A stretch of DNA of 64,000 bases from the UHGV virus genome UHGV-1363143; one strand, 5' to 3'. The translations under genes and the position numbers were made by a program. The notes under the pieces were generated by a model. It was not told the origin of the DNA. It did not search any database and saw only the letters and a list, made by a program, of their open reading frames with translations. Origin of the DNA: a virus. This document shows, one piece after another, positions 1 to 64,000 of this stretch (within the stretch, counting starts at the first letter, position 1; each line of letters starts with the position of its first letter).

Positions 1-303
1 CCATCCATTAGGATACTCAGGTATATTAGATTCATCTAATTTAACTACTTTGATGTGAGGCATATCTATAAGCTCTTGAGATAACCATTGTATTCTAAGG
101 TTAACATTAATTTCAGGAATGCCTGATTCTTTACAGATTCTTCTGCTTCTTTCTATATTGTCACTTACTACTACATAAAGTTTTTGAACCTTTGTGGCAG
201 CATTTAATATAGCTGTTAAATGTCCTCTATGTGGAGGAAGGAATTTACCAAAGTAAACTCCAACCTTAGGCATATCATTTAAATTGAAAATTGAACCACT
301 CAT
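1..303 (-). CDS. NMN/NaMN adenylyltransferase domain protein (NadR-like), C-terminus beyond window edge
   Basis: Minus-strand ORF starting with ATG at 303..301. Translation MSGSIFNLNDMPKVGVYFGKFLPPHRGHLTAI... carries the GxFxPxHxGH nucleotidyltransferase motif. Its start directly abuts the pnuC stop. Confidence 0.55.
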   Translation of the reverse strand, partial: MSGSIFNLNDMPKVGVYFGKFLPPHRGHLTAILNAATKVQKLYVVVSDNIERSRRICKESGIPEINVNLRIQWLSQELIDMPHIKVVKLDESNIPEYPNGW

Positions 304-984
304 TTATTTCACCTCTTTTATTTGAGCCTTTTTCCATGAATATAATCCAAATATAGAATTGCATAGGTAAACTATCCACATAATTAATGTAGCCATCTCT
401 CCTACACCATTTATTAAAGAGAATGCCCACATGATTATTGATACTACATTGATAATAACCCATATCACCCATTGCTCCATAAATTGTTTAACCATTAATA
501 TCATTGCAATGATAGATAGAATTGTTGAAGTTGAATCTAAGAATGGTAGATAATTACCTAAAGACTTTAAGAAGAATCCATAGAAAATAACTAAGGAAAC
601 TGATATTCCGACTAATCTAATTCTTCCTTCTGTGCTAAGACTTTTTGATTCTATTTCTCCATCATTCTCTTCCTTAGCTTTCTTCCACATATAAAGACCT
701 ATAAATTGCATAGGCAAGTAATATAACGCATTTAACATTACTTCTCCATAGAAGCTAGCTTGGTAAGATAAAATAGCATAAGTAGAAACATTAATAGCAC
801 CAAATAAATAATTTAATGACATTCTCTTAGCTACTAGGATTACAGATAAGATACCTGTTAATGAAGATACAATCGCTAAGGGACTATCTCCCCAATAAAG
901 GCTTAAACCTAGTGTAGATAATGTCGCAACTGTTACCCATAAAATTTCATAAAGCTTCCAGTTTTTAAATATTGTTTTGTTCAT
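304..984 (-). CDS. pnuC: PnuC-family nicotinamide riboside transporter
   Basis: 226 aa, multi-pass membrane protein rich in Trp and Tyr. Size and hydropathy pattern are typical of PnuC, and it is operonic with the NMNAT-like gene. Confidence 0.55.
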   Translation of the reverse strand: MNKTIFKNWKLYEILWVTVATLSTLGLSLYWGDSPLAIVSSLTGILSVILVAKRMSLNYLFGAINVSTYAILSYQASFYGEVMLNALYYLPMQFIGLYMWKKAKEENDGEIESKSLSTEGRIRLVGISVSLVIFYGFFLKSLGNYLPFLDSTSTILSIIAMILMVKQFMEQWVIWVIINVVSIIMWAFSLINGVGEMATLIMWIVYLCNSIFGLYSWKKAQIKEVK

Positions 985-1082
985 ATACTTTTCTCCTTCG
1001 ATTTTTGTTTCAAAATTATGTTATGTCTTAAAAAATAAAAAGACTACTTTTACGAAAAGCTTCGCAAAAATAGTCATATTTT

Positions 1083-1112
1083 ATTTATAAAAATAGAGAC
1101 TGCTATGCAGTC
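1083..1112 (-). terminator. rho-independent terminator candidate (GACUGC-AUA-GCAGUC then U-rich tract)
   Basis: A 6-bp perfect inverted repeat overlaps the stop codon of the SNF2 helicase gene and is followed by a U-rich tract on the minus strand. Confidence 0.4.
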
Positions 1113-2944
1113 CCTTTAGCTAAACTCTTAATTAGCTCTAAATCATAATTTTCTTTTTTAGCAACAACTTTTAGTTGAATTTCATCCCAACTCTCTTGTG
1201 CTATTAGTTGATATACAAATACGTTATCATGAACGCTATCAGCTCTTTCTAGTCTACCATGTCTCTGTGTCTGAATAGCATAACTACCAGCTATATCATA
1301 TTCAATTAGATATTTGCATTTAGATAAATTTAAACCTTCAGCTCCAGCATCAGATAACAATAATACCTTATAATCTGGATTATCTCTAAATTTATCATAT
1401 ACTTCAACACTTCTTTCTTGTGATGATAATGTTCCATTAACATATGCTATTTTAATGTTTTTATTGTATTTATGGATCCTCTCAGTTATAACGTGTTGCA
1501 TTCTTTCAAATTTTGAAAATACAGCAACCTTTTCTCCTGATTCAACAATTTCTTCTATTAAATCCATAAATAAATCCATCTTAGGATTCTTCTTTGTTTT
1601 CACTACATACTTTTTAGCAAATTCAGAATCACTATCCTCTAAAAGCTTTGGTTCGTTTGCAATTTCTTGAGCAAATGTTTGTAGTGCTAATATTTGAGCT
1701 CCTATTTTTTGAAGCTCAGGATTTAATTTAGCTTCTAGCTCTGTTCTACATTTAGATCTTATTGCGAAATCTTGTTCCTTCAATTCATCTAATTGTTGCA
1801 TGATTGTATTATTCATATCATACTGTTCTTCTGTAAGTGTAACATACCTTTGAATGACCTGTAATTTAGGTAATTGATCACTTATTTCTTCTTTTGATTT
1901 AATCATAATATATGGTCCAATAGTTTTAGTAAGTTTATTGCCGTTACGCACTCCTGCAATCCTGCCTCTCCCTGCCCATTTAATAAATTCAGATGAGAAT
2001 TTACTCCATGAAGGAAATAAGTCTGGTTTAATAAATTTAAAAATTGAATAAACGTTTTCAGGATTTTTTGTAATAGGAGTAGCTGTTGCTCCAACCTTTA
2101 TTTTTGCTTGGAACTCTTGTAACGCTTTTGATCTTTTACTATCTTTTGAACCTATCATGTGAATTTCATCAGCAAAGATAAAATCTAATTTCATTGAATG
2201 AAGTTGTTGACGAATAGTATCATCAAGTAAGGCTTCATAATTAACTACAAACAAATCATGTCCTTCAAACTGTTCTTTAAACTTAGAGGATATCTTTTCT
2301 TCTAATCTTAAATTCTCAAGTTTAATATCACTGATTTTATCTTTGTCTTTTATCTTGTCTAGTGTTTTAATTAACTTTTTATTCTTGTTAATTTTAGACT
2401 TTGTGTATGCTGAAATACTTGATGGCGATTCAACTGCTACAGCTTTTAAGTCACTAAACTTGCTAACTTCATTAACCCATTGAGTTTTTAATGAAGCTTT
2501 TACAACAATTAAGCCTTTTCCTGAAATCATTCCTCTTTCAGTGGCCTCGATAAACATTCCTATTCCTGATGGAGTTTTACCAGCTCCACAAGGCAATACT
2601 AGTAAAGCATTATTATTATCAAGTACGAATTTAATAGCCTCTCTCTGATATATATATGGCTTTAATTTCATGGATAAGCCTATTTCATCAAGTGATTTAT
2701 CGTATCTTCGTATTTTAGGTAAACTGTGTTCTACACTTATGTTTAAATAACTATAAGCATTGATAAAAGATTGAAGATCTTCTTCATACAGTTCCCATTG
2801 TTTAGTGATAAAATTGAAGTGTACAAATGGATTGTACACAACAATATTTAAAAATTCACTAAGTTCAGTTTTTTTGCCCAAGAATTTCAACCTATATTTT
2901 CTAGAAATAACTCTTTCTATTTTTAATAGTTCCATAGGTTGCAT
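1103..2944 (-). CDS. SNF2/DEAD-DEAH family ATP-dependent helicase
   Basis: Walker A LVLPCGAGKT, DEIH box (FADEIHMIG) and C-terminal helicase motif VI QTQRHGRLER. Confidence 0.75.
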   Translation of the reverse strand: MQPMELLKIERVISRKYRLKFLGKKTELSEFLNIVVYNPFVHFNFITKQWELYEEDLQSFINAYSYLNISVEHSLPKIRRYDKSLDEIGLSMKLKPYIYQREAIKFVLDNNNALLVLPCGAGKTPSGIGMFIEATERGMISGKGLIVVKASLKTQWVNEVSKFSDLKAVAVESPSSISAYTKSKINKNKKLIKTLDKIKDKDKISDIKLENLRLEEKISSKFKEQFEGHDLFVVNYEALLDDTIRQQLHSMKLDFIFADEIHMIGSKDSKRSKALQEFQAKIKVGATATPITKNPENVYSIFKFIKPDLFPSWSKFSSEFIKWAGRGRIAGVRNGNKLTKTIGPYIMIKSKEEISDQLPKLQVIQRYVTLTEEQYDMNNTIMQQLDELKEQDFAIRSKCRTELEAKLNPELQKIGAQILALQTFAQEIANEPKLLEDSDSEFAKKYVVKTKKNPKMDLFMDLIEEIVESGEKVAVFSKFERMQHVITERIHKYNKNIKIAYVNGTLSSQERSVEVYDKFRDNPDYKVLLLSDAGAEGLNLSKCKYLIEYDIAGSYAIQTQRHGRLERADSVHDNVFVYQLIAQESWDEIQLKVVAKKENYDLELIKSLAKGTA

Positions 2945-2952
2945 TCCTCCAT

Positions 2953-3792
2953 TTAGTCATGAACTCCAATTATATCTAGCATTTCTTTACAGATATTAAC
3001 TGTTTCTAGCTCAAGATCGTATTTTTCGCAGATATAAATAGCTGATTTTCTGCTCAACAGGTCTTTAGCCAACGAATCTCTTTCTTCTTTATCTATATAG
3101 CATTGTTCATCTAAAGAATCATATAGTAATTTAAATTTCTTACCAAGTCTTTTGTATACCTTAGGAATATACGATTTTGATACCTCTGCTTCCTCGGCTA
3201 TTTCCGCTTGGCTTTTCCCTTTTATTTTAAGAAGATAAACTCTTCTTTCTTTATCTGTGCAGGCATCTATTAGTTCTAATAAAAGGTAAATAAAGTCAAG
3301 CAAGAACTCTTGAAATACTACTACATCATCTATATCACAATTATCTCCCACTAAATTCAAGAGTTCTATACTTTTCTTATCCGAAGAAGGATTAGGAATT
3401 ATAGAATCTAGCGAATAATTCATCTCATTTCTTAATATGTTATTTTTTTGAGCCTCTAAAGAACGTTTAATCATTCCAAGCTTGGACTCACATACTATAA
3501 ATATCCATGATGACAATCCAGATCTATCTAGATCACATTTATTTACATTTTTAAATATGTGCGCCCATAGCTCATTATGCATATCTTCTAGATCGTATTG
3601 ACCTTTACTCAAAGTATTAATGGCTGGATACCACTTTTTAGATATATCCCACACTAATCTATCATACTCTTCATAAAATATAGTTGTTTCCGGTTCTTTA
3701 CCATCAATAACACACTTCAGAAATTCTTTATTGCTATTAATATTTTTTAAATTCATAATTCTCCTCCCCATTTTACAGACACTATTCTGCAT
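2953..3792 (-). CDS. sigma-70 family RNA polymerase sigma factor-like protein
   Basis: The C-terminus (RVYLLKIKGKSQAEIAEEAEVSKSYIPKVYKRL) resembles the region 4.2 helix-turn-helix. A region-2-like segment lies upstream. Confidence 0.5.
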   Translation of the reverse strand: MQNSVCKMGRRIMNLKNINSNKEFLKCVIDGKEPETTIFYEEYDRLVWDISKKWYPAINTLSKGQYDLEDMHNELWAHIFKNVNKCDLDRSGLSSWIFIVCESKLGMIKRSLEAQKNNILRNEMNYSLDSIIPNPSSDKKSIELLNLVGDNCDIDDVVVFQEFLLDFIYLLLELIDACTDKERRVYLLKIKGKSQAEIAEEAEVSKSYIPKVYKRLGKKFKLLYDSLDEQCYIDKEERDSLAKDLLSRKSAIYICEKYDLELETVNICKEMLDIIGVHD

Positions 3793-5032
3793 ATCTATAC
3801 ATATATTGCTTGTCTATTTCTGTAACAAATCTCGACTCTTGAGTCCTGATATAGCTTCCTTGCTTAAGCGTATAAATAGGCCTTGTAATAAAAAGGAGTT
3901 TTTTTGCTCGTGTAACGGCAACATACATTAACCTTCGTTCTTCTTCGTAATCTGCCTCTGTAGTTGCTCTATATGAAGGTATTACTCCCTCATTTGATCC
4001 TGCAATAATAACAATATTCCATTCCAATCCTTTACTGCTATGCATAGTTAATAACTGTACGCAGTTCTCTTCATCCTGATTTTGTTCTGCAATAGTGCTA
4101 TCTAAATTTATATTGTCGGATAATTCTTCCATACTTTCAAAGTGAGTGGCTAATTCTATTAGCTCTTGAATATTTTCTATTCTATCGTCAGCAATGTTTT
4201 TCTTTTCACTCTCTCTGATATAAGGAATATAACCTGTTATTCTTAGCATAGTCTCTATTGCAATGTCTGGAGTGTTAGTCTCCATTTCTACAGATAGTTC
4301 CCCTACTATATCAAGAAAATCTTTAGCACTTGACTTTGCTTTTCCTGTTAAATTTATTTGCTCTAATGCTTCAATTAAATTACATGAATTTGTTTTTGCA
4401 AAGTCAATTATTTTCTCGACTGTTTTGTCTCCTAGTCCTCTTTTTGGTGTGTTTATTGCTCTTGAGAAAGCAATTGTATCATTAGGGTTTATTATTAACC
4501 TAAAATAAGAAATTATATCTTTAATTTCTTTTCTACTATAAAAGTTGGTTCCTCCTACAATTTTATAAGGAATTCTATATTTAAGAAGAGCATCTTCTAT
4601 TTGTCTAGATAGATAGTTCATTCTATATAAAATAGCTATATCACTGTACTTGTAACCATATTTTTTAACTGATAATTCAATTAATTTAACTATTCTTGCT
4701 GATTCTGCCATAGGATCTTTTTCAGGAAAAAATATAATTGGATTACCTTTTTCATTATTAGATCTTAAGCTTTTTTCTACTAGCTGTTTATTATTACTTA
4801 TTAAACTTTTAGAAGCGTCAACTATCATTGAAGTACTTCTATAATTAGTATTTAATAGATGTACTCTCATGCCAGTAAATATGTTTCTCATATTCATTAC
4901 AGCTTCTATCTTAGCACCTCTAAAAGCATAAATGCTCTGGTCATTATCAGCAATCATACAAATATTTTGGTTTTCTCCTGTAAGAAGATATATTAATCTT
5001 AAATCCATTACAGAAGAATCATGACTCTCATC
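3782..5032 (-). CDS. UvrD/PcrA-family helicase, exon 2 (motif II D-E onward, motifs III-VI)
   Basis: DESHDSSVMDLRLIYLLTGENQNICMIADNDQSIYAFRGA aligns with UvrD DEFQDTN...GDDDQSIYGWRGA, and NTNYRST is also present. Reading frame is continuous with exon 1 after removal of 5033..5613. Confidence 0.75.
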   Translation of the reverse strand, partial: DESHDSSVMDLRLIYLLTGENQNICMIADNDQSIYAFRGAKIEAVMNMRNIFTGMRVHLLNTNYRSTSMIVDASKSLISNNKQLVEKSLRSNNEKGNPIIFFPEKDPMAESARIVKLIELSVKKYGYKYSDIAILYRMNYLSRQIEDALLKYRIPYKIVGGTNFYSRKEIKDIISYFRLIINPNDTIAFSRAINTPKRGLGDKTVEKIIDFAKTNSCNLIEALEQINLTGKAKSSAKDFLDIVGELSVEMETNTPDIAIETMLRITGYIPYIRESEKKNIADDRIENIQELIELATHFESMEELSDNINLDSTIAEQNQDEENCVQLLTMHSSKGLEWNIVIIAGSNEGVIPSYRATTEADYEEERRLMYVAVTRAKKLLFITRPIYTLKQGSYIRTQESRFVTEIDKQYMYRYAE

Positions 5033-5613
5033 CTTTTTTGTAAATCTAATTAATAATATAATGTTTCATCTTTTTAGAATAATCTCCTTTCAACACGAAC
5101 TTACGTTCTTATCATATTTTAGCATATTTCCAATATATACTCAATAATAAATACATTTAACAAAAGTATTTATTATTCACAAAAAAAGCGTAACATTAAC
5201 AATAATATTAGATTTTTCTTACTTTCGCAAGTGTGGACTATATCATCATCTCATAATTACTAATTTTAGCCCTATTGCTAGTTCTAGTTTTATGAGAATG
5301 CCTCTTGTTTCACGCAGAGTTACCTTTCGGCACTTTGCTAGTCTCTGAACCTTCTTCCACCCTGGCATATAATTATATGTTACATTGGAAGCTTGGCTGC
5401 TGATTCCCCATTATTAAGGTCCTTAGCACCATCATATTTAATGATAGCTTTTATTTCAGCTTAGACTATCCTTAGTTATTTTTTCTGCCTTTCGGCGACA
5501 TTCACGCTTGTCCTTACGGACTACGTTGTAGTTAACTTAGGCTTTAGGGATTGTTCCAGCAATTAAAGAGGTACGCACACTACGTCACCGTAATATGGGC
5601 CGATGAGTTCAGC
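5033..5613 (-). mobile_element. ORF-less group I self-splicing intron (581 nt) interrupting the UvrD-like helicase gene
   Basis: The 5' exon ends in U and the intron ends in G. On the minus-strand RNA I can read a P element UUAAUUGCUGGAA, a Q element GGGAAUCAGCAGCC, P7 GUUCAGAGACUAGCA and P7' GAUAUAGUCC. GC content is raised relative to flanks, and an in-frame stop falls shortly after the 5' splice site. Confidence 0.75.
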
Positions 5614-6258
5614 AACGATATATTGGTATTGTCTATTGATTTCAGATTTGACTTCAGGGAATTGTTCTAACAATCTAACCGTCTTATAAATTAAATCATC
5701 AAAATCTACACAGTTATCTTGCATCATTCTGGAATGATAGAGTTGATAGAGTTCTGCGAATTGTCTTTCTATTGTATTGGTTGATTCTCTCAACGCTTGA
5801 CTTGGACTTATTAGCTGACATTTATAATCTGATATTTTCCATAATACCTTATCAGCTTCAAAATTGTAACCAGATGTTTTAATGATTTCTTTCATTAATT
5901 TCTTGCAATCTTCAGTATCGCATATACTAAAAGATTTAGTAAGTCCAATATAATTTGCATATTTTCTTAAAAATCTACTGCATACACTATGGTATGTACC
6001 GACCATTATACTATTTGCTTCAGGTCCTATAGTAGCAGTTACTCTTTCTTTGATTTCCATAGCTGCTTTCTTAGTAAATGTAAATAATATAATTTTATCA
6101 GCCGGTATTCCGCTTTTAATCATGTTAGCTGTTCGAACTACTAAGGTAAAAGTCTTACCAGCTCCTGGACCAGCTATAACCATTGAAGGTCCATGAATAT
6201 CTATTGCGGCTTCCTTTTGTTCATCATTAAGTCTATTAAATAATTCTGATAGTTCCAT
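5614..6258 (-). CDS. UvrD/PcrA-family helicase, exon 1 (Walker A, motif Ia, up to motif II ...QYQYIV)
   Basis: AGPGAGKT Walker A, TFTKKAAMEI motif Ia. Ends with ...RQYQYIV, matching UvrD ...RFTNILV immediately before the DE of motif II. Confidence 0.75.
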
Positions 6259-6307
6259 TTTAAGCCTCCAAATAAAAAAGGGGAGTTGTTTAATACTCCC
6301 TCAATAC

Positions 6308-6511
6308 TTAATTCAATTTTATAGTAACTGGTGATGAGGGATCTGCTTCATAAAATTCTTTTGTTTTTTCTTTTGATACAATTGTTCCACCTAATGCAAG
6401 CTCTAAATCTTTAGTTCTTTCTATACATGAAGTACCTGCAAATCCTTCCTTAGCTTGAAATGTATATCCACCTTTTTCATTTATTCTTATTTCAACTGTT
6501 TCTTTTCTCAT
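6308..6511 (-). CDS. hypothetical small protein
   Basis: 67-aa ORF, operonic with neighbours. Confidence 0.4.
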   Translation of the reverse strand: MRKETVEIRINEKGGYTFQAKEGFAGTSCIERTKDLELALGGTIVSKEKTKEFYEADPSSPVTIKLN

Positions 6512-6520
6512 GATTGCCTC

Positions 6521-7243
6521 CTAGTTTTCAATATCTTTTAATATTGCCTCAACAGTTTCTTTTGCTATTGACGCAAGATTGATATCATAAGAAATAGTAT
6601 TAAAATAATCATCATCATTTAATACATTTCTATTTGGATATCTTTTTAAAACAAGTTTATTCTCTCCAATATTGTTTTCTATTTCTTCTAGTAAAATTAT
6701 TGGAGCATTATCTAGCTTCACTACTACTCCATTTGGAAAATTATCATCATTTCTTTTGAAAGTTAATTCTCCTACTATAGTATTAATTACTAATTCTTTT
6801 ACCTCTGCCATATTTTCAATATAATTTTCAAGATCTGTTTTAAATTTTTGCAACTGTTTTGTTCTATCTTCTGTATTTAGTTGCAAAAACATTAATAGGC
6901 TATCAAAATCATATTTATCAATATAACTCATAGTATTGCTCATAATATTGTATGGCAATATTATCATTTTCACATTATCATAACCATCTTCTTTGTTTTT
7001 CGATTTAATTGCATCCTCTATATTATTTGTATATAAGAATTTAGATAAATCACTATATTTATCATAATATATTAGTGCAGTTGCTTTTGGTAACTCATCT
7101 GATTTATTAACTAATTGTTTAACTATAAATTCAATACTATCGTTTAAATATACTGACAGAGTATGAACGTTATTAATTTTTTGTTTAAGTATAGTAACTG
7201 TTCCTATATCTGTATATAATTTCATCTCGATTTTATCTATCAT
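6521..7243 (-). CDS. hypothetical protein
   Basis: 240-aa ORF. Confidence 0.5.
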   Translation of the reverse strand: MIDKIEMKLYTDIGTVTILKQKINNVHTLSVYLNDSIEFIVKQLVNKSDELPKATALIYYDKYSDLSKFLYTNNIEDAIKSKNKEDGYDNVKMIILPYNIMSNTMSYIDKYDFDSLLMFLQLNTEDRTKQLQKFKTDLENYIENMAEVKELVINTIVGELTFKRNDDNFPNGVVVKLDNAPIILLEEIENNIGENKLVLKRYPNRNVLNDDDYFNTISYDINLASIAKETVEAILKDIEN

Positions 7244-7296
7244 GTATTCGCTCCCCCAATATCTTTAAGGTTATCACTTCAGTCTTTTAAATTATA

Positions 7297-7707
7297 TTAT
7301 ACTACATAACGACTTGCTTGTATAACAATTTCCTTTGTCTTACTATCTATGGATATATCTTCCTTGTTTATTGTCCATCCTTGTTTTTCACATTGAAAAA
7401 TTACATCATGCTTTTTATAAGCTTGTGATAATCTATCTATAAAAGTCTTTTCATCTATTCCTGTACAGAAGAAATCACCAGCTACTTCTAGGTTAGTGTT
7501 TTTTCCTTCTTTTATGAATTTTATTCCTATTGATAATGGCTTCCCATCTCTAACGAATCCAGCGTCAACTTTTTCTGTTATCCAAGTATTTTGAATTAAC
7601 TTAATATCATGGTCTATAGTTAATCCTAAATCTTTTGCTGCTCTTGATAATAATGTTTTTTTACAGTTTACTAATACTTTTGAATTATAAGTTGTTAAAT
7701 GTGACAT
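7297..7707 (-). CDS. hypothetical protein
   Basis: 136-aa ORF. Confidence 0.45.
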   Translation of the reverse strand: MSHLTTYNSKVLVNCKKTLLSRAAKDLGLTIDHDIKLIQNTWITEKVDAGFVRDGKPLSIGIKFIKEGKNTNLEVAGDFFCTGIDEKTFIDRLSQAYKKHDVIFQCEKQGWTINKEDISIDSKTKEIVIQASRYVV

Positions 7708-8033
7708 TGAGATCTCTCCTTTTGTTTTAAAAAATATTTATATTTCTTCCCATTTAGGGATACATACATATTATTATGACTTGTTTTACTTAAGTGAAGT
7801 TTTAAAGCTGGTATATAATGTTTAGCAGCAAATACTTCTCTTAAACCATTTTTCGAATTATAGAATATTGGCATATATTCTATTTGATTACTTTCTAAAT
7901 AATCTAAAATTATTACTTTTGTTAATGTGCTATGAGGTTTCCCATTCATACTATATAATCCAAATGCTTCAGCTATTTCTTTTGGATATAACATATGCTC
8001 TTCAGTTTTTATTTCTAAATAAAACTTATACAT
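7695..8033 (-). CDS. hypothetical protein
   Basis: 112-aa ORF. Confidence 0.45.
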   Translation of the reverse strand: MYKFYLEIKTEEHMLYPKEIAEAFGLYSMNGKPHSTLTKVIILDYLESNQIEYMPIFYNSKNGLREVFAAKHYIPALKLHLSKTSHNNMYVSLNGKKYKYFLKQKERSQCHI

Positions 8034-8410
8034 TAGAATGGATCATCTTTTTGATTAGATATATATTTATTGATTAAATCTTTATACATATCTTCTCTCA
8101 TAGCTAAATAATCTTGTTCAGAAATAAATGGTGGTCTATTTCCTTCAAAAATAGGTTTTACTAATGATTCTAATATTTCTTTTACAAGAAAAAATCTTAC
8201 TTGTTCTCCCATAACATCATTAAATATTTTTTTAAATGCAGCTAAACTCGATACCTTTTTCACAAATTCATTTGCAAGATTTTCATATTCTTTGATTTCT
8301 TTATATCCATTTGCTTGTACTATTTTTAACTTATTTAATGCTTCTGGATTATCAGCATTAGCTACTGGCTCTGTTTTTTTTAAGCTTATGTTAATAACAT
8401 TTGATGACAT
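8033..8410 (-). CDS. hypothetical protein
   Basis: 125-aa ORF. Confidence 0.45.
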   Translation of the reverse strand: MSSNVINISLKKTEPVANADNPEALNKLKIVQANGYKEIKEYENLANEFVKKVSSLAAFKKIFNDVMGEQVRFFLVKEILESLVKPIFEGNRPPFISEQDYLAMREDMYKDLINKYISNQKDDPF

Positions 8411-8420
8411 ACATTACCTC

Positions 8421-10079
8421 CTAACCTCTTTTTAAATCATCTATTGAAAGAATTCTTGATATTTCTTTATTATTGTTAATATTACAACCATATTCATTGA
8501 TTAATTGATTACTAAATCTAGCTCTACTTTTTGCATATTCATTTAGTGCTGCAATTTTTTCTCTAGATGATTTGGCTACAGGAATAACTTCAACACAAGC
8601 TTTTTGAATATCTTCTTGTGTAATTTCTTTATTGCCATCTTTTCTGTATCTAGAAAAAGCTTTCTTTAATGTATTCTTAACAGCTTCTTTGATTTCTGCT
8701 CCAGTAAAATCATTTGTTATGTCAGCAGCATAAGTTAATAAAGAATCGTCTAAACTTTTTCCTAACTTATTAAAATGTATATTAAATATATCTTTTCTTT
8801 CATCCTTTTCAGGTAATCCAAAATACCATATAGCATCTAATCTACCAGCTCTAGTAAGTTCAGGTGGTAATTGTGACACATCATTTGATGTCATAACCAC
8901 AAATACTCCATGATCTTCTGCTAAGAATTCTAATATAGCTCCTATTGATCTTGCCATAGTACCTGCATCACTTGAACCACTTGATTGCATACCTGATAAA
9001 GTTTTTTCTACTTCGTCAATCAATAATACACATGGAGCTGTAGCCTTTATCATTCTAATAGCTTGAGCCATATTTTTTTCTGAACTACCCACTTTTGAAT
9101 CTAAAATTTTTGACATATCTAATTTTAAAAATGGAAGGCTCATTGATGTAGCTAAAGCTTCAGCTAATAAAGTTTTTGCAGATCCTGGTACACCTAATGC
9201 TAAATATCCTTTTGGTTTTACACACCCAAATTCCATTGCCTCTGGTGTCATAGCATCCATTACTTCATCAATCCAAGATTTAAAACCAGCATTTCCTCCA
9301 ATTTCATCAAGACTTGAATTTGGGATTTTATAATCTAGCACATTTGATTTTTTTACCAGCTCTATCTTATAATTGCTAATTTCATCTACAGAGATTGTTT
9401 TATTTTTAACCAATGATATTCTAAAACTACACGCTATTTCTTCCAATGTCAATCCTTTACAGGAATTTATTATCAATTCTTTATCCTCTTCACTGACTGG
9501 AATGAAGCCTGGTGTTCGTTGACCTGCCATTAAAGCTGCATTAAGAATGTTCCTAATTAAATTTTCGTCAGGTGTATTATAATCAACTACTGAGAAGATT
9601 TTTTCATGTTCTATTGGTATCTCTGTTACTGGAGAAATTATAATAATTGTATTATAGTTTAGGTACTTTCCTTCAACTATATCTCTAAGCATTCTTTTTA
9701 TATTTGGATTATCTATCATAAGATGAAAGTCTTTTAATATGAAGATATTATTTTTATCTTCAATTACAGTTTGTCCATCCTCTTTCATCATTTCAATAGT
9801 TTCATCATCCATTTCTATACCTCTAGTAATGTCGTATATAGTTTTTAATAATTTATCGACACCAATAGAAGGATCTAGTTTATTTTCTCTATTTGAAGTT
9901 AATTCTACCTTCTTTATACCAGTAGCAAATGAATGAACATATATTGGCATAGGTATTCTTAAAGCTGTAGAAACTTCTTTTATGTCATTAATAACTGCTT
10001 CTTCTTCATATGTATTTATCCAAATACATTTTGCCTTAGCGTTTATTAAATTTAAAACTTCGTTCATACACTCTCTCAT
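8421..10079 (-). CDS. AAA+ family ATPase with large N-terminal domain
   Basis: Walker A GVPGSAKT, Walker B LLIDEVEK, sensor region MTSNDVSQLPPELTRAGRLD. Confidence 0.7.
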   Translation of the reverse strand: MRECMNEVLNLINAKAKCIWINTYEEEAVINDIKEVSTALRIPMPIYVHSFATGIKKVELTSNRENKLDPSIGVDKLLKTIYDITRGIEMDDETIEMMKEDGQTVIEDKNNIFILKDFHLMIDNPNIKRMLRDIVEGKYLNYNTIIIISPVTEIPIEHEKIFSVVDYNTPDENLIRNILNAALMAGQRTPGFIPVSEEDKELIINSCKGLTLEEIACSFRISLVKNKTISVDEISNYKIELVKKSNVLDYKIPNSSLDEIGGNAGFKSWIDEVMDAMTPEAMEFGCVKPKGYLALGVPGSAKTLLAEALATSMSLPFLKLDMSKILDSKVGSSEKNMAQAIRMIKATAPCVLLIDEVEKTLSGMQSSGSSDAGTMARSIGAILEFLAEDHGVFVVMTSNDVSQLPPELTRAGRLDAIWYFGLPEKDERKDIFNIHFNKLGKSLDDSLLTYAADITNDFTGAEIKEAVKNTLKKAFSRYRKDGNKEITQEDIQKACVEVIPVAKSSREKIAALNEYAKSRARFSNQLINEYGCNINNNKEISRILSIDDLKRG

Positions 10080-10106
10080 ATGTTTGTCTCCTTTCCTGTG
10101 TGTTAA

Positions 10107-10982
10107 CTAAAAATCAAAATCAGCAAATAAATTATTTACAATATCTTGATCTGCGTTATTGGTATTAAACATAGATTCTCTACTAGCAAGCAATTCTGCT
10201 CTTTCATCAAAATAGAAATCATAATCTAATATATTATTGTTTGTTTCTGCTATTATTGGTTCATCACAAGGAACAGAATAGCAATTAGTTACTTTAAGTT
10301 TATACTGTCTTATTATTCCTTCTGTATTACTTATGATATCAAAATCATTAATTACGAAATTATAATGACCAGTAAAAAATTCTATTTTTGATACATTTAT
10401 ATCTTTTAATGAGATATAAGATACTACATCATTTAAGTTAATTAGAAATTCATTATCATCACTTAATGAAGTTTCAAAGCTATTAATAATTGCTACAACT
10501 TCATTATTTGTATTTATGATTCTTCCAACAAAATCATATTTTTTATCTGCAAGAATCTCTCCAGTGAATGCGAAGAAATCTCTCATTAATTCGTCTATTG
10601 CCTTTCTTTTAACTTCTAATATTAATTCATGTTCTTCAAAAGAACGATTTTGGTATATAGTTTCACATAATGCATCTGTAAAATCCTGAATTTCTATCTT
10701 TGCTGCAGTAGCTTTATGATCATTAATTATTGCAGATACATTAACATTAATAGGATCTATATCTTTATTGAATTCACATACAAACGATATTTCTGTTTTA
10801 CCATTTTTGCATGTAGCTTTATTAATAGTATCTACTTTTATAGGAACTATAACTGCTTTAGACACTTCTTCTAGTAGCAAATAATCATATGTTCCATCAT
10901 CTTCACATACAAAACTAGCATAAACACCTTCTTTACCAGTCAAATCTACTTGTTGTATACTATTTCTTTCATATAAAGCCAT
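10107..10982 (-). CDS. hypothetical protein
   Basis: 291-aa ORF. Confidence 0.5.
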   Translation of the reverse strand: MALYERNSIQQVDLTGKEGVYASFVCEDDGTYDYLLLEEVSKAVIVPIKVDTINKATCKNGKTEISFVCEFNKDIDPINVNVSAIINDHKATAAKIEIQDFTDALCETIYQNRSFEEHELILEVKRKAIDELMRDFFAFTGEILADKKYDFVGRIINTNNEVVAIINSFETSLSDDNEFLINLNDVVSYISLKDINVSKIEFFTGHYNFVINDFDIISNTEGIIRQYKLKVTNCYSVPCDEPIIAETNNNILDYDFYFDERAELLASRESMFNTNNADQDIVNNLFADFDF

Positions 10983-10992
10983 ACTGTACCTC

Positions 10993-11673
10993 CTATCCTA
11001 TAAAATAAGTCTTACATTCTAAATCTTTTAAGATATATTGCAAGTCATTGCTATTAGTTAAGAACATGCTATCTATATCTCTCATGGCAAATCCATACTT
11101 CTTTTTTGTATTCCATATAATTTGATTTCCTGAGCCTACTGAACTTAATAATCCATCTTCTTTTTCTCCATCCCATAGTCTTTCATCTTGCTTATACTCC
11201 CCATCAACTATAATATCTACGATTTTAGCTAATCTTCCTAGCTTATCTCTGAATATACTTTCTGGAGTTAAAGCTGAATTAACTATAAGACCTTTACCTA
11301 TATACTTCTTTAGTTCTAAATGAGTATAAATCATAATGTGAAATCCATATTTTTTAAGTTCTTCACACAAAATTAGTAGATTATCTATTTGATCAGTTGG
11401 TTCACCTCCACCAATAGTTATATATTTATTAGGAGCAAATTCATTTATATGTTTAGCCATATCTATTGGATTGTGACTAATTTCTGCTTTTGAAACATCC
11501 CATGTACTGCTGTTAAAACAACCTTTACATGGATTACCTAGCATAGCCTTTTTACATCCTAATAAAAATATCTCTGTTCTATTATTATCATCTGGACTAG
11601 GGCCTGCAGTTTTTACACTCCATCTTACATCCCTCAATAATAATCCATTTAAATCATTGTTAGCCTTGTACAT
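10993..11673 (-). CDS. nrdG: anaerobic ribonucleoside-triphosphate reductase activating protein (NrdG-like radical SAM)
   Basis: GCKKAMLGNPCKGCFNSSTW resembles E. coli NrdG GCVHECPGCYNKSTW. IGGGEPT resembles LSGGDPL, and IIVDGEYKQD...GNQIIW resembles VLVDGKFVQD...SNQVV. Confidence 0.65.
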   Translation of the reverse strand: MYKANNDLNGLLLRDVRWSVKTAGPSPDDNNRTEIFLLGCKKAMLGNPCKGCFNSSTWDVSKAEISHNPIDMAKHINEFAPNKYITIGGGEPTDQIDNLLILCEELKKYGFHIMIYTHLELKKYIGKGLIVNSALTPESIFRDKLGRLAKIVDIIVDGEYKQDERLWDGEKEDGLLSSVGSGNQIIWNTKKKYGFAMRDIDSMFLTNSNDLQYILKDLECKTYFIG

Positions 11674-11686
11674 AGTTTGTTCCTCC

Positions 11687-11896
11687 TTATATTATTGAAT
11701 ATTTCACTATTTGATTTGTTACATCCGTTTCACATGCTGAACAAACATAGATAGTTTTTTTATTACCCTTAGTTAATTTAATTCCTGATGGTGTATTAGT
11801 TCTTCTTAAAGTAAACACATCATTCTCTTTGAATACTACACCTTTACATTTAGGGCATTGTATATATTCATTTTCATTAAGCATATTGATTGCCAT
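11687..11896 (-). CDS. zinc-ribbon small protein
   Basis: 69 aa with CPKC...CSAC pairs. Confidence 0.4.
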   Translation of the reverse strand: MAINMLNENEYIQCPKCKGVVFKENDVFTLRRTNTPSGIKLTKGNKKTIYVCSACETDVTNQIVKYSII

Positions 11897-11947
11897 TGAA
11901 ACTACCTCTTTTCTCTAAATCTTGATAGCAAAAATAGGGAGGAGCTA

Positions 11948-12703
11948 TTAAGCTCCTTGTGCTTGCTCTTGAGCAGAAACTAACCCTTTTAAGTAATTTA
12001 CAAACTCTGAAATGTTTTCAGGCATTAAATAGTTTGTTGTTGGTAAAGCACCATTTGAGAAAGTATTTATATAATTATCCATATCTGCTTCAACTAATCC
12101 ATATTTCTTTTTGAACTCATCTAAATAAGCAAAATCTTCTTTATGTTCATCTAATGCTTCTTCAGTCCATGGATCTTCATAATTCATTAAATTAAAGAAA
12201 TAAGCTTCATTTTCATCTCTGTATAATTCTAAGCCTATACCAAACATAGTAGCAGCTTTTTTAAGAGCATCAGTATTGGCACCTTTAAAGATATTTTCTT
12301 GCTCAGATTGTCCTCCAACTAAACATTGTGCTCCAGGAGCTGTTTTTGAAATTTGATAAAAGCGTCCAGAATCATCTTGTAGATGAACTGTTAATCTACC
12401 TATTACATGAGCAACTGGTTGTTGTGGTTCATATTCAGGTGAATCAAGATTTACTTTCTTTCCATTTACGTACTTTACTTTTATCATCTTAGGCTCACTT
12501 TGTTGGATAAATCTTTCGATTATATCCCATGACCATCCTGTATACCCAAAAGTAGCGTTTAATTTATCAATAACTGCTTGTCCACTTACATATGTTAAGC
12601 TAGTTTTTCCCGCAGGCTTTTGTTTGTGGATATACTCTGGTAATGGAGTTGCAAGAGCTACTTTTAATTCTTTAGGTGTGTTTATTACTTGTAATTCTGA
12701 CAT
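11948..12703 (-). CDS. Rad52/Sak-like single-strand annealing protein (candidate)
   Basis: TDALKKAATMFGIGLELY resembles the Rad52-family TDALKRAxxxFG motif. Confidence 0.5.
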   Translation of the reverse strand: MSELQVINTPKELKVALATPLPEYIHKQKPAGKTSLTYVSGQAVIDKLNATFGYTGWSWDIIERFIQQSEPKMIKVKYVNGKKVNLDSPEYEPQQPVAHVIGRLTVHLQDDSGRFYQISKTAPGAQCLVGGQSEQENIFKGANTDALKKAATMFGIGLELYRDENEAYFFNLMNYEDPWTEEALDEHKEDFAYLDEFKKKYGLVEADMDNYINTFSNGALPTTNYLMPENISEFVNYLKGLVSAQEQAQGA

Positions 12704-12715
12704 AAATTTGCCTCC

Positions 12716-13171
12716 TTAAGTTTCAATAATTAAATTTGGATTATACTCAGTCAATGTCAAGCTGTCTATATCATCGTTTTCGATGTTGATTTTAAACATT
12801 TTTATATCATTTTCTATCATGAATTTAGTCATAGTTGGCTCAAACTTATCTGATATAACACATACAAATGCTAAATTACCTGCTACATCAACATAGAAAT
12901 TTCTGAATTCTAGCTGCTTTTTTAATTCATAAACAAGATCTCTCATTTCTGAATTATATTTAACTTCGAAGAATACAGGGGCCACATGTTTAAATGGACT
13001 TGGTTTAAGTCCGTAGGCCTCCCTGTCTACTTCTAAGTTAGCAGCTATATCAACTCTAAAATTTCTAAAACTATATTCAGTTCGCCAAAAACGTAGTTGA
13101 GGGAAGTAATCTTCCCATGAATCAACTATTTTTTTTACTATGTCTTTTTCCTTTAATTTGGTTTTAGACAT
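12716..13171 (-). CDS. hypothetical protein
   Basis: 151-aa ORF. Confidence 0.45.
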   Translation of the reverse strand: MSKTKLKEKDIVKKIVDSWEDYFPQLRFWRTEYSFRNFRVDIAANLEVDREAYGLKPSPFKHVAPVFFEVKYNSEMRDLVYELKKQLEFRNFYVDVAGNLAFVCVISDKFEPTMTKFMIENDIKMFKINIENDDIDSLTLTEYNPNLIIET

Positions 13172-14277
13172 TAATTATTAGAATGACTTTTCTCCATTTT
13201 TATTGCTGAAGACATTGTAATAAGTACATCTGATTTATATTTAATAGTGTCCATAACACTCTTTAAGAAATAGAATCTATTTTTAGTTTCATCATAAACT
13301 TCATATAGATTTACATTTTCTCCTTCTGGAGTAACATAATTCATTACTGCAAGAACTCCAGCTTTCTTTCTAATAGTTTCATTAGCACCTTCTAGGCTAG
13401 CAAATTTAACTCTTTCAATTAAACCTTCAGTATCCTTATTTGATAAGCTTTCGAATAAAGACTTAGTATCTACAAAGTTAACCCATATTTTTTCTCTTAA
13501 AGCATTTAATTTGGCTATAGTTTTTTTCATAGCTCCTTCTTGCATGTCTGATTCAATAACTATCTTATCTGATTCTTCAATAACTTCTTTTCTGAAGTTT
13601 TCCCATTCTTCATCTACAAACTTACTTTTAATAGCTTGTATAGCTTCAGAATACTTTATACTAGTAGTTGGCATCTTAAATAAAGTTTCTATTGTTTCAG
13701 TAACTTCTGGAGTATCAACTACTTCTTTTGTAGTAGCTTCTTCTGCTTTCTTTCTAGTTGAAGTTTTTCTACTCTTTGTTTTAGTCTCTTTTTTAGTTTC
13801 AGCTTTAGCTTTAGTAGCCTTCTTTTCTTCAACTGCTTCTTTTTTAGTTTCAGCTTGAGCTGCAGTTGGTTCTTCAACTTTAGTTTCTTTTATATCCTTA
13901 ATCATTTCTTCAGTAGAAACTTCTTTAGCCTTTTCCTTAACTTCTTCCTTAGTGTCAGCTTTAGCTTCAACTGGTGCTGGAGTTGGAGAAGTCGCTGGCT
14001 TTACTGGTGCTGGTACTGCCCCTGGTTTTGGTACGGCCATTCCTGGTGCTTTAGGTACTCCTGGGAAACTTGGTTTACCTATAGGTGCAGCTGGTTTACT
14101 TGGTACTGCTCCTGGTGCTACAGCTATATTGAATGGTGCTGCTGGTGCAGGTGTTCCCTTAGGTGCAAATGGATTATTCGTGCTATTAGTCATCTTAGTT
14201 CCTCCTGATGTTGCGAATGGATTAACTCCTCCGCCGATTCCTGGTTTATTTGCTTTAACGTTATCTAAAAAACTCAT
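13171..14277 (-). CDS. hypothetical protein with Pro/Ala/Lys-rich low-complexity N-terminal half
   Basis: 368 aa with PAPAAP, VPKPGAVPAPVKP and K/E-rich linker segments ahead of a structured C-terminal domain. Confidence 0.5.
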   Translation of the reverse strand: MSFLDNVKANKPGIGGGVNPFATSGGTKMTNSTNNPFAPKGTPAPAAPFNIAVAPGAVPSKPAAPIGKPSFPGVPKAPGMAVPKPGAVPAPVKPATSPTPAPVEAKADTKEEVKEKAKEVSTEEMIKDIKETKVEEPTAAQAETKKEAVEEKKATKAKAETKKETKTKSRKTSTRKKAEEATTKEVVDTPEVTETIETLFKMPTTSIKYSEAIQAIKSKFVDEEWENFRKEVIEESDKIVIESDMQEGAMKKTIAKLNALREKIWVNFVDTKSLFESLSNKDTEGLIERVKFASLEGANETIRKKAGVLAVMNYVTPEGENVNLYEVYDETKNRFYFLKSVMDTIKYKSDVLITMSSAIKMEKSHSNN

Positions 14278-14335
14278 AATTCTTGTCTCCTTTATCTTAA
14301 TTTTTATATAATATTTCTTGTCTTAAATTTACTGT

Positions 14336-14950
14336 TTATATAATTATGTCAAGCATCTTACTAGCTGCTTCCTCGGCTGTTATGTTTGTAGTATCAATTA
14401 TTTCTACCTTAGCCTTTCTAGGCTTATAAATATGAATCATATTTAAATAGTTTAGATTGGCTCCTAATAGATCAACTTTTTCAGAATCTTTGTCCAATCT
14501 ATTCACTTCATTTCGAAGTTGCATTCTTCTCTTCTTTTCTTCTTCTGATACCGTAAAGAAGAAAATAATATTTGGCTCAACTCCATTTAAAGCCTCTTTA
14601 TTTAAATTGAAGACTTTTTTATGGCCAATACCTTTCATTACACCTTGGTAATATAGTGAAGAATATATAAATCTATCACATATAACTGTTTTACCTTGGT
14701 CTAATAAATCTTTAATTTTTTTAGTATGCTCTGCTCTACTTGAAGCAAAAAGATAAGCTTCAGTTAGTGGATCCATATTGTTTTTAAATATTAGCTCTCT
14801 AATATCTTCTGCCACAACATTATCTAGTCCACCTGGTTCTCTTGTGAAAACTACATTATCATCTGAACCATATAATTCTTTAAGCTTACTAAGTGCTAAA
14901 GTCTTACCAGCAAAGTCCATACCTTCGGCTATAATGAATTTCCCAGCCAT
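14336..14950 (-). CDS. tmk: thymidylate kinase
   Basis: IIAEGMDFAGKT P-loop and FTREPGG motif, as in Tmk. Confidence 0.8.
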   Translation of the reverse strand: MAGKFIIAEGMDFAGKTLALSKLKELYGSDDNVVFTREPGGLDNVVAEDIRELIFKNNMDPLTEAYLFASSRAEHTKKIKDLLDQGKTVICDRFIYSSLYYQGVMKGIGHKKVFNLNKEALNGVEPNIIFFFTVSEEEKKRRMQLRNEVNRLDKDSEKVDLLGANLNYLNMIHIYKPRKAKVEIIDTTNITAEEAASKMLDIII

Positions 14951-14986
14951 GCTATCTCACCTCTTCATATTTAAATTATGTTTAAA

Positions 14987-15012
14987 AATAAAAAAAAGCG
15001 AATTACTTCGCT
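14987..15012 (-). terminator. rho-independent terminator (AGCGAA-UUAC-UUCGCU then U8)
   Basis: Inverted repeat agcgaa/ttcgct with a 4-nt loop. The plus-strand A-run at 14987-14996 gives a U-run after the hairpin on the minus strand, downstream of ORF 15127..15507. Confidence 0.55.
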
Positions 15013-15126
15013 AAAAATTTGAATATTTTAAATGTAAACCTTTTCTTGTACTTTGTACCAAAGCAACTATTAGTGCATTTCGGTACATTTTTACATGTAT
15101 TACAATCTTGAATCATATCTATCACC

Positions 15127-15507
15127 TTACTGAAATATTGAAACCCCTTCATTAAATTCTTCTGCAATATCTCTGAAGAAGTCTTTAAATTCAATTTTTT
15201 CATTTGTTATTATTGTACAATCAGCTCCAAGGTAATTTAACTTTTCATGTCCTACTGATGATACAAAAGCTTTTTCTCCATCTTTGATATGCTTTTTAAT
15301 TAAATTATAGTAATCATTTTCCGAAAATTCTTCGTCACCATCTTCGTCTATTGTGCTAAATAATGGTCCATAAATAGCTACTGTCACTTTATTATTAGAA
15401 ATGTTAAAGAATTCAGTGCCATTAACTCTTTCTAATTCATCCTTAAATGAATCTATATCCTTAACTTCAAACCAATTTGATGTTGTATAACTATTATAAT
15501 CTGCCAT
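15127..15507 (-). CDS. hypothetical protein
   Basis: 126-aa ORF. Confidence 0.45.
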   Translation of the reverse strand: MADYNSYTTSNWFEVKDIDSFKDELERVNGTEFFNISNNKVTVAIYGPLFSTIDEDGDEEFSENDYYNLIKKHIKDGEKAFVSSVGHEKLNYLGADCTIITNEKIEFKDFFRDIAEEFNEGVSIFQ

Positions 15508-15521
15508 GTTAAATCTCTCCC

Positions 15522-15824
15522 TTAATCTAGATTTTCATTATTCTCTATTCTTAATCTCAACTCTTCTTTTAATAATCTATAAATCCTAAATTCTTCAGGC
15601 CATATGTAAGCTTCATATGCTTCCCTTTCAATTTTCTTTATAGTATTAATTAGATGAGTATAGTCAAATTCATTTGGAAAAAGCTTTCTTCCATTTTGTG
15701 AAACCCAATAACCTTTATTTTGGCGTATACTATACTCTATATCTCTTCCGTCTTTCATCCTTATTCTAGATCTCATATCAAAGCTATTTCTTAATGATTC
15801 ATAGTAGCTATTCTCTCTACTCAT
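15522..15824 (-). CDS. hypothetical protein
   Basis: 100-aa ORF. Confidence 0.45.
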   Translation of the reverse strand: MSRENSYYESLRNSFDMRSRIRMKDGRDIEYSIRQNKGYWVSQNGRKLFPNEFDYTHLINTIKKIEREAYEAYIWPEEFRIYRLLKEELRLRIENNENLD

Positions 15825-15833
15825 AGTTATCTC

Positions 15834-16571
15834 CTAAAAAGGTAACTGTATATTGCCTATCCCACAATTAGGATTTTTAGCTAAAGCAATATTAAAAGCA
15901 TTATATAAATCAGTTAAGAAATTATCTTTATACATATTTAAGATTTCTTCATCAAATTTCTCAGCCATTTGTCTAAAAAATCCTGGATGGAAAGTTGGGA
16001 TTACAGGATATCCTCTATATTCAAATCCTTGTCCCCTACTTTCTAATATAGATATCTTTGTTGTACTTAACGCATTTGATGAAACACTACCAAGAGTTAT
16101 GATAACCGCTGGATTAAGTGCGTCAATAACTTTATCTATATGAGCTTTACAAGTAGTACGTTCTTTTACACTAGGAATTCTTTTATTTATAGATCCTTTA
16201 ACTTCTCTAGCTGGATAACAATTAACACTATTCATCATATAAATAGCATTTCTATTTGCATTGATTACTCCAAGGGCCCTATTTAGAGTATCACCATCTG
16301 TATCCATTAGAGGTAATGTTACTGCATTTCTTTGAAGGTATTGTTCTTCAGAAACATCATCACTAATCATAAGAATAGATGAATTTATATCTCCATAAGT
16401 TATTGTTTTTACTCCGAAGTTACAAAGTTCACAATTATTACAAGATTTAATGTCGTTATTAATTTTTTCTAATGCATAGCCTTTAACTATGTTTTGTGTA
16501 TACTTTATAGGATCTTCAGGGTTAGTCATTTTAACTAAAGCCAAAATTTTATCTTCTACTGTAATATTCAT
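15834..16571 (-). CDS. family-4-like uracil-DNA glycosylase (UDG superfamily)
   Basis: N-terminal CNNCELC, LMISDDVSEEQ in the position of the GEAPG motif, and an IPTFHPGFF HP(S/A)-like motif near the C-terminus. Confidence 0.5.
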   Translation of the reverse strand: MNITVEDKILALVKMTNPEDPIKYTQNIVKGYALEKINNDIKSCNNCELCNFGVKTITYGDINSSILMISDDVSEEQYLQRNAVTLPLMDTDGDTLNRALGVINANRNAIYMMNSVNCYPAREVKGSINKRIPSVKERTTCKAHIDKVIDALNPAVIITLGSVSSNALSTTKISILESRGQGFEYRGYPVIPTFHPGFFRQMAEKFDEEILNMYKDNFLTDLYNAFNIALAKNPNCGIGNIQLPF

Positions 16572-17231
16572 CTATAGGCCTCCTTCAGCTAATTTAAATT
16601 CTAATTCTTTTATTTTTGCTTTTAATAATTCATTCTCCGCAAACAACTTAGCTGATTCTGCTTCTTTTAGCATTGCCTTTTTCTCTGCAATGTTTATCTT
16701 GTACTCTGCACCTTTTGCTACTCTTCTATCTTCAACCATTGTTTTAACCATTGACATTATAGTGTCAGATTCTACTACAATATAGTGGTCACGATCTTCA
16801 TCCTTAAATGCAAACTTTAAGTACCAAAATTCTTTATCAGCTTCTTTAGCTTCTTTGTTCAGTTTAATTAACCAACTTTTTTGAATAGTGAATGATTCCT
16901 TACCTGGTTGTCTACCTTCATTTTTCTTTTGGTGAGTTTTTAATTCTTCCATTATGTTAATAATTCCTCGAATTTCTTCATCACCTTTGATATTACCAGC
17001 TCCACTGTTAGGAGTCATTCTTGAGGATACATCACTAAGTAGGTCATGGTTATTTACATGATTCCTTGCTTCAAATAATGATCCTTGTCTTTTAGTAACC
17101 TTAGCCTTGGCCATAGTCTGTTTTTTCTTAAACTTCGGTTCATAATGATAGTCTGGTGCTGTACATAAATGGCACTTACTATCTTCATTCTTACAATCTG
17201 TTCTACCCCAATCGCAACTCATTTCTTGCAC
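16572..17231 (-). CDS. hypothetical protein (Cys-rich N-terminus, coiled-coil C-terminus)
   Basis: 219-aa ORF. Confidence 0.45.
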   Translation of the reverse strand: MQEMSCDWGRTDCKNEDSKCHLCTAPDYHYEPKFKKKQTMAKAKVTKRQGSLFEARNHVNNHDLLSDVSSRMTPNSGAGNIKGDEEIRGIINIMEELKTHQKKNEGRQPGKESFTIQKSWLIKLNKEAKEADKEFWYLKFAFKDEDRDHYIVVESDTIMSMVKTMVEDRRVAKGAEYKINIAEKKAMLKEAESAKLFAENELLKAKIKELEFKLAEGGL

Positions 17232-17856
17232 CTCCTATTAAATTTGGTTGTAGCTTATGTGACAATAATTTAAAATCATTTTTTCCATAAAACCCTACTC
17301 TTACTGTACAATACATTTGAAACATATTATTCCATCTTGGTACTGTTTCCTCATTTTTATATATTAAGTGATTAACAGCTATTAAAGTTGCTTCTTCACC
17401 ATACATAATTGTATTTAGATTTCTTAATAACTTTGGAACATTTTGATTTACTTTCATATCAAAACCATTCTTCTCATTCTCAGTTAATATTTCTGGAATA
17501 GAATCTATAATAAAAAGATCTACTACATTAATAGTACTTTTTACAAAATTGATAATCTCAGTTTCGTCATTAGTAACACAAAGTATTAGTTTTTCATCTT
17601 TTGTTAAGCCTCTTGCTTCTAAAAAACCTAATGATTTAGTAGAAGTAGCTATATAAGCTACAACTACTTCTTCATTTTTTAAATTTTCTATAATATCAAA
17701 TAAGAAGCTAGTTTTACCTATGTCTGGCTCACCAGTTATTTCTGTTATCTTTCCTATAGGTAATCCTCCTCCTATTAAATTGTCAAATGCATTTATATTT
17801 GTTTTTAAGCATTTAAAAGGTCTTTTATTAAGAGGCAATGGAAATCTTGTTAACAT
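17203..17856 (-). CDS. Sak4-like RecA-core ATPase (candidate annealase/recombination mediator)
   Basis: GGGLPIGKITEITGEPDIGKTSF Walker A in a roughly 215-aa RecA-fold-only protein. Confidence 0.5.
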   Translation of the reverse strand: MLTRFPLPLNKRPFKCLKTNINAFDNLIGGGLPIGKITEITGEPDIGKTSFLFDIIENLKNEEVVVAYIATSTKSLGFLEARGLTKDEKLILCVTNDETEIINFVKSTINVVDLFIIDSIPEILTENEKNGFDMKVNQNVPKLLRNLNTIMYGEEATLIAVNHLIYKNEETVPRWNNMFQMYCTVRVGFYGKNDFKLLSHKLQPNLIGGARNELRLG

Positions 17857-18181
17857 TTAATTCACCCACTTGTCTTATAAAATTGTATATAATTTTTTGC
17901 TCTGACTTAAATTGATTTGGTTTTAATGTATTTAAGTTTATTGATATAGCTTTAGTGTTTTCATTTATAACGTCTTGAAGATCAATTGAACTCAATACGT
18001 TATTCTTTAATTTAGTTTCTGCAGATTTGAATACAAAGAAGTATATTTCTTGGCCTATGGCAAAATCAATTAATACAATATCATTTAGGAATAAGTCTTT
18101 AGATGTGAAAGGTCTATCAAGCATAGCTATATTTTTAATATTATTTCTTTTAAGAATTAACGCTCTATCAAAAATATTCAT
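17828..18181 (-). CDS. hypothetical protein
   Basis: 117-aa ORF. Confidence 0.4.
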   Translation of the reverse strand: MNIFDRALILKRNNIKNIAMLDRPFTSKDLFLNDIVLIDFAIGQEIYFFVFKSAETKLKNNVLSSIDLQDVINENTKAISINLNTLKPNQFKSEQKIIYNFIRQVGELNVNKISIAS

Positions 18182-18215
18182 TAAGAGAAAAGGGAGATAT
18201 TACTCCCTAAACCTC

Positions 18216-19412
18216 CTATTTTTTCTTTTTCTTAGCTTTGCTAGCTATTGCTATAACATCTTCTGGATCTAATACTTCTTCCATCTCTTTTTCTATATCT
18301 GCTTCCTCGATCTTAGCTTCTTCTACTTCTTCATCAGACATAGCTACTATGTCTCCTTTAATCATTGACTGTAAATTAGCAAAGAATTGAGGATTATTCA
18401 TACAATATTGTCTGAACTTTGCAGCACCTTGCCATTGCATTTTTTCTCCATTAATAATTCTTGCTTCGCCATTTTCATCAGGTAATCTTATAAATGCCCC
18501 AGCCTTAGCCAGTATTCCTTGGCTTACTGCTAAGTCCAATGCTTCAAGATAAATTTCGGTACCTTGTCCATAGATTGCATAATATTGAGTCTTAACGTAA
18601 GGGAATCTATCAGTAACAACGTGGTTCTTTCTAACAGTAACTCCTATTTTTACTCCATCTTCTCTTTTGATAGGATCAGCTTCTTGTATTGATAACCTTC
18701 TTAAGTCAACAATTAGCATAGCTCCATATTTAATAGCTACTCCACCAGAAAGAGTAAGTGGATCACCCATAACCATTCCTCCAATTTGAGTTGTTAGATG
18801 TTGAACGATTACCATGGCAACTTCATTTTCTTCTACTATAGAAGTTATTTTTCTCATCATCTTAGCATTCATTCTTGATTGAGCACCTACTTGTAAAGAA
18901 TTCATATCTTTCTTGAATTCTTCTGATGGTACTAAGCATTTTAATGAATTGATTACTACCATATCTGCAACACCTGCAGCAAGATATGCTTCAATTCTAT
19001 TTATTGCTTCTTCACCAGCACCATCTCTATCATGCTCAATTAAAATGAATCTTTCTCTATCTATGCCAAACATATCAAGAGTTTTTTCTTTTAATGATGC
19101 TTCTGATTCTAGCCATATTGCAACGAAGTCTGGATTCTCTCTATGATGTTTACCAATAGTTTCAAGTAAGATTGCAGTCTTACCACTATCTTCTTTTCCT
19201 GTAACTATTGATATATTACCTACAGGCCATCCTCCACCTATAGCTTCATTAACATTCATAGAAGGAGTTGCTATGAATTTAGCTTTTAACTTTTCTTGCA
19301 TAGCTTCACTCTTACTAACTCTACCTACTATGTCCTTACCTGCCTTGTCATTGATCTTCTTTGAAATATTGTCAACCATTTTTAATCTTTCTGCTAAGCT
19401 CTTTTTTGCCAT
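18216..19412 (-). CDS. recA: RecA/UvsX-family recombinase
   Basis: AIGGGWPVGNISIVTGKEDSGKTAILLE...FVAIWLESEASL...MFGID is collinear with RecA [22 protein letters not shown]...FIDAEHAL...LGVD. Confidence 0.8.
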   Translation of the reverse strand: MAKKSLAERLKMVDNISKKINDKAGKDIVGRVSKSEAMQEKLKAKFIATPSMNVNEAIGGGWPVGNISIVTGKEDSGKTAILLETIGKHHRENPDFVAIWLESEASLKEKTLDMFGIDRERFILIEHDRDGAGEEAINRIEAYLAAGVADMVVINSLKCLVPSEEFKKDMNSLQVGAQSRMNAKMMRKITSIVEENEVAMVIVQHLTTQIGGMVMGDPLTLSGGVAIKYGAMLIVDLRRLSIQEADPIKREDGVKIGVTVRKNHVVTDRFPYVKTQYYAIYGQGTEIYLEALDLAVSQGILAKAGAFIRLPDENGEARIINGEKMQWQGAAKFRQYCMNNPQFFANLQSMIKGDIVAMSDEEVEEAKIEEADIEKEMEEVLDPEDVIAIASKAKKKKK

Positions 19413-19423
19413 ACTACACGCTC

Positions 19424-19771
19424 CTATAACTTTGTATTCTTTAGGATTTTTTCTAAACTCTCAGAAATAAACTTATAAGATTCTATTTGTCCTATTACAT
19501 CTGGAGTCTTAGGTAATTCTGATAGTAGATTAATCCTTTGTTTTGCTATACCTGAAACTAATCTTAAGATCGGTTTACAAGTATACATATCAAATAGCCC
19601 ATCTTGATCTTTGCATAATGTAGCAGCTTCCTCTAAAAGGATTGCTACTACACTATGCTTTACTGCTTTTTCATTATCAAATTTGGAAGATGATAACATT
19701 GCCCCAATATAATTAACTAATCCAGCTCTAATTTGAGTTTGGTCATTTGAATAAGCCATCTTATTCTTCAA
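19424..19771 (-). CDS. hypothetical protein
   Basis: 115-aa ORF. Confidence 0.4.
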
Positions 19772-22235
19772 CCTCCTCTGAATTATAAGAACTTACCGAG
19801 ATTCCTACTATTGCATCTCCTTCATTTAAAGTTAATAGCTTAACTCCTGAAGCAGATCTTCCAGTAATAGAAATATCTTCAGCCTTAACTCTAATCATTA
19901 AGCCTTGTTCAGTAACTATAAATATGTCATCTTCATTATTGACTGTATCGGCTGCTATGATATAACCTGTTCTTTCATTAATCTTATGAGAAACTATACC
20001 TTTTCCTCCACGACCTTGAATTGTATACTCATCTATAGCAGTTCTCTTACCTAATCCTGATGAAGTTAAAGTAAATAAGTAAGCCTTATTACATAAACTC
20101 ATGCCTACAACATAATCATTTTCATTTTTGAACTTCATACCAGTAACTCCAGTAGCAGTTCTACCCATTGGTCTTATGCTCTTTTCATCAACTGTAGTTC
20201 TTAATGATAAACCTGTTGCAGTATTTAAAATAACAGTATCTCCTTCTGATACAAGAAGTACTGCTGTTAAGCTATCTCCTTCTCTAAACTCAATTATCTT
20301 AGTAACAGATAATCTTGTTGATAGCTTATCAAGTGGTAATCTTTTAATAACACCTTTTTGTGTAGCTATTAATAAACTCTTAGAGGTATCATTTGTGTTT
20401 GCTGCTATTACATTTACAATATGTTCTCCATTTTCAGTATCTAAAGATAAGAAATTAAATATAGACTTACCTCTAGCGCCCTTATTGCTCTTTGGTATCT
20501 TATAAGCTTTTAATAGATGAACTTTACCTAAATTAGTAAAGAACATTATGTTATCCTTACTATTAGTAGTAAACATATACTTAATGATTTCATCTTCCTT
20601 AGTATTAGCCGCCTTAGTTCCCTTACCGCCTCTTCTTTGAGTGTTATATTCATCTTCACTTACACTCTTAATTAAACCAGTATCAGTAATTGTTATAACT
20701 AAAGCTTCATCTTTTATAAGATCCTCTTCATTTATTGATGAAGAATCATTTGTAATGCTAGTTCTTCTTTCATCTGAGAACTTATTTCTTAAAGCATTAA
20801 ATTCTATCTTCATGGTTTGAAGTAAAGCATTATTATCAGTAAGTATTTGGTACCAAGCTGACATATTAGCTTCAATAGAAGCTTTTTCTGCATTTAACTT
20901 CTCCTCAGAAGCTTTGCTTAAAGTCTTAATCTTCATTTCAGCAATATATTCTGCTTGTTCTTGATTAAAACCTAATTCTACTAATGCTTGTACAGCATTA
21001 TCTGAATGTCTAATAGCGTAAATAACTCTATCAAGCATATCTCCCTCAAAACACATTAAGATACCATTGACAATGTTATATCTCTTTTCTGCTTTTGCAT
21101 AATCATATTGTGTTCTTCTAATGATTACATTAGCAGCATGAGCTAAAAAGCTATTTAATATTTCATATATGTTTAAAACCTTAGGTTCACCATTTATAAT
21201 TACAGTATTATTAATAGAGAAATTGCATTGTAGATCTGTATGTTTTAATAGCTTATTGATTGCTAATTGAGGATTAGCATCTTTTTTAAGTTCAACAACT
21301 ATTCTTATACCTGTTTTATCAGATTCATCTCTAACTTCTTTAATTTCTCCTATAATAGCAGGTTTATCTGGCTTACCTTTTTCTTTAGTTACTCTAGATA
21401 AGGCATCCATTCTTTCTACTAATTTAGCTTTATTAACCTTATAAGGAATTTCTGTGATGATAATATTATTTTTTTCATCAGCTTCAAAAACACCTCTTAC
21501 AGTAACTCTGCCGTTACCTGTCTTATATGCTTCTTTAACTGTATCAATATTTACAATAGTTCCTCCTGTTGGAAAATCAGGAGCTTGTAATAATTCAATT
21601 ATTCTATCTATTGATATTGATTCTTCAGTCATAGTGCAATCAATCATATAATCTAATGCATTATAAACATCATTTACATTATGAGGTGCCATATTAGTAG
21701 CCATGCCGACTGCTATACCCATATTTCCGTTAAGTAACAAATTAGGTACAAGTGAAGGCAGTACAGCTGGTTCAACTTCTTCTCCATCAAAGTTTGGAAC
21801 TAAATCTATGGTGTTTTTATTTATATCTTCCATCATAGTTTGACCATATACAGATAACTTAGCTTCTGTATATCTCATTGCAGCTGCTCCATCACCATCA
21901 ATAGATCCAAAGTTTCCATGTCCAGCTATCATTGGATATCTCATAGTAAAATCTTGAGCCATTTTTACCATCGCTTCATATACTGATGAATCACCGTGAG
22001 GATGATATTTACCTAATACATCCCCTACGATTCTTGCACTCTTTTTATATGGCTTATCAAATGTTAATCCTAGTCCATTTGTTCCATATAATATTCTTCT
22101 TTGAACTGGCTTTAAACCATCATATACATCAGGTAAAGCTCTTTCGGTAATTACACTCATAGCATAATCTACAAAATGTTTTTTCATAGAATCTGCTATA
22201 CTTACCTTATCAATTCTTTCAATTACATCTGACAT
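19761..22235 (-). CDS. gyrA: type IIA topoisomerase subunit A (GyrA/ParC-like)
   Basis: [12 protein letters not shown] and [11 protein letters not shown], the latter carrying the active-site Tyr. Confidence 0.85.
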
Positions 22236-22262
22236 GTTTATACCACCTTTTTCTTATAGTAT

Positions 22263-22886
22263 TTATTTGTTTACAGCTATCACTTGAGATGAACTTATTT
22301 CATAAGCTAACCTTTCTTGCTTATTGCCATCTGCATCTCTTTTGAAATATTTTCTTGATTGAAATCTTCCTGTAATTTCAAACTCTGTAGAGATATCTTT
22401 ACCAAATACATACTTAGAATCCTTACCCCAAGCTAGTATTGCTAGATAGTCTGACTTATTGAAAGGTCTATTAACAGCTAATATAAAATCAATTACTTTT
22501 CTTCCTGAATAGGTAGTTCTATGCTTACCTTTCTTACATAAGTAACCTCTTAGCTTAACTTCATTCACAAACGTGCCTTCTTTTGACACTTCTGCGTCTT
22601 TTGCAAATAAATAAGTTTCTACGCTTCCGTCAGCTTTATTAAAAGTTCTTATTTGACCTTCAAAACTAACGTAAGCCGCTGATTTTATTTCAGCGTCTAG
22701 TAATTTTTCTGAGACTACAACTGGAAGTATGTCTATTTCTCCACTTTTTCTCTCAACATCAACATCAACTATTAAGAAATCTTCTCCTAGTGTACTGTGA
22801 TACTTTCTATAATCGCTTGATATTTTTCCAGATAATCTTGCTATATTATTGTTCATTAATTCCATTTCTTCTTCCTCCGTTAACAA
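22263..22886 (-). CDS. SSB-like OB-fold protein (candidate)
   Basis: SSB-like pattern LAWGKDSKYV...GKDISTEFEITGRFQSRKY...KQERLAYEISSSQVIAV. Confidence 0.45.
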   Translation of the reverse strand: MLTEEEEMELMNNNIARLSGKISSDYRKYHSTLGEDFLIVDVDVERKSGEIDILPVVVSEKLLDAEIKSAAYVSFEGQIRTFNKADGSVETYLFAKDAEVSKEGTFVNEVKLRGYLCKKGKHRTTYSGRKVIDFILAVNRPFNKSDYLAILAWGKDSKYVFGKDISTEFEITGRFQSRKYFKRDADGNKQERLAYEISSSQVIAVNK

Positions 22887-24820
22887 TCAATATTTGCTTC
22901 TAATGCATGTTGCATAATAAATTCTCTTCTTGGAATTACTTCTTCACCCATGCATAAACTTAGCATATATTCATCTTTTTCTATGTCATCTATAGTTATT
23001 TGCTCTAATGTTCTAGTAGCAGGATTCATAGTTGTTTCCCATAATTCTTCAGGATTCATTTCTCCTAATCCCTTAAATCTTTGAACGTTAGTTACTTTAT
23101 TTCCATATTGAGCTATAAGAGCGTCTCTTTCTTGTTCATCTTTAGCAAAATAATTTTGCTTATTAATAACAAGCTTATATAATGGTGGGCAACTAAAATA
23201 CATATAGCCATTTTCTATAAGTGGCTTCATATATCTGTAAATATAAGTTAACCATAATGTTTTGATGTGAGATCCATCAACATCGGCATCACTCATAATT
23301 ATGATTTTGTGATATTTTAATTTAGATATATCAAATTCTTCACCTAATCCACATCCACAAGCTCTTACTAAATCCATAAGTCTTTCATTTTTAACTACAT
23401 CATGCAATCTTTTCTTCTCAACATTTAGAGGTTTACCGAAGATTGGTAATATAGCTTGAAAGTATCTATCTCTTGCTTGTTTTGCAGATCCACCCGCTGA
23501 ATCACCTTCAACTATATAGATTTCACATTCTTCAGCTTTTCTGCTTGTACAGTTACTTAACTTTCCAGCTAAACCTGTAGGATTATCAGAATTCTCTTTT
23601 ATCTTTCTTACAGCCTCTCTTGCTTTTTGAGCAGCTAGTCTAGCTTTAGATGCGTTTGCAACTTTATCAACTAGAGCTTTTGCTATAGCTGGATTATGGT
23701 CAAATAGCTCGGCCAAGTTTTCTTCAACAATCTTTTTAACAGCTTGTCTTACAGATGTCATTTTTATCTTTGCCTTACCTTGCCCATCAAAGAATGGATC
23801 TTGAACTCTAATGCTAACAATCGCTGTTAACCCTTCTAATGCATCTGATGAATCAAATTTTATATTTAATTTTCTTTCATTAATGCAATCTGTAACTACT
23901 TTTGTAATTGCTGTTTTTAATCCTGTTACATGGTCCCCATGTTCTGTTGTAGCAGCATTATTACAGAAACTTAATATATGTTCAGTATCATAAGTATCTG
24001 TATATGTCATTCCTACATATACCTCTACGCCATTGTGTTCACCTTGAATAGTAAAGGTATCAACTATCTTTGTCTTACCATTAACCTTACTTTCAACCAG
24101 TTCTCTTATACCTTCATCAAATTGATATGTTTCTTCTAATTTAACTTCATCACCTTCTGATACATATAGGTAATTCATTAATCCTGGATTTAAGTAAGCA
24201 AGAGTTTTTAATCTACTTGCAACATCATTAACATTAATAATGTCATCTTCTTTCCATATAGTTCTGTCTGGTTTAAAGATAACCTCTGTTCCTGTATCAG
24301 CTGGATCTAATCCTTCTTCTATTATTGTTAAATCTTGAGCTTTAATACCTTGTTGGAAAGCTATTTCATATTTCTTTCCTCCAGTTTTTACTCTTATAAC
24401 TAACCATTCTGATAAAGCATTAACAACTGATAAACCAACTCCATGTAATCCTGTAGTTTTAATTCCATTTTCTTTAGATTTAAAACCACCCTTTCCATCA
24501 TCTTCTACATTGAACTTACCACCACCATGTAGAGTAGCTGCAGCAATTTCAACTTGTGATATATTTGGATTCTTTTTAGAAGGTGCGACAGGTATTCCTC
24601 TACCATTATCTAAAACAGTGATAATTTCATCTTGGATGTAAACTGCTATTCCAGTAGCATACCCTGATGTATATTCATCTAATGAGTTATCTGCTATTTC
24701 AGTTATCATATGAGTTATATGAGGTAAATACATTCCAGGTCTAATTCTGACGCAATGCGGGAATTCTAGTTCAATTACTTCTGCTTGTTGTATTTCTGAC
24801 ATTCTTATCTTTCCTTTCAA
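22880..24820 (-). CDS. gyrB: type IIA topoisomerase subunit B (GyrB/ParE-like)
   Basis: GHKL ATPase motifs EIADNSLDE and DNGRGIP, GLHGVGLSVVNALS, Toprim EGDSAGGSAKQ. Confidence 0.85.
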   Translation of the reverse strand: MKGKIRMSEIQQAEVIELEFPHCVRIRPGMYLPHITHMITEIADNSLDEYTSGYATGIAVYIQDEIITVLDNGRGIPVAPSKKNPNISQVEIAAATLHGGGKFNVEDDGKGGFKSKENGIKTTGLHGVGLSVVNALSEWLVIRVKTGGKKYEIAFQQGIKAQDLTIIEEGLDPADTGTEVIFKPDRTIWKEDDIINVNDVASRLKTLAYLNPGLMNYLYVSEGDEVKLEETYQFDEGIRELVESKVNGKTKIVDTFTIQGEHNGVEVYVGMTYTDTYDTEHILSFCNNAATTEHGDHVTGLKTAITKVVTDCINERKLNIKFDSSDALEGLTAIVSIRVQDPFFDGQGKAKIKMTSVRQAVKKIVEENLAELFDHNPAIAKALVDKVANASKARLAAQKAREAVRKIKENSDNPTGLAGKLSNCTSRKAEECEIYIVEGDSAGGSAKQARDRYFQAILPIFGKPLNVEKKRLHDVVKNERLMDLVRACGCGLGEEFDISKLKYHKIIIMSDADVDGSHIKTLWLTYIYRYMKPLIENGYMYFSCPPLYKLVINKQNYFAKDEQERDALIAQYGNKVTNVQRFKGLGEMNPEELWETTMNPATRTLEQITIDDIEKDEYMLSLCMGEEVIPRREFIMQHALEANIDC

Positions 24821-24847
24821 TACTATTTTTTATCTTAAATGTATCTC

Positions 24848-25156
24848 CTATTGCTCTTTGGCAATGTTTTTTTGAATTTTGTCTGCTATATTAATTAAAT
24901 TATTAGGTAAATTAATAACAGTTATTAAAACTGTTCCCCTGAATAAATAAATTTTTCTATTGTACACCCTTAAATTATTAGCATTCTTATGTGTGAGATA
25001 CAATTTATCAAGATAGTGTCTAAGATTACCTTTTGCTTGTGCATGAGTAATACCATGTTCTAATGCTTTATTTGCAATCTTATCTGCTATCTTTTTACTT
25101 ACACCAAGTCTATCTTTTGTTCTTTGCTTGGCGTGATTAGTAACTATAGCTTCCAA
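24848..25156 (-). CDS. hypothetical protein
   Basis: 102-aa ORF. Confidence 0.4.
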   Translation of the reverse strand: MEAIVTNHAKQRTKDRLGVSKKIADKIANKALEHGITHAQAKGNLRHYLDKLYLTHKNANNLRVYNRKIYLFRGTVLITVINLPNNLINIADKIQKNIAKEQ

Positions 25157-25158
25157 AG

Positions 25159-25545
25159 TTACTCTAATACCTCTGGTTTAATACAACCTGTAATATGACC
25201 AAGAATAGCCTTTATCCCTGCGATCAAATTCTCTTCTTTGGTAAAGTTTGTATCTATAGTTAAATCTGCTTTAATAATTTTTGCTTCAGGTGTTACTATA
25301 GCTAGTTTCTCTCTAGCAACTAATTGAATCTTTGGTTCTCCTTTAGGCCCTTTATGAGTAGCAGCTACTATTATAAAATCACGATTTTGTATAGTGAATG
25401 GAGCCATAGGATTGTTAGCTAATGATTTAGCTGTATATAAAGCAACTTCTTGAATTTCTTCTTCTAAAGCAACTTCATCATCTATTTGCTTTGTTAAAGC
25501 TTTCTCTGCTTCATCAAATTTCTTTAATTCTTCATTAATATTCAT
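25159..25545 (-). CDS. hypothetical protein
   Basis: 128-aa ORF. Confidence 0.45.
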   Translation of the reverse strand: MNINEELKKFDEAEKALTKQIDDEVALEEEIQEVALYTAKSLANNPMAPFTIQNRDFIIVAATHKGPKGEPKIQLVAREKLAIVTPEAKIIKADLTIDTNFTKEENLIAGIKAILGHITGCIKPEVLE

Positions 25546-25589
25546 TTGCTATACCTCCAGTTGACATAAATAAGGCTAACAGCCCTAGA

Positions 25590-26138
25590 TTAAAATCTAG
25601 GGTTGCTAGCACCTGTTGGTACTCCTGGCATTGCTGGAGCTCCTGGTCTACCTGCTGGCATTCCTCCTGGTACTCCTGGCATTGCTGGAGCTCCAGGTCT
25701 ACCTGTTGGAGAACCTGGTACCCCTGGTCTACCCATTGGACTTGCTGGTGTTGCTGGTGCAAATGCTTGATCTCCTGCATTGTTTTGAGGTAATCTCTTA
25801 GTAAATGTAAATTCTGATACATCTAAGCTAACATTGTTTTGTATGTTACCATCTTTATCTTTATATCCAGCATTGAATCTTGCTGTAACTTCAATACTTG
25901 AGAATTCTTTTCTCATAGGATCATTCTTATCTAATTGACTAATTTGTTGTAATTGATCTGCATAGTATCCCCATGCTGTGAAGTTAATTAAAGCTTCATC
26001 ATAATATCCTTGGTCATTCTTTGTATTTAATTGAACATTCATTGCCCAGTTCATTCTTGATTTTTTATCTCCATTTGCTGGAGTATATTTCCCTTCAAAC
26101 ATTGGTAATCTTCCTGCTAAAATTACTAAATTCTTCAT
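25590..26138 (-). CDS. SSB-like protein with Pro/Gly-rich repeated C-terminal tail
   Basis: N-terminal MKNLVILAGRL plus an OB-like core (FTAWGYYAD...ARFNAGYKDKDGN). C-terminal GRPGAPAMPGVPGGMPAGRPGAPAMPGVP is encoded by a DNA tandem repeat. Confidence 0.5.
   Translation of the reverse strand: MKNLVILAGRLPMFEGKYTPANGDKKSRMNWAMNVQLNTKNDQGYYDEALINFTAWGYYADQLQQISQLDKNDPMRKEFSSIEVTARFNAGYKDKDGNIQNNVSLDVSEFTFTKRLPQNNAGDQAFAPATPASPMGRPGVPGSPTGRPGAPAMPGVPGGMPAGRPGAPAMPGVPTGASNPRF
25620..25735. repeat. imperfect ~45-bp tandem duplication inside the SSB-like gene
   Basis: cctgctggcattcctcctggtactcctggcattgctggagctcc recurs with small changes and encodes repeated GRPGAPAMPGVPG units. Confidence 0.55.
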
Positions 26139-26260
26139 AATTAATTTCTCCTTCGATTTATATATTTTTTGTTATTCATTTTCTTAATAATAAAAAAATG
26201 ATTCGCATGCCTTTATATTATGCGAACCATTTAAAAAAACCTATTTGTATCGTAAATTTT

Positions 26261-27319
26261 TTATGCTGTTTGAGCCATTGATTGTTGTATGAAGTAAATT
26301 AATCCTACAACATTAGTGTCATCAATATTGTCTATAGTTAATGTAGCATTATCAAAGTATTGTCTTACATATCCATTTAATTGATCAGCTGACATTTCTG
26401 CTTTATAAGAATTTAACCAAGCATTAGCATTGTATAACTCAACGCAATCTAAGAACCAGAATATGTTTCCATCACTAACATACGTATCAATAGTTGCTCC
26501 TGGAGTTTGATATGCTTCAGCTATTAAATTATTTAAACCTTCTTTTGTTAACCAGCTATTTTCCCATTCTTGTAATCTCACTCTAGCTTTAGCCAATTCA
26601 TCTTGAATAAAGTATAAGAATGCTTCTATTGTAGATGGATTAATTTCAGCTAATGTTGCAGAAGTTCCATCTGTAAAGTTATGATATAAAGTATCTAATT
26701 GGGCTGGATTGTTTGCGTAATCAAATGAAACCTTATAAGCCTCTAATTGATCTAAATGTTCTTGCTTGTATTCTGCAACTGGAGCAGTAGCTTGTGGAGC
26801 TGGAGCAGGTGCAGTAGCTTGTGGAGCTTCAGCTACAGGTGCAACTGGTGCTTCGTTCATTATAGCTTGTCCTTGTGCATTAGCAATTTCTTGCTTCTTA
26901 GCTTCTAATTCTGGAGTCATTGCATTATTATATGCCAAAACTCTTTCTGGAATAGCGAAATCCTCATCATTTAAATATGGTATACCATGTTGATCATACG
27001 GTAATGTCCATTGATCTCCTGCAATAGCATTATCTATAGCAGCAGCTACCTTTTGATTATTAGCTTGTAATTGTTCAATTCCTTCATTTAATGTAGATTC
27101 TCCTACTTTTTCTGGAGTACCTAAATCAATTCCTGTAGCATTAACAGCTTCATGTTCTTGAGGTAGATTAATTACTGAAGTATTTCCTTGTAAATATACA
27201 GCTAATGCATGTGCAATAGAAGCATATGCCATTGGTTTTGCATTAATATCACTCATTACATCTGCTGCTGTAATTGCCTTGTTTATATTATTCACAAATA
27301 ATTCATTTAATTTACTCAT
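26261..27319 (-). CDS. hypothetical protein with internal APxA repeats
   Basis: 352-aa ORF containing APVAPVAEAPQATAPAPAPQATAPVAE. Confidence 0.5.
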   Translation of the reverse strand: MSKLNELFVNNINKAITAADVMSDINAKPMAYASIAHALAVYLQGNTSVINLPQEHEAVNATGIDLGTPEKVGESTLNEGIEQLQANNQKVAAAIDNAIAGDQWTLPYDQHGIPYLNDEDFAIPERVLAYNNAMTPELEAKKQEIANAQGQAIMNEAPVAPVAEAPQATAPAPAPQATAPVAEYKQEHLDQLEAYKVSFDYANNPAQLDTLYHNFTDGTSATLAEINPSTIEAFLYFIQDELAKARVRLQEWENSWLTKEGLNNLIAEAYQTPGATIDTYVSDGNIFWFLDCVELYNANAWLNSYKAEMSADQLNGYVRQYFDNATLTIDNIDDTNVVGLIYFIQQSMAQTA

Positions 27320-27344
27320 GTTTTTTATCTCCTTTATAATCCTT

Positions 27345-28115
27345 TTATTTTAATTCAGATTCTATTTTTATAAATTTATCGTTTATTTCATCGAACAATT
27401 TTTGCTCGAATTGTTTGTCTGTAAATTCAAATTCAGAACTCTCCATGTAATCCATATTATTTAAATATAATTTAGGTCTACCTGGGTTTTCATCATCATT
27501 TGGTAGTACATATGGTTTTATGCCAATTTTAATCTTGTTTAAAAGATTGCTGATATGCAAATTAGTCAACCAATTACTATCTTCATAGTTAAGTGGATAT
27601 ACTTTTTGATCATCTAAATATTCTATGGCCATATGTTTGCTATCTAAATTCTCTAGTTCTAAAATATTTGAATCTTCTATGCCCTTTTCTGAAACTGTTA
27701 AGTCTGCTTCTTGAGATAAGTCTTTATGTTGTATCACAAAAACTACCTCTCCTTTTTCATTAACTGTTAATTTTCTTACATAATCATATGTGTCAATGTA
27801 TAGGTTATTTAACTTCACAACGTCATATTTTCTTTGTCCCGCAAGAATATTATTTCTTTTTAGAACAGTAACTGTTAGCTTAACATCTGGAGTTATTATA
27901 TTGCACTGATAAAACCTATCAGGCTCAACAGGAGGTATGACTCCAAAGTTTTGAAGCCACATTTCCTTTGCCTTATTTTCTTCTATTCCTTGAGCTTTCA
28001 TATTGTTTAAGAAATCATCAAGTATTTCTCTTGTTTCCACATGCTCATTTCTCCATTCAACCAAGCTTGGATTATTAATTGGTCTTGTAATAGGCTGAAT
28101 GTAATTCACTGTCAT
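27345..28115 (-). CDS. hypothetical protein
   Basis: 256-aa ORF. Confidence 0.5.
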   Translation of the reverse strand: MTVNYIQPITRPINNPSLVEWRNEHVETREILDDFLNNMKAQGIEENKAKEMWLQNFGVIPPVEPDRFYQCNIITPDVKLTVTVLKRNNILAGQRKYDVVKLNNLYIDTYDYVRKLTVNEKGEVVFVIQHKDLSQEADLTVSEKGIEDSNILELENLDSKHMAIEYLDDQKVYPLNYEDSNWLTNLHISNLLNKIKIGIKPYVLPNDDENPGRPKLYLNNMDYMESSEFEFTDKQFEQKLFDEINDKFIKIESELK

Positions 28116-28123
28116 CTCCTCCT

Positions 28124-29371
28124 TTAACTAGCTTCATCTACATATTCTAATTGAGGATCTCCTTCTTTAGTTAAACACTCTTTAGTCAATGTAATCTTAG
28201 ATACTTTTGTATCAGGTAAATCAAACATGTAATCTGTCATGAATTCTTCCATAACTGATCTTAATGCTCTAGCCCCTGTACCTGATTCTATTGCCTTATC
28301 AGCTATAGCTTCTAAGCATTCTTTTTCAAATTCTAACTCTATACCATCAACTTCAAATAGAGTTTTGTATTGTCTTACTATAGAATCTACAGGTTCAGTA
28401 AGAATACTTACTAATGCATCTCTATCAAGTTCTTCTAAAGTACATATAACTGGTAATCTACCAAGTATTTCAGGCATCATACCAAACTGTCTTAAATCTT
28501 TTGGAGTTATTTTGTGAATTAACTCATTATAAGAATGTTCTTTAGAAGCTACTTCTTTATTTTGAGTAAGACCTATTTTAGATTTCTTATAAATTCTTCT
28601 TTGAATGATTTTTTCTATATTCTCAAATGCGCCCCCACAAATGAATAATATATTAGAAGTATCTATTTGATAACATTCTTGATTTGGATGTTTTCTATTC
28701 CCTGACATAGGTACAGATACAACATTTCCTTCAAGCATTTTTAATAGTGCTTGTTGCACACCTTCACCAGAAACGTCTCTAGTAATAGATACATTTTCTC
28801 CTTTACGACCAATCTTATCTATTTCATCTAAAAAGACGATTCCATTTTCAGCTGCTTTGATATCACCATTAGCATTATCTATTAACTTCTTTAGAACTGT
28901 TTCTACATCATCACCTACATAGCCTGATTGAGTTAAACTAGTTGCATCTTGTATTGCATAAGGTACGCCCATTTTCTTTGCCATAGTTTCAACAAATAGT
29001 GTCTTACCACTACCAGATGGTCCTACCATAAGTACATTAGACTTTTTCAACTTCATATCTGTAGCTACATTATTATTGTAGAAAGTTCTCTTATAGTGAT
29101 TATAAACTGCTACTGCTATAACTTTCTTAGCTCTTTCTTGATTAATAATATAATCATCAAAGTGCTTTTTCATATCTGATGGTTTTAATCCAACTTCTAA
29201 TTCTCTGCTATTAACTTTATAGTTAGCCATAGCAGTTTCTATTGCATCGTTACATATTTTCACGCAATGTTCACATATAAGTAATTCAGAATTTATATCT
29301 GATCTTAGTAATAATGTACTTCCATCAATGTCGTATGAACTCCCGCAATATCCGCATGTTAATTTATCCAT
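28124..29371 (-). CDS. clpX: ClpX ATP-dependent protease ATPase subunit
   Basis: N-terminal C4 zinc-binding region (CGYCGS...CEHC), Walker [11 protein letters not shown], Walker [12 protein letters not shown]. Confidence 0.85.
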
Positions 29372-29392
29372 AAGTCATTCCTCCATTTTTGT

Positions 29393-30361
29393 CTATCTGT
29401 ATTCAATATTGAGTTTATCTAGCACATGTGCCATTCCTAGTCCCTTTTCAGGAACCCATATTCCTTCATCATTATATGTTCCGCCTCTCATACAGTAATC
29501 GTACATTTCAGGATGTGATTCTTTCATTCTCTGAAATCTATTTTTACCTTTTTCCATATGACAGCCGAAAATACACCCAACACAGCCTGTACGCTTTTCT
29601 CCTGTTGTTTTGAATTTCTTTTCATTATTATCATAAACAACTTCACCATACACTTCTGCTATGTCAAGTTTATATTCATAAATGTATTGAAGAATGTCTT
29701 GTTCTGTCCAAAAACCTAATGGATTGGACTTAGGCTCACTGCAATTAAATGCATTACAGCCACCATTATTTAAATATCTTATTTGCCTGTTTTGACTTTC
29801 ATCGGCCATAACTCCAGTTATAGGAATTCGGCCAGTTTTTTTATTATATTTTTTGAAAGGTCTTTTTTTCATAACATCGCAACACTTCTCACTTATTTTG
29901 AAGTCAGCTGAATTTAATAAGTAATGCCACTTATCACTCAGTTTACCTGCTCTGCCTTTTTCATCTCCATGCAATAACTTATTTCTATAAGCTGAGCTTA
30001 AATTTTGGGTAGTAAGTTTTCTAAATGCCATAGCTTGAGATTTAGAAATGCAAGGATACCCATAATGAGTTATTGTTTGAGCATAATTCATATCAGGTCT
30101 TATAACTTCATCAGCAATTTCTTTCGCTTTGTCAATTACTTCTCTATATTCCAAAGTAGTATTACAAAATACACTAGGTATATCTGGATATCTATTTTTT
30201 ACTATATGATGTAAAACTGAACTATCTTTACCTCCACTTATAGATGTATATAATCCATTAGTAGTAAATTGATATACAGCTTCATCAAGTCGCCTTTCAG
30301 TTTTTGCAATCTTAAGCTCTAATGGCAATGCTTGTGCCATCTTTAGTTCTCCTATATTCAT
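29393..30361 (-). CDS. PAPS-reductase-like PP-loop protein with Cys-rich DUF3440-like C-terminus
   Basis: SGGKDS PP-loop and C-terminal Cys clusters (CCDVMKK...GCNAFNC...GCVGCIFGCHMEKGKNRFQ). Confidence 0.6.
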   Translation of the reverse strand: MNIGELKMAQALPLELKIAKTERRLDEAVYQFTTNGLYTSISGGKDSSVLHHIVKNRYPDIPSVFCNTTLEYREVIDKAKEIADEVIRPDMNYAQTITHYGYPCISKSQAMAFRKLTTQNLSSAYRNKLLHGDEKGRAGKLSDKWHYLLNSADFKISEKCCDVMKKRPFKKYNKKTGRIPITGVMADESQNRQIRYLNNGGCNAFNCSEPKSNPLGFWTEQDILQYIYEYKLDIAEVYGEVVYDNNEKKFKTTGEKRTGCVGCIFGCHMEKGKNRFQRMKESHPEMYDYCMRGGTYNDEGIWVPEKGLGMAHVLDKLNIEYR

Positions 30362-30577
30362 TCCCGCTTCACCTATTAATTACGTATTGCCGTATGTTAA
30401 TAGGAAAATCGTGATTTCAGTTATATAACTATAACCTTCAGCTCATTAGCTTAGGAGGGGATTTTTTAACGTCTTTACCTCATCGCTTTTTTCGCAACTA
30501 TTCAAATGGCTAATCGGAATAATTACTATGACAACCTTGGTTAGCCAAGGACTTGAAGCGTTTTGGGAATGTATATT

Positions 30578-30865
30578 TTAAGCAACTATTTTAAGATCTG
30601 CATATCCCTCATGCTTTGAACTTAGAATTTCAACATTAAGCAAAGCTCTATGAGGGTATTGTTCATTATATTCATTGATAGCTAAAAGCATTTTTCTTTC
30701 TGCTTCCTCTTTACTAGATGCAACAATGTATCTATAATCTTTCTTTTCATTATTTCTTCTAGTAAAATACTTAAGTTTAACCTTATAAACTGGTTCACTT
30801 AAGTTCGAGGACATTAATCTTCTGTTAACTTCATCTAAATAATTAATATCTATAACAGCTTTCAT
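30578..30865 (-). CDS. hypothetical protein
   Basis: 95-aa ORF with an AGGAGG RBS. Confidence 0.45.
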   Translation of the reverse strand: MKAVIDINYLDEVNRRLMSSNLSEPVYKVKLKYFTRRNNEKKDYRYIVASSKEEAERKMLLAINEYNEQYPHRALLNVEILSSKHEGYADLKIVA

Positions 30866-30875
30866 AAAGTACCTC

Positions 30876-30988
30876 CTATATTCTTTTATTTTCTTTTGAT
30901 GTATCTATATTAGAACTATTGCATTTTGGACACTTTGAGCCTTTGCTACCACCATAAACGCAATATATACATCCACAATTTAAACATC
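30876..30988 (-). CDS. small Cys-rich (zinc-ribbon-like) peptide, 37 aa, not in ORF track
   Basis: ATG preceded by GAGAGG at spacing 8. Translation MARCLNCGCIYCVYGGSKGSKCPKCNSS... Confidence 0.3.
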
Positions 30989-31000
30989 TCGCCATAGTTA

Positions 31001-31168
31001 TTACCTCTCATCATTTAAGCAATCTTGGCATATTCCATTTGGAGTAGAATGATGAAAGTCCCCATAGCTATCCTTATAACAAAAATCAAAAGACTTACAT
31101 TCAATGCAAGTTTCTAAAGCTATTAAAACTTTACCTGTAGGTGAATCAATATAAAAATTTTGCTTCAT
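31001..31168 (-). CDS. small Cys-rich protein, 55 aa, not in ORF track
   Basis: ATG at 31168 preceded by AAGGAG at spacing 7. Carries CIEC...CQDC pairs. Confidence 0.35.
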   Translation of the reverse strand: MKQNFYIDSPTGKVLIALETCIECKSFDFCYKDSYGDFHHSTPNGICQDCLNDER

Positions 31169-31260
31169 ATATATTCTCCTTACTTTCTACTTGGTTTTGG
31201 ATAAGTAGCTGGTTTACACCTAACTACTCCACCTCCACCATTGTATGTTTTTTATTTGAG

Positions 31261-31875
31261 CTAGATAATCTCATCAATCAATCCCATTTCTAATGCCCTT
31301 TCAGGTGAAAGAAAGTTATCTCTCTCACATTCATTCCACATTGTAGCAGGATCTGTCTTTCCATTAGTCGAATTGGCCATCATCTCAGTAAGCTTTTTCT
31401 TCATTTCCATAATTCTAGCAGCATGAATTTGAATATCTGTAGCTTGTCCTTGATAGCCACCTAATGGTTGATGAATCATAACTTCTGAATTAGAAGTACA
31501 ATATCTATGTCCTGGTTCTCCTTGAGATAATAAAAATGCACCCATAGATGCTGCCATTCCCATACACACTGTATGAACTGGTGATTTAACTTTATTCATT
31601 GCATCAAGTATTGCCATTCCATCTGTAATAGATCCTCCTGGACTATTAATATACATAGTTATTGGATCATTACTTTCTGAATCTAGGAATAAAAGCTGTG
31701 CTTGAATTAACACAGCCATTCTAGATTCTACTTGTCCAGTAAGCATAATTACCCTATCCTTTAATAGCCTAGAGAATATGTCCATTGATCTTTCTACTCT
31801 TCCATCTTGTTCTATAACCATTGGAACTGTTAATGATCCTATTGGTTGTAATGTTGTACCATAAAAATTATTCAT
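31261..31875 (-). CDS. clpP: ClpP ATP-dependent Clp protease proteolytic subunit
   Basis: Catalytic Ser in GMAASMG, catalytic His in MIHQP, INSPGGS motif. Confidence 0.85.
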
Positions 31876-31907
31876 AATCTTGTCTCCTTTGTATATAAAA
31901 TTGTTTA

Positions 31908-32762
31908 TTATTCTGCTGAGTTTCCTCTCATATCTATGATTGCATCAGAACCTGAAACAGTAGGTAACTTTCCGTCCCACTTTTCAATCTTCTTGTATTC
32001 AACCATTTCACTTGTTATAGATTTTTGTAATTCTTCATTTGCTCTAGCTTCACCTTGAGCTTTAATTAATTGAGCATCAGCTTCACCTTGAGCTTCTACT
32101 TTTTTTCTTTCAGCTTCAACGATTGCTTTTTCCTTTTTTTGTTTCTCAGCTTCTAACTCTTGAGCTGCCTTACTTCTTTCTGTTATAGCAGCTTCAATAG
32201 TTGAATCAACTCTAGTTTGAGTTAAGTTAGCACTTTCAACTACAACTCCAAATTCAGCTAATGATTTCTTTAAATGTTCAGTAATGGCTCTATTAAGCTC
32301 ACCCTTCTTTTCCATATGAGCTTCAAGAACACTATATTGAGAAGTCACTTCATTAACTAATGTCTTTATTTTTCCTATAACAATGTTATTGATTATATCT
32401 TCTCCACTCATTCCTCTGTATCTGCTATATAAATCTGGAACTTTATCAGCATCAAATGAATATGACATTTCAAAATCAACATTCATTTTTCCATCTCTAG
32501 CGATTACATCAAATGAGTTATCTTTTTTTTCATCTCTTTGCATATATAGTTGTTCTGTAGCTACACTGTATTCAGTTACTTTTTTTGTTGGAGATATCAA
32601 ATGCCACCCTTGAGGCAAGATTTCATCTTGGACTCCACCATTCATAGAATACTGTACTCCAACATATCCAGCAGGTATTCTTTCTATACATATAAATGTA
32701 CCTGCTGCTCCACCCAATACTAATACTCCTGCAATAATTGCACCTATCATACTTTTTTTCAT
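31908..32762 (-). CDS. SPFH/band-7 (HflK/C, prohibitin-like) membrane protein
   Basis: N-terminal TM helix, SPFH core, and a C-terminal E/A/K-rich coiled coil ([29 protein letters not shown]). Confidence 0.65.
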
Positions 32763-32943
32763 TTTGTTACTCCTATCTATTCATATTATTTTTGAATTTA
32801 TTTGATATTTTTATTGCCAGCAATCCTATCCAATAAAATAAATTTGATAACAAGAAGAATAAAATTGCTAGTACACATAAAACTAGCACATAAAATACTA
32901 TATTCATTTAGTCCTCCTACCTTAGTTATCTATACTGCTATAT

Positions 32944-33165
32944 TTAAAACCCTGTATTAAATTTTGCTGTTATTTTAGCTTTCTTAAATCCATATTTGTC
33001 AGTTAAATGTTTAATTATTAACTCATCAGTTGTATAAAAGTATTCCGAATCCTCTTGTAATGATGGAGCTTCATCACACATGTTTTTGAATTCTTCTTTT
33101 GTATATTCTTTTTCATTGGATAAAATGCAATGACACTCATATCCATATACATCATATAAAAACAT
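32944..33165 (-). CDS. hypothetical protein
   Basis: 73-aa ORF. Confidence 0.4.
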   Translation of the reverse strand: MFLYDVYGYECHCILSNEKEYTKEEFKNMCDEAPSLQEDSEYFYTTDELIIKHLTDKYGFKKAKITAKFNTGF

Positions 33166-33196
33166 ATTTTATGTCTCCTTTTTTAGTAGTTCCTCT

Positions 33197-33472
33197 TTAC
33201 AGTCCTAAAGATAGTTTTATAATTTCAATAGCTTCAGCTGTAATAGTAACTATCATCCAATCATTTTTACGTTCACAGTAAATCTCATTAGGATTTTTTA
33301 ATATTGCTCCACCTTTTAAAAGAATGTAGTAATCATCTTTATACATAAAATGTACTCCATCCCATTCTGGTCTTGTTATAAAACTTTTAGCATCTCCATC
33401 TAATAAATGTGATTCCTTTACTGCTTTGTCGTATGTTAATTCTCCTAATAAAATTTCCTCCCAGTATTTCAT
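33197..33472 (-). CDS. hypothetical protein
   Basis: 91-aa ORF. Confidence 0.4.
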   Translation of the reverse strand: MKYWEEILLGELTYDKAVKESHLLDGDAKSFITRPEWDGVHFMYKDDYYILLKGGAILKNPNEIYCERKNDWMIVTITAEAIEIIKLSLGL

Positions 33473-33492
33473 TAGTTTATCCTCCTAATATA

Positions 33493-33705
33493 TTAATTTT
33501 GTAAATCCCAATCTATATAGTTAAAGCATGTATAGCCAATCCATATAGATATATCTAAACACTTGTCTCCGTTTTTTTTCTTAGCTCCATTGGAGTGAAT
33601 AGTAAACATAGGTTTACCTCCCCATTCTTTATGAGCTTTTTTGTAGTTATTTATTTGAAATACTTTTGTTTCATTATCCCACCATTTTTCAAAAATACGT
33701 TTCAT
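33493..33705 (-). CDS. hypothetical protein
   Basis: 70-aa ORF. Confidence 0.4.
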   Translation of the reverse strand: MKRIFEKWWDNETKVFQINNYKKAHKEWGGKPMFTIHSNGAKKKNGDKCLDISIWIGYTCFNYIDWDLQN

Positions 33706-33753
33706 ATATGTCTCCTTATCTTAATAGCCCATACTAAGATGGGCAAAGTATAA

Positions 33754-34419
33754 CTATTCTAAAGTCCAAGTACCTTTAAATAATGCCATAATAACAATGA
33801 TTTCTGGTCTTATTCCTGGTGACGCTTCAGTTATAGCGAATCCTGGTACACCATCTTTAGAAGTAATGTAACCTGTTGCTTCTGTACCAAACATATCTAC
33901 TGTAAAGAAAACCTTATTACCTGCGATCGCCATTTCTAATGCTTTTGGACCATTTATTGTTTCAGATTTCTTTTTCTTAAACTCTAAATTTACAAAATGA
34001 GAATCTATTGAAGCTGGGAATACAGCATTTTCTGTTACTATAAGTAAAGTCTTACTGTCGATGTCATATCTAATTACATCTCCTTCTTCACTGATAAAAG
34101 TTCCTCTATAACCATTATCAAATTCATCTACCATTTCAATAAAATTATAAGTTAACTCTGATTCATCTACTTTTTCTTTTATATCCTTTAAAATCATTTT
34201 CATGAACTCTGGGAATGAAGATTCTCTGTTTGATTCAACTTCTTCTTTCATTGATTCACTTATTCCATCACAGAATTCTTTCTTATCACAGTTATCACAA
34301 TCACATTCATGTTCTTCTCTATTTGTTTCCTCAGCTGTAATAGCTCCTAGTATCATTTTTATTGCATCTTCCCCTGATATCTCTCTCATTCTTACTTCAC
34401 TCATTTTATATTTCCTCAC
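33754..34419 (-). CDS. hypothetical acidic protein with a CDCDNC Cys cluster
   Basis: 221-aa ORF. Confidence 0.45.
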   Translation of the reverse strand: MRKYKMSEVRMREISGEDAIKMILGAITAEETNREEHECDCDNCDKKEFCDGISESMKEEVESNRESSFPEFMKMILKDIKEKVDESELTYNFIEMVDEFDNGYRGTFISEEGDVIRYDIDSKTLLIVTENAVFPASIDSHFVNLEFKKKKSETINGPKALEMAIAGNKVFFTVDMFGTEATGYITSKDGVPGFAITEASPGIRPEIIVIMALFKGTWTLE

Positions 34420-34894
34420 TTTCGCTTTTTCTCTTTATATCCTTGTCTATCATCAAACATCCAAATAAATGATCTAATTCATGTTGAAATACTACTGCTT
34501 CTAGGTCTTTAAGTAGTTTCTTTACTTTTTGTCCATTTTCATTAATGTACGCTACTTTTAACATCTTGTATCTTCTTGTAAGACTTTTAGTCTCTGGTAT
34601 GGATAAACAAGATTCACTAAAGAAACCTATTTTATTTGGATACATCTTAATGATTTCTGGATTTATGCAAACAGTAATCTCTTCTATATTTCTTGGATTA
34701 ACCATTGCAAAAGCCATCTTATTTACTCCAATTTGTGGAGCTGCTATTCCAAGACTTGTATTTCCTTCACCGAAATGAGCTTTTAATGAAGTAATCAATT
34801 CTTGTTCTTTTTCTACAGATTCAATAGGTTCAGAAATTTTTCTTAACACCTTTAAATCTTCTTCTGATTCAATAGTTAGTATTCTATTATTCAT
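34406..34894 (-). CDS. def: peptide deformylase
   Basis: GIAAPQIG motif 1, ESCLS motif 2, HELDHLFG motif 3. Confidence 0.8.
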   Translation of the reverse strand: MNNRILTIESEEDLKVLRKISEPIESVEKEQELITSLKAHFGEGNTSLGIAAPQIGVNKMAFAMVNPRNIEEITVCINPEIIKMYPNKIGFFSESCLSIPETKSLTRRYKMLKVAYINENGQKVKKLLKDLEAVVFQHELDHLFGCLMIDKDIKRKSESEEI

Positions 34895-35002
34895 CCTTCC
34901 TCCTTATACTGACCAAAACTTTTTTCGTTTCGGTTCGATATTTTATATTATGTTTTTATAAAAAAAGAGCCTACTAATGTAGACTCAAAATTATAAACTT
35001 TT

Positions 35003-35371
35003 TTATGCAGCTCTTTTTACAACTAATAAATCCCTTGCTCCTCCTAGAGGATCGTTGCCTTGGTACTCTATACCAAAAGCTAAGTATTTAGTATTTGAGC
35101 TTTCTTTTAATTTATTAAGATTATGAACTATTCTTTCTAGTCCTTCACTATTTATAGGCTCTTTTATTGTAGATGACTTCTTACCACAGATAGGTTTATC
35201 ATAAGAAGCATATATGTATAAACTTTCTATTTTAGTATGAGGACACTTTAATTCTTTTTTAATTTCATTTATTTCTTTTTCTAAATTTCCTAATGTTAAA
35301 TCACTAATATTTTTTATCATAGCGAAACCTCCAATACGAAACATAAAAAAGCACAAAAGGACACCAACCAT
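35003..35371 (-). CDS. hypothetical protein
   Basis: 122-aa ORF. The true start is probably the internal MIKNIS. Confidence 0.4.
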   Translation of the reverse strand: MVGVLLCFFMFRIGGFAMIKNISDLTLGNLEKEINEIKKELKCPHTKIESLYIYASYDKPICGKKSSTIKEPINSEGLERIVHNLNKLKESSNTKYLAFGIEYQGNDPLGGARDLLVVKRAA

Positions 35372-35880
35372 ACGAAGATATCCTGTTATGCTTTAATTTG
35401 CTTATAGTTTAAAATTAATTATTCTTTATTTCTCTTTGAGTAATTCTTTTAATTCTTGACCTAGATATCTTATGTAACATTCTTTTATCTTTTGATCTGA
35501 GCTTTGTATTTTGAACTACTATCTTTTCATAAAAATCTAAAGCAGTTGCTTCTTTCGAATTATTCTGTTTAAATAAATCCATAATGCTATCAATCCTTTC
35601 TTTATTCAGAAATTAATTTTGCATTTACATATTTATTATCTAACTTTTTCGTCATTTACCTCATAAATATAGTTAAACTTCTTTTACAAATATTTTTCCA
35701 TTGGGAGCAGTATAAAATATATCTCTTTTAAATGACATAAGATAAGAAACTCCTGGAATAACTAATACATTCATATCTGTAATAATAGTATTTAATTCAA
35801 AAGTTGCAATCACTTCTCTTGTATCTTTTTTAAAAATAACTAAAATTTGCATTATTCAACCTCAATTTATAATTATTCTC

Positions 35881-35909
35881 TTTTATATAAAAAACCCAGG
35901 GCCTTTCGG
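35881..35909 (-). terminator. rho-independent terminator closing the tRNA array (CCCAGG...CCUGGG then UUUU)
   Basis: GC-rich 6-bp stem immediately 3' of tRNA-Asn on the minus strand, followed by U4. Confidence 0.6.
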
Positions 35910-35915
35910 ACACCT

Positions 35916-35990
<75 letters not shown>

Positions 35991-36785
35991 CTGTAGTTCC
36001 ATAATTCCAGCGTCCGTATGGACCTGGAGATCTCCTTCTATCTTAGATAGATGAGCTAATGTAAGCACCACATTTTATAATCCCTTGCATGGATTGGGCA
36101 GGCACCATTATTTTTACATGCATGGTTGCATTGACCTAGCTTACTTTTTGTTCTTTCGGTCTTATTGATTATTACTATCCCACTCGTGAATAGCATATTT
36201 GTTTGAAACAATCGCCTGCACAATGCAAGCCCCAGAAAGAGTTTATCTTTCAAAATTAATGCAAGGTGGGGTGGCGTATCCCACATCTCTAACCATAACA
36301 ATATATGTAGTATAGACTGCCTGTTTCTACTTCTTGCATTTTTATATCTAATTGCTTACTTGAAAAACACGAGCTAATTACATTAGCTACTAAAACTCAT
36401 AAGCATAAATATACCTTCTTATAAGAGTTCCTAATCTATGTCTAAATAAGAAGTATATTAGTTTCATAAGGATATAGATTAGGTTTCACCTTACTTTTTA
36501 TTATTGCTTGAAAAAACCCTAAAAATTACTAAGCAATATATATATTCTTCTCACTTCCGAAACCAGCACTCCATGTCCTTCGAATATATAGTTTTTTTGT
36601 TTCGCTGATCTGGTCCTCTATGCAAAACTTTAAAGGGAAATTTGCTTACCGCCACAGTTCCTTCCTGCTCGTCCATAAGCTATTAAGTAGATAAATTACT
36701 CCTACTTAACTAGTGCGTCTCCAGTGAGCATAGTAAATCAGGCCAATCAAATCAGCTAAATACCAGAGGCTTGAGAGGTTCTATT
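35991..36785 (-). ncRNA. ~0.8-kb ORF-free, GC-enriched structured spacer between tRNA-Asn and tRNA-Thr; candidate large ncRNA (GOLLD/ROOL-like class hypothesis)
   Basis: No credible ORF. The only track ORF, 36056..36301, is Cys/His-poor and has no RBS. GC content is well above that of the coding background. The block is embedded in a co-directional tRNA array. Confidence 0.3.
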
Positions 36786-36859
36786 TGGAGCTCCTACTCA
36801 GAATCGAACTGAGAACAGAAGATTACAAGTCTACCGTTTTACCTTTAAACTATAGGAGC
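36786..36859 (-). tRNA. tRNA-Thr (UGU)
   Basis: Acceptor GCUCCUA/UAGGAGC, T-arm CUCAG-UUCGAUU-CUGAG, anticodon loop CUUGUAA. There is one U-U mismatch in the anticodon stem. CCA encoded. Confidence 0.6.
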
Positions 36860-37015
36860 ATATAATACTTTCGGTGTGCTACAGAAATCTAAGTTTCTGT
36901 TAATAGGCAAGGCTGTCTATATCAGGTATTCAGTAATTATGTACACTTTTAACTGAACCATACTATATATCCCTACACGCTACTCTTAACTATAAGAACA
37001 CCGAAAATATTATAA

Positions 37016-37090
37016 TGGTACTCCATGGGGGACTCGAACCCCCGATACACGATAGAAAGTCGTGTGGCTTAACCACTTGCCGAATGGAGC
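37016..37090 (-). tRNA. tRNA-Glu (UUC), tentative
   Basis: Acceptor GCUCCAU/AUGGAGU, T-arm GGGGG-UUCGAGU-CCCCC, perfect anticodon stem CACGA/UCGUG, loop CUUUCUA. Position 37 is an unusual U. CCA encoded. Confidence 0.55.
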
Positions 37091-37169
37091 ATAATTTGTG
37101 CTATCTCTTTTAGCTTGTACTTCGCCAAGGATGATAGCTATCCTTATCTGTACAAATTACAGATTTCTC

Positions 37170-37240
37170 TGGTGCAGATTGCTGGAATCGAACCAACCCT
37201 TATAATCTTATAGAAAACGCTCTACCTTGAGCTAATCTGC
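37170..37240 (-). tRNA. tRNA-like gene with intact acceptor, D- and T-arms but no foldable canonical anticodon arm
   Basis: Acceptor GCAGAUU/AAUCUGC plus ACCA, D-arm GCUC-AAGGUA-GAGC, T-arm GUUGG-UUCGAUU-CCAGC. The anticodon region UUUUCUAUAAGAUUAUAAGG contains a UAUAAG duplication, and no 5-bp stem with a 7-nt loop can be formed. Confidence 0.4.
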
Positions 37241-38269
37241 ATATTATATTTCCAGAGCTTTCAGATCCTATCTCTGGTACTCAACTTTTGCAGCATTATT
37301 GATTCTCTGCTTATCCACATTCTCTTGAATGTATTGAGTTATGCCTGCCTTGTTTAATGAGTGGCTTATCTCATCTAATAGTACACTACTCTACACCATT
37401 GATTATATCAACCTTGCGGGCTGTTCAGGCTGCTACCCCTTATACGCTCTCCGATATAGAACAATCAAGCTTTTGCGAAGCTATCATGCGCTTCATTCAC
37501 TTTTCAGTGTGAAGCATTAAGACACTTTCATGCACTACGAGGATGAACTTTCGCTTTTATATAGAATTAATATCTGTAAATTCTTAAATATTGTTTTATT
37601 TCCCAAAACATATAGCTTAAATTCATCATTCATTAAATTTTCAAACTGTAGATGTGTCATCCTATCAGCTCGCTTCCCTTTTGAGGAAGTAAATACTGGA
37701 CACCTACATAGCTTTCACTCAACTAAGTTACTAACTGGTAATAAATCATACTCTAGGATACCTCCGTCTCTCAACTTCTAAGGTCCTATTTCATTTTTAT
37801 TACTGGCCAATGCTCTTGCCTGTTAAACTCGAACTACTAACCTTCTGCTATAAATAGTTTATTTCATTAGTTTTGGTGTGTGCTATCTGATTACCAGTCA
37901 GAAACTCCTTCAGAGAGTATATCCCCTACTTTCTTACCAGCGTTGCCCATAAGCGAGCTTTCGCACCTAACTTATAAAACCTTATCCAATAATCGTCTTT
38001 ATCTCTTCCGCCTACTGAATAACATTTAAATTTATGCAGATTGCTTGAATTAACCTAATATTTCAAGGCGAGAATTTGTTAAATTCCCTTTACGCACATC
38101 ACTGTACGCTATTCATGTCAAGCCATGTTTACTTATTTTTTTTATAGAACCTAGTACAGATTCTTGTATGTAATTCCTACCTCTATTACATACTAGGCTC
38201 TTGCCTACCGATGTTTTCCTTATTTAAAACTAAGTACTGAAAAGAAAACTCATAACCAAAAATCGTACT
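37241..38269 (-). ncRNA. ~1.0-kb ORF-free GC-enriched structured spacer between tRNA-like gene and tRNA-Lys; candidate large ncRNA(s)
   Basis: Only a weak 83-aa plus-strand ORF with no RBS falls here. Composition matches the other large spacer and lies within the tRNA operon. Confidence 0.3.
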
Positions 38270-38345
38270 TGGTGAAGGTAGAAGGGTTTGAACCTTCGGC
38301 CCCAGCATTAAAAGTGCTATGCTCTACCAACTGAGCTATACCTTC
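38270..38345 (-). tRNA. tRNA-Lys (UUU)
   Basis: GAAGGUAUAGCUCAGUUGGUAGAGC..., anticodon loop CUUUUAA, T-loop UUCAAAC, CCA encoded. Confidence 0.9.
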
Positions 38346-38352
38346 ATATTAT

Positions 38353-38429
38353 TGGTAGTGGATATAAGAGTCGAACTTATCACCTTCTGCGTATCAGGCA
38401 GATGCTCTAACCAAATGAGCTAATCCACT
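38353..38429 (-). tRNA. tRNA-Ile (GAU)
   Basis: AGUGGAUUAGCUCAUUUGGUUAGAGC..., anticodon loop CUGAUAC, CCA encoded. Confidence 0.9.
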
Positions 38430-38435
38430 ATATTA

Positions 38436-38520
38436 TGGTGGGAACTGATGGAGTCGAACCACCCGAGCTAAAGCAACAGATTTACAGTCTGCCCCGCTAC
38501 CATCTACGGTATAAATTCCC
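38436..38520 (-). tRNA. tRNA-Tyr (GUA), type II with long variable arm
   Basis: Acceptor GGGAAUU/AGUUCCC, anticodon loop CUGUAAA, long variable arm, T-loop UUCGACU, CCA encoded. Confidence 0.8.
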
Positions 38521-38547
38521 GTATTGACATTGTTAATTGGCTAAATT

Positions 38548-38577
38548 ATTATAATTGTAAATGTACTATACTTACAA
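38548..38577 (-). promoter_or_regulatory. candidate sigma-A-type promoter (TTGTAA, 18-nt spacer, TATAAT) reading into tRNA-Tyr/Ile/Lys
   Basis: Minus strand -35 TTGTAA (plus 38572-38577) and -10 TATAAT (plus 38548-38553), located 30-60 nt upstream of tRNA-Tyr. Confidence 0.35.
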
Positions 38578-38614
38578 AGAACTAGATCAATCTTCGGATT
38601 GGTCTTTTTCTTAT

Positions 38615-38701
38615 TGGCAGGGGCTGTAGGATTCGAACCTACGTGGTGTTGTGCACAATGGTTTTGGAGACCACCGCCCTCGACCTCTAGGCAAAACCCC
38701 T
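38615..38701 (-). tRNA. atypical 87-nt tRNA: type II (long variable arm) architecture but anticodon CCA (Trp reading)
   Basis: Acceptor AGGGGUU/AGCCCCU plus G plus CCA, T-arm GUAGG-UUCGAAU-CCUAC, anticodon stem GUGGU/ACCAU with loop CUCCAAA. A 15-nt extra arm (UGUGCACAACACCAC) follows. Alternatively GUGGU pairs with the distal ACCAC. Confidence 0.45.
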
Positions 38702-38836
38702 GTAAATCTCCCGATTAGTTTAAAGACATTTATGGGACTGGTCATTAGAGAGGTCTTATGTATAAATTAAAACGTTATGCATAAATATATTATGTTAACA
38801 TCTATAAAAAGACTACTGATTTGAAAAACTTTTTTA

Positions 38837-38923
38837 TGGCGGAGAGTCTGGGACTCGAACCCAGAAGCCATTACTGACCAACAGTTTTCAAGACTGTCTG
38901 ACTACCAATTATCACAACTCTCC
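38837..38923 (-). tRNA. tRNA-Ser (UGA), type II
   Basis: Acceptor GGAGAGU/ACUCUCC plus G plus CCA, anticodon arm ACAGU-CUUGAAA-ACUGU, long variable arm, T-loop UUCGAGU. Confidence 0.85.
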
Positions 38924-39021
38924 ATGTTTATAGGAGAAAACGAAATAGGTGATAGGAATTGAACCTACACTTACTGCCATCCCTATCTCTAGCTGGCCTT
39001 GCTTCATTCTCCTGTTGCAAC

Positions 39022-39096
39022 TGGCGGAGGTGGAAGGGATTGAACCTTCGAATGATGGAATCAAAATCCATTGCCTTACCACTTGGCGACACCTCT
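39022..39096 (-). tRNA. tRNA-Gln (UUG)
   Basis: AGAGGUGUCGCCAAGUGGUAAGGC, closely matching the bacterial tRNA-Gln D-arm. Anticodon loop UUUUGAU, T-loop UUCAAUC, A1-C72 mismatch, CCA encoded. Confidence 0.8.
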
Positions 39097-39297
39097 ATAT
39101 AAAATGGCAATTTTACCGTTTGCCAAACGTTCTATGGTTTATACAAAAACTCATATCGTAAAATTTAAACGGGCTTAAGTGCCCTAAATTCTGGCATTTC
39201 ACCACGGGTATTTAGCAACCCAGGATTTTTATTATTGAATCTAATAAATTAAGATCCGTTCTAAGCACTGCAAAAAAATCTTAAAAAAATTTCGCTT

Positions 39298-39373
39298 TGG
39301 TCGGAGTTACAGGACTCGAACCTGTGATCTCATGGTCCCAAACCATGCACCTTACCATCTAGGCCAAACTCCG
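39298..39373 (-). tRNA. tRNA-Pro (UGG)
   Basis: CGGAGUUUGGCCUAGAUGGUAAGG..., anticodon loop UUUGGGA, T-loop UUCGAGU, CCA encoded. Confidence 0.9.
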
Positions 39374-39382
39374 ATATATAAA

Positions 39383-39474
39383 TGGCGGAGGACACAGGAT
39401 TCGAACCTGCGGAGGAACTTTCGTCCCTCGAATGCTTAGCAAGCACCTGCCTTAAACCTCTCGGCCAATCCTCC
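39383..39474 (-). tRNA. tRNA-Ser (GCU), type II
   Basis: Acceptor GGAGGAU/GUCCUCC plus G plus CCA, anticodon loop UUGCUAA, long variable arm CGAGGGACGAAAGUUCCUCCG, T-loop UUCGAAU. Confidence 0.85.
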
Positions 39475-39564
39475 ATATTAATAGCTCATTTTGGTCAGTT
39501 GAGCTAAACTGTAGTCTATAAGACTAAAAAATGAACATTGGAATTTAATATTGAATTGAATTAG

Positions 39565-39641
39565 TGGCGACTCACAAGGGGATCGAACCCTCGACCTCTG
39601 GCGTGACAGGCCAGCACTCTAACCATCTGAGCTAGTGAGCC
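39565..39641 (-). tRNA. tRNA-Asp (GUC)
   Basis: GGCUCACUAGCUCAGAUGGUUAGAG..., anticodon loop CUGUCAC, T-loop UUCGAUC, CCA encoded. Confidence 0.9.
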
Positions 39642-39647
39642 ATATTA

Positions 39648-39736
39648 TGGTGTCGTGAGAAGGATTCGAACCTCCAACCACCTGAGTCTTGTTAATGGAG
39701 CTCCCTCAGTGCGTATACCAATTCCGCCACCACGAC
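39648..39736 (-). tRNA. tRNA-like gene with 18-nt anticodon loop (11-nt insertion); anticodon undetermined
   Basis: Acceptor GUCGUGG/UCACGAC plus A plus CCA, D-arm GCG-GAAUUGGUAUA-CGC, T-arm GGAGG-UUCGAAU-CCUUC. A perfect 5-bp stem CUGAG/CUCAG encloses GGAGCUCCAUUAACAAGA. Confidence 0.4.
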
Positions 39737-39860
39737 ATATCTATGTTTCTATATTATGTGCCTTCTAAAAAAAAGACTACTCCTGAAAAATGTTTTTTAG
39801 ATTTTTCGTCGTACTTCATTATTACAAGCTATATTTTTCTTATACACATTTGAAAATAAA

Positions 39861-39893
39861 AAAGCTGGGAATTTTTTATCCCAGCCTTATATT
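39861..39893 (-). terminator. rho-independent terminator after the peptidoglycan hydrolase gene (GCUGGGA-loop-UCCCAGC then U-run)
   Basis: 7-bp GC-rich stem, 8-nt loop, then a U8 tract on the minus strand immediately after the stop codon of 39892..40869. Confidence 0.6.
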
Positions 39894-40869
39894 ACAGCTT
39901 TGCTAATAAATCATTAGCTATTGCATTAATGTTTCTTGACCATGTGGTACCTTCGCAATATTTTGTATTTACATTCCATATGCTAGGTCCATTATAATGA
40001 GCTCCTCCTTCAGTAAGGTAAGCAGTATTAATAAGATTAGCTATATAATTTAAGCTCTCTCCCCAATTATCAAATCTTCTCCATGAGTTACCTTTTTTAA
40101 CTCCACCAATATTATTATATGTTCTAGCTAAATAAGATCTTCCATGTCCTGATTCTTCCGAGTTAAGTGCTATTAAGAATATTGCATTTACATTGTATTT
40201 CTTTTCTGCATAATAATATGCTTTTGATAATGATTGTAATGCACTGCCCTCTAACATTTTATGAATTTGAGACTCTGATAAATTACTTAATTCTCTCAAG
40301 TTATAAGGATTATAATGAGGAATTCCATCTACTTGTTTTTGTACTTTTGGTTCCTTATATACTTCATATGGTGGGTTTTCTTGATATTGTTCAACTAATG
40401 ACATATCAATAAAACCTTCTTTGCCATTATAATTAATTTTTAACCAGTTCCATTGTCTTTCAATTATCTCAAAAGTCATACCTTTTCTAAATAAAAGAAT
40501 TACTTCTGAATCATAATTAGGTTCTGTTCTAAAACGAGAATAGTCAGCGATAACTTGTCCATATTTTTGATGTTCAGTTTTTAATCTTTGCTCTTCTTCT
40601 AACCTTTCTTGCTCTAGTCTTTTTTGTTCAACCATTTCTAAATGTTTCTCATAAATGTTTTTGGGACTCATAAAAATAGGATTTGTAAGAGATTGGTCTT
40701 CTATTGATAGCTCTATTGCTGCAGGTTCTAATTTATTATTAATACGCATGTTATTACTTGCAGTATCAAAACAATGTACTGGCAAAAATGTAGATGTATA
40801 TGCATATAAACCAGCTAAGCATTTAGCTAAATGTGTCATAAAAACACTCCTTTCTGATTTCTCCCTCAT
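39892..40869 (-). CDS. peptidoglycan hydrolase (glucosaminidase-domain plus SH3-like; endolysin or virion lysin candidate)
   Basis: C-terminal FLIALNSEESGHGRSYLARTYNNIGGVK resembles the glucosaminidase AxxESGxG motif. A central SH3-like segment GMTFEIIERQWNWLKINYNGKEGFID is present, and the N-terminus is coiled-coil. Confidence 0.6.
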   Translation of the reverse strand: MREKSERSVFMTHLAKCLAGLYAYTSTFLPVHCFDTASNNMRINNKLEPAAIELSIEDQSLTNPIFMSPKNIYEKHLEMVEQKRLEQERLEEEQRLKTEHQKYGQVIADYSRFRTEPNYDSEVILLFRKGMTFEIIERQWNWLKINYNGKEGFIDMSLVEQYQENPPYEVYKEPKVQKQVDGIPHYNPYNLRELSNLSESQIHKMLEGSALQSLSKAYYYAEKKYNVNAIFLIALNSEESGHGRSYLARTYNNIGGVKKGNSWRRFDNWGESLNYIANLINTAYLTEGGAHYNGPSIWNVNTKYCEGTTWSRNINAIANDLLAKL

Positions 40870-40894
40870 ATCCTGTATTACTATTTAGGATAAT

Positions 40895-41515
40895 TTATTT
40901 AATATTCTTTCTTCTTTTGTAATCTGCTAGGCTAATTACATTATTTTTATTCTGTTTAAATCCAGACACTATAAAGGCTAGTGTATATAAAATTGCATCT
41001 GTTTCGTCATCTGAATAAGTGTTATCCATGATTATATCTTCGTACAAATCCAATATCAGAATTCTTTCTTGATCTTGAATAATGATAAGAGACAATTCAT
41101 TGTCGAATAGCACTTCGTATTCAAATGTTTTATTTTTTATATCAAAATTGACTTCCCCATATACTCTTATAATGTTGAAATCAGGTAAGTAAATGTTAGG
41201 CATATAATCAGTTCTTAAATAAGAGCAATTTTCTGTTTCAATTACTTCTGCACTTAAACAAGTAAGAAGTTTATTAAATTCTTTTGCTTTGTTTAATGAA
41301 ATGATTGCTTTGCCTTTTTCTAATAATCCTGTATATGTATCATGAAAATAATTAGATATTTCTTTTAATACTTTAGCTACAGCATTATCTTTTGCTAGCA
41401 TAATTTCATAGTCATATTCATCGAATACATCATCAAATATGCTTTCATTTGCATTTACTTTAAATACACAGTTATTTTTCATTTGCATCCCTCCTATATA
41501 TACATAAAGCGGCAA
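40895..41515 (-). CDS. hypothetical protein
   Basis: 206-aa ORF. Confidence 0.5.
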   Translation of the reverse strand: MPLYVYIGGMQMKNNCVFKVNANESIFDDVFDEYDYEIMLAKDNAVAKVLKEISNYFHDTYTGLLEKGKAIISLNKAKEFNKLLTCLSAEVIETENCSYLRTDYMPNIYLPDFNIIRVYGEVNFDIKNKTFEYEVLFDNELSLIIIQDQERILILDLYEDIIMDNTYSDDETDAILYTLAFIVSGFKQNKNNVISLADYKRRKNIK

Positions 41516-41575
41516 TTAAGCCGCTATTTTTTAACTCAACAATATATTTTATGTTGAGCTATGTAGAAATGAATA

Positions 41576-41839
41576 CTATTTAAGGTATTCAAGTATATCT
41601 TTATGGGATTGGATAGTATTTTTTGATTTAAAGTATTTGATATAATTCTCTCCATATGATTTGAATATGGACTGTAATCTTATGTGTCTTGAACTTATAT
41701 ATTTTTCTTTTCCTGTTCCTTTACATCTAGGACAATCTTCTTGAACATAGTAATCAGTTCCTCCAATAAATGGATTGAATTCATTGCCTTTTTTAAATAC
41801 TAAAAAACTCTTCCTCCCCTTACATAATGAACATTTCAT
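41576..41839 (-). CDS. zinc-ribbon protein
   Basis: 87 aa with CSLCKG...CPRCKG. Confidence 0.45.
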   Translation of the reverse strand: MKCSLCKGRKSFLVFKKGNEFNPFIGGTDYYVQEDCPRCKGTGKEKYISSRHIRLQSIFKSYGENYIKYFKSKNTIQSHKDILEYLK

Positions 41840-41943
41840 GTTAGGTCCTTTCTTTTATAGAGATTAGGAGTTGCTAGATGATAAAACTGTTTAAAGCTAA
41901 TACATAAAACAATGACGAAACAGTTTATGCTATTTTATTACAT

Positions 41944-41972
41944 AAAAAAAAGATTATAAAAAATATAATCTT
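41944..41972 (-). terminator. rho-independent terminator (9-bp perfect inverted repeat AAGAUUAUA/UAUAAUCUU then U8)
   Basis: Perfect 9-bp stem with a 5-nt loop, followed by a U-run on the minus strand. It lies downstream of the 42070-42440 structured block and of gene 42600..42794. Confidence 0.5.
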
Positions 41973-42069
41973 AGTAATTCTGTGCTTTTCCCTTGTATTT
42001 CGAAAGAATCTTTTATTTTTTTTTATTCACAAGTAGTCTATTATTTTTTAGCAACATAATATAAAAACG

Positions 42070-42440
42070 TTAAGCGATTAACAGTACATATTATGGAGCA
42101 TACACCAAAGATGAATGCAGTTGCCCTATTACTTAAACATGGGAACCTTGCAAAAGGAGTCTTGCGAAGACTATAAAGATTTCCTACCGAAAGGTAAGGA
42201 TACAGAAAGCACAGCTGATGCAAAATAGTGCCTCTGGACAGTAAATGGCCATTCCCCTAGCACATGGTCGTTCAGGTTGAGACGTGATGACGACGTAATG
42301 GTCAGGAGGGAGTTCTGGGTGCATAGATGCACGGGAACTATAAGCAATTACATGGACAGAACCAATGTAGCAAAAGCTTATAGGTGTTTAACACATAACT
42401 GCTAGGGTGTAAGATAGTGATACGATTGACATATACGAAG
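42070..42440 (-). ncRNA. GC-enriched ORF-free structured element, ~370 nt, at the divergent junction; candidate ncRNA or long structured 3' UTR
   Basis: GC content is roughly twice the local background. Local hairpins include AGUCUU-GCG-AAGACU and a GNRA-capped CCUACC-GAAA-GGUAAGG. The minus-strand terminator at 41944-41972 is immediately distal. Confidence 0.3.
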
Positions 42441-42599
42441 CACAGATTATAGTTATTCTTTATTGATTGTAAAATTATATAGTATTTTGTATTTTTTTAC
42501 AATTGGTAAGGAAATAACTATATCCGTTCCACTCCGAGCATGCCGAAGTACAGGTGCTTTTCGCTTCTCTATACAAAACGTTCATAATTTTAAACGCTC

Positions 42600-42794
42600 C
42601 TACTCATCGACTGTATCATACGCCTTGGTTCTCTCCCAACCGTACTCTTTCCCACTAACGACTTCTAGTTTTTCTGTTTCAGCTATCTCAAGTATAGAGT
42701 TGCTGATCCTTCTCATAATATCTTCTCTCTGAGATTCTGTCTTATCAGCAAAATCAATCTCAACAAGAAGCTGGTATATTGGTTGTTTTGCCAT
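42600..42794 (-). CDS. hypothetical small acidic protein
   Basis: 64 aa. An AGGAGG RBS sits 7 nt upstream of the ATG. Confidence 0.45.
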   Translation of the reverse strand: MAKQPIYQLLVEIDFADKTESQREDIMRRISNSILEIAETEKLEVVSGKEYGWERTKAYDTVDE

Positions 42795-42987
42795 TTAAAA
42801 GCCTCCTACTTTTTTATTTTTAAAGTAGTCTTCTTCTTTAGCTTCTTAAATAACTTATCTAATTCTTTATCCTTATTATTCATTATTGCTTGTACCTCTC
42901 TTTTTAAAATATTTATTTAGATTGTTGACATAATAATAAATTCTTATACATATAATTTTACATAACACTATTGAAAGGGGTACGCTT

Positions 42988-43551
42988 ATGTTAAATACAG
43001 TTAAAAAGCCATCATTATTATGTAGAGTAGCAATCGGAATTGATAATTTCATAGAGAGACTATTTGCAGTAGAAAGTGATCCTGAATTCGAATTATGCAT
43101 ACCAGATAGTATTCTTCATAGAACTGAACTTATATGTGAATACATTAAAACTGAAAAAGGATATGATTTCGAAGTTGAAGGATTTCTTATGCTTTTATAT
43201 TTAGACTTCATAAAGAATTGTATTAAAAGCTACAATCCACGCAAAGTATTTAAGCAATTAACTAAGGAACACTATCAAGATCAATATTTGACTGCTGTTA
43301 ACTGTGGTGTCCCTGAGATAATACCTATTATTAAATACAGCAAAACTAATCTAGTTATCAGTATGGCCGAAGAAGACGTTAGGAAGGGCCAACTAATACT
43401 AGATGAATTATATGACTTATATGGATATAGAATTCCTTTCTCCAAACTTCTTGAAAACCTATGGATAGGATTCATTGAAGATTACAAAACTGGAGAAAAT
43501 AAAAGAGCTTATTACTCAATAGTAAAAATTCTTAAAGAATGCATTGATTAA
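42988..43551 (+). CDS. hypothetical protein (first gene of plus-strand block)
   Basis: 187-aa ORF with RBS AAAGGGG. Confidence 0.5.
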   Translation: MLNTVKKPSLLCRVAIGIDNFIERLFAVESDPEFELCIPDSILHRTELICEYIKTEKGYDFEVEGFLMLLYLDFIKNCIKSYNPRKVFKQLTKEHYQDQYLTAVNCGVPEIIPIIKYSKTNLVISMAEEDVRKGQLILDELYDLYGYRIPFSKLLENLWIGFIEDYKTGENKRAYYSIVKILKECID

Positions 43552-43665
43552 GCTCCCTTGAATATGCGTTGTATTTTTCGATTCTTTTCGAAAAAACATT
43601 GCTTTTATAATAATTTATAGGTACAATGTAGATACAACGTATATGCAAAAAAGCTTAGGGAGGTA

Positions 43666-44670
43666 ATGTTAATGTCAAAGAATTCTAAGAAGTATGTTTT
43701 AGTACTTGACTTGGGTAAAGGTGTAGCGAAAGGTTTAGGCTGTGAAATCACAGATAGTATACCTAATCCAGAATCATTAAAAAAATCTATGTTTGAAACA
43801 AAGAGTTATGATTTAAATAAAGGTTATACTGAATTACAAGGAAATTCTCATAAAGTAGATTTCAATGGTAGCTCAGTAATTTTAGGTGAACAAGGCGTAG
43901 ATCGTAGCTTTGAAACTAGTAAAACTACTCCACTTCATCAAATGTGTGCTTACACATTAATTAGCCAATATCTTGAACCTGATACTAAGGATAATGAAAT
44001 ATATCTTGTTCTTGCTTGTCCTATAACAGTATTAAAGAGTGATAAAGCTAAGCAAGAATATAAAAACCTTATTAAGGGTGATGGACCTATATCAATAACT
44101 GTTAATGATAAATATTATGAATTTGAAATTAAAGATATCTTAATTAAGGCTGAAAGTTCAGGAGTATTATATTTAATGCCTGAAGAATTTAAAGATAAAA
44201 AAATTCTAGTGGTAGACTTTGGTGGTCTTAATATGACTAATACTATCTTTACTAATGGAGTATGTGTTAATCCTGAAAATGATAGATTTGCTGAAGAATG
44301 GGGATCTGTTGAATTAATCAATAAAGTAAGTAAACACTTAACAGATTATTCTAAAGGTAATATTGTAGATTTCCAAACTTCTGAAGAAGCTTTAAATAGA
44401 GGTCACTTATTAGAATATGGAAAACCTGATTTAGCTTCTACTGAATATATAGAAAGAGCTAAACAAGAGTTTATAGATGACTCTCTTAAAAAATTAGCTA
44501 GACATAATGTAAGAACAAAGAACTTAGATAAAATAATCTATATTGGAGGAACTAGTTCTTACTTAAAAGACCAAATAAAAGCGTTACCTAATGGTCAAAT
44601 CACAGATAATCCTCAATGGTCTTCCGTAGAAGGCTTATTAAAAATCGCTATTAAAAAATATATTAAATAA
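43666..44670 (+). CDS. parM: actin-like ATPase of the ParM/StbA/Alp family (type II partition NTPase)
   Basis: Phosphate-1-like KYVLVLDLGKG, phosphate-2-like LVVDFGGLNMTNTIF, adenosine-like IIYIGGTSSY. The likely start is ATG at 43672, after the AGGGAGG RBS. Confidence 0.65.
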   Translation: MLMSKNSKKYVLVLDLGKGVAKGLGCEITDSIPNPESLKKSMFETKSYDLNKGYTELQGNSHKVDFNGSSVILGEQGVDRSFETSKTTPLHQMCAYTLISQYLEPDTKDNEIYLVLACPITVLKSDKAKQEYKNLIKGDGPISITVNDKYYEFEIKDILIKAESSGVLYLMPEEFKDKKILVVDFGGLNMTNTIFTNGVCVNPENDRFAEEWGSVELINKVSKHLTDYSKGNIVDFQTSEEALNRGHLLEYGKPDLASTEYIERAKQEFIDDSLKKLARHNVRTKNLDKIIYIGGTSSYLKDQIKALPNGQITDNPQWSSVEGLLKIAIKKYIK

Positions 44671-44672
44671 CC

Positions 44673-44990
44673 ATGTCTAAAAGACCAGGCTCATTTGTTT
44701 TCACATTTAGTAAAAAGAACGAAGATGTGAAAAATATCATTGACAATAAAAAGAAATCCGATAAAAATTTTGTAAAAACTGACTACATGTGTGCTGCAGT
44801 TAGATTTTATGAAAAATATAAGGATAACTTTAATGATAACTCTTCTCTTAGCGAGAATGATGTAATAAGAATAGTCAATGAAATATTAAAAAACAATCAA
44901 ATTAGTGTTGATAGTGATGTGAATGTAATTAATACTTCACTTAATTTAAACACAGATCACATATCAGATAGCGATTTAGAGGAAGATTAA
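44673..44990 (+). CDS. small protein immediately downstream of parM-like gene; ParR-like centromere-binding adaptor candidate
   Basis: 105 aa. Sits 2 nt after the parM stop, with a basic N-terminus and an acidic C-terminus. Confidence 0.35.
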   Translation: MSKRPGSFVFTFSKKNEDVKNIIDNKKKSDKNFVKTDYMCAAVRFYEKYKDNFNDNSSLSENDVIRIVNEILKNNQISVDSDVNVINTSLNLNTDHISDSDLEED

Positions 44991-45018
44991 AGCACTGTAT
45001 AATTCAGTGCTTTTTTGA
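44991..45018 (+). terminator. rho-independent terminator (AGCACUG-loop-CAGUGCU then U6)
   Basis: 7-bp stem, 7-nt loop and a T-run directly after the ParR-like stop codon. Confidence 0.6.
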
Positions 45019-45025
45019 TATAATT

Positions 45026-46351
45026 ATGAATAATAGAGAGGTGATAAATGTGGACGAATACTTATTTAGTTTTATTATAGAAAATATAAATAAAGATAAG
45101 GAACTTAAAGAATTTTATGATAAATATTATTATGAATATTCTGAGATACCTTATGAGGATTACATAAAAGAATTATGCATTGATAATCCTGAATTCTTTA
45201 AATCTGAATTTGATGAGCATAGAAAAAAGATTTTAAAAGCCTATATAAACACTCGCTCAAGATTAAATAAAAAAGCGGTAGTTATAGGTAGACTTATAAA
45301 CTTTCCTTTAGCATCTGAATCTAAAAAAACTACCTTGAAATCAATTGTTGACAACGAATTGAAGTTATTACTAATTGAAAATATAAAAGAATTTTTTGAA
45401 GTAAATTCTAAAATCACTGAAAGACCTTTATCTTTAGATGGAATGTACACTACTAAAGAAAAAATGACTTTATATGATGCTGATTCTACATTAGATATTA
45501 ACGATAGAAAAGCCTATATGAGTGAAGAGAAATATAAACGTCAGATAGGCATTGTTCAACCTCTATTCTTTGCAAACCCTACTACTGAAGTAATATTTGT
45601 AAAAAAAGGTGAAAAGTCATATCTTAAGTCAAAATCAATGGATACTAAAGACCAAAAGATAATGGACTTTTTAATAGAAGAATATAAACAAGTAATGTAC
45701 TATCCAGATCAAGTTTTAATTTATCCTATTCATCAAATATCAAAGCTGATATATAACAGAAAGGGTAAACAATATTTAGACTTAACTAGGGATAGATTAG
45801 CTAAAATAGGTAACTTAGGTCAGATAGTTTTTAATGATTCTATAATTAATAAAAAAGATGCACAAGGTAAGTTAATAGATCCTAAAGATAATTACGAAAT
45901 AGTAAGTTTTTTCGATATTCAATTCTTCACTAATGAATTAGGTGTACGTTTTTGTAAAATACTTATGTCTAGATCTATTGAATATGATTTAAAAACTAGC
46001 AATACAATAAAGCTATACAAACATAAGATTGAGCAAATAAAAAATGACTTTACAGCTATCTTTGTAAACTTTATTCAGTCTCAGCGTATTAACTCTTTAA
46101 TTTCTGATGAAGATGAGGCTATAGTACCATATAAAGTAATTAAAACTGGAATAAGACTTCCTAATGCAAGAAGTAAAGTTAAGAATTTAAAAGTAATTGA
46201 AGAATCTTTAGAAGAACTAGTTAATATGAACTTCTTAATTGATTCTTATGAAGTTAAAAATACTTATATTAAATTGCATTTCATACCATTTGGATATATA
46301 GAGCTAAAAGAACTTAAACTTGATTCTAAGGCTAAAGAGTTAGAAATCTAA
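45026..46351 (+). CDS. hypothetical protein upstream of iteron array
   Basis: 441-aa ORF. Confidence 0.5.
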   Translation: MNNREVINVDEYLFSFIIENINKDKELKEFYDKYYYEYSEIPYEDYIKELCIDNPEFFKSEFDEHRKKILKAYINTRSRLNKKAVVIGRLINFPLASESKKTTLKSIVDNELKLLLIENIKEFFEVNSKITERPLSLDGMYTTKEKMTLYDADSTLDINDRKAYMSEEKYKRQIGIVQPLFFANPTTEVIFVKKGEKSYLKSKSMDTKDQKIMDFLIEEYKQVMYYPDQVLIYPIHQISKLIYNRKGKQYLDLTRDRLAKIGNLGQIVFNDSIINKKDAQGKLIDPKDNYEIVSFFDIQFFTNELGVRFCKILMSRSIEYDLKTSNTIKLYKHKIEQIKNDFTAIFVNFIQSQRINSLISDEDEAIVPYKVIKTGIRLPNARSKVKNLKVIEESLEELVNMNFLIDSYEVKNTYIKLHFIPFGYIELKELKLDSKAKELEI

Positions 46352-46371
46352 TTTTCTAGCTCTTTTATTTT
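46336..46371 (+). terminator. rho-independent terminator (9-bp stem AGUUAGAAA/UUUCUAGCU then U-run)
   Basis: Imperfect palindrome overlapping the stop of 45026..46351, followed by tcttttatttttt. Confidence 0.45.
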
Positions 46372-46701
46372 TTAAATTACAGATGCATTTTTTAGGTACT
46401 ATATTTAAATTACAGATGCATTTTTTAGGTACTATATAAAAAAGAGATGCACTTTTTTGGTGCTATATCGACACAGAAGTGCATTTTTTAAGTGCTATAT
46501 TGATACTTTTTTTATAAGTGCATTTTTATCAATTATTTAACCTTTAAAAAGTTTTTTAAAATTTATGATTTTAAAACTAGAGATGCATTTTTTAGGTACT
46601 ATATTAATATAGAAGTGCATTTTTTTGGTGCTATATTAAAACTAGAGATGTATTTTTTAGGTACTATATCAACATAGAAGTGCATTTTTTTGGTGCTATA
46701 T
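46372..46701. repeat. iteron array: ~9 direct repeats of consensus AGA(T/A)GTGCATTTTTT(A/T)GGT(A/G)CTATAT around an AT-rich core; candidate plasmid-type origin or partition centromere
   Basis: A perfect 33-bp tandem duplication at 46372-46404 and 46405-46437. Further copies lie at ~46438, 46473, 46514 (partial), 46579, 46609, 46644 and 46674. Two alternating subtypes (..gatgcattttttaggtactatat and ..gaagtgcatttttttggtgctatat) recur at about 31-35 bp spacing, flanking the AT-rich tract 46531-46578. Confidence 0.75.
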
Positions 46702-46787
46702 TAATACTTTTCACAAATTAGACATAATAATTTTTTTAATATAAACTATGTTTATAATTAGAATATTATGTGAAAGGAGTGAAAACT

Positions 46788-47786
46788 ATGGTAACAAAAC
46801 AGATGATTAAATTAAGTAAGCAACTACTTTTAGACTTATCTTCTCTTAAATATACTCAAGATGACAGTGTAAACCTTCAACCAGAGTATAGAGATTATAA
46901 GAAATGTAGTGCTAATTGTCCGTTTTATAAAAATAAGGATGTTTCATTGTTTTGTCAAAAAGAGTGTGTATTTGTTTTATCTACTAGCTCATTAATAAAG
47001 CCTAGAGAAAACATACTTACTTATACTCAAATAAAACAGTTATTATATTATAACTCAACTGTATTTGAAAACAATGGAATAACCATAGAGCTTTCACATA
47101 AGGATGTAGCTAAAGCTATTAACTGTTCGGAAAGAACAGCTAGAGATAATATTAATGCTTTAGTTAAAGCTGGTTACATTGTAATATCTTCATATAATGA
47201 TAATAAATACAAGGTGTTTATCAGGGATTATCATAAGTATCATGAAAATGGTAATCGTGGACATCTTTATTTGAGCAATAAATGTTTTAAAGCTTTAATA
47301 AAAATAGATAACATAAATACATTAAGATTAGCTTTAGTTGGATTAGTGCGTCTTGATGATATGCGTGCATCTAAAGATAAAAATCCTTCTAAAGAATTAT
47401 CTTATAAAGCTCTAATTAACTTATTGCCTTCAAATATAACTTGCCCTAAGCAAATAGTTAAAATATTTACTAAGGCTAAAGAATTATTTAAAATGACATT
47501 CAAAGACGAATCTATATCTATATCTTTTAATAAGGACATAGATTCATTGGCATACGCAAAAAGCCTTAATAAAAATAATAAGAAGGCATTATCTAAATTC
47601 CTTAAAAGATTTGAATTAACTGTAACTAATAAGGATAAAGAAGATCTTCTTCAAATGTCTATCCAATATAATATTCATATTGTAACAAAGGCGTTTAATT
47701 ATATAAAGGATAAAAATCCTGATGAGTTAGGATCATATTTAAGAACAGTTATAAGAAATAACTTCAATTCTTTAATTTCTTGTTAA
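46788..47786 (+). CDS. helix-turn-helix DNA-binding protein immediately downstream of iterons; candidate replication initiator or iteron-binding protein
   Basis: HTH segment LSHKDVAKAINCSERTARDNINALVKAGYIV. The ATG at 46788 has RBS GAAAGGAG at spacing 8, whereas the ORF-track start at 46770 is GTG. A terminator follows at 47790-47816. Confidence 0.45.
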   Translation: MVTKQMIKLSKQLLLDLSSLKYTQDDSVNLQPEYRDYKKCSANCPFYKNKDVSLFCQKECVFVLSTSSLIKPRENILTYTQIKQLLYYNSTVFENNGITIELSHKDVAKAINCSERTARDNINALVKAGYIVISSYNDNKYKVFIRDYHKYHENGNRGHLYLSNKCFKALIKIDNINTLRLALVGLVRLDDMRASKDKNPSKELSYKALINLLPSNITCPKQIVKIFTKAKELFKMTFKDESISISFNKDIDSLAYAKSLNKNNKKALSKFLKRFELTVTNKDKEDLLQMSIQYNIHIVTKAFNYIKDKNPDELGSYLRTVIRNNFNSLISC

Positions 47787-47789
47787 ATT

Positions 47790-47816
47790 AGGGCTTTTTT
47801 GTTGTGCCCTTTTTTA
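47790..47816 (+). terminator. rho-independent terminator (AGGGC-loop-GCCCU then U-run)
   Basis: agggcttttttgttgtgcccttttttatt directly after the stop codon. Confidence 0.55.
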
Positions 47817-48216
47817 TTATTTTTACCTATTTGGGATATAAAACTAATGATAGCTATTACATTTTATATTATTTTTGTTGATAACCTGTTGATAATATGT
47901 GAGTAATAGCTTTTTTATTCACAAGTCAAGGAAAAAAAGATTGTTAGTAATTAAAAATAAACTGTTTATAAGTAAAAAAAATTTGTTACTAAAATTTTTT
48001 AATATCTTAATAACAAAAAAATATATGTATATAGTTTTAAAAAGATGTGTTGATAAGAATTTATTAAATCGAAGTTAATTCCATGAGTCAAGTATTTATC
48101 CTATCTAACACATCCTTGAAGCATAAATTTATTAACACTAACTTCTCTCCTATAACTTCTGTTTTATAACCTCTGCTCTATTAACGACTGGAGAGATAAC
48201 TACTAATATATATATG

Positions 48217-48399
48217 TCATAATTTTTTAAGTATGCTTCTATTTATTTTATTTAAAGTATTCCCTACTGTTTTTCTTTTAGCTCTTTTGATAATCTTTTT
48301 GGGATTACCAGTAAGTACAGTTTCTATATCATTAATTGTAGAAGCTATTTTATTAATAGTTCTAGATGTATCGTAAAAAACTTTAGATATTTTTTTCAC
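48217..48399 (-). CDS. small basic protein (GTG start), divergent from parA
   Basis: 60 aa, Lys/Arg-rich. An AAGGAGAG RBS sits 6 nt upstream of the GTG. Confidence 0.35.
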   Translation of the reverse strand: MKKISKVFYDTSRTINKIASTINDIETVLTGNPKKIIKRAKRKTVGNTLNKINRSILKKL

Positions 48400-48538
48400 T
48401 TAATACTCTCCTTTCATATTAAGGTTTTAATATTCAAAATTCAAGATATTTTATAATATATTTTCAATTTTAAATATTATTAAATTTCCTATTAGTAAAT
48501 CTAATATACTCTATATTATAGAATAAAATAGATTTTCG

Positions 48539-48566
48539 TTGTATATCGAAAAAAATGTGCTATAAT
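48539..48566 (+). promoter_or_regulatory. candidate promoter for parA operon (TTGTAT, 16-nt spacer, extended -10 TGcTATAAT)
   Basis: -35 at 48539-48544, TG motif, and -10 TATAAT at 48561-48566. The parA start lies about 30 nt downstream. Confidence 0.45.
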
Positions 48567-48595
48567 TTTCTTATAACTATAAAAAAGGGAGATGA

Positions 48596-49411
48596 ATGTT
48601 TATGCCTAAAACTATAGCTATAGGTACCTTTAAAGGTGGAGTTGGAAAAACAATGACTACTTTTAATTTAGCAGGTATATTAGCTGAGAGAAATTACAAA
48701 GTATTGTGTATAGATGTAGATCCTCAAGGAAATCTAACAAGTAATCTTGGAATTAATAGAGCTAATAATGGCTTAGTTGGTGTTGAAGCTATATTTAGTG
48801 AAAACTCTACAGTTAATCTTAACGATATAATAATAAAAAGTCCAATAGAGCAACTACCAACATTAGATCTTTTACCTAGCACAGTTTTGCTTCATAAATC
48901 TGAATTATTTATGGCATTAGCTCCTGCTAGAGAACTAAAGTTAAAGTATTTCATGATGGATAATAAAGAGGTTCTTGATAACTACGATTATATTTTAATA
49001 GATACTAATCCTAGTATGGGATATCTTAATCAAAATGCATTTGTAGTTGCAGATAAAATTATTATGCCAGCAACTGCAGATTTATCAGATTTAGATGGAA
49101 TACATCTATTCTGTGCATTATGGGATGATTTAAGAGAAAAATTACGTATAGACGATAATATAGCTGCTGTAGTTACTACTAAGAATGACAAAAGAGTTTC
49201 TCTTGATAGAAGTTTTATTGAACATATTAAAACTACAGAAGATAATGAAGATATAGCAGAATTATTAGTAGATACAATAATTCCTGTCAATGTTACTCTT
49301 AAGGAAGCAGCAATGAGCTGTCAACCTATTAATCTTTATAATAAGAATTGTATTGGTTATCAAGCTTATAAAAAATTGGTAGATGAGCTATTCGAAAGAG
49401 GTGTATTCTAA
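48596..49411 (+). CDS. parA: ParA/Soj-family partition ATPase (type I)
   Basis: Deviant Walker A KGGVGKT in IAIGTFKGGVGKTMTTFNLA. About 270 aa, typical of small ParA. Confidence 0.8.
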   Translation: MFMPKTIAIGTFKGGVGKTMTTFNLAGILAERNYKVLCIDVDPQGNLTSNLGINRANNGLVGVEAIFSENSTVNLNDIIIKSPIEQLPTLDLLPSTVLLHKSELFMALAPARELKLKYFMMDNKEVLDNYDYILIDTNPSMGYLNQNAFVVADKIIMPATADLSDLDGIHLFCALWDDLREKLRIDDNIAAVVTTKNDKRVSLDRSFIEHIKTTEDNEDIAELLVDTIIPVNVTLKEAAMSCQPINLYNKNCIGYQAYKKLVDELFERGVF

Positions 49412-49917
49412 TGGCCAGAAAGTCTACAGGTAATAAATTCAGTTCCATTGCTAATTCAACTCCTCGTAATTTACCATTTAGAGAAACTCTTACCATAGAA
49501 GATAGAATTGCATATGATAAGCTTAGTCCTGAGGAACAAAGTGGATATGAGCAGTTTTGTATTGATAATGTAAATAATAATAGTATTGAAGATTATCTTC
49601 ACTATAGTAAATCAAAGTCTACTCCTAAAATAGTAACTAAAGCTACTAAAAATACAACTAAACCTATTGAACAGCCAGTAGAAATAAATATATCAGAAAC
49701 TAATATAAAAACTGATATAACTGATTATAATCCAGTTCAAAGTGTTCAAAGTATGATAAATAAAAACTTATCTATTGAAGAAGAAGCTGGTAAAAATATA
49801 TCTGTTTATTTAAGTGCTGAAGCATTAAACGTAGTTTCTGTATATATGAAAAAGCATAAAATTAAAAACAGATCTAAATTAATAGAAACAGTATTATTAA
49901 GCGTACTTAAAGAATAA
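49411..49917 (+). CDS. ParB/ParG-like centromere-binding partner of ParA (candidate)
   Basis: Translationally coupled through a TAATG overlap with parA. 168 aa with a basic N-terminal tail. Confidence 0.4.
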   Translation: MARKSTGNKFSSIANSTPRNLPFRETLTIEDRIAYDKLSPEEQSGYEQFCIDNVNNNSIEDYLHYSKSKSTPKIVTKATKNTTKPIEQPVEINISETNIKTDITDYNPVQSVQSMINKNLSIEEEAGKNISVYLSAEALNVVSVYMKKHKIKNRSKLIETVLLSVLKE

Positions 49918-49945
49918 GCTCCCCAATACTAGGGAGCTTTTTGCT
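49918..49945. terminator. bidirectional rho-independent terminator (AGCUCCC-loop-GGGAGCU) between convergent genes
   Basis: 7-bp GC-rich stem followed by T5 on the plus strand. It sits between the plus-strand partner gene and the minus-strand gene 49946..50257. Confidence 0.55.
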
Positions 49946-50257
49946 TTATACAGCTTGTTTCATATTTTTTATTATTTTCATTTGAATAACTCTTAAAGTA
50001 CGTTTGTAGCTATATAATATTTCACATGATGGAGCTTTTTCAAAAATTGCCGAAACCTCTTCTGCTAATTTATTAACTACAGATTCTAATCCTATAGCTA
50101 TAGGTATTTGATGAATTTTATTTCCATCTATAAAAGTATTAAATAAGGCTAAACTACCATTCATCTCAGATAAATCTAAACCTACTATGTCAGCTATTTC
50201 ATTCATAATCATAGCTTCTTCTAACGTTAAAATATTTAATATAAAGTTATTAAACAT
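49946..50257 (-). CDS. hypothetical protein
   Basis: 103-aa ORF. Confidence 0.45.
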   Translation of the reverse strand: MFNNFILNILTLEEAMIMNEIADIVGLDLSEMNGSLALFNTFIDGNKIHQIPIAIGLESVVNKLAEEVSAIFEKAPSCEILYSYKRTLRVIQMKIIKNMKQAV

Positions 50258-50275
50258 ATATGGATCCTCCTAAAA

Positions 50276-50839
50276 TTAATATCTTAAATCTATTTCTTCG
50301 CCTTCTGCTATTCTTATGACTCTATCTTCTTCAAATTTTCCATAAAGAATTGCATATACTCTTACTACTTCAGGAATAGTAAGACCATGGATTTTTAGAG
50401 ATTCTAAATTTTCTCCAATTATTACATCATGTCTTTCATGTTCTTCTATTATTGCTTCAACTACGTCATCTACTGTAGGTTTACAATCAAAAGTGACTCC
50501 ATCTAAAGTTTCTAAATAAACATTAGGCTTACTGTAAGTTATAGGTTCTAATGTGTTAAAATCAATAAGCTGAATGTTTTGAGAACCGCTATAATCAATA
50601 TGTCCTTTAACTTTATAGAACTTATTGTATTGTGTTAATATGTATAATTCTTCATTCCCAATTAATAAATCTATATCAGAACACTTCAAAGCAGTTTCTA
50701 AGTCTTCTTCGATTACAATGTAATGGCCATCAGTACATAGTCTTATTTCATCTTTCTCGTCCCTATACATTTTTAAAATTGTTTCGTTTCTAGATAAATA
50801 AGTTACCTTTAATAATTCTTCTAAATTGATTTTATTCAT
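50276..50839 (-). CDS. hypothetical acidic protein
   Basis: 187-aa ORF. Confidence 0.5.
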   Translation of the reverse strand: MNKINLEELLKVTYLSRNETILKMYRDEKDEIRLCTDGHYIVIEEDLETALKCSDIDLLIGNEELYILTQYNKFYKVKGHIDYSGSQNIQLIDFNTLEPITYSKPNVYLETLDGVTFDCKPTVDDVVEAIIEEHERHDVIIGENLESLKIHGLTIPEVVRVYAILYGKFEEDRVIRIAEGEEIDLRY

Positions 50840-50877
50840 GATTCCTCCTAAAGATTAAGGGGGCTATACACCCTCTT

Positions 50878-51810
50878 TTATTTGATTATACTATCTAATA
50901 TTTGTTTTCTTAATTCATAAGAAATTTGAGATCCTGCTGATTGAGGATGTCCTCCCCCACCATAATAAATAGCTACTTCATTACCAAGGTCTATGTCTTT
51001 TTTTACTGTTCTATAACTTACTGTACTTAATCCAGCAATCATAGCAATAAAATCTAAGTCAGGATTTCTCTCTGATAATTCATTGCCTAATTCACTTAGG
51101 TAATTATCTGCTACTACTATTCCGGCTCTAAACTTCTTACCATTAATAATTAATGTTTTTTTATAAATGAATTTATTTTTCTTATCAATATATTTTTGAA
51201 TCTTTTCATTCTCTAATTCCAATAAGAATTTATCTGTATCATTAATCATACAGAATACATCACTAGTAAGTCTTTTATAGTACTCTGTCTCGAATCTTTC
51301 TTGGCCATATATTTTAAATAAATCATTAAGATGTTTGGCTCTTAAGTCATTGTACTTTTCTTTCCATAGCCATGTATCATATCTTTTAACTGTATCAACA
51401 AATATTTTTATAGATACTTTTTTCTCTAACATATTGTTGTCAACAAGATAATTATAAAGTAAGCTTGTACCACATATTTTTTCAATTTCATCTTCTATTT
51501 GAACGGTACACCATTCATACTTATTTAATCCTATTGCTGTAGGATGATGGTCAAGTAAAATAGTCATATTTTTAAGTATGCTATTATTTTCAATAATTTG
51601 AGCTACTTCTTCAGTAATTGATATATCTGTTATAAAGATATAGTCATAAATTTCATATGATCTATTATCAATAAACTCCTTTATCTTCTCATTAATATTG
51701 TAATATCCGCAGTAATCTGCGTGTACATTTTCTCTACCTGCTGCTAATTGTGTAAGTATAGAACATGCATATCCATCTAAATCATTATGTGAAAAAATTT
51801 TTATTTTCAT
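50878..51810 (-). CDS. DHH-DHHA1 family phosphoesterase (NrnA-like nanoRNase / pAp phosphatase fold)
   Basis: Motifs HNDLDGY, LLDHHPT and GGGGHPQSAG (DHHA1). The start is set at the internal MKIKIF, which has a GGAGGA RBS. The track start at 51864 lacks an RBS. Confidence 0.65.
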   Translation of the reverse strand: MKIKIFSHNDLDGYACSILTQLAAGRENVHADYCGYYNINEKIKEFIDNRSYEIYDYIFITDISITEEVAQIIENNSILKNMTILLDHHPTAIGLNKYEWCTVQIEDEIEKICGTSLLYNYLVDNNMLEKKVSIKIFVDTVKRYDTWLWKEKYNDLRAKHLNDLFKIYGQERFETEYYKRLTSDVFCMINDTDKFLLELENEKIQKYIDKKNKFIYKKTLIINGKKFRAGIVVADNYLSELGNELSERNPDLDFIAMIAGLSTVSYRTVKKDIDLGNEVAIYYGGGGHPQSAGSQISYELRKQILDSIIK

Positions 51811-52029
51811 AATAAGTCCTCCATTAAATTTCATTTGTAATTTTATGATAAAGCATTCTTTCATACTTTCTTATCTTATGTTCTTTTTCATTTAAGGAGT
51901 GTTTTAAGCTGTTGCTATATCCTATAAAAATTAAGTTGCTAATTAGTAAAATTAATATTATTAATATCGTAAACAATGTTAAATCCCCTTTATCTTTTGA
52001 TTAGTATTTGTAAAATAATATAAGTTATA

Positions 52030-52338
52030 TTAGGCAAATGATAAATTGCCTACAGGAATGTTATCTAATTTATCTAATAAGCTAGAAATACCTATTTTCA
52101 TTTTTCTTCTTTTTCTGTTTGTGTCATATAAATTAGTGAAATATGAAGGATAATCTGTACCTTTTTTAGAAGACGTATCTTTTTGTACAGGTGAATTTAC
52201 ACTTCTTTCTGTAGTTTGTTGTGCAATTATATTATGAGCTCCAGTAGCATTAGCTGGGGCTGAACACCCGCTAAGCATTACAGAAACTCCTATTAGACTT
52301 GTTATTATTATTATTTTTTTTATAATTCCTCTATTCAT
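52030..52338 (-). CDS. small secreted lipoprotein
   Basis: Signal peptide followed by a lipobox LSGCSAP. Confidence 0.5.
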   Translation of the reverse strand: MNRGIIKKIIIITSLIGVSVMLSGCSAPANATGAHNIIAQQTTERSVNSPVQKDTSSKKGTDYPSYFTNLYDTNRKRRKMKIGISSLLDKLDNIPVGNLSFA

Positions 52339-52360
52339 TATATATACCTCCTTGAATAGC

Positions 52361-52807
52361 TCAATATTGTTTTACAATACAATTGATATTCATTCTTTTT
52401 GCGATTTCAATCATACTTTTAGTCCCCCTACTTATACCATCCCAAAATATTAAACAGCCACTTTTAAGTGCCTGTGATGCAAAAACGGCCATTTCATTAT
52501 TTCTTTTATATCCTGCACTTTTATCATAACTACCATCAGGTTGTCTATTCCATTTAGCAGGAAAACGGTATATTTTATAGCCTCTTTCTTTTGCATATCT
52601 TTCTCCTAATTTGTCTGCTCCATTAGCGGTACCAGAAATGATAGCAATTTTATGTGTCTTTACAACATTGCTTAAAACATAATCACATACTTCTTTTAAG
52701 TATTCATAATCATTAAAAGTTCTTGTGCCAGCTATTATTAATCGAAATTCATCCTTTTCTTTAGATTCATTTAAAGGAGAATATGTGTTACAAAAATCTG
52801 CACACAT
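52361..52807 (-). CDS. SLOG-superfamily nucleotide-binding protein (DUF2493/YpsA-like)
   Basis: IAIISGTANGADKLGERYAKERGYKIYRFPAKW...KRNNEM matches the SLOG Rossmann-like pattern. Confidence 0.5.
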   Translation of the reverse strand: MCADFCNTYSPLNESKEKDEFRLIIAGTRTFNDYEYLKEVCDYVLSNVVKTHKIAIISGTANGADKLGERYAKERGYKIYRFPAKWNRQPDGSYDKSAGYKRNNEMAVFASQALKSGCLIFWDGISRGTKSMIEIAKRMNINCIVKQY

Positions 52808-52808
52808 A

Positions 52809-53588
52809 TTATTTCACCTTCTTAAAAGCTTCACCTGCAAGTTGATCCGCAAGCTCATTATATGTATTTCCTGTATGGCCAAAAACATGAATAAATTCAG
52901 TAACTATACCAGGATTGCTATCTATAAACTCACAATAGGCCTTAGTGTATTGATTTTTACACTTCCATTCTTTAGTTGCCCATTTACCTATTCCTTCGTA
53001 GTCATGAAATATTCTACATGTTAGACCATGATCTCTTATCCAGCATATAGCATTCATTGCAGCTGATAATTCACCAGCGACATTTCTCATTGATGCAGCA
53101 CCAGAGTCTTTGCCAATATCTGAATCAGTATGTATAACCTTATTGTCTTGAACTACTACATAAGCATAACTATACATTCCATTTTTGAATGATCCATCTA
53201 CATATACATCAACTGTTTTATTTGAATTTGCAATTTCATTTTGAACAAAACCTTTGAATTTATCTGATTTTTTTAACATAGTCGATGCTAATACATCAGT
53301 TGTATATGCTAATGCATGAGCAGGACTAAAACCAGGATCTATTCCATCAAACATTTTTAAAGTACGCTTATCTAATGATTTTGGTTTAACGAATCTTTCA
53401 AAACTTGCATTTGAGCTTATTTGAAGATTTTCAACTCCAACATAGTTCACAGCTTCAGATAGTTGAGTTGATTTAAAACTTTTATATTCAGCACCAGAAT
53501 AACCATCTACTTGTGCTTTGCATTCGTCCCAAGAGCTATATAGTCCTGGTACTAATCCTTTTTTTACTGCATATATTTTACTTGCCAT
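52809..53588 (-). CDS. rnhA: ribonuclease H1 with N-terminal hybrid-binding domain
   Basis: N-terminal YAVKKGLVPGLYSSWDECKAQVDGYSGAEYKSF (HBD). C-terminal VYVDGS...AGELSAAMNA...FHDYEG...HTGNTYNELAD carries the RNase H catalytic D-E-D-H-N-D pattern. Confidence 0.75.
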   Translation of the reverse strand: MASKIYAVKKGLVPGLYSSWDECKAQVDGYSGAEYKSFKSTQLSEAVNYVGVENLQISSNASFERFVKPKSLDKRTLKMFDGIDPGFSPAHALAYTTDVLASTMLKKSDKFKGFVQNEIANSNKTVDVYVDGSFKNGMYSYAYVVVQDNKVIHTDSDIGKDSGAASMRNVAGELSAAMNAICWIRDHGLTCRIFHDYEGIGKWATKEWKCKNQYTKAYCEFIDSNPGIVTEFIHVFGHTGNTYNELADQLAGEAFKKVK

Positions 53589-53835
53589 TAAAAGTTCCTC
53601 CTAACAATTCTTCTATTGGAGATATAACAGGTTTGCATTTCTCCTTGTGTTTTCTAGTATTTTTTTTAAGTTCAGCCTGCATAACTAAAGATGCTTGCAT
53701 TTCTTGAATATATTCATGTTGACTTATTTTAGGAATAGCAGTTCTGTCATTTTCATTGCTGCTATTCTTTGTACGATTAAATGGCTTATAGTCATTAATA
53801 TAAAGATTGTCAACAACTCTATTGACAGTTAACAT
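53578..53835 (-). CDS. hypothetical protein
   Basis: 85-aa ORF. Confidence 0.4.
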   Translation of the reverse strand: MLTVNRVVDNLYINDYKPFNRTKNSSNENDRTAIPKISQHEYIQEMQASLVMQAELKKNTRKHKEKCKPVISPIEELLGGTFNGK

Positions 53836-53845
53836 ACTTTCACCT

Positions 53846-54247
53846 CTAAAAAATAAAACTTAAAATTTTATACATTATAAATAAAAAAGTAAATGCACCT
53901 ATAAATGCGATTACAGTAGTTTTAGAATCTTCTTGTTTTAATTGCTCCTGTTCTTTTATTTGCTGAGCTCTTATTTCTTCACCATGACCTTTTATGTTTT
54001 CAATATACTTTATTACATCTGGATCAGTAACTTTAGGAATTCTTCCTTTTACAGTTTGTTCATAGGATCTATTCCAATGAATACCTGTACGTTCTTCAAG
54101 TATATCTTTCATATGATCCTTAAACTCTATTACTTTAGGTTCATCATTGATGGATTCACTAATTCCATTTGCATCATCTATAAATTGAATAACATCAAAA
54201 GTTGATTTTATTATTTGTTTAGTTATCATACTTTTACTAGTACTCAT
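53846..54247 (-). CDS. hypothetical protein with C-terminal TM anchor
   Basis: 133-aa ORF. Confidence 0.45.
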   Translation of the reverse strand: MSTSKSMITKQIIKSTFDVIQFIDDANGISESINDEPKVIEFKDHMKDILEERTGIHWNRSYEQTVKGRIPKVTDPDVIKYIENIKGHGEEIRAQQIKEQEQLKQEDSKTTVIAFIGAFTFLFIMYKILSFIF

Positions 54248-54259
54248 TGAAATTCCCTC

Positions 54260-54709
54260 CTATTTATATCTAACTTCGTATCCTAAATTAGCGTAATAAT
54301 CTCCTAGTATTTTTCTATGGCAGTGTTCTAAACTACCGCAGAAACATACTAATAGAACATCTACACCTTGATTTAATAGCTCTATTATCCTAGCAAGATT
54401 AACTTGCATATAATTTTCATACATTTGTGCTATGAATTGCTCATAATATAATGACCACCAGGTAGCCCCTGGTCCTAGTTCTTTTAATCTAGTTTCTTCT
54501 TCTAAAGTGAACTCATTATATTTCCATCTAGTTATATATTTCTTATATAATTCAGGAGATGGAGCCAATTCAGGAACGTGTACCATTCCATATAACTCAC
54601 AATTTACTTTCATAGGATTTCTAACTATAAACAATTTCTTTGTATAGTTATCTTTATAATCCTTATATTTAGATAAAGAGCATAATTGAATATGCCCTTT
54701 ACTCATTTC
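54260..54709 (-). CDS. DUF488-family protein
   Basis: LAPSPELYKKYITRWKYNEF...VLLVCFCGSLEHCHRKIL matches the DUF488 pattern. The start is set at the internal MSKGH, which has a GGAGG RBS. Confidence 0.5.
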   Translation of the reverse strand, partial: EMSKGHIQLCSLSKYKDYKDNYTKKLFIVRNPMKVNCELYGMVHVPELAPSPELYKKYITRWKYNEFTLEEETRLKELGPGATWWSLYYEQFIAQMYENYMQVNLARIIELLNQGVDVLLVCFCGSLEHCHRKILGDYYANLGYEVRYK

Positions 54710-55031
54710 TTTCCTCCAATAAAAAATCATTTTGTAGATATTCTTGAATACATACTGGATACCAGCTATGTCCAAACTCTGGATTATTCTCGGCGTTTTC
54801 TTGAATGTAATTATCATAAGATTTAATTAACTTTATTAGAGTTTGTATATTTAAATCATCTATAGTCCTGTAATTCATCTTATAAGAATCACAGTCTTTA
54901 CATAAAATGTCTTGTGGATTGCCATTCTTATCAAAATTACAGCAATCAGGTGAACATGGAATTCTTTCGTCAAGCTCACACTTTTTAGTACACGATGAAC
55001 ATTCTTTTCCACACCATTCTGGATGAGTCAT
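54699..55031 (-). CDS. Cys-rich small protein
   Basis: 110 aa, with CGKECSSCTKKCELDERIPCSPDCC... Confidence 0.45.
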   Translation of the reverse strand: MTHPEWCGKECSSCTKKCELDERIPCSPDCCNFDKNGNPQDILCKDCDSYKMNYRTIDDLNIQTLIKLIKSYDNYIQENAENNPEFGHSWYPVCIQEYLQNDFLLEERNE

Positions 55032-55042
55032 AATTATCCCTC

Positions 55043-55363
55043 CTATGCAGCTTTCTTCATCACATAGTCAATTAATTCTTGTTGGATTTCTTCAGTAAAT
55101 AAAGCTTCAGCTCTAGCTTCAGCAACTTTAGATTTTCTCTTAACTGGATGTATTAATTTATATATACCAGTAAATGCTGTATAAGTTTCTGTAGTATAAC
55201 CATCATGTTTAGTTAATGTTACAGGTTGAACGCTGGCATAGTATCCTCTTTCCATCATTCGACCAGTTCCATAGTTGTAACCACCTAAATTATAATAAAG
55301 TTCTATCTTTAAAGTTTGTCCATTAATTTCCTTGTATTCCGTTGATACGTTATTTTTACTCAT
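55043..55363 (-). CDS. hypothetical protein
   Basis: 106-aa ORF. Confidence 0.45.
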   Translation of the reverse strand: MSKNNVSTEYKEINGQTLKIELYYNLGGYNYGTGRMMERGYYASVQPVTLTKHDGYTTETYTAFTGIYKLIHPVKRKSKVAEARAEALFTEEIQQELIDYVMKKAA

Positions 55364-55377
55364 GTATATCCCTCCGT

Positions 55378-55713
55378 TTATCTGTTTTCTAATAAATCGT
55401 GTATTCTGCTAGAAATCTCTTCCTGAATATAATTAGATAATTGGTCATCTGAGCACATATCGTCAGCTATAGTATCAATATCATCTTCAGATATTTCATC
55501 AGCATCTCCTTCATTAAGGTTATTTTCTATATATTGTTCTATTGAATAAACATAACCATCATATAGATTAGCTCTTTCAGGTTCATATGGAATAACTGTA
55601 ATATTTTCGCCTCCACAATAAACACATTTCTTTGGAGGTGTATCACTTCCACCATCAGCTATAATAAAAGTGCCTTCGCACCCTTGTTCATTACAAGCTA
55701 CATCATAGTTCAT
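55378..55713 (-). CDS. zinc-ribbon acidic protein
   Basis: 111-aa ORF with CNEQGCEG...CVYCGGEN. Confidence 0.45.
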   Translation of the reverse strand: MNYDVACNEQGCEGTFIIADGGSDTPPKKCVYCGGENITVIPYEPERANLYDGYVYSIEQYIENNLNEGDADEISEDDIDTIADDMCSDDQLSNYIQEEISSRIHDLLENR

Positions 55714-56022
55714 TTATATATCCTCCTTAGGTATAGACTTTCTCAATTCTTCTATATGTTCATCAGACATAAGCATAATTTTATATTTAGGTTGTTGAAA
55801 TTTAAGTAAGTCATATACAGATAGCATGATTGCGTATAATGCACCTATATTTGAAATTAAATCGCATATCCATTCAGTTATGCTCATAGGTTTCAAATTA
55901 AAACCAATTTCCGTACCAGCTCCTACTATTAGGCTTGAAACTAAATTGAATATTCCAAATCCAGCGAATACTAAAACTCCTCTGTAAGCTCTACACCATT
56001 TTAAAATTGCCTTTTTTAGCAT
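55714..56022 (-). CDS. small membrane protein (2 TM)
   Basis: 102-aa ORF. Confidence 0.45.
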   Translation of the reverse strand: MLKKAILKWCRAYRGVLVFAGFGIFNLVSSLIVGAGTEIGFNLKPMSITEWICDLISNIGALYAIMLSVYDLLKFQQPKYKIMLMSDEHIEELRKSIPKEDI

Positions 56023-56210
56023 GCTTCCTCCTTATATATGTACTTATTCTTTACTATTACACATGCATTAGAATCTCCATCTATCATGTCAATATTTACT
56101 AAAGATGCATCTATTCCTACATGATTTATAGTTCCATGACTTGCTACTCTGATCCATTTATCACCGTAATAAACTTCTCCCGATATACGTACTCTATCTC
56201 CAATATTCAT
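56016..56210 (-). CDS. hypothetical small protein
   Basis: 64-aa ORF. Confidence 0.35.
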   Translation of the reverse strand: MNIGDRVRISGEVYYGDKWIRVASHGTINHVGIDASLVNIDMIDGDSNACVIVKNKYIYKEEAC

Positions 56211-56246
56211 AGTGAGCCTCCTTTTATAATGTATTTAGATTGAGAA

Positions 56247-56567
56247 TTAATCATATAAATCGTCTAAACTTTCAATACCATCATCTAAATTTGGTATAAC
56301 ATCTTCTATATCATCCTCTGTTCCTATATATCTACCTTGTAAATAGTAATGGTTCGCTGGGCCTTCTTGTACTCCAAGCTCTTCTAATAAGCATGCACAG
56401 CAAAAATACTTTTCTTTGAAAAGATAATCTGAACCGTGCCCATTACATCCGCAACACTTGAAAGAATGTAAATGACATATATTTTTTTCTGGTTTTTTAG
56501 TTTTAAAGACGCATTCCCATTCATTTCTATTATTATTATGAGAACAATTTTCACAACTTTTTAACAT
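56247..56567 (-). CDS. Cys-rich small protein
   Basis: 106-aa ORF with CENCSH...CHLHSFKCCGCNGHG...CCAC. Confidence 0.45.
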   Translation of the reverse strand: MLKSCENCSHNNNRNEWECVFKTKKPEKNICHLHSFKCCGCNGHGSDYLFKEKYFCCACLLEELGVQEGPANHYYLQGRYIGTEDDIEDVIPNLDDGIESLDDLYD

Positions 56568-56681
56568 TCTAATTCCTCCGAATTAATCTAATATATTTGT
56601 TTTAAAAATATTGCAAATTACACTTCTTTATTTAAATTATGTAAATTAAGAAATAAAGAATACTGAAGTACAAGGGAAATA

Positions 56682-56957
56682 TTAAGCAACTTCTCTTGTA
56701 TCAATATTCTTCCACTTATTCTTATTACTAAAGCCACCACGTAGATGACGAATACTTTTATTGTAATCTAAGATTATTCTGGCTCCTTTAGCCATTGTTG
56801 GATTAATTGATTTAATCCTTTGAGTTAAATCTCTATGTACTGTACTTGTGCTCACTCCAAAGTACTTAGCAACAGTTCTAAGAGTTGACTCTGAACTAAT
56901 CATAAATTCAGCCTCAGCTCTAACTCTTTTTTCTATTCTTTCTTGTAATTTACTCAT
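56682..56957 (-). CDS. spoIIID: SpoIIID-like sporulation transcriptional regulator homologue
   Basis: VAKYFGVSTSTVHRDLTQRIKSINPTMAKGARIILDYNKSIRHLRGG is collinear with B. subtilis SpoIIID (FGVSKSTVHKDLTERL...ILDYHKSIRHLRGG). Confidence 0.7.
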   Translation of the reverse strand: MSKLQERIEKRVRAEAEFMISSESTLRTVAKYFGVSTSTVHRDLTQRIKSINPTMAKGARIILDYNKSIRHLRGGFSNKNKWKNIDTREVA

Positions 56958-57000
56958 ATATAAAACATCACCTTTCTTATAAAAAATAAAAACCTCTAGA

Positions 57001-57480
57001 TTAGTCTTCTAGAGGCACGTATATGTTATATTTAAAATCTTTTGGTATAGTTCTGTTTACTAATTTACTTTCAAATTTAGAAGAACAATAAATTTTACAT
57101 GAAAGGACTTTGTTCATTTCTGTGTCATAACTGCTATAAGTTTTTATCGCAATGTTAAGCTCTCGTATTTTATCTGCAAATTCCTTTCCTTCATTAAAAC
57201 TATTTGCTGTAACATCAAATATCCATAGCTTATCTCTTTCAGATTTTTTGATAAGTATTCCTGGTAAATAAGTACCTATAAATGTTGCTACACACATAGC
57301 TATAATACTTTCTAAACTATTATTTTTAGTAAGTTGTACTATAGCAACTAGATAGAAAAATGTAGAGAATGCACTAAGCAATGCTCCTAAGAAATATCTT
57401 TCCTTATTGATATAAATAGTCTTAGCTGTACTAAGTCCATTATCAAGGATCTTCAATATAAATGCTATTAATGGTGCCAT
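57001..57480 (-). CDS. membrane protein (2-3 TM plus cytosolic domain)
   Basis: 159-aa ORF. Confidence 0.45.
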   Translation of the reverse strand: MAPLIAFILKILDNGLSTAKTIYINKERYFLGALLSAFSTFFYLVAIVQLTKNNSLESIIAMCVATFIGTYLPGILIKKSERDKLWIFDVTANSFNEGKEFADKIRELNIAIKTYSSYDTEMNKVLSCKIYCSSKFESKLVNRTIPKDFKYNIYVPLED

Positions 57481-57483
57481 AAA

Positions 57484-58083
57484 TTAAAACTCCCTTTGTG
57501 CAAATTGTAATTTATGTTTATAATAAAGACTTCTCATGATTAGAGCAGTCTTAATTGAAACCATGTTTTCATCAATAAATTTTAATGCATCATTCATTTT
57601 AATTACTATAGGCTCTATATCTTCATGGCCTTCATTATGTTCTGTAGAGATCTCTCCAGTTACATTTGCAATATAAACCGCGCATGATTCATCACTCATA
57701 CCTACAGATGTATAGCTTGGCTTAAGTATTTGTTCTATACAATAACAAGATAAACCAACTTCTTCATAAAGTTCTCTTTTAACTGCAGCATTAGTTGATT
57801 CACCTACATCTACTAATCCAGCAGGAAATTCATAAATATAGTCATCTATCGCTGGTCTATACTGCTTTATCAACACAAGGTCTGAATTATCGAATATAGG
57901 CACTATAAGTACTGCATCAGCCTTATTATGGTCTTTAGATATACATGATAGTCTTCCTTTATTTTTCCTTCTTGAAGCGACATAATAAGGGTATATATCT
58001 CCTGTTTGATCATTAGTAACTTCTATGTTATATAAATTAAGAAAGTTATTATCTGTTATTTTTTTTACTCTATTTACTGACAT
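57484..58083 (-). CDS. NUDIX hydrolase (ADP-ribose pyrophosphatase-like)
   Basis: Nudix box GLVDVGESTNAAVKRELYEEVGL. The start is set at the internal ATG 58083, which has an AAGGAG RBS. The upstream extension overlaps ORF 58112..58339. Confidence 0.65.
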   Translation of the reverse strand: MSVNRVKKITDNNFLNLYNIEVTNDQTGDIYPYYVASRRKNKGRLSCISKDHNKADAVLIVPIFDNSDLVLIKQYRPAIDDYIYEFPAGLVDVGESTNAAVKRELYEEVGLSCYCIEQILKPSYTSVGMSDESCAVYIANVTGEISTEHNEGHEDIEPIVIKMNDALKFIDENMVSIKTALIMRSLYYKHKLQFAQREF

Positions 58084-58111
58084 GTTAATTGCTCCTTTAG
58101 AGCCAGCGGCC

Positions 58112-58339
58112 CTATAGCTGAATACTATTTTTGGCCGCAATAGCTTCTTCTTTTGAATTATATAGATTGTCCCAATCAATATTGTAGTAATTAGACCATG
58201 GCCCAATCTCTACATGCATTCCAGGACATTCTCCCATTTCTGTTGTAGCTAAAACGTCTTTAGCTTTTTCAACAGTTAAATCTGTAAAATCAAATGTAGT
58301 AACTTCTCCACATTTTTTACATTTACCTAATACGTACAT
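58112..58339 (-). CDS. small zinc-ribbon protein
   Basis: 75-aa ORF with CKKCGEV...ECPG. Confidence 0.4.
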   Translation of the reverse strand: MYVLGKCKKCGEVTTFDFTDLTVEKAKDVLATTEMGECPGMHVEIGPWSNYYNIDWDNLYNSKEEAIAAKNSIQL

Positions 58340-58366
58340 AACTAATCTCCTTGTCTACAAGTATTT

Positions 58367-58744
58367 TTACAATCTTTTAGTTGCTCTAACTAAATTACTA
58401 TATGTCCAAGGCTGTTTTTCTTCTTGATAGCTTATACTTAATTCTTGGCTACATTTAATACATAAACAGCCTTCTCTATTCCAAGGTTTTTGAGAGATGT
58501 TCGCTCCGCATCTCTCACAACCTAATTCTGCAGATGCATATTTTCGGCCCATTTTTATATATTTTCTATTTTGTTTATTGCCAACTAAAACTAATGAATC
58601 AGTTGTGATGGTAGAGAATGTTCCTTTATCCATATCCCAAGGATAGTTCTTTTTAATTAATAAATTTCTAAGACTGAATATATTTATTCTAGCTCTAGGA
58701 TTACTAAATATCATATCTTGGGTTAGATCCACATTGCTTTTCAT
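58367..58744 (-). CDS. hypothetical Cys-rich protein
   Basis: 125-aa ORF with CERCGAN...CLCIKC. Confidence 0.45.
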   Translation of the reverse strand: MKSNVDLTQDMIFSNPRARINIFSLRNLLIKKNYPWDMDKGTFSTITTDSLVLVGNKQNRKYIKMGRKYASAELGCERCGANISQKPWNREGCLCIKCSQELSISYQEEKQPWTYSNLVRATKRL

Positions 58745-59511
58745 TACTTTTTACATTTTAAAAAGCTCTTAACTTTTTTAAAAAAGCTCTTATTTTCCTG
58801 AGTATTTATATTAATAGTTCCTCCTCTAAGAGTAAAGTTATTATTTGATTCATCAAGATTAGCAAGTTGAGCCTTCAATTCTTCTATTGTTTCAGGAGTT
58901 GATATATGTACATCTATAGCCTTCTTTCTCTTGACTTTCATTTCATTAACAAGTTTATCAAGAGTTAAATCGCAATATTCATCTTCCCAATCTCCTAATA
59001 CATAGAACCTATCTACAATACTTCCAGTCTTTTTATCTTGGAATGTTCCAAATAGTATTGGATCCTTTTCTCTTCTTTCCTTCTCTATTTGCTTTTCTAT
59101 CTTTCCTGTGTAGTCAGTAAAGATAATATATAGTTGATCGAACTTATCTTTAGTGGCTTCAATAACATCAACTATTTCATCTGGAATTTCTCTTTCATAG
59201 TTCTCTAATTCGATTATCTTCACAACGTCATTTGCTACATTATCAATATAATCTTCTATATCATCCTTATAGATGAATGTATTAATACCTAATGAAACAA
59301 TTTCTCTTTCCTTTTCGATTGTTTCTAAGTGAAACATTAATTTCTTAGCACCTTTAACTTGTCCAGTTGTTACATACTTTTTCATTAATGTAAGACAATT
59401 AGAATATATTTTCTTTAACTCATCATCTGTTATTTCAGATTTTTTAGTTTTTAATAATTCAAAATACTCTTTTGGTGTTATTTCTTTTGTACCATTATTT
59501 TTGCTACTCAT
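58744..59511 (-). CDS. hypothetical protein
   Basis: 255-aa ORF. Confidence 0.5.
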   Translation of the reverse strand: MSSKNNGTKEITPKEYFELLKTKKSEITDDELKKIYSNCLTLMKKYVTTGQVKGAKKLMFHLETIEKEREIVSLGINTFIYKDDIEDYIDNVANDVVKIIELENYEREIPDEIVDVIEATKDKFDQLYIIFTDYTGKIEKQIEKERREKDPILFGTFQDKKTGSIVDRFYVLGDWEDEYCDLTLDKLVNEMKVKRKKAIDVHISTPETIEELKAQLANLDESNNNFTLRGGTININTQENKSFFKKVKSFLKCKK

Positions 59512-59589
59512 CGTATTTTCTCTCCTTTTGTATTGTCCATAAATATATTATGCTCATTACACAAAAAAGCATAATGAGCACAACATTTT

Positions 59590-59853
59590 TTAATATTCAT
59601 TTGGGAGTAGGATTTTAGTATGACGATCTGCGAATTCTGTTATGATATAAAATTTAACACCTTCTCTATCTATATATACACTGAATACATTATCAGTTTT
59701 GTTAGAGATAGCTTCGTTATTCATATTAATGGACTCTTGATCTATCAAACCAAAATCTCCTTTTCTATGATTTTCTAATGATGTCATAACATCATCTTTG
59801 TTTAAGGTGGTATTAGCACCTGGAGTAATTAGTATAGAGCCTAATTTAAACAT
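59590..59853 (-). CDS. hypothetical protein
   Basis: 87-aa ORF. Confidence 0.4.
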   Translation of the reverse strand: MFKLGSILITPGANTTLNKDDVMTSLENHRKGDFGLIDQESINMNNEAISNKTDNVFSVYIDREGVKFYIITEFADRHTKILLPNEY

Positions 59854-59983
59854 AATGATTCCTCCTAGATTGTTTTCTCCATAGTCTTTACTATGGCTAT
59901 TAAAAACATCATAACTATAACGAATATTATTACAGTTATTTTTTCTTGAGGACTTTTATTTCTTATATGCTCCATAGATCCTC

Positions 59984-60400
59984 CTAAGCCTTAAGATTAT
60001 CTCTTACTCTCATAAGAATTTTACCTAACTTATTTTGACCTATACCAGCACATACGCCCCAGTATCTATCATTCCATGTGTTGCCTTCAATAAGTTCAGC
60101 GTCACCTGTATCTAATAGCCGTTTGGCCAGCACAGGATTTTGTTCGAACTTAGCCTGTACTATTTCGTACATAATGCCATCTTTTACTTCTTCCCAGTCT
60201 TTTCTTAAAAGAACTCTTCTACCTAATCTCTTAGCATCGCTAGGATTTAAGTCTGCAAATTCTTTTCTACCTTCCCCAAATATTTTTTGAGCATGAAAAG
60301 CAGCTTCTGCATTTTTGTACGTTATATTTTTAAAAGTAATATCTGAATTATAGAAATTACTTAAAAAACGATATTTACCATTAAATGATGCTATTATCAT
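59984..60400 (-). CDS. NADAR-family (YbiA/DUF1768-like) ADP-ribose-processing protein
   Basis: FLSNFYNSDITFKNITYKNAEAAFHAQKI...AKRLGRRVLLRKDWEEVKDGIMYEIVQAKFEQNPVLAKRLLDTGDAELIEGNTWNDRYWG matches the NADAR pattern. Confidence 0.65.
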   Translation of the reverse strand: MIIASFNGKYRFLSNFYNSDITFKNITYKNAEAAFHAQKIFGEGRKEFADLNPSDAKRLGRRVLLRKDWEEVKDGIMYEIVQAKFEQNPVLAKRLLDTGDAELIEGNTWNDRYWGVCAGIGQNKLGKILMRVRDNLKA

Positions 60401-60868
60401 CTAATTGCCTCCTTCGTATTTATATAATGTTATGTGCACTGGCCAGAGAGGATTGTCAAAATATTCTTCAATCAATCTGTATACTTCTGACCAGTTAGCT
60501 CCGCCTCGTCCACATCCTATTCCATAAGGCATAGCAATCGAATAATTATGTCGAATTGCATAATCTCTTAACTTCATAAAACATGTTTCTAAGGCTTCTA
60601 TGTTTGTATATTGTTTGTCCCATCCATAAGAGTCTTGTCCAAATATATTACATATAACTTTGCCATTAGTCATAGTTAACATTTGTATTTTGCCAAGCAA
60701 TTCTGATCCCATAGTTTTGCAATACTTTTCGTAATTAGGGAATATTGATGGATAAGTTTCTCTAAGTTCTTTTGCTACACCTGAACCCATTACACCTTTA
60801 CAGTTAACTTGATGGGCGATAATATTCTCTGTAGCTTTAACTACATTTCCTTCAATAATATTAATCAT
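60401..60868 (-). CDS. Macro-domain protein (ADP-ribose binding/hydrolase fold)
   Basis: IIEGNVVKATENIIAHQVNCKGVMGSGVAKEL has a macro-domain-like N-terminus. The start is set at the internal MINII. The track alternative begins at 60937. Confidence 0.6.
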   Translation of the reverse strand: MINIIEGNVVKATENIIAHQVNCKGVMGSGVAKELRETYPSIFPNYEKYCKTMGSELLGKIQMLTMTNGKVICNIFGQDSYGWDKQYTNIEALETCFMKLRDYAIRHNYSIAMPYGIGCGRGGANWSEVYRLIEEYFDNPLWPVHITLYKYEGGN

Positions 60869-61049
60869 CTTCTTTTTCCTTTTCTGTTTCCTGTTTATCA
60901 GTTTCTGGTTGGCAAGCTCTACACCTACCCATATCATCTAAATTTTTGTTATTACAAAATCTAGAACAACATTTACATCGTGTAAGCATAATTCCTCCTA
61001 TAATATATATTATGTTATATATTCAATTAGAAACTATAATAGAAAAATA

Positions 61050-62108
61050 TTATTTATCATTTTCGTCTGCTCTTTCTAATTGAAGTAATAAATCATCAAT
61101 AGTAACACTTTCTCTATTGCACATAGCTACTGCTACTTTCAATGCTTTGTTCCATTCTTCTTTAGTTTCTATACAATCTATCTTACTCTTTTGCTTTCTT
61201 TCATATACGCTTAAAGAGTATCTTCTACCAGATAAATCTATATCATAATCATTTCTTAATATTGTATATAATTGTTTATAACATAAGTAAGGTGTATTAA
61301 AGTTCTTTTTTTCAGCTATTCTAATCATCATTGATATGATTACTCTTCTATATGTTTCAACAGTAGCAACAGTAGATATTTCTTCTGATAATGCTTTATT
61401 AGTTAATCTTAAACTATCAACTAAGTCGCCCATCTCTGCAATAGATTCTTTAAGTTCAAAGTTCTCTTTTTCAAGAGCTTTAAATGCTTCTTCACTATAT
61501 CTATTGTTGTATGATTTAAGGTCTTGCATAGCTTTTACGAATCCATCTATATCATTATTCATAAACGCTGCGCCTACTACTCTTTGTAATAGTTCCATTT
61601 CCTTATCTACTTCAGCTACTTTAACTTCTGGAGCAACTTTTTCTTCTATGTTAAGTAATTGAGTTCTTACCTCCATAGCAATATCACTATCTCTAAGTAA
61701 CATTCCTACTCTAAGAATAGCTCTTCTAGTAAATAATAAGTTTTTACCATTACCTACATTAATTGATGATCCATTGCCTAAAGGTATTTCTATATGAGAT
61801 TTATGTTTAACAACGCCGTTGTCATTTTGACAATATCGTTCAAGTACTTCTTTTCTAGATAGTACAATCATTCCATCGCTTTCTAATTCTGCTCTATGTC
61901 TCTTAACTACATTAGTCTTTATATTAGTAACATCTACTTCATAGAAGTCTGCTACTCCTTGAGCTGTAGTGAACTGCATTCCAGGTATAAGTAATAATTG
62001 TTTAACTTTATCCAATACTTCTACTCTGTTTATAAGTTCCTCTCTAACTCTTACATTCATTAATATTTCTTCAGGATCTTTTTTGTTTTTCATATATAAT
62101 GCCTCCAT
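61050..62108 (-). CDS. ORF6N-domain phage antirepressor/regulatory-like protein with coiled-coil C-terminus
   Basis: FTTAQGVADFYEVDVTNIKTNVVKRHRAELESDGMIVL resembles the ORF6N/KilA-type DNA-binding domain. Confidence 0.45.
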   Translation of the reverse strand: MEALYMKNKKDPEEILMNVRVREELINRVEVLDKVKQLLLIPGMQFTTAQGVADFYEVDVTNIKTNVVKRHRAELESDGMIVLSRKEVLERYCQNDNGVVKHKSHIEIPLGNGSSINVGNGKNLLFTRRAILRVGMLLRDSDIAMEVRTQLLNIEEKVAPEVKVAEVDKEMELLQRVVGAAFMNNDIDGFVKAMQDLKSYNNRYSEEAFKALEKENFELKESIAEMGDLVDSLRLTNKALSEEISTVATVETYRRVIISMMIRIAEKKNFNTPYLCYKQLYTILRNDYDIDLSGRRYSLSVYERKQKSKIDCIETKEEWNKALKVAVAMCNRESVTIDDLLLQLERADENDK

Positions 62109-62111
62109 TCA

Positions 62112-62142
62112 TAAATAAAAGCAGTGACCTTTCGGCCACCGC
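62112..62142 (-). terminator. rho-independent terminator (9-bp stem with GAAA tetraloop then U-run)
   Basis: GCGGUGGCC-GAAA-GGUCACUGC followed by UUUUAUUUAU on the minus strand, directly after the stop of 62149..62712. Confidence 0.6.
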
Positions 62143-62148
62143 TTAAAA

Positions 62149-62712
62149 TTATTGTAATGATTCTAATTCTTGTTCTAATTTATTTATTTCATTAGCTAAT
62201 TGAGTTTTTCTAAATTCTGTTTCTTGATCTATATTACTAAGAGCATTTTTCTTAAATTCAAGACTCTTTTTAAGTTGAGCAATATTCTTTTCCTTTTCAG
62301 AAGTATTTAATTCAGTTAATAGCTCTTCTAACGCTTCTGTCATCTCTTTCTTTATATCTTTATACATATCTTTACAGCTATGACTATAACTATATTCATC
62401 CGCAACATCGGACCAAGGCTTTTCGCACATTCCATAAAATCCGTCCCAAATGATATCTATGTACATTTTCTTGATTTCATCAATGTTCTTATCTTTAATA
62501 GCTTTTAATTCTATCTTAGCAATAAATGACTTTGCTCTATCATTAAGCTTAATTATATATTTTTGCTCTAATCCTTCTGAGCGTGAATCTAAGTAGTTAA
62601 AATAGTTATCTATGCAATTCTCCATAGGTAAGTTTGCTACTTTCTCCTTTAAGATGTTACTGTCGTTTATAAACATTTTATCTATTTCCATATCAATCGT
62701 CTCCTTACGCAC
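62149..62712 (-). CDS. hypothetical protein
   Basis: 187-aa ORF. Confidence 0.45.
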   Translation of the reverse strand: MRKETIDMEIDKMFINDSNILKEKVANLPMENCIDNYFNYLDSRSEGLEQKYIIKLNDRAKSFIAKIELKAIKDKNIDEIKKMYIDIIWDGFYGMCEKPWSDVADEYSYSHSCKDMYKDIKKEMTEALEELLTELNTSEKEKNIAQLKKSLEFKKNALSNIDQETEFRKTQLANEINKLEQELESLQ

Positions 62713-62947
62713 TCATTTTAAAATCATATATTTCATTAACTTCTTTATTGAATTCTTCAAAAGTATTATAGTATTCTGATTCTATGATTGTGGTCTTACT
62801 TAGATAGCAATCTTCTTCCATAGGTTCTTTAACTATTATACAATCTGGATATAAATAAAGAGCATACTTTTTTCTATAAGCATGCTCTATTGCCTTTGAT
62901 AATCCTTCTTTGTCTTTTTTATATTGTTTATATATCGCCTTTGTCAT
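62705..62947 (-). CDS. hypothetical protein
   Basis: 80-aa ORF. Confidence 0.4.
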   Translation of the reverse strand: MTKAIYKQYKKDKEGLSKAIEHAYRKKYALYLYPDCIIVKEPMEEDCYLSKTTIIESEYYNTFEEFNKEVNEIYDFKMSA

Positions 62948-63287
62948 AAGGTACCTCCATATTTTCTATTTTATCTTTTACTAAAGCCGATGCATCATCA
63001 ATCATCTTATCTAATGATTCTATTTGCTTAATTGCTTTAAAAACCTTGTATGCAGTGAAACTTAGTGATGATAGAATAAGAACCATCTTTATTACATCAG
63101 GTAACATTATAGCTACAGCAGTAACCAATAAATTAAATGTAGTAACTATTTGAGTCTTAGTAGCAAGTCTCCTTCTTTTTTCGGTCAATGAATCTATTTT
63201 AATTTCCAATAGCTTTATTTCATTGATAGTAGATATAGTTTTTTTAAAGTTTTTAAGATTAAGTTCTACTCTATCATATATGTTCAT
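62928..63287 (-). CDS. hypothetical protein with one TM segment
   Basis: 119-aa ORF. Confidence 0.4.
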   Translation of the reverse strand: MNIYDRVELNLKNFKKTISTINEIKLLEIKIDSLTEKRRRLATKTQIVTTFNLLVTAVAIMLPDVIKMVLILSSLSFTAYKVFKAIKQIESLDKMIDDASALVKDKIENMEVPYDKGDI

Positions 63288-63369
63288 GTCTTGTCCTCCT
63301 ATAAAAATGGCATATTTACCGCACCCTCTATATTATATATAATAGAGCGTGCGCTATTTCCGCCATTTT

Positions 63370-63663
63370 CTATATATCTTTAATGTTAAATTCTTGGTCA
63401 TAGAAAGTATAGTTTCTTTCACTGTTTAATATCAATGGTAAGAATACATCTAACTCATCTTCACTTAGCATAGCATTTAATGTATCTTCTACTACACTAG
63501 GTTTAATTAATGCCAATACATCTTCCATGTCTTGTACATCACCTATGTATGATGATAGTCCATCACAGTGTATGTATAATGATATACGTTCTTCTCCGGC
63601 GGGAGTAAAGTCCTTCTTTAAATTCTGTTCTTTTCTTAAACTAAATCTAACACGATTAGCCAT
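63370..63663 (-). CDS. hypothetical protein
   Basis: 97-aa ORF. Confidence 0.4.
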   Translation of the reverse strand: MANRVRFSLRKEQNLKKDFTPAGEERISLYIHCDGLSSYIGDVQDMEDVLALIKPSVVEDTLNAMLSEDELDVFLPLILNSERNYTFYDQEFNIKDI

Positions 63664-63973
63664 TATATGTTCCTCCTCTATCTATAACTAGTAGTGACTT
63701 ATTATATATTATGTTAATTGCTCTTTCGCAATCTACTTCTGTATCAAAGCATAAGCCTATACCCTTATAGTATTTGGCTTTTAATATATGCTTCATAAGA
63801 TAAGTGAAATCTTTGCTGGTCATATTTAATGCCTTTGCTATATGACTATCATGAATGTAGATCCATCCATCAGTCCTTCTCTTTTTAGCTAATTGCTTGT
63901 CTCTTTTTTCATAATCATACATCTTCAATCTATATACTCTCTCAAATGTATGTAAGTCTTTATATATAGGCAA
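63656..63973 (-). CDS. hypothetical protein
   Basis: 105-aa ORF near the window edge. Confidence 0.4.
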   Translation of the reverse strand: MPIYKDLHTFERVYRLKMYDYEKRDKQLAKKRRTDGWIYIHDSHIAKALNMTSKDFTYLMKHILKAKYYKGIGLCFDTEVDCERAINIIYNKSLLVIDRGGTYNG

Positions 63974-64000
63974 TACTACTAAAGCCTTTTTCTTTTTAAA

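Follow-up and report, generated by a model that had tools for sequence, protein, structure and literature searches.

The window, the 64,000-nucleotide stretch of virus genome UHGV-1363143 that was analysed, begins with two adjacent genes on the same strand that very probably form a two-gene nicotinamide riboside (NR) salvage module of the NARP3 type. The carrier is a human-gut jumbo phage of approximately 240 kb with a G + C content of 30%. NARP3 comprises the PnuC protein Bas30_87 and the NadR-like protein Bas30_86, and was described for Escherichia phage TrudiRoth and the T5-like Epseptimaviruses (Sci Adv 2026, PMC13464706; PDB 9X6H/9X6F). As in that system, a gene for PnuC is accompanied by a gene for a NadR that has NMN adenylyltransferase (NMNAT) and ribosylnicotinamide kinase (RNK) parts and no HTH domain, and both genes lie side by side in the same orientation on a phage genome. 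The features discussed below are listed in Table 1.

Table 1. Position and description of the features in the window
Feature	Position	Strand	Description
nadR-like gene	1..303	-	First 101 of 353 codons; predicted bifunctional NMN adenylyltransferase / ribosylnicotinamide kinase, no HTH
pnuC/nadR junction GAGGTGAAATAAATG	301..318	-	Ribosome binding site within the 3' end of pnuC, TAA abutting ATG; read from sequence
pnuC	304..984	-	226 aa; predicted PnuC-type nicotinamide riboside transporter; family models and solved-structure match
Two terminator-like hairpins with T-tracts	1115..1095 and 1075..1042	-	In the gap that separates pnuC from the SNF2-type helicase gene
NUDIX hydrolase gene	57484..58206	-	ADP-sugar pyrophosphatase-like, candidate accessory gene; PF00293 E 2.4e-13
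NADAR-domain protein gene	59984..60400	-	PF08719 E 1e-29
Macro-domain protein gene	60401..60937	-	DarG macrodomain-like; PF01661 E 4.6e-09

The PnuC protein and the NadR-like enzyme

The pnuC reading frame has an ATG start preceded by AAGGAG, and hydrophobic segments and an internal three-helix repeat are visible in its product. The first-pass annotation had proposed a PnuC-type transporter and named a profile search as the check. The search bore this out: the protein scored 150.1 bits against the PnuC equivalog model TIGR01528 (cut-off 42.45) and 159.6 bits against Pfam family PF04973 (E 9.9e-47, cut-off 27.3). With these scores above the curated cut-offs, this membrane protein belongs to the PnuC family. 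It also matched phrog_1880 (E 3e-60) and, over its whole length, the structure of Neisseria mucosa PnuC (PDB 4QTN, E 7.8e-43). NR-contact residues are kept at Q93, N179 and Y206; three of the four NR contacts of the N. mucosa protein are conserved (Q124, N214 and Y242 in that paper's numbering), while the fourth, Q196, is replaced by M161. Two of the three contacts mutated in Bas30_87 are present as well (Q94 and N180, corresponding to Q93 and N179 here). The third, N45, is G44 in the phage protein, and N. mucosa PnuC likewise has a glycine.

The nadR reading frame, whose ATG has GAGGTG 6 nt ahead of it, starts with MSGSIF, contains GKFLPPHRGH and runs off the edge of the window after 101 codons, the other 252 codons lying outside. 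The top matches of the 101 aa fragment were the NadR models NF005988 (E 7.6e-17) and TIGR01526 (E 4e-16), and it also matched phrog_3462, 'nicotinamide-nucleotide adenylyltransferase' (E 2.9e-22). With such matches, neither pnuC nor nadR is an open reading frame that arose by chance. The rest of the reading frame was taken from scaffold_19 of the human-gut metagenome ERZ28636782 (238,204 bp; locus L001), which is 100% identical to positions 1..10984 of the window over 10,984 nt, with zero mismatches or gaps. On this scaffold the complete gene runs from L001:10682-11743 and encodes 353 aa.

The complete protein scored 248.8 bits against NF005988 (cut-off 201), matching profile positions 61-406 of 411, which cover the NMNAT and RNK parts only, and 270.8 bits against the equivalog domain model TIGR01526 (nadR_NMN_Atrans), below its cut-off of 341.15. 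Both Pfam domains were found: CTP_transf_like and, at the C-terminus, AAA_28 / ribosylnicotinamide kinase (AAA_28 E 7.5e-34). The kinase domain that had been expected beyond the window edge is thus present. Next to GKFLPPHRGH, the motifs ISATEIR and GSESCGKT (Walker A) were recognised. All four solved structures matched (9X6F, 1LW7, 8X7F and 6GYE) are NadR enzymes, aligned end to end; the best was Bas30_86 (9X6F, E 1.3e-70), and the Haemophilus influenzae enzyme 1LW7 gave E 1.5e-57. No HTH domain was found: the protein has 12 residues ahead of the NMNAT domain, and position 61 is the first profile position matched. The phage protein is an enzyme-only NadR homologue and not a trifunctional HTH regulator. 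Some NadR homologues are longer (410-615 aa); a PnuC-NadR fusion was rejected for these, as their extensions consist of Zn-ribbon repeats or an unknown domain and contain no PnuC.

The NARP3 paper names 17 residues of Bas30_86, of which the phage NadR keeps 10 unchanged and has conservative changes at 3. The comparison included the sites found necessary by mutagenesis, K10/F11, S37, E80/P84/G89, F110, S112/D115, V139/I141, E230 and D275. Identical counterparts are K20, F21, S47, E91, P95, G100, F120, I151 and D285; D115 (E125) and E230 (D240) are changed conservatively, and S112 (G122) and V139 (Y149) differ. Two residues of the NR pocket in the kinase domain are also different (K163 is P173 and D164 is F174), though their assignment to site 1 in Bas30_86 comes from modelling and docking and not from a liganded structure (PMC13464706).

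These results bear on whether the genes could encode another Pnu transporter, such as the thiamine transporter PnuT or the riboflavin transporter PnuX, or another HxGH enzyme of the TagD, CoaD or NadD type, and make no NAD+ from NR. The missing NR contact in PnuC would fit such a reading, as would the generic nature of CTP_transf_like, for which the 101 aa fragment scored 20.8 bits with a cut-off of 21. This explanation is largely refuted and keeps next to no probability, since the cut-off of TIGR01528 was exceeded more than threefold, every structure match was a NadR, the kinase domain is the AAA_28 of NadR, and pnuC and nadR are tightly linked in phages. CoaD and NadD models remained below 30 bits (CoaD TIGR01510: 22.7 bits, cut-off 103). 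A TagD-like cytidylyltransferase, which the first-pass annotation had named as the case that would overturn its reading, is ruled out, with no TagD match and NadR models at about 250-270 bits. The NadR models being the top-scoring ones, its assignment of the gene to the HxGH NMN adenylyltransferases of the NadR type holds.

The junction, the carrier and the distribution of the pair

The pnuC stop codon (TAA, 306..304) directly abuts the nadR start codon (ATG, 303..301), so the TAAATG junction and the truncation of nadR at the window edge had been read correctly. This arrangement is compatible with translational coupling, and the genes abut likewise in IMG/VR contig L010/L099. A pattern scan of positions 1..1400 gave 4 terminator-like sites, counted as consensus matches only, with 0.4 expected from shuffled sequences. 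A sigma-70 scan was uninformative (11 sites, 9.0 expected), and no site had a convincing position upstream of pnuC. Positions 1-3000, compared with Rfam at E up to 1, gave no match, neither to the NAD+-II riboswitch (pnuC motif) nor to another known leader.

A 241 kb IMG/VR contig (UViG_3300014583_000001) carries a nadR whose product is 95% identical, abutted by pnuC, and relatives were found on independent contigs of 226-263 kb. The window further contains a 14-tRNA array, genes for topoisomerase II, UvsX-like recombinases, an endolysin, a sigma factor and RNase H, and a GOLLD RNA. A PHROGs scan recognised no virion gene among the 30 larger ORFs of the window; the assignment to a virus is accordingly based on membership of IMG/VR and on the genes for replication, tRNAs and lysis. 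The want of virion genes in these ORFs, together with the presence of ParA-like and other partition proteins and of cellular NadR proteins with 56-62% identity, could suggest that the locus is a segment of a bacterial chromosome, a plasmid or a phage-plasmid, in which the pair serves the NR salvage of the cell itself. We regard this as very unlikely in view of the near-identical locus on a viral contig, the contigs of the relatives and the phage-type genes listed above. In addition, among the best 80 loci from species-representative genomes, searched as a prophage test, no copy exceeded 62% identity and none (0/80) had pnuC within 3 kb of nadR. Megablast of positions 1-3000 found nothing among 50,697 phage records, which therefore include no close cultured relative.

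The closest cellular NadR proteins, with the identities given above, come from metagenome-assembled genomes (MAGs) of Christensenellales, 'Ca. Limiplasma' and other Clostridia, whereas identity to the NadR of isolated phages is 39% or less. This greater closeness to chromosomal NadR of gut Clostridia suggests, from sequence comparison, a separate acquisition. The Clostridia MAGs were not accepted as host because their loci have a mean G + C content of 58.6%, versus 30% in the phage. One low-G + C genome (GCA_009696465.1, 30% G + C) has a NadR with 62% identity.

Linkage was examined in 30 IMG/VR viral loci with a relative of this NadR. In 24 of the 30, a co-oriented gene for a PnuC homologue lay no more than 10 kb away, and in 21 no more than 700 nt away. 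The adjacent pairs in viral contigs had the order pnuC then nadR in 14 cases and nadR then pnuC in 7. For most host genera, phage records with PnuC and with NadR matches were equal or nearly equal in number (Salmonella 176/173, Klebsiella 47/47, Escherichia 38/38, Bacillus 24/24, Prevotella 15/15). Phages of Bacillus, Prevotella (Lak), Vibrio, Aeromonas and Erwinia carried such pairs, as did Lactobacillus phage-like contigs and uncultured gut jumbo phages; the genes came in either order, and the sequences were deeply diverged.

Proposed role and the other NAD/ADP-ribose genes

In the proposed mechanism, PnuC would act as a facilitator in the host membrane and admit external NR to the infected cell. 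The C-terminal kinase of the NadR-like protein would trap it (NR + ATP to NMN), and the N-terminal HxGH nucleotidyltransferase would complete the synthesis (NMN + ATP to NAD+), with the net effect that NAD+ could be made without reliance on the salvage enzymes of the host. The NAD+ pool may thereby be kept up against the drain by NADase defences (Sir2, TIR and SEFIR effectors) or by the demand of the phage. It is from homology that we infer what PnuC transports, which two reactions the enzyme catalyses and that the pair acts in counter-defence: Bas30_87 binds NR, Bas30_86 turns NR into NAD+, and experiments showed that the two jointly bring back NAD+ and phage growth in the presence of Sir2-HerA and DSR1 (PMC13464706). 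By this homology, the TrudiRoth system lends support to the first-pass annotation's proposal that the pair rebuilds NAD+ against NAD-depleting immunity.

The same conversion of NR to NAD+ might instead serve as a general auxiliary metabolic module, supplying a jumbo phage with the NAD+ that its heavy replication, ligation and redox reactions require, and not as a dedicated counter-defence. The pair is indeed surrounded by genes of replication and nucleotide metabolism (SNF2 and UvrD helicases, primase, Gam, NrdD/NrdG, thymidylate kinase, topoisomerase II), and in one related contig (L016) an NAD-dependent DNA ligase gene is located 1.5 kb upstream of pnuC. The NAD genes of gut jumbo phages have been read along these lines, as 'independent synthesis and utilization systems' (PMC11662467). 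We nevertheless consider a general module possible but rather doubtful, as the homologous pair is experimentally sufficient against the two defences named above, the 73.7 kb examined (window and L001) yielded no NAD-dependent DNA ligase, and in related jumbo phages the orthologues of NADAR, Macro and NUDIX, which point to conflict functions, are encoded no more than about 14 kb from pnuC/nadR. Counter-defence and NAD+ provisioning are not mutually exclusive, and computation does not separate them.

The first-pass annotation had also drawn NUDIX, NADAR and Macro genes some 57 kb away into an investment in NAD/ADP-ribose metabolism. These genes are indeed present, but the NADAR and Macro proteins are probably a separate counter-defence and not part of NAD+ synthesis, because they are closest to enzymes that reverse DNA ADP-ribosylation. 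The best NCBIfam match of the Macro protein was antitoxin DarG (E 1.9e-21, under cut-off), and phage NADARs are known to counter DarTG1 (PMC11825919). The best NCBIfam matches of the NUDIX protein were NudE and ADP-ribose diphosphatase, both under cut-off. Counterparts of it lie near the pair in two related contigs: it is 47% identical to a NUDIX protein whose gene directly adjoins nadR in L017 and is found some 2.5 kb beyond nadR in L018. The NADAR protein is 56% identical to that of L018, where its gene is located between pnuC and nadR, and the Macro protein is 46% identical to that of L017, encoded 1.1 kb downstream of nadR. In relatives the five genes are grouped in about 14 kb; in UHGV-1363143 they are scattered.

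From this arrangement a wider reading can be formulated, which is speculative and in our view unlikely. NARP3 would be the core of a five-gene NAD/ADP-ribose counter-defence set (PnuC, NadR, an ADP-sugar-type NUDIX, NADAR and Macro) in gut jumbo phages of about 225-265 kb; NUDIX and NadR together would form a split analogue of the NadM-Nudix protein of NARP2, and pnuC-nadR-NUDIX a functional variant of NARP3. If this were true, the task of the NUDIX protein might be to remove ADPR or signals derived from it, or to adjust NAD+ levels. Phages that are unrelated and measure about 140 kb also have the order pnuC-nadR-NUDIX. This recurrence would then reflect an undescribed three-gene variant of NARP3, and it hints at a NUDIX hydrolase as a recurrent third partner of PnuC and NadR.

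Comparison with known systems

In bacterial NR salvage, NR enters by facilitated transport and is then trapped metabolically by phosphorylation. The phage proteins share the transporter fold and family and the NMNAT and RNK architecture with PnuC and NadR of bacteria (Haemophilus influenzae, Salmonella, Lactococcus lactis; 4QTN, 1LW7, 6GYE). They differ in that the HTH repressor domain of the bacterial regulator is absent from the phage NadR, no NAD+-II riboswitch or other Rfam element precedes the phage pnuC, and nadR adjoins pnuC, an arrangement seen in none of the 80 best bacterial loci.

NARP2 (Nampt and a NadM-type NMNAT-Nudix fusion) and NARP1 (Adps and Namat) are likewise phage-encoded systems that rebuild NAD+, but they use other enzymes and start from nicotinamide and PRPP or from ADPR and nicotinamide. 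No Nampt, Adps or Namat gene was found in the sequence examined; for Nampt/NadV, which the first-pass annotation had proposed to look for upstream of the window, the genes called over the 9 kb that follow nadR include no candidate. The NUDIX genes abutting or near the NMNAT gene in relatives recall the NadM-Nudix fusion. On the sequence examined, membership of NARP2 was rejected, as NadM-Nudix models gave at most 31 bits with the 101 aa fragment and 28 bits with the full-length protein, with cut-offs above 350.

Clusters of pnuC and nadR have been reported in gastrointestinal jumbo phages, among them nhp215, in which pnuC is grouped with nadR and nadM (Microbiome 2024, PMC11662467). Bacillus Tsamsa-like phages have an annotated PnuC and NadR-like pair (PBC2 gp052/gp053). 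These large phages of Gram-positive or gut hosts share the order pnuC then nadR with the locus studied here. Identity to the PBC2 proteins is 41% and 37%, and the PBC2 genes are separated by a 110 nt spacer, whereas the codons abut here. The nadM gene of the nhp215 cluster has no counterpart in the 73.7 kb of genome examined.

NARP3 itself has been described as largely confined to phages of Enterobacteriaceae (PMC13464706). The PnuC/NadR pairs reach beyond this group, as papers of 2022-2024 had to a large extent anticipated, and a human-gut jumbo phage can be added to the probable carriers of an NR-based NAD+ reconstitution module. With NARP3, the present pair has in common two adjacent same-strand genes, one for a PnuC of about 225 aa and one for an NMNAT-RNK enzyme that lacks the HTH and has about 350 aa, most of the named catalytic and contact residues, and Bas30_86 as the best structure match. 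It differs in sequence, with only 40% (PnuC) and 38% (NadR) identity to the Bas30 proteins, in gene order (nadR then pnuC in Bas30) and in its carrier, the Bas30 pair residing in a 112 kb enterobacterial siphovirus. As a divergent NadR/PnuC pair it has modest practical value for comparative biochemistry. It is a further example of the known NARP3 kind, an operon that had been flagged in phages, including gut jumbo phages, already in 2024.

The pnuC and nadR genes

The 226 aa protein matched the Pfam family NMN_transporter (PF04973, E 9.9e-47), phrog_1880 ('PnuC-like nicotinamide mononucleotide transport', E 3e-60) and the PnuC equivalog TIGR01528 (150.1 bits, cut-off 42.45), confirming that the membrane protein is PnuC, as the first-pass annotation had it. 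A W172/W175 pair and an internal three-helix repeat are discernible in it. The pnuC stop codon (TAA, 306..304) directly adjoins the ATG (303..301) of a second ORF, exactly the TAAATG junction described earlier. This second ORF starts with MSGSIFNLNDMPKVGVYFGKFLPPHRGHLTAI, runs for 101 codons up to the window edge and has a GAGGTG 6 nt 5' of its ATG, within the 3' end of pnuC. Judged by their profile matches, both ORFs are real genes. Two terminator-like hairpins lie between the helicase gene and pnuC; an Rfam search 5' of pnuC revealed no element, including no NAD+-II (pnuC-motif) riboswitch.

The best NCBIfam matches of the 101 aa fragment were NadR models (NF005988, E 7.6e-17; TIGR01526, E 4e-16), and phrog_3462 ('nicotinamide-nucleotide adenylyltransferase') matched it with E 2.9e-22. 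An exact-sequence look-up located the identical PnuC protein on 12 contigs from metagenomes, including at least one labelled human gut metagenome. Contig L001 (ERZ28636782 scaffold_19, 238,204 bp) was 100% identical to the window over 1..10984, with zero mismatches or gaps, and therefore represents the same genome.

The second ORF is complete on L001, where it encodes 353 aa. Its match to NF005988 (248.8 bits, cut-off 201) was limited to profile positions 61-406 of 411, showing that the N-terminal HTH is absent; the TIGR01526 score was 270.8 bits, under the model cut-off of 341.15. Pfam domains were CTP_transf_like (residues 16-158) and AAA_28 (residues 178-340, E 7.5e-34), the latter being the C-terminal ribosylnicotinamide kinase (RNK) domain that had been predicted for the extended ORF. 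The four PDB entries that matched are all NadR enzymes, and the alignments run from end to end: 9X6F (E 1.3e-70), H. influenzae NadR 1LW7 (1.5e-57), 8X7F and L. lactis 6GYE. Bas30_86 of Escherichia phage TrudiRoth, one half of the pair named NARP3, is the protein in crystal structures 9X6F and 9X6H. The canonical motifs GKFLPPHRGH, ISATEIR, Walker A GSESCGKT and FFDTD are present. A TagD-like enzyme had been raised as the alternative; the 353 aa protein had no TagD match, NadR models being best, and it scored 22.7 bits for CoaD (cut-off 103). Thus, profiles, the extension on L001 and homology to NARP3 bear out the observation of a phage PnuC/NadR-type NAD+ salvage pair and support its interpretation.

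In some NadR homologues from jumbo phages (70-77% identical), an N-terminal extension takes the place of the HTH: about 270 aa with repeated CxxC zinc-ribbon units in P0020, one zinc ribbon in P0011, and an unknown domain (about 145 aa) in P0019 and P0027. Such extensions may be either real fusions or errors of gene calling.

Genome and neighbourhood

The G + C content of the window was 26-38% (about 30% overall), with almost every gene on the - strand. Upstream neighbours of pnuC encode an SNF2-type helicase, a sigma-factor-like protein and a UvrD-like helicase. Downstream of nadR, beyond the window on L001, are Mu Gam, a DnaG-type primase, HU, a second NUDIX, NrdD/NrdG and a PemK-like protein. 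Deeper in the window are thymidylate kinase, a Holliday-junction resolvase, UvsX-like recombinases and both topoisomerase II subunits, as well as an endolysin, RNase H and a DHH phosphoesterase; no virion genes were recognised among the 30 larger ORFs of the window scanned with PHROGs. A 241,249 bp IMG/VR contig (UViG_3300014583_000001) carried a 95% identical NadR with pnuC abutting likewise, and NadR homologues of 62-81% identity were present on independent contigs of 226-263 kb. We conclude that the window belongs to a jumbo phage with a genome of about 240 kb.

Features of the window, with strand and supporting matches
Feature	Position	Strand	Remarks
pnuC	304..984	-	226 aa ORF; AAGGAG ribosome-binding site
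UvrD-like helicase, C-terminal part	3782-5008	-	whole region 3782-6258
UvrD-like helicase, N-terminal part	5563-6258	-	
PAPS-reductase-like protein	29393-30361	-	phrog_424, E 2e-47; adjoins AAA ATPase gene
14-tRNA array	35926-39736	-	ARAGORN; locally G+C-richer block (38% for 36-40 kb)
Skipping-rope RNA	36258-36340	-	inside tRNA array; RF02924, 58.2 bits (gathering score 36.7)
Weak 'tRNA-Tyr', anticodon ATA	37170-37240		Rfam 34.5 bits; may be something else
GOLLD RNA, full-length	37263-37708	-	inside tRNA array; RF02032, 171.8 bits (gathering score 150), model 1-416
Only + strand block	42988-49917	+	overlaps lowest-G+C stretch (0.26 for 44-48 kb)
Partition protein	43666-44670		phrog_691; within + strand block
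ParA-like partition protein	48596-49411		within + strand block
DHH phosphoesterase	50878-51864	-	phrog_26954, E 7e-28
SpoIIID-like transcription regulator	56682-56957	-	PF12116, E 4.7e-27
NUDIX	57484..58206	-	best matches NudE and ADP-ribose diphosphatase, both below cut-off
NADAR	59984..60400	-	
Macro	60401..60937	-	best match DarG macrodomain, below cut-off

The two UvrD-like ORFs are separated by a gap of 554 nt, with no ORF of at least 40 aa on that strand. Contigs L002 and L005, elsewhere 100% identical to the window, diverge just past 4508-4531. The split and the divergence suggest a variable inserted element or an intron; no Rfam intron matched the split region at the gathering threshold. 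The block on the + strand is possibly a plasmid-like maintenance or segregation module. A PemK-type toxin homologue lies at 19602-19979 of L001, about 9 kb past nadR, and a similar gene (2523-2912) is near pnuC in the relative L016. The SpoIIID-like regulator hints at an endospore-forming Bacillota host.

The NUDIX, NADAR and Macro genes

The first-pass annotation had joined pnuC/nadR with these genes in a genome-wide investment in NAD/ADP-ribose metabolism. The genes do exist, and related jumbo phages carry orthologues near pnuC/nadR, so the linkage is real there; in the window phage they are 57 kb apart. On L017 a 47% identical NUDIX (6060-6638) abuts nadR and a 46% identical Macro lies 1.1 kb past it. 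On L018 and L100 a NADAR (55-56% identical) sits between pnuC and nadR, with a NUDIX 2.5-3.4 kb beyond nadR (8972-9559 on L018). Four contigs of about 140 kb (L114, L115, L121 and L125) have the order pnuC-nadR-NUDIX, the NUDIX (about 11179-11499) being directly 3' of nadR; identity to the window proteins is only 32% for NadR and 26-28% for NUDIX. A NUDIX may be a third, recurring partner of NARP3, which is the sole possibly new angle of the pnuC/nadR finding.

The less probable part of the claim concerns NADAR and Macro, which abut (59984-60937, -). Phage NADAR proteins are described as orphan antitoxins against DarTG1 (PMC11825919), and a chimallivirus DarG2-like antitoxin is a reported anti-defence protein. 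In view of these precedents, NADAR and Macro are more probably a distinct defence against ADP-ribosylation of DNA than a part of NAD+ synthesis, and are likely an orphan 'antitoxin' pair against DarT-type ADP-ribosylation (DarTG1/DarTG2).

Distribution and comparison with NARP3

By tblastn, 474 phage records had a PnuC homologue and 776 a NadR homologue. Numbers for PnuC and NadR were equal or nearly so in most host genera: Salmonella (176 and 173), Klebsiella (47 each), Escherichia (38 each), Bacillus (24 each), Prevotella (Lak phages, 15 each), Erwinia (14 each) and Aeromonas (10 each). In a sample of 30 IMG/VR loci encoding a relative of NadR, 24 had a same-strand PnuC within 10 kb, 21 of them within 700 nt. 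Adjacent pairs were ordered pnuC-nadR in 14 cases and nadR-pnuC in 7, so the window order (pnuC then nadR), reversed in Bas30, is not unusual; Bacillus phage PBC2 has the window order.

Among cellular NadR proteins, the nearest (56-62% identity) were enzyme-only forms, encoded at ordinary chromosomal sites in MAGs of Christensenellales, 'Ca. Limiplasma' and other gut Clostridia. Since NadR of isolated phages reached at most 39%, the window NadR is nearer to the cellular enzymes, and its sequence suggests acquisition independent of enterobacterial NARP3. None of the best 80 cellular loci had pnuC within 3 kb of nadR; their mean G + C content was 58.6%, and the mismatch with about 30% argues against these Clostridia as host.

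Both families are already named in PHROGs and GenBank annotations. NadR was noted in medium and jumbo phages in a 2022 survey, and the 2024 NARP1/NARP2 preprint called a pnuC/nadR operon a probable additional pathway. In Microbiome (2024), pnuC was reported in 68 of 174 gut 'NAD-jumbo phages', one with a pnuC-nadR-nadM cluster (PMC11662467). NARP3 itself, Bas30_87 (PnuC-like) plus Bas30_86 (HTH-less NadR-like), was named in Sci Adv in August 2026: Bas30_87, a trimeric transporter, binds nicotinamide riboside (NR), the RNK and NMN adenylyltransferase (NMNAT) domains of Bas30_86 turn NR into NAD+, both genes are needed for NAD+/NADH restoration and for rescue of T7 and lambda from Sir2-HerA, and the pair likewise counters DSR1 (PMC13464706).

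By homology to Bas30_87, Bas30_86 and bacterial PnuC and NadR, the window PnuC would admit NR, the RNK domain would trap it as NMN and the NMNAT domain would make NAD+; as with the Bas30 pair, the NAD+ pool would be restored during infection. The sequences establish what the two genes are, which domains they encode, that most of the named residues are conserved, that the genes are adjacent and that their context is a phage; pnuC and nadR probably form an NR-to-NAD+ module. Dedicated counter-defence, as for NARP3, and general NAD+ provisioning by the same module are about equally probable roles.

The window pair is 40% (PnuC) and 38% (NadR) identical to Bas30_87 and Bas30_86. Bas30_86 residues named in PMC13464706 were mapped with a PDB chain offset of +6, checked against all 17 letters. 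Identical were K10, F11, S37, E80, P84, G89, F110, I141, K168 and D275 (window K20, F21, S47, E91, P95, G100, F120, I151, K178 and D285); D115, R167 and E230 were conservatively replaced (E125, K177, D240), and S112, V139, K163 and D164 differed (G122, Y149, P173, F174). K163 and D164 were assigned to the NR pocket by a docking model, not a liganded structure (PMC13464706). Bas30_87 Q94 and N180 are kept as Q93 and N179, and N45 is G44, also G in the N. mucosa transporter. PMC13464706 quotes four NR contacts for N. mucosa, of which three are kept in the window PnuC (Q93, N179, Y206) and the fourth is M161. The combination of PnuC with an HTH-less NadR is of a kind already described and experimentally validated, of which the window pair is a divergent example.

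Follow-up and report, generated by a model that had tools for sequence, protein, structure and literature searches.

A group I intron without an endonuclease gene in the motif II codons of a UvrD/PcrA-type helicase gene from an uncultivated phage

Analysis of the window, a 64,000-nt stretch of DNA from an uncultivated ~240-kb phage, revealed two minus-strand reading frames that together encode one helicase. The genes found as neighbours of this helicase gene code for DUF2997, DUF1257, an AAA ATPase, a sigma factor, an SNF2 helicase and PnuC. The earlier note, made from the sequence alone, had read the two frames as one collinear UvrD/PcrA helicase, and the database comparisons bear this out. 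PcrA (1pjr) matched the product of exon 1 plus exon 2 as a single stretch over residues 5-623 (E=4.8e-117); the PcrA, UvrD and Rep structures matched it with E-values of 1e-98 to 5e-117, and both Pfam domains were found (UvrD-helicase PF00580, E=1.4e-68; UvrD_C PF13361, E=3.7e-70). Motifs I, II (DExx) and III were read directly and in order as GPGAGKT, IVADESHD and DNDQSIYAFRGA. The first of them, Walker A, is located in exon 1, whose C-terminal end reads ...QYQYIVA, and motif III is located in exon 2. Judged by these matches and motifs, which are those of the UvrD/PcrA/Rep helicases, the interrupted gene is a phage UvrD/PcrA-type (SF1A) helicase. Its DNA gave no megablast match among sequenced phages, and its protein is at most 37.5% identical to the helicase of any sequenced phage. 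A terminator-like hairpin occurs just 5' of exon 1 only in the window and in two relatives (L001 and L011); because of this limited distribution no model was built on it.

A total of 13 intron copies, the window and 12 related copies from metagenomes, were used for the analysis of the sequence between the exons. All are inserted at the same site, and the exon-2 proteins across this clade are 63-100% identical. Assignment to group I was based on an Rfam match together with a covariation-supported structure, and the boundaries were taken from comparison of the copies; the resulting features are listed in Table 1. [quoted passage not shown] When the region was searched alone, RF00028 matched at 5216-5620 on the minus strand over the full model (1-253) with a score of 53.7 bits (E=1e-12; gathering score 50). 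The gathering threshold was cleared narrowly and in this local search only; the intron went unreported in two Rfam scans of the whole 64-kb window, run in gathering mode and in E-value mode. From the family match and the covarying fold described below we infer catalysis and splicing in vivo: the intervening sequence is very probably a self-splicing group I intron of 578 nt, inserted inside the motif II codons between Ala216 and Asp217.

Table 1. Positions of the helicase exons and of the intron elements in the window.
Feature	Position	Strand	Description
Helicase exon 1	5611..6258	-	216 codons, M1 to A216; from ORF list and translation
Group I intron	5033..5610	-	578 nt; starts GAACUCAUCGGCCC, ends ...CAAAAAAG; terminal G at 5033
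P1	5599..5613	-	GCU (5613-5611) and GA (5610-5609) pair with UCGGC (5603-5599); loop ACUCA
P10 guide part CUCAUC	5602..5607	-	pairs with first six exon 2 bases GAUGAG (5032-5027)
P2 hairpin	5576..5597	-	9 bp; GNRA loop GUGA; covariation
P3	5301..5571	-	5566-5571 with 5301-5306; encloses P4-P6; pseudoknot with P7
P4	within 5398..5561	-	5556-5561 with 5398-5403; P and Q of the earlier note
P5	within 5398..5561	-	5546-5549 with 5406-5409
P5 extension	5418-5540	-	two arms, ~135 nt; GNRA-capped hairpins and invariant A-rich strand GAAAAAAU
P6 hairpin	5354..5391	-	compensatory changes in 6/6 pairs
P7	5235..5345	-	5339-5345 with 5235-5240; 6 bp, bulged A; guanosine-binding site
P7.1 hairpin	5314-5338	-	25 nt; GAAA loop; directly between P7 and P3'; 7/9 pairs compensatory
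P8	5295-5300 with 5247-5252	-	within P7
P9 hairpin	5218..5231	-	CUUGC-GAAA-GUAAG; Rfam model ends just after, at 5216
P9 extension	5034..5217	-	AU-rich (GC ~0.20); closed by 9-bp long-range helix; MFE fold
Sigma-70-like promoter motif	5116..5144	-	TTGAGT (5144-5139), 17 nt, TAAAAT (5121-5116); upstream TG
Shine-Dalgarno-like AAAGGAG and 7-codon mini-ORF	5046..5090	-	MKHYIIN-stop
Helicase exon 2	3782..5032	-	416 codons and stop; first residues DESHDSS (DE of motif II)

The intervening sequence had been described as GC-enriched. This is true of the ribozyme core (0.40, against 0.30-0.32 in the exons and 0.30 in the window) but not of the 3' tail, which is GC-poor (0.20-0.21); the 581-nt interval delimited in the earlier note has a value of 0.336. 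No paralogous intron copies or further P7/P4 motifs were found in the window. Elsewhere in the window, a GC-rich non-coding gap at 41840-42462 matched no Rfam family and showed a fold z-score of ~ -2.

Comparison of the copies revealed that GCU (Ala) stands directly before the intron in 13/13, while the preceding Val codon varies (GTT/GTA/GTC). Uninterrupted homologs (P0001, P0003, P0006, P0007, P0012 and P0026) read IVADE(S/F)HDSS, the additional Ala before DE is present in all nine aligned uninterrupted homologs, intron-less or intein-bearing, and intron-less DNA reads GTT GCA/GAT GAG. The 5' splice site was therefore placed after GCU (5611/5610), giving an intron of 578 nt and a product of 632 amino acids reading ...IVA/DESHD. 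The predicted ligated junction is ...ATCGTTGCT/GATGAGAGT..., or in longer form ...CAATATATCGTTGCT/GATGAGAGTCATGAT..., and this correction supplies the true 632-aa protein for annotation.

The earlier note had cut 3 nt (one codon) away, after GUU (5614/5613), which corresponds to an intron of 581 nt, a 631-aa product reading ...YIV/DESHD and an expected junction of ...ATATCGTT/GATGAGAGT.... In the window GUU can indeed pair with GGC (G-C, U-G, U-G) with a U-G wobble at that site, and P10 is identical in both models. However, the codon is GTA in L008 and GTC in L009, so that A or C replaces U at position -1 and the pairing breaks, whereas GCU is found three bases on in 13/13 copies. Alignment of the spliced protein with UvrD and PcrA gave a collinear match, gap-free across motifs II-III for the 632-aa product; the 631-aa version requires a one-residue gap against PcrA exactly at the junction, where all uninterrupted homologs have the Ala. 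The 5' splice site after GUU is thus exceedingly improbable. The statement that the 5' exon ends in U holds at the corrected site (U5611), and the terminal G was identified correctly, G5033 being the last intron base in 13/13 copies.

Analysis of the corrected site revealed a continuous guide, CUCAUC-GGC (5607-5599), that pairs with both exon ends to form P10 and P1. In P1 the U5611-G5601 wobble marks the 5' splice site and GCU/GGC is invariant in 13/13 copies; the +1:+9 pair covaries, with G-C in four copies, A-U in eight and a U-U mismatch in one (L111). The helix is short, with only three exon base pairs. P10 was found unprompted by RNAalifold, with 98% of cells paired in nine copies, and comprises 6 bp in 12 of the 13 copies and 4 bp in L011. 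In two independent copies (L008 and L110) a C-G pair of P10 is replaced by U-A alongside a synonymous GAG to GAA change, a clean example of a guide sequence that covaries with a synonymous exon change. An alternative P1, in which exon CGUUGCU pairs with GGUGACG (5590-5584), was rejected because this segment covaries as the P2 hairpin with its GNRA loop.

Nine aligned copies served to test a P1-P8 structure that had been drawn by hand with the P3/P7 pseudoknot included. Its 93 pairs were formed in 97.1% of cells, compared with 35-43% when the partners were slid; compensatory changes were observed in 48 of the 93 pairs, and 0/500 shuffles reached the observed values. P2 shows the changes A-U/G-C and G-C/C-G/A-U and its loop stays GNRA (GUGA, GCGA, GCAA), and most pairs of the P5 extension show compensatory changes. 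The strings that the earlier note had picked out as P/Q (P4) and P7/P7' proved to be real P4 and P7 strands. P7, which encloses P7.1, the P3 3' strand and P8, is invariant and hence uninformative for covariation; one copy (L007) has a mismatch in this helix. P8 is formed in both the window and L001, with tips of very different length. The position of P7.1 between P7 and P3' points to the IA type, a provisional assignment because the large P5 extension is no textbook IA feature.

The earlier expectation of extended P9 peripheral domains in the ~200 nt that follow P7' is only partly right: this stretch does contain a P9 hairpin and an extension with paired ends, but the interior RNA is not conserved among the relatives. 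The closing helix, AAAUCUAAU (5215-5207) with AUUAGAUUU (5050-5042), is predicted to place the terminal G next to the core, and the interior contains a 12-bp AU hairpin (5143-5178) and a GAAC-GUAA-GUUC hairpin (5097-5108). The MFE fold of the extension has z=-3.9, and end-to-end pairing is better than in at least 97% of shuffles in 8/9 copies. The extension is hypervariable, and its sequence is unalignable between clades.

By the established group I pathway, the pre-mRNA would fold into the P3-P9 core, and the guide GGC would pair with the last three exon-1 bases, GCU, to form P1 with its wobble at the 5' splice site. External guanosine bound by P7 would attack this site, the guide CUCAUC would then pair with GAUGAG of exon 2, and the long-range helix closing the P9 extension would hold G5033 near the core. 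Exon ligation would yield GUU-GCU/GAU-GAG and the 632-aa helicase. The in-frame stop noted earlier after the 5' splice site is TAA at 5563-5565, 15 codons into the intron and just 3' of the P3 5' strand, from where it would halt ribosomes ahead of the core.

Gene callers annotate exactly two ORFs at this locus in every relative and in every public assembly of this phage clade, as would be expected if the helicase were naturally split, with a 231-aa ORF (5563-6258) and a 408-aa ORF (3782-5008) translated separately, the two products assembling and the RNA never removed. Such a split is scarcely credible, since it would leave the catalytic DE of motif II untranslated. On reading the sequence, no in-frame start codon or Shine-Dalgarno was found 5' of the first eight codons of exon 2 (DESHDSSV), the nearest purine-rich GAGAG ending ~16 nt before the ATG, and yet these codons upstream of the first Met (5008) undergo synonymous changes that preserve the residues. 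The stretch read through after Ala216 (15 codons) falls in the P1, P2 and P3 strands and its changes fit RNA pairing. Covariation moreover supports the intervening RNA as a ribozyme, and its guide pairs with the two exon ends. An intron in a single helicase gene is therefore preferred over two separate genes, and, with the intron missed by a standard Rfam scan of the 64-kb window, mis-annotation of such genes is systematic.

It was also considered that the intron may have decayed and no longer splice, the helicase being a pseudogene in this phage lineage. The lack of an endonuclease, the Rfam score barely above threshold and the long AU-rich stretch from the core to the 3' splice site are consistent with decay. 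Nevertheless, the core helices are kept by compensatory substitutions among copies whose host proteins are only 63-100% identical; 12 or all 13 of the copies retain P1 with its U-G wobble, P10 and the terminal G; both exons are open and conserved in all copies; and the ends of the tail pair such that the 3' splice site is placed next to the core. A decayed element is very improbable on this evidence, and an intron that still splices is the reading retained here.

Consistent with the earlier note, no homing-endonuclease ORF was found in the intron: ATG-initiated ORFs reach 40 aa in the window copy and do not exceed 55 aa in any of the 12 relatives, and 13/13 copies are without an endonuclease ORF. 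The nine neighbouring ORFs (304-10079) gave no endonuclease match in Pfam or PHROG scans, and none was found beside the helicase gene in the relatives. Pattern scans of the viral collection returned only the known ~241-kb phage and a 1.2-kb fragment (L014) without the core motifs, and 91 of the 93 stretches returned from metagenomes were chance matches; neither collection yielded an endonuclease-bearing copy. The earlier note suggested a degenerated element; a recent degeneration in this genome does not agree with these results, the absence being shared by every sampled copy in a clade of this depth (63-100% identity). Trans-mobilisation, its other suggestion, is unsupported because no endonuclease gene is located beside the helicase gene in the window or in the relatives. 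Mobilisation of ORF-less phage introns by free-standing endonucleases is known as 'collaborative homing' (PMC3984707); the present intron is likewise patchy, with an intron-less pair (P0001/P0003) nested among intron-bearing relatives, but here no endonuclease gene adjoins the helicase gene. Inheritance of the intron appears to be mostly vertical in this group of uncultivated phages (~190-245 kb), in which one precise loss has probably occurred.

Analysis of the P9 extension revealed a promoter-like motif that faces exon 2 and the downstream sigma-factor gene, with a predicted start near 5109. An equivalent motif is present no more than 90 nt from the 3' splice site in 10/13 copies, where shuffles predict 1.24; the copies retrieved only once the hypothesis had been framed all contain it (4/4, P=2e-5). 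In these 10 copies the -35/-10 spacing is 16-18 nt, mostly 17 nt, and the distance to the 3' splice site is similar; the remaining three tails have no strict match. By itself the motif is weak evidence, since strict matches are frequent in this AT-rich genome (~0.38 per kb on each strand) and show no overall enrichment in its non-coding DNA, which makes up 18% of the window and contains 6 of the 24 matches on the gene strand. Nor is the promoter indispensable, as L004, an intron-less relative, has nothing equivalent at that place. Persistence of the motif in a tail otherwise diverged beyond alignment argues for present selection. This conservation suggests promoter activity, and the putative promoter probably starts transcripts that run through exon 2 into the sigma-factor/SNF2 gene block.

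One tentative explanation is that the endonuclease-less intron persists because its P9 extension was co-opted as the carrier of a working host-type promoter, which would make it a regulatory cassette under selection and more than a parasite that is tolerated. Transcripts would then start ~75 nt before the 3' splice site, would be unspliceable, lacking exon 1 and the ribozyme core, and would express the sigma-factor/SNF2-helicase block or an N-terminally truncated helicase. Should the motif be active, the intron would exemplify retention for a host regulatory function.

It is also possible, though doubtful, that the promoter-like site, the Shine-Dalgarno and the mini-ORF are a functionless fossil of a lost homing-endonuclease gene. 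Endonucleases of phage T4 introns have their own expression signals inside the introns. Regulatory signals of intron ORFs are known in general (PMC3073962), and the order in the window of promoter-like site, AAAGGAG and 7-codon ORF looks as if an ORF had been deleted; the lack of an equivalent promoter in the intron-less relative agrees with this. A fossil does not readily explain why the -35/-10 pair is kept in most copies when the tail around it is not, the Shine-Dalgarno and mini-ORF occur in the window and L001 only, and no endonuclease-bearing copy was found among the 13 loci or by pattern scanning of the viral and metagenome collections. The mini-ORF has only three codons in L001, a 97%-identical relative, and is absent from the other clades; consequently AAAGGAG and the mini-ORF are most likely a remnant or chance, whichever way the promoter-like motif itself is read.

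Phage group I introns in DNA-metabolism genes, helicase genes included, are well documented (PMC3984707, PMC5526547), and in Staphylococcus myoviruses they occur in helicase, RNR, endolysin and polymerase genes (PMC5526547). The present case is a further, well-supported group I intron, free of an endonuclease and located in the catalytic motif of an SF1A helicase from an uncultivated jumbo-phage lineage. The intron is ordinary in kind, and its only unusual point is the promoter-like motif conserved in a fast-evolving extension. Comparison with introns of Firmicutes myoviruses (Staphylococcus Twort/K-like, Listeria LPJP1, Brochothrix A9 and Enterococcus phages) revealed 70-75% nucleotide similarity over P3-P4-P5-extension (intron nt ~42-229). 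The matched A9 and LPJP1 sites are located between split fragments of DNA-metabolism or transcription genes: RNR subunits in the case of A9, whose site also gives an RF00028 match (39 bits, E=1.6e-8), and the position following an rpoB fragment in the case of LPJP1. Unlike these introns, the present one is inserted in another host gene at another site, has no similarity to them beyond the 5' core half, and possesses a long hypervariable P9 extension with a promoter-like motif that finds no match among them; the phages themselves are unrelated at the nucleotide level.

The T4 nrdD (sunY) intron, which Michel et al. are said to have described in 1990, reportedly combines a compact core with a long 3' extension and a distant 3' splice site chosen by P10 and P9.0. 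The window intron resembles it in its long 3' extension, covarying 6-bp P10 and long-range closing helix. The T4 extension reportedly contains the I-TevII endonuclease ORF, whereas the extension in the window is without an ORF.

A second kind of selfish element was found in the same helicase family. A ~360-aa intein (PF14890) is present in three homologs (P0008, P0036 and P0051) that share 48-58% identity with the window protein; none of the genomes sampled has both intein and intron. Like the intron, the intein interrupts a catalytic motif, but it is protein-splicing and occupies a different site, namely motif III (DNDQ/C...HN/(S or C)-IYxFRG), 31 residues downstream of the intron site.

Two minus-strand ORFs (5563-6258 and 3782-5008) are separated in the ORF list by a 554-nt ORF-free gap. 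The earlier note had read them as one collinear UvrD/PcrA helicase, and this reading was borne out: the 631-aa join that it proposed matched Pfam UvrD-helicase (E=1.4e-68) and UvrD_C (E=3.7e-70) and gave a single collinear alignment with PcrA 1pjr (E=4.8e-117); UvrD and Rep were also aligned. The proposed 5' splice site after GTT, with an intron of 581 nt, did not hold. This join leaves a one-residue gap against PcrA exactly at the junction. All uninterrupted homologs carry Y(I/V)(V/T)-A-DE(S/F)HDSS in the protein alignment, and the intron-less DNA reads GTT GCA|GAT GAG. The first three bases of the 581-nt intron are GCT in the window, an in-frame Ala codon present at the junction in 13/13 intron copies (the window and 12 metagenome relatives) and followed by conserved (G/A)AACUCAU(C/U)GGCCC. 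The Val codon before this Ala varies (GTT, or GTA in relative L008 and GTC in relative L009), and therefore the obligatory U is absent at that site in two copies. When Ala is included, the motif II-III region is gap-free against UvrD 4c2u and PcrA 1qhh_B. The Ala in the homologs, the invariant GCT and the gap-free alignment therefore give the junctions listed in the table and a predicted product of 632 aa.

Coordinates of the intron, its host gene and other features in the window
Feature	Position	Strand	Remarks
Exon 1	5611-6258	-	Corrected 5' splice site
Group I intron	5033-5610	-	578 nt; corrected 5' junction
Promoter-like motif	TTGAGT 5144-5139; TAAAAT 5121-5116	-	Intron tail; upstream TG
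Sigma-factor homolog	2953-3792	-	PHROG 1740/351, E~1e-10; weak Pfam Sigma70_r4_2 and r2
Skipping-rope RNA	36258-36340	-	58.2 bits
GOLLD RNA	37263-37708	-	171.8 bits

Analysis of the pairings around the junctions revealed a P1 of GCU|GA with UCGGC (5613-5609 with 5603-5599), in which the U5611-G5601 wobble is invariant and the +1:+9 pair is G-C in four, A-U in eight and U-U in one of the 13 copies. P10, CUCAUC (5607-5602) with GAUGAG (5032-5027), was found unprompted by RNAalifold (98% paired) and has 6 bp in 12/13 copies; in L008 and L110, a synonymous change of GAG to GAA in exon 2 is matched exactly by a switch of the outermost P10 pair from C-G to U-A. Thus, through the pairings of GGC in P1 and CUCAUC in P10, one continuous guide, CUCAUC-GGC, aligns both exon ends and places the 3' splice site between 5033 and 5032. 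An alternative P1 using GGUGACG was dropped; this segment covaries as P2, a hairpin closed by a GNRA loop (UACG-GUGA-CGUA, UGCG-GCGA-CGCA, UACC-GCGA-GGUA and UGCA-GUGA-UGCA).

Alternatively, the gene could be split or dead. In exon 2 the first Met (5008) comes only after codons 1-8 (DESHDSSV), and these codons are kept in the DNA of relatives via synonymous changes (CAT/CAC, GAT/GAC, TCT/TCC/TCG/TCA), and reading of the sequence found no in-frame start codon or Shine-Dalgarno behind them; unlike exon 2, the helicase and sigma-factor starts are preceded by GGAGG-type sites. The in-frame stop that had been noticed after the 5' splice site is a TAA at 5563-5565, directly past the P3 5' strand. 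Both readings were rejected on these grounds, in favour of an intron.

A search of 4900-5750 alone with the Rfam group I intron model RF00028 gave a match at 5216-5620 (minus strand) that covered the full model and scored 53.7 bits (E=1e-12; gathering score 50). The P/Q and P7/P7' strings picked out beforehand proved to be the P4 and P7 strands of this alignment. The ribozyme core has a GC content of 0.40, the final ~180 nt of 0.20 and the exons of 0.30-0.32; the description of the intron as GC-enriched is therefore valid for the core only. With the 3-nt correction, the earlier observation is confirmed and its interpretation is largely correct. The whole-window Rfam scan reported only GOLLD, skipping-rope and tRNAs, and a permissive scan missed the intron too. 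The Rfam speed filters thus lost an above-threshold intron in a 64-kb search that was recovered only in an 851-nt search, and other structured RNAs in the window and in comparable scans may go missing the same way.

For the structure, nine copies with 9-nt exon flanks (alignment A2) were folded with RNAalifold and redrawn by hand, adding P1 and the P3/P7 pseudoknot. A total of 93 pairs in 17 helices resulted, with 97.1% of cells paired compared with 35-43% when partners were slid by 1-3 columns, and 48 pairs had changes on both sides; 0/500 shuffles matched any observed pairing measure. A covarying hairpin between P7 and P3' (5314-5338) is an IA-type P7.1. The P5 extension (~135 nt, two arms, an invariant A-rich strand) is the segment resembling introns of Staphylococcus, Listeria, Brochothrix and Enterococcus phages, among them a site in the Brochothrix A9 RNR gene that matches RF00028. 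In L009 (~3690-3750; A2 columns 185-226) its second arm carries an extra ~45-nt insertion, a GC-rich hairpin then a T run, terminator-like and inside the ribozyme. Compared with the 97%-identical L001 (3959-3990), the window has ~35 nt more in its P8 hairpin (5247-5300), and the helix forms in both (CAUUCUCAUAA...UUAUGAGAUG in the window, CAUCUUUU-UUU-AAAAGAUG in L001), an indication that indels at helix tips turn over rapidly even among very close relatives.

Past P7' a P9 hairpin with a GAAA loop (5218-5231) is found, where the Rfam model stops, followed in the window by 184 nt of AU-rich sequence. Tail length varies between clades from 107 to 202 nt and the tails are not alignable, yet they fold better than dinucleotide shuffles (z <= -2 in 7/9), and in 8/9 copies the pairing of the first 60 nt with the last 45 nt is more stable than in 97% or more of shuffles. 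The extended P9 domain suggested previously thus stands as an architecture, not as a conserved RNA domain. The closing helix in the window, 9 bp of AAAUCUAAU/AUUAGAUUU (5215-5207 with 5050-5042), is predicted to set G5033 beside the core. In the T4 nrdD (sunY) intron, the core is likewise followed by a long 3' extension and P10 selects the 3' splice site, a likeness that may be drawn by analogy. A Shine-Dalgarno with a seven-codon mini-ORF (5046-5090) is reduced to three codons in L001 and absent elsewhere.

The sole recurrent tail element is TTGnnn, 16-18 nt (17 in most copies), TAnnnT. Under a strict criterion it occurred in six of the first nine tails (1.3 expected) and in 4/4 further copies fetched as a test from other sub-clades (0.28 expected, P=2e-5). 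With the -10 ending at most 90 nt from the 3' splice site, it was present in 10/13 copies compared with 1.24 expected, the copies being related and their tails otherwise unalignable; 0/400,000 simulations reached 10 copies. In this genome, motifs of this class have a density of ~0.38 per kb on each strand, with no enrichment in non-coding DNA, and no equivalent promoter was found in the intron-less relative L004. The one unusual feature is that an intron lacking an ORF has a promoter-like site that is conserved; a limited literature search found no description of one, which does not prove novelty.

The protein search returned uninterrupted full-length homologs (P0001, 70%; P0006 and P0007, 58%; P0012, 53%) and an uninterrupted, N-terminally truncated one (P0003, 66%), ~20 exon-2-only proteins (406-444 aa, 63-100% identity) and three ~1000-aa proteins with an intein domain. 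The last (P0008, P0036, P0051) carry a ~360-aa intein (PF14890) in motif III, DNDQ|CLLPGT...VVHN|S/C-IYxFRG, 31 residues downstream of the intron site, so that one helicase family is interrupted, in different genomes, at motif II by an intron and at motif III by an intein. One intron-less (L004) and twelve intron-bearing loci (L001, L006-L012, L109-L112) were fetched as DNA. Most lie on contigs of 190-245 kb sharing the gene order AAA ATPase, DUF1257, DUF2997, helicase, ~270-aa protein and SNF2 helicase. A neighbour-joining tree of the exon-2 region, without support values, placed all split genes in one clade, with the intron-less P0001/P0003 pair nested inside it and split P0069 branching outside the pair. 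Such a topology would fit one gain then precise loss, or homing among relatives.

Consistent with the earlier note, no homing-endonuclease ORF occurs in the intron, where the longest ATG-initiated ORF is 40 aa in the window and 55 aa among the 13 copies, and none of the nine neighbouring ORFs of the window is an endonuclease. LAGLIDADG-type ORFs lie in or beside the SNF2 helicase gene, two genes downstream, in L007 (6116-9257), L010 (6083-9121) and L012 (6090-8831); this gene is called in pieces in L007 and L010 and is intact in the window (1103-2944). This suggests further endonuclease-bearing introns or inteins at the SNF2 genes of relatives. Pattern scans of viral and metagenome sequences with the invariant P1/P2 signature returned only the already known ~241-kb phage. 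At the nucleotide level, no match to the helicase locus was found among sequenced phages; among annotated helicases, the nearest are PcrA-like, encoded by unsplit genes in Bacillus jumbo phages, and share at most 37.5% identity. A review (PMC3984707) covers group I introns that interrupt conserved phage genes, introns lacking an ORF, and collaborative homing, and Staphylococcus myoviruses have introns in helicase genes, the Twort helicase having an intein (PMC5526547). The intron is of an already known type; the phage lineage and host gene are hitherto undescribed.

The ~270-aa protein of the conserved gene order is, in the window, the sigma-factor homolog immediately downstream of exon 2. Translation of this homolog likely begins not at the ORF start, which overlaps the helicase stop, but at ATG 3756, behind GGGGAGGAG. 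A terminator-like hairpin (6281-6300, minus strand; GGGAGT...ACTCCC then a T run) precedes the helicase start codon by 22 nt, and the interval contains no promoter-like site; L001 and L011 share the hairpin, whereas the other relatives lack it. GOLLD, skipping-rope and an array of ~15 tRNA genes lie within ~4 kb (35929-39736, minus strand), and from the GOLLD RNA the source is therefore a GOLLD-carrying phage of ~240 kb. A 623-nt non-coding gap between divergent ORFs (41840-42462) has no Rfam family match and a fold z-score of only ~-2 on either strand. It contains a GC-rich stretch (0.43-0.51, ~42095-42440) with several GNRA-capped hairpins, and a TTGACA-16-TATAGT promoter-like site (~42427-42454, plus strand) facing a doubtful low-complexity ORF (42463-42732).

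Follow-up and report, generated by a model that had tools for sequence, protein, structure and literature searches.

A phage tRNA-array spacer that probably holds a string of separable non-coding RNA cassettes, among them a skipping-rope RNA and a candidate pseudoknotted motif

The small, stable RNA species I and II of phage T4, whose function is unknown, are co-transcribed and processed with tRNAs. To our knowledge, GOLLD and skipping-rope, which are conserved phage RNAs, likewise have no known function, despite the recent cryo-EM structures of GOLLD. The T4 RNAs are placed within the tRNA region of the phage (PMC2330249), and GOLLD and ROOL also occur near tRNAs, with which they may be co-transcribed (PMC5737381; PMC12286853; PMC12990946). 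GOLLD has a 3′ domain that is preceded by a less conserved 5′ domain, so that the complete RNA reaches some 800 nt or more (PMC12286853), and ROOL, found in phages and prophages, has a length of about 580 nt and adjoins tRNAs (PMC5737381). Members of the skipping-rope family normally end in a Rho-independent terminator, and DUF3800-I, drum, and FuFi-1 are terminator-ended structured phage RNAs whose function is not known (PMC5737381).

The sequence analyzed here is a 64,000-nt stretch of the virus genome UHGV-1363143 (the window). Its PHROG matches comprise topoisomerase II subunits, a helicase, a peptide deformylase, and an endolysin, and its relatives carry ParA and actin-like partition genes, which together indicate a large phage or phage-plasmid. 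The genome is probably that of a low-GC phage of about 240 kb. Its endolysin has its closest cellular homolog in Clostridium sp., which makes Clostridium the probable host. ARAGORN called 14 minus-strand tRNA genes (35926-39736). The spacer studied here is the gap between tRNA-Thr (UGU; 36786-36859; Rfam tRNA score 65.3 bits), its 5′ boundary on the RNA, and tRNA-Asn (GUU; 35926-36000; 65.2 bits), its 3′ boundary, with which the array ends. Based on ARAGORN and Rfam it encompasses 785 nt on the minus strand (36001-36785). A previous examination of the letters alone (the sequence-only reading) had correctly located it in this gap and on this strand, but the start of its 795-nt interval (35991-36785) overlaps tRNA-Asn by 10 nt. 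Downstream of tRNA-Asn, a hairpin with the arms CCCAGG...CCUGGG followed by U6 (35918-35889, minus strand; fold energy -15.5 kcal/mol) resembles an intrinsic terminator and is predicted to mark the end of the tRNA/ncRNA operon; it was missed by the consensus terminator scan because its loop exceeds 8 nt.

The G + C content of the spacer is 35.8% compared to a whole-window average of 30.4%. It is thus enriched, as had been claimed, although by only about half of the earlier estimate (about 40% versus about 28%), and lies approximately 2 standard deviations above windows of 785 nt drawn from the sequence outside the array (mean 29.9%, sd 2.8%, maximum 37.8%). The G + C content is unevenly distributed, with 41-45% at both ends and 29.7% in a central block of 290 nt. 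On the transcribed strand, the fold energy of the whole spacer is modestly below that of dinucleotide shuffles (z = -1.65), and the spacer does not stand out as a single strongly folded block. Neither a tRNA cloverleaf nor a pseudo-tRNA was detected at 36001-36785 by ARAGORN or the Rfam tRNA model (RF00005).

Known RNA families were searched for in three Rfam scans, which covered the whole window at gathering thresholds, the array (35800-39900) at E ≤ 1, and the interval 35990-36790 at E ≤ 10. The spacer had been proposed as a GOLLD- or ROOL-like candidate, and a covariance-model scan of 35900-38300 had been suggested. A GOLLD RNA was indeed found in the operon and within this range (37263-37708, 171.8 bits), but it is located in the neighboring spacer; the interval that had attracted attention contains no GOLLD, ROOL, HEARO, OLE, or tmRNA match at E ≤ 10. 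ROOL (RF03087), with which the locus shares its phage origin and its adjacency to tRNAs, had no match in the window, the array, or the interval at the respective thresholds, nor in the relatives at the thresholds used there. HEARO, OLE, and tmRNA had no match in any of the three scans, ARAGORN reported no tmRNA, and at E ≤ 1 the array contained no GOLLD beyond the neighboring locus. The only Rfam family above threshold within the spacer was skipping-rope.

The GOLLD RNA (RF02032; approximately 38128-37263, minus strand) is situated outside the spacer in the gap between tRNA-Lys and a tRNA-like element, within the 14-tRNA array of a phage-like genome. Its 3′ domain (37708-37263) matches the complete model (positions 1-416 of 416) with 171.8 bits (gathering score 150, E = 1.6e-46). 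Upstream of the Rfam match, about 420 nt (approximately 38128-37709) align across five relatives and were assigned to the 5′ domain on the basis of this alignment; the two domains together therefore give GOLLD a length of at least 866 nt. Orthologous matches reached 160-172 bits in the relatives designated L008, L010, L012, and L017 and 139 bits, just below the gathering score of 150, in L016, so that GOLLD is retained in the array of every relative. The tRNA-like element (37170-37240, minus strand), reported by ARAGORN as "tRNA-Tyr (ata)", has an aberrant anticodon arm and an Rfam tRNA score of just 34.5 bits. It starts 22 nt past the 3′ end of GOLLD, which it also trails in L008, L010, L012, and L016 (33-37 bits), and it is 89-96% identical across the relatives. 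The spacer under study resembles GOLLD, whose true member thus resides next to it, in being phage-encoded, large, non-coding, and part of a tRNA array, but differs in its modular composition and the lack of a model match, and BLAST detected none of its components in the GOLLD regions of the relatives.

Relatives were sought by using the endolysin-like protein preceding the array, which yielded syntenic contigs at graded distances, namely L003/L008 (a 241-kb viral contig), L010 (153 kb), L012, L016, L017 (more distant), and L020, a near-identical metagenomic copy. The annotated phage collection contained no close relative, and IMG/VR returned a single genome with the flanking endolysin and peptide deformylase as queries; L010, L012, L016, and L017 were reached via a large protein collection. 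Alignment of the Thr-to-Asn spacers and cassette-by-cassette BLAST defined a mosaic whose order (A-B-C-D-E-F-G) is constant and whose content varies, with spacer lengths ranging from about 510 to 1180 nt. The window contains A, B, D, E, F, and G; L008 has all cassettes from A to G; L010 has A, B, C, D, F, and G with E partly replaced; L012 contains A, C, F, and G; and L016 contains the core of A together with C, D, E, and G. Cassette F alone occurs in phages of Clostridium perfringens. Each of the five relatives keeps A and G, and four keep F. Close relatives lack as much as about 60% of the spacer length (for example L012, which retains just A, C, F, and G), and cassettes B-F are deletable while the flanking tRNAs persist. 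In L010 a tRNA-3′-like fragment substitutes part of cassette E, and hybrid tRNA-Asn 3′ halves exist in L012 and L020. Short repeats (ATAAGCAtTTCtCTCTAAA / ATAAcAAATTTCCTCTAAA) are common to cassette junctions but may be due to chance. A GCTTATGR motif recurring at cassette ends was rejected as not enriched (4 occurrences found versus 4.9 expected in the window). The array of one relative also contains a twister-like element.

Local helices, which the sequence-only reading had noted in large number, were in several cases backed by compensatory changes when its suggestion of a covariation analysis with related phages was followed. Compensatory pairs were found in cassettes F (n = 6), C (n = 6), D/E (n = 3), A (n = 2), and G (n = 2), counts that stem from about five lineages of mostly 85-98% identity, represent few independent events, and are supportive rather than conclusive. 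Cassette A (36640-36785, minus strand) consists of a leader and a two-helix core of about 95 nt at approximately 36737-36642, which is formed by the hairpin UUAAGUAG/CUACUUAA and a closing helix (GCUUAU.../...UAAGC). Its 20 pairs, 2 of them compensatory, were paired in 97% of the cells, compared to 25-53% and no compensatory pair in slid controls. The leader directly follows the 3′ end of a tRNA in all relatives, which in L016 is tRNA-Glu instead of tRNA-Thr. No Rfam match was obtained for cassette A in the interval scan (E ≤ 10). Cassette G (36001-36056, minus strand), located directly 5′ of tRNA-Asn, consists of two stable hairpins that represent the most stable local fold (MFE -21.5 kcal/mol, z = -3.63); all cells of its 18 pairs are paired (100%), and its copy in L016 is 91% identical, compared to 70-75% for coding DNA. 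In both A and G, nearly all substitutions in pairs keep the pairing. Cassette C, which the window lacks, owes its 6 compensatory pairs to the relatives. Cassette B (36350-36639, minus strand) is the AT-rich central block of 290 nt, whose G + C content equals the background. It is shared by the window, L008, L010, and L020, is missing from L012 and L016, and is 91% identical to its counterparts in L008 and L010, where indels of 1-2 nt break the ORFs; RNAalifold found no compensatory pair among three near-identical sequences.

Cassette D (36258-36340, minus strand) was identified by the Rfam covariance model as a skipping-rope RNA (RF02924) with 58.2 bits over the complete model (positions 1-80 of 80; E = 3e-13; gathering score 36.7) and contains the conserved loop nucleotides as well as the GGCAG, GAGAUG, and GCC elements conserved in the Rfam alignment. 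As in other members of the family, a closing stem (AAUGCAAG/CUUGCAUU) encloses two conserved hairpins (GUAGA...UCUAU and GUGGG...CCCAC) together with a middle hairpin that is variable. The middle hairpin is poorly formed here (four non-standard pairs), and L008 and L010 have an 18-nt insert in it. Skipping-rope is also present in L016 (60.8 bits), where a G-C pair of the closing stem has changed to A-U, and is missing from L012. Both GOLLD and skipping-rope of this operon are thus new members of known families. Cassette E (36167-36257, minus strand), which comprises three hairpins, is present in the window, L008, and L016 and missing from L012; one of the 3 compensatory pairs of D/E is located in its third hairpin. 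The stem of one of its hairpins (GCUUGCAUUGUGCAGGC, 36230-36214) was picked up by the terminator scan as terminator-like; the U-tract is weak, and the tail GAUUGUUUCA is U-poor and lost in L016. This stem may be a degenerate version of the terminator that normally follows skipping-rope, and given the degenerate U-tract transcription would likely read through it within the operon. Cassette D corresponds to the described family as a full-length member with a hairpin at the usual place of the terminator, but it accounts for just 83 nt of the 785-nt spacer, lies inside a tRNA operon, and is followed by a degenerate U-tract. An association of skipping-rope with a particular family of proteins encoded nearby is reported (PMC5737381); Pfam listings within 10 kb on either side of the locus in L010 and L012 contained no DUF3800.

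For cassette F (36061-36161, minus strand), covariation among seven sequences suggests the fold of a doubly pseudoknotted RNA of about 100 nt. The proposed structure contains, on the minus strand, helix P1 (36161-36158 with 36136-36133), a long-range helix (36144-36139 with 36066-36061), helix P2 (36131-36128 with 36121-36118), a P2-loop pseudoknot (36126-36122 with 36108-36104), and helix P3 (36098-36096 with 36084-36082). All 154 cells of the 22 pairs in these five helices are standard pairs, and 6 of the 22 pairs have changed on both sides, compared to 26-47% pairing and no compensatory pair in slid controls. F is 96-99% identical in L008, L010, and L012. Its identity is 82-85% in a 39.6-kb viral contig and in two 39-kb siphophages of C. 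perfringens, vB_CpeS-17DYC and XP41-N3, in which no tRNA is encoded within 3 kb on either side of F. In vB_CpeS-17DYC (L001), a strong promoter-like site (2825-2854; 11 of 12 consensus positions, TG / extended -10) is followed by a leader of about 150 nt, F, and an 8-bp intrinsic terminator (3112-3131) 3′ of it, so that F could be expressed within a stand-alone small-RNA unit; past the terminator lies an array of TTACTACATTTACTACA iterons in direct and inverted orientation that looks like a replication origin. In these phages F is similar to DUF3800-I, drum, and FuFi-1 (PMC5737381) in being a compact, conserved, pseudoknotted RNA with an intrinsic terminator outside a 5′ UTR, but it has no match to their Rfam models and possesses a fold of its own with five helices and two pseudoknots.

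The distribution of F appears narrow. None of the Rfam scans, including that of the interval at E ≤ 10, yielded a match for it. The pattern GTAAGCTAGGT...GGTGCTTAC retrieved two real loci from IMG/VR besides three chance matches in coding DNA (L005-L007), a scan with the core pattern found L004 only, and a two-block pattern found L003 and L004 only. Among 185,579 representative genomes of bacteria, two exact-pattern scans found no hit, and a metagenome scan recovered only the near-identical L020 and the 241-kb relative (L021). BLAST against phage records found only the two C. perfringens phages, the search against plasmids matched only tRNA-Asn, and a covariance model of F, applied to 266 kb of sequence, detected neither additional nor diverged copies. 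F is a candidate for an undescribed motif, as are, with less certainty, A and C, and all three have a narrow distribution.

The conservation of the cassettes was compared to that of their surroundings. Relative to L016, identities were 70-75% for flanking coding DNA, 74% for GOLLD, 78% for tRNA-Glu (tRNA-Thr is absent there), and 83-91% for cassettes A, D, E, and G. Relative to L008, they were 84-92% for flanking coding DNA, 95% for GOLLD (with 62% of its length aligned), 76% for both tRNA-Glu and tRNA-Thr, and 91-98% for all cassettes. Most cassettes show compensatory changes and a conservation above that of the neighboring coding DNA. The remaining short spacers of the array are likewise 93-98% conserved. 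With only 76% identity to its counterparts in L008 and L010, tRNA-Thr is adjacent to spacer sequence of 91-98% identity. The high conservation of the cassettes could partly be due to recent recombination instead of selection.

With a probability of roughly 0.7, the non-coding Thr-to-Asn spacer consists of six or more separable RNA cassettes strung head to tail and not of one giant RNA, an estimate that includes the following proposal for their function. The whole array would be transcribed as a single precursor ending at the terminator past tRNA-Asn, cuts by RNase P and RNase Z at the flanking tRNAs would free the spacer, and the freed cassettes may act separately as stable trans-acting small RNAs during infection. 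Their partners might, as a guess of low confidence, be host or phage proteins or the translation apparatus/ribosome. In this the cassettes would parallel GOLLD in the next spacer and the T4 RNA species I and II. The latter are likewise non-tRNA RNAs among the tRNA genes of a large lytic phage (PMC2330249), but T4 has two such RNAs compared to at least six cassettes plus GOLLD here, and the comparison is one of genomic context. Since the cuts at the tRNAs would initially yield one molecule of 785 nt, the cassettes could also work while still joined.

The predicted tRNA boundaries, which suggest that processing releases one 785-nt molecule, also agree with one ornate RNA of about 0.8 kb that would represent a new GOLLD/ROOL-like class and consist of the core cassettes A, F, and G with optional B, C, D, and E. 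Size and context of the spacer fit this explanation as well, F is present in four of the five relatives and A and G in every one, and GOLLD is known to tolerate variable regions and embedded tRNAs (PMC12286853; PMC12990946). However, close relatives have or lack the cassettes independently of one another, which disfavors a single giant fold such as the large structured RNA of the sequence-only reading: as much as about 60% of the length is dispensable, and L016 lacks even F. All supported helices are local to one cassette, skipping-rope (D) was defined as a small RNA family in its own right and is followed by a terminator-like stem, F stands alone in other phages, the z-score of the whole-spacer fold is only -1.65, and no large-RNA family of Rfam matched at E ≤ 10. 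A single RNA is therefore quite unlikely. It is unlikely, too, that the hairpins act merely in cis as RNase entry or blocking sites or as folding insulation for the maturation of the flanking tRNAs and have no separate function. Cassette G, which abuts the 5′ end of tRNA-Asn, is the most stable local fold, and is kept in every relative, would suit such a role, as would the leader of A, which in every relative comes right after the 3′ end of a tRNA, even in L016 with its tRNA-Glu, and the equally high conservation of the other short spacers of the array. This explanation does not account for skipping-rope or for the doubly pseudoknotted F in the C. perfringens phages, which has no tRNA within 3 kb, and cassettes B-F can be lost while the flanking tRNAs stay.

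A largely non-functional spacer, composed of decayed tRNA/ncRNA remnants and hitch-hiking DNA that are similar through recent ancestry or recombination, would be in line with the background G + C content and missing covariation of cassette B, the tRNA-3′-like fragment in E of L010, the hybrid tRNA-Asn 3′ halves of L012 and L020, and the junction repeats, which fit illegitimate recombination. It is nevertheless very unlikely, since pairing is preserved by all substitutions in F pairs and nearly all of those in A and G, the cassettes exceed both coding DNA and GOLLD in conservation in the most distant relative, and F is common to an unrelated phage type at 82-85% identity. That the interval codes for one or more small proteins is hardly conceivable. 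Its longest ORFs on the transcribed strand have 81 (36056-36301, TTG start) and 41 amino acids (36551-36676, ATG start), but stop codons or shifts of frame interrupt both of them in L008 and L016 as well as in the C. perfringens phages, and the 81-aa ORF overlaps skipping-rope and the pseudoknotted RNA F. The spacer is therefore non-coding, in agreement with the earlier statement that it contains no plausible CDS.

F and probably A and C may be undescribed phage RNA classes, with F as a horizontally mobile cassette and the tRNA array as a platform for ncRNA expression and shuffling, a tentative extension whose chances fall somewhat short of even. Mobility of F would span the tRNA/GOLLD operon of a phage of about 240 kb and an origin-proximal unit in the 39-kb C. 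perfringens siphophages, and the exchangeable cassettes of the platform would comprise GOLLD, skipping-rope, F, A, C, and the twister-like element of one relative. A single operon unites GOLLD, skipping-rope, and at least two covariation-supported RNAs without family names. For genome annotation, long "empty" spacers of phage tRNA arrays deserve module-wise scanning instead of being treated as single giant RNAs. The small and well-defined pseudoknotted fold of F is tractable for probing, structure determination, and partner pull-downs. The most useful aspect of the locus is the union of these RNAs in one operon together with a natural deletion series, with C missing from the window, B, D, and E from L012, and B and F from L016, because these presence/absence variants could be used for asking what each RNA contributes to infection.

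The full GOLLD RNA, a large phage non-coding RNA (Rfam RF02032), occupies positions 37263-38128 on the minus strand, in the spacer that separates tRNA-Lys from a tRNA-like element. Its 3' domain is recognized by the Rfam model with 171.8 bits, and approximately 420 nt of its 5' domain are kept across five relatives. Conservation of a further 140 nt of leader sequence (38129-38269) is limited to the closest relatives. The tRNA-like element (37170-37240, minus strand) is located 22 nt past the 3' end of GOLLD. It has normal acceptor, D, and T arms and an encoded CCA, but its anticodon arm is aberrant; it obtained 33–37 bits in Rfam searches, and was called ‘Tyr-ata’ in the window and ‘tRNA-???’ in relative L012 by ARAGORN. 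The same element follows the 3' end of GOLLD in four syntenic relatives (L008, L010, L012, and L016), and its conservation of 89–96% exceeds that of the genuine tRNA-Glu and tRNA-Thr. The element may serve as a processing handle or be a tRNA mimic joined to GOLLD.

Three other spacers of the array, all on the minus strand, are also long and conserved (93–97% in the relatives): the Gln-Pro spacer (201 nt; 39097-39297), the Thr-Glu spacer (156 nt; 36860-37015), and the Ser-Gln spacer (98 nt; 38924-39021). None of them had a match in Rfam. The Ser-Gln spacer contains the T-arm-like sequence GGTTCAATTCC and may represent a decayed tRNA. The arrays of the relatives hold additional structured RNAs. 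Cassette C, a structured RNA of approximately 185 nt with six compensatory pairs (L008 13772-13956; also in L010, L012, and L016), is located between cassette B and the skipping-rope RNA in relatives and is missing from the window. Rfam scans of these loci gave no match for it at the gathering threshold (L008, L010, and L012) or at E ≤ 0.01 (L016). In the more distant relative L017, a twister-P1 ribozyme-like match with 63.0 bits, slightly below the gathering score of 67.2, was found between tRNA genes (6950-7010) of an array that also holds GOLLD; it adds a further type of structured RNA to arrays of this sort.

The tRNA-Thr (36786-36859) and tRNA-Glu (37016-37090) genes, both on the minus strand, share only 76% identity with their counterparts in L008 and L010, whereas the surrounding non-tRNA spacers are 91–98% identical. 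Different alleles seem to have been swapped in for the tRNA genes while the non-coding RNA cassettes were retained. Further irregularities were observed at tRNA-Asn and in cassette E. L012 (approximately 14176-14320) has an Asn-like tRNA of divergent sequence and, after it, a second but incomplete 3' half that is identical to the tRNA-Asn of the window, and the near-identical metagenomic copy L020 has a hybrid tRNA-Asn 3' half and a different terminator (approximately 60-130, minus strand). In L010, part of cassette E is replaced by the tRNA-3'-like fragment GTTCAAATCCTGTCCGTCCAACACC. The rearranged tRNA-Asn region and the tRNA-3'-like fragment are signs of frequent recombination inside the array.

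Cassette F, a small doubly pseudoknotted RNA, lies in an unannotated gap of approximately 860 nt in Clostridium phage vB_CpeS-17DYC (record 35055-35700; L001 2825-3470). The order of its elements is a promoter-like site and a leader, then cassette F with an intrinsic terminator after it, and last at least five copies of TTACTACATTTACTACA in direct and inverted orientation; Gam-like and Erf-like recombination genes come shortly downstream. The gap resembles a replication origin of the iteron type next to a small-RNA gene.

In L014, a relative with 73% endolysin identity, the place of the tRNA array downstream of the endolysin is taken by a gene (11287-12426) whose product, a zinc-dependent phospholipase C carrying a PLAT domain, resembles the C. 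perfringens alpha-toxin. Upstream of the endolysin, relatives have genes for ParA (PF01656/PF10609) and for an actin-like ALP_N protein (PF17989); in L010 this region is 1465-7169. The syntenic region of the window is located at approximately 42988-46351 on the plus strand, and its syntenic ORF 43666-44670 (334 amino acids) probably encodes the actin-like protein. The ParA and ALP_N genes suggest plasmid-like partitioning, which would make this a phage-plasmid, or a segregation or positioning system in the style of jumbo phages.

Follow-up and report, generated by a model that had tools for sequence, protein, structure and literature searches.

GOLLD RNAs (Rfam RF02032; Weinberg et al. 2009) are among the largest and most elaborate non-coding RNAs of bacteria and phages and are builders of nanocages made of RNA only. 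They are encoded by phages and prophages near tRNA islands, combine a conserved 3' domain with a variable 5' domain, and form cages of 10, 12 or 14 copies (PMC12286853, PMC12990946). Cryo-EM structures are available for the env-38 14-mer (PDB 9MEE) and for the S. agalactiae 12-mer (PDB 9L0R). The cages are dihedral and fold without protein, with the 3' domains as rings, the 5' domains as caps and a linker directed inward (PMC12286853, PMC12990946). This linker, located between the first hairpin of the 3' domain and the pseudoknotted core, is disordered in the GOLLD structures and in some cases bears a tRNA. The full-length RNA from S. agalactiae gives a 12-mer, and its 3' domain alone gives mainly 10-mers in vitro (PMC12990946). 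Expression of GOLLD goes up during phage lysis (PMC12286853, PMC12990946). The leading published proposals for its biological role are that, late in infection, the cage sequesters or scaffolds macromolecules such as tRNAs or ribosomes. The sister class, ROOL RNA (RF03087), is likewise large, ornate and phage-associated and forms RNA-only cages.

We analysed a window of 64,000 nucleotides from the virus genome UHGV-1363143 and, within it, the block at 37241-38269, which lies on the minus strand between a tRNA-Lys and a defective tRNA-like gene. An earlier note on this DNA had described the block as non-coding, GC-enriched and structured, and this description was borne out. The GC enrichment is genuine but modest, with values of 0.32-0.39 along the block compared to 0.22-0.30 in the flanking coding sequence. 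The structure of the block exceeds chance, on the basis of the single-sequence fold of its 561-nt 5' region (z = -3.35) and of a covariance-model match in its 3' part. The two flanking tRNA calls both belong to an array of 14 minus-strand tRNAs at 35926-39736 (ARAGORN, Rfam), and the surrounding genes and tRNAs are all on the minus strand.

The whole window was scanned with the covariance models of Rfam 15, and the region 35800-38700 was scanned again at E <= 1 with permissive filters. The 3' part of the block matched the GOLLD model over its entire length, with an E-value of 1.6e-46 in the whole-window scan and 7.4e-48 in the local scan and a score above the gathering score of 150. With a probability of about 95%, we assign the minus-strand element 37252-38128, of about 877 nt, to a full-length GOLLD RNA made of a 420-nt 5' domain and a 457-nt 3' domain, preceded by a leader and followed by a tRNA-like element. 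The features of the locus are listed in Table 1. The earlier note had considered a ROOL-sized RNA, alone or together with additional elements, and the size and the context would fit, ROOL being also a large phage RNA found near tRNAs (PMC12286853). However, no ROOL match was obtained in 35800-38700 at E <= 1 and, over the whole window, none reached the gathering score, compared to an E-value of about 1e-47 for GOLLD, and ROOL is unrelated to the element in sequence and in secondary structure. The probability that the block is a ROOL RNA is practically nil.

Table 1 Features of the GOLLD locus, in the order of transcription (window coordinates).
Feature	Position	Strand	Evidence and remarks
tRNA-Lys(UUU)	38270-38345	-	ARAGORN; Rfam tRNA, 73.5 bits; directly upstream of the GOLLD element
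Leader, 141 nt, several hairpins	38129-38269	-	Conserved only in the closest relatives, L136 and L139
GOLLD 5' domain, about 420 nt	37709-38128	-	Conserved in L136, L139, L142 and L147, 69-94% identity
GOLLD conserved 3' domain	37263-37708	-	Rfam RF02032, 171.8 bits, model positions 1-416 of 416
AU-rich variable linker, 88 nt, inside the 3' domain	37559-37646	-	Low-confidence, insert-rich part of the Rfam alignment
Closing terminal hairpin, 3' strand (CCAGAG...CUCUGG)	37252-37262	-	Lengthens the RNA by 11 nt past the Rfam match
tRNA-like element	37170-37240	-	Rfam tRNA, 34.5 bits; ARAGORN 'Tyr(ata)'; 11 nt after the terminal hairpin

The alignment of the 3' domain contains a first hairpin with a UCAAAAG loop, the AU-rich linker, AAAAGCGAAAGU and GAAAG...UAAUGC, together with the strands of a long-range pseudoknot, CGCAA-type loops, GAGUA and a terminal module GUGGAUAAG...AAUAAU...CAAAAG. 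The CGCAA-type loops contain GC, are of the kind used in symmetric kissing contacts and hint at self-assembly, which is only suggestive. The linker carries a 38-nt insertion compared to the RF02032 model and shows indels among the sibling phages, and ARAGORN found no tRNA embedded in it. It corresponds to the linker of env-38, which is disordered and faces the interior of the cage (PMC12286853).

Could the block code for protein instead? The earlier note had reported an 83-aa plus-strand ORF at 37530-37781 as the only one; this ORF exists and is one of six, of 40-83 aa, that overlap the block, so that small proteins had to be considered. None of the five ORFs tested had a match in Pfam or PHROGs, and the plus-strand ORF would stand among genes and tRNAs that are all on the minus strand. 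Furthermore, related phages differ here by 1-nt indels and by paired compensatory substitutions with no codon-periodic pattern, and the frame of a minus-strand ORF in the linker is broken by such indels between relatives. We regard a coding function of the block as a very remote prospect.

Related loci were then needed for comparison. A blastn search of the block against 50,697 GenBank phage records gave no match, and megablast of the 20 kb around it against GenBank phages matched tRNAs only; judged by these searches, the phage is without a close cultured relative. A subfamily 16-mer scan of IMG/VR returned the contig L001 as sole true relative. Relatives were reached via the protein of the neighbouring glucosaminidase/SH3 lysin gene, 39892-40869(-). 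L130 and L132, from human-gut metagenome assemblies, are the same phage (lysin 100% identical, GOLLD 171.8 bits). The others are L001 (IMG/VR UViG_3300014583_000001, 241 kb; lysin 83%, GOLLD 162.9 bits), the ENA metagenome contig L136 (82%, 172.2 bits), the Logan assembly contig L139 (77%, 166.8 bits) and two further ENA metagenome contigs, L142 (70%, 139.1 bits, E 3.7e-38, below the cut-off) and L147 (57%, 160.2 bits). In all seven, the GOLLD occupies the syntenic site in the tRNA array. L136 and L139 align with the window over the entire block at 93-94% identity, L142 at 76% from 38127 to 37016, and L147 at 69% from 38125 to 37360.

A 28-nt insertion in one hairpin and a longer linker lower the score of the L142 GOLLD (4155-4639) to 139.1 bits, under the gathering score of 150, in spite of 76% identity to the window element over both domains. 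The Rfam cut-off thus overlooks genuine members with large insertions, and standard annotation would skip this one. In L147, about 800 nt of additional sequence with no called genes (6698-7512) lie between the tRNA array and the GOLLD 5' domain; ARAGORN places a tRNA-Ser there at 7083-7175, and the remainder gave no gathering-level match in Rfam. A further contig from a sibling phage, L141 (Logan ERR5773451, lysin 73%), stops 1.7 kb past the lysin gene, and the fetched locus contains neither tRNAs nor a GOLLD. It carries instead, at 7287-8426, a gene for a Zn-dependent phospholipase C that has a PLAT domain and is built like clostridial alpha-toxin.

The RF02032 model represents only the conserved 3' half of GOLLD, which raises the question whether the 5' domain is to be found in the 561 nt that separate tRNA-Lys from the Rfam match. 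The homology with L142 and L147 begins about 141 nt past tRNA-Lys and is continuous into the Rfam match. An RNAalifold consensus of five sequences over 37709-38135 contained 117 pairs, 29 of them with compensatory double changes, from a sibling set that amounts effectively to three lineages. In this consensus, 98.1% of the cells are paired and none of 500 shuffles reached any of the five measures, and slid controls gave 0-5 covarying pairs and 36-43% pairing. The homologous region with compensatory base changes that the earlier note had proposed to look for in related phages is therefore present (29/117 pairs), and its claim of a large structured non-coding RNA, co-directional in the tRNA array and distinct from neutral spacer, holds, the block being conserved with compensatory changes. 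The two outcomes that it had named as contrary, a block made of tRNA pseudogenes only or one with no conservation, were both not found.

We also searched for this 5' region in more distant GOLLDs. A degenerate scan for the 3' motifs in IMG/VR gave 119 loci. Over these, blastn found nothing for the 5' region, its only matches being to the motif region of the 3' domain, and the Stockholm alignment in the supplement of Kretsch et al. comprises 3' domains only. An nhmmer profile of the 5' domain matched 15 of the 119 loci over profile positions 6-408 with E-values of 1e-11 to 3e-5. Each of these matches stops 430-470 nt short of the terminal 3' motif, with a geometry like that of the window element, and all 12 of the loci tested were GOLLDs by Rfam (161-193 bits). 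With R1, a covariance model of the first 151 nt of this domain (34 pairs), 22 IMG/VR loci were found. In the resulting alignment (A7), 93.7% of the cells pair, and among its 15 distinct sequences 23 of the 34 pairs show double changes compared to 2-9 in slid controls; this alignment is fitted to the model and so biased towards structure, and the margin is large even so. Judged from sequence comparison, homology and covariation-supported structure together show here that the region is the GOLLD 5' domain and no unrelated neighbour.

The contig L001 departs from this organization at 11938-12417. Its GOLLD 3' domain is 97% identical to that of the window and the tRNA-like element is also retained, and in place of the canonical 5' domain there is a stretch of about 390 nt that is unstructured (z = +0.74). 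This replacement carries a 48-aa ORF (12202-12348) with a strong GGAGG ribosome-binding site, which terminates just inside the conserved part. The absence of the 5' domain in L001 echoes the in vitro assembly of the 3' domain alone, which gives decamers for S. agalactiae (PMC12990946), and both observations would fit a functional GOLLD unit limited to the conserved 3' domain, with the 5' region as an accessory or as an independent adjacent RNA. However, all the other siblings and at least 22 distant GOLLDs have the 5' domain in line with the 3' domain at a constant spacing, the 5' domain is strongly constrained in structure, and the solved structures show it in the same chain, where it caps the cage (PMC12286853). 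We consider it unlikely that the 3' domain is the only functional unit, and the full-length, two-domain GOLLD is retained as our reading.

The element shows every GOLLD trait that can be examined by computation, namely a full-model match of the 3' domain, a structured 5' domain directly upstream, a location in a phage tRNA cluster and a variable linker. It resembles the known members by the tRNAs on both sides, the phage genome, the AU-rich internal linker and the total length of about 880 nt. Flanking tRNAs were also seen for most of the distant GOLLDs checked, and the downstream tRNA, where called, lies 13-50 nt beyond the 3' end. Compared to typical GOLLDs, four differences were found. The upstream neighbour here is tRNA-Lys followed by a 141-nt structured leader, whereas in the five distant loci with an ARAGORN call (L003, L044, L078, L027 and L063) it is always tRNA-Met(CAT), about 50 nt before the 5' domain. 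A hairpin of about 25 nt (GGACCUUAGAAGU...GGUAUCC) is added between the 5' and 3' domains and is missing in L142 and L147. Instead of an ordinary tRNA, a tRNA-like element with no anticodon stem lies next to it downstream. Finally, the host lineage is probably a gut Clostridium and the phage a jumbo phage.

For the leader, RNAalifold with three sequences gave 41 pairs, of which two, in the hairpin GUAUGUAAU/AUUACAUAC, showed compensatory double changes. The leader is absent or different in L142, L147 and the distant GOLLDs. Decayed tRNA genes, which the earlier note had also proposed, or a neutral spacer left by turnover of the tRNA array could account for the block: the array does turn over among the siblings, where the upstream tRNA is Lys in L136 as in the window, Ile in L139 and Met in L001, a degenerate tRNA-like gene follows the block, and the leader of L142 contains a fragment that, by eye, resembles the 3' half of a tRNA. 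However, no tRNA or tRNA-like match was found inside 37241-38269 (ARAGORN, Rfam at E <= 1), the conservation extends over about 880 nt in phages with lysins of only 57-82% identity, and the changes there are compensatory and not random. For the block, this explanation is highly improbable; it is refuted for the core 37252-38128 and possible for the 141-nt leader only.

At the other end of the GOLLD RNA, the terminal hairpin takes compensatory forms in the relatives, read from the alignments as CCGAAG...CUUCGG in L136, L139 and L001 and as ACGGAG...CUCCGU in L142. In the tRNA-like element, the acceptor, D and T arms and the encoded CCA are conserved in five related phages. The sole variable part consists of 22 nt at the place of the anticodon arm, for which the consensus fold showed no conserved stem. 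Rather than decoding, the element may act as a handle for processing the 3' end of the GOLLD RNA. A comparable arrangement is that of MALAT1 and mascRNA, a eukaryotic lncRNA freed by RNase P cutting at a downstream tRNA-like element. By analogy, the two systems would share a long structured RNA followed by a tRNA-like element with acceptor and T arms and a degenerate anticodon arm. They differ in that the present one is a bacterial phage system in which the cleavage is putative and the tRNA-like element may be a mere decaying tRNA gene. Tentatively, and with more doubt than confidence, one may go further and see in this element a dedicated maturation handle, whose RNase P site sets the GOLLD 3' end; together with L001, the series in this phage group would then indicate that a minimal functional GOLLD consists of the 3' ring domain plus the handle, the 5' cap being dispensable or exchangeable.

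Transcription signals were examined around the array. The promoter proposed by the earlier note at 38548-38577(-), a 10/12 sigma-70-like match, did not stand out, the region containing 13 such matches compared to 15.5 +/- 4.4 in shuffles. A hairpin with a T run follows the lysin gene at 39888-39861. A terminator-like hairpin with a U-run, seen by eye, follows tRNA-Asn at about 35885-35925. The flanking tRNAs and these signals suggest a single tRNA/GOLLD transcription unit. The GOLLD RNA would then be co-transcribed with the tRNAs as part of a tRNA operon, which probably begins past the hairpin of the lysin gene and finishes at the terminator-like hairpin after tRNA-Asn. RNase Z or exonucleases would cut at the 3' end of the upstream tRNA-Lys, which is the likely 5' processing boundary of the element, and RNase P would cut at the 5' boundary of the tRNA-like element downstream, freeing the GOLLD RNA. 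The released RNA would fold and, like the GOLLDs of solved structure, self-assemble into a multimeric cage of RNA only. Both the ends of the transcript and its processing are deduced solely from the order of the genes.

Two other observations concern the array. The tRNA-Trp(CCA) at 38615-38701(-) is 87 nt long, with 10 nt more in the variable loop than the 75-76-nt orthologues of L142 and L147; the window sequence and L136 differ in the anticodon stem by a compensatory change, which suggests that the gene is still functional. A skipping-rope RNA (RF02924) was matched at 36258-36340(-) with 58.2 bits (gathering score 36.7), inside the ORF-free block 35991-36785, and a second one in L142 at 5251-5330 with 60.8 bits. 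No gathering-level match to it was found in L001, L136 and L139, though the block's flanking sequence aligns.

The phage genes of the window include topoisomerase II subunits, a helicase, an endolysin and a peptide deformylase, and the fetched copies of the phage add a gene with an ALP_N (actin-like) domain. Identical or sibling contigs measure 152-241 kb, the longest one with the lysin of the window itself being 238 kb, and the phage is present in human-gut metagenomes. The closest cellular homologue of the lysin, with 64% identity, is the product of a chromosomal autolysin-like gene of Clostridium sp. AL.422. The phage is probably a jumbo phage of about 240 kb infecting Clostridium.

We show here a GOLLD gene with both domains intact, under structural selection and in the typical context of the family. 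A GOLLD in a tRNA array is unsurprising to the specialist, phage tRNA arrays being the usual place of these RNAs. The block can be annotated as an explained feature and is no longer an unknown. The locus adds to the family a well-delimited GOLLD from an uncultivated jumbo phage of the human gut, with four sibling loci and clean covariation in both domains, and L001, in which the 5' domain is absent, constitutes a natural experiment on the need for the cap.
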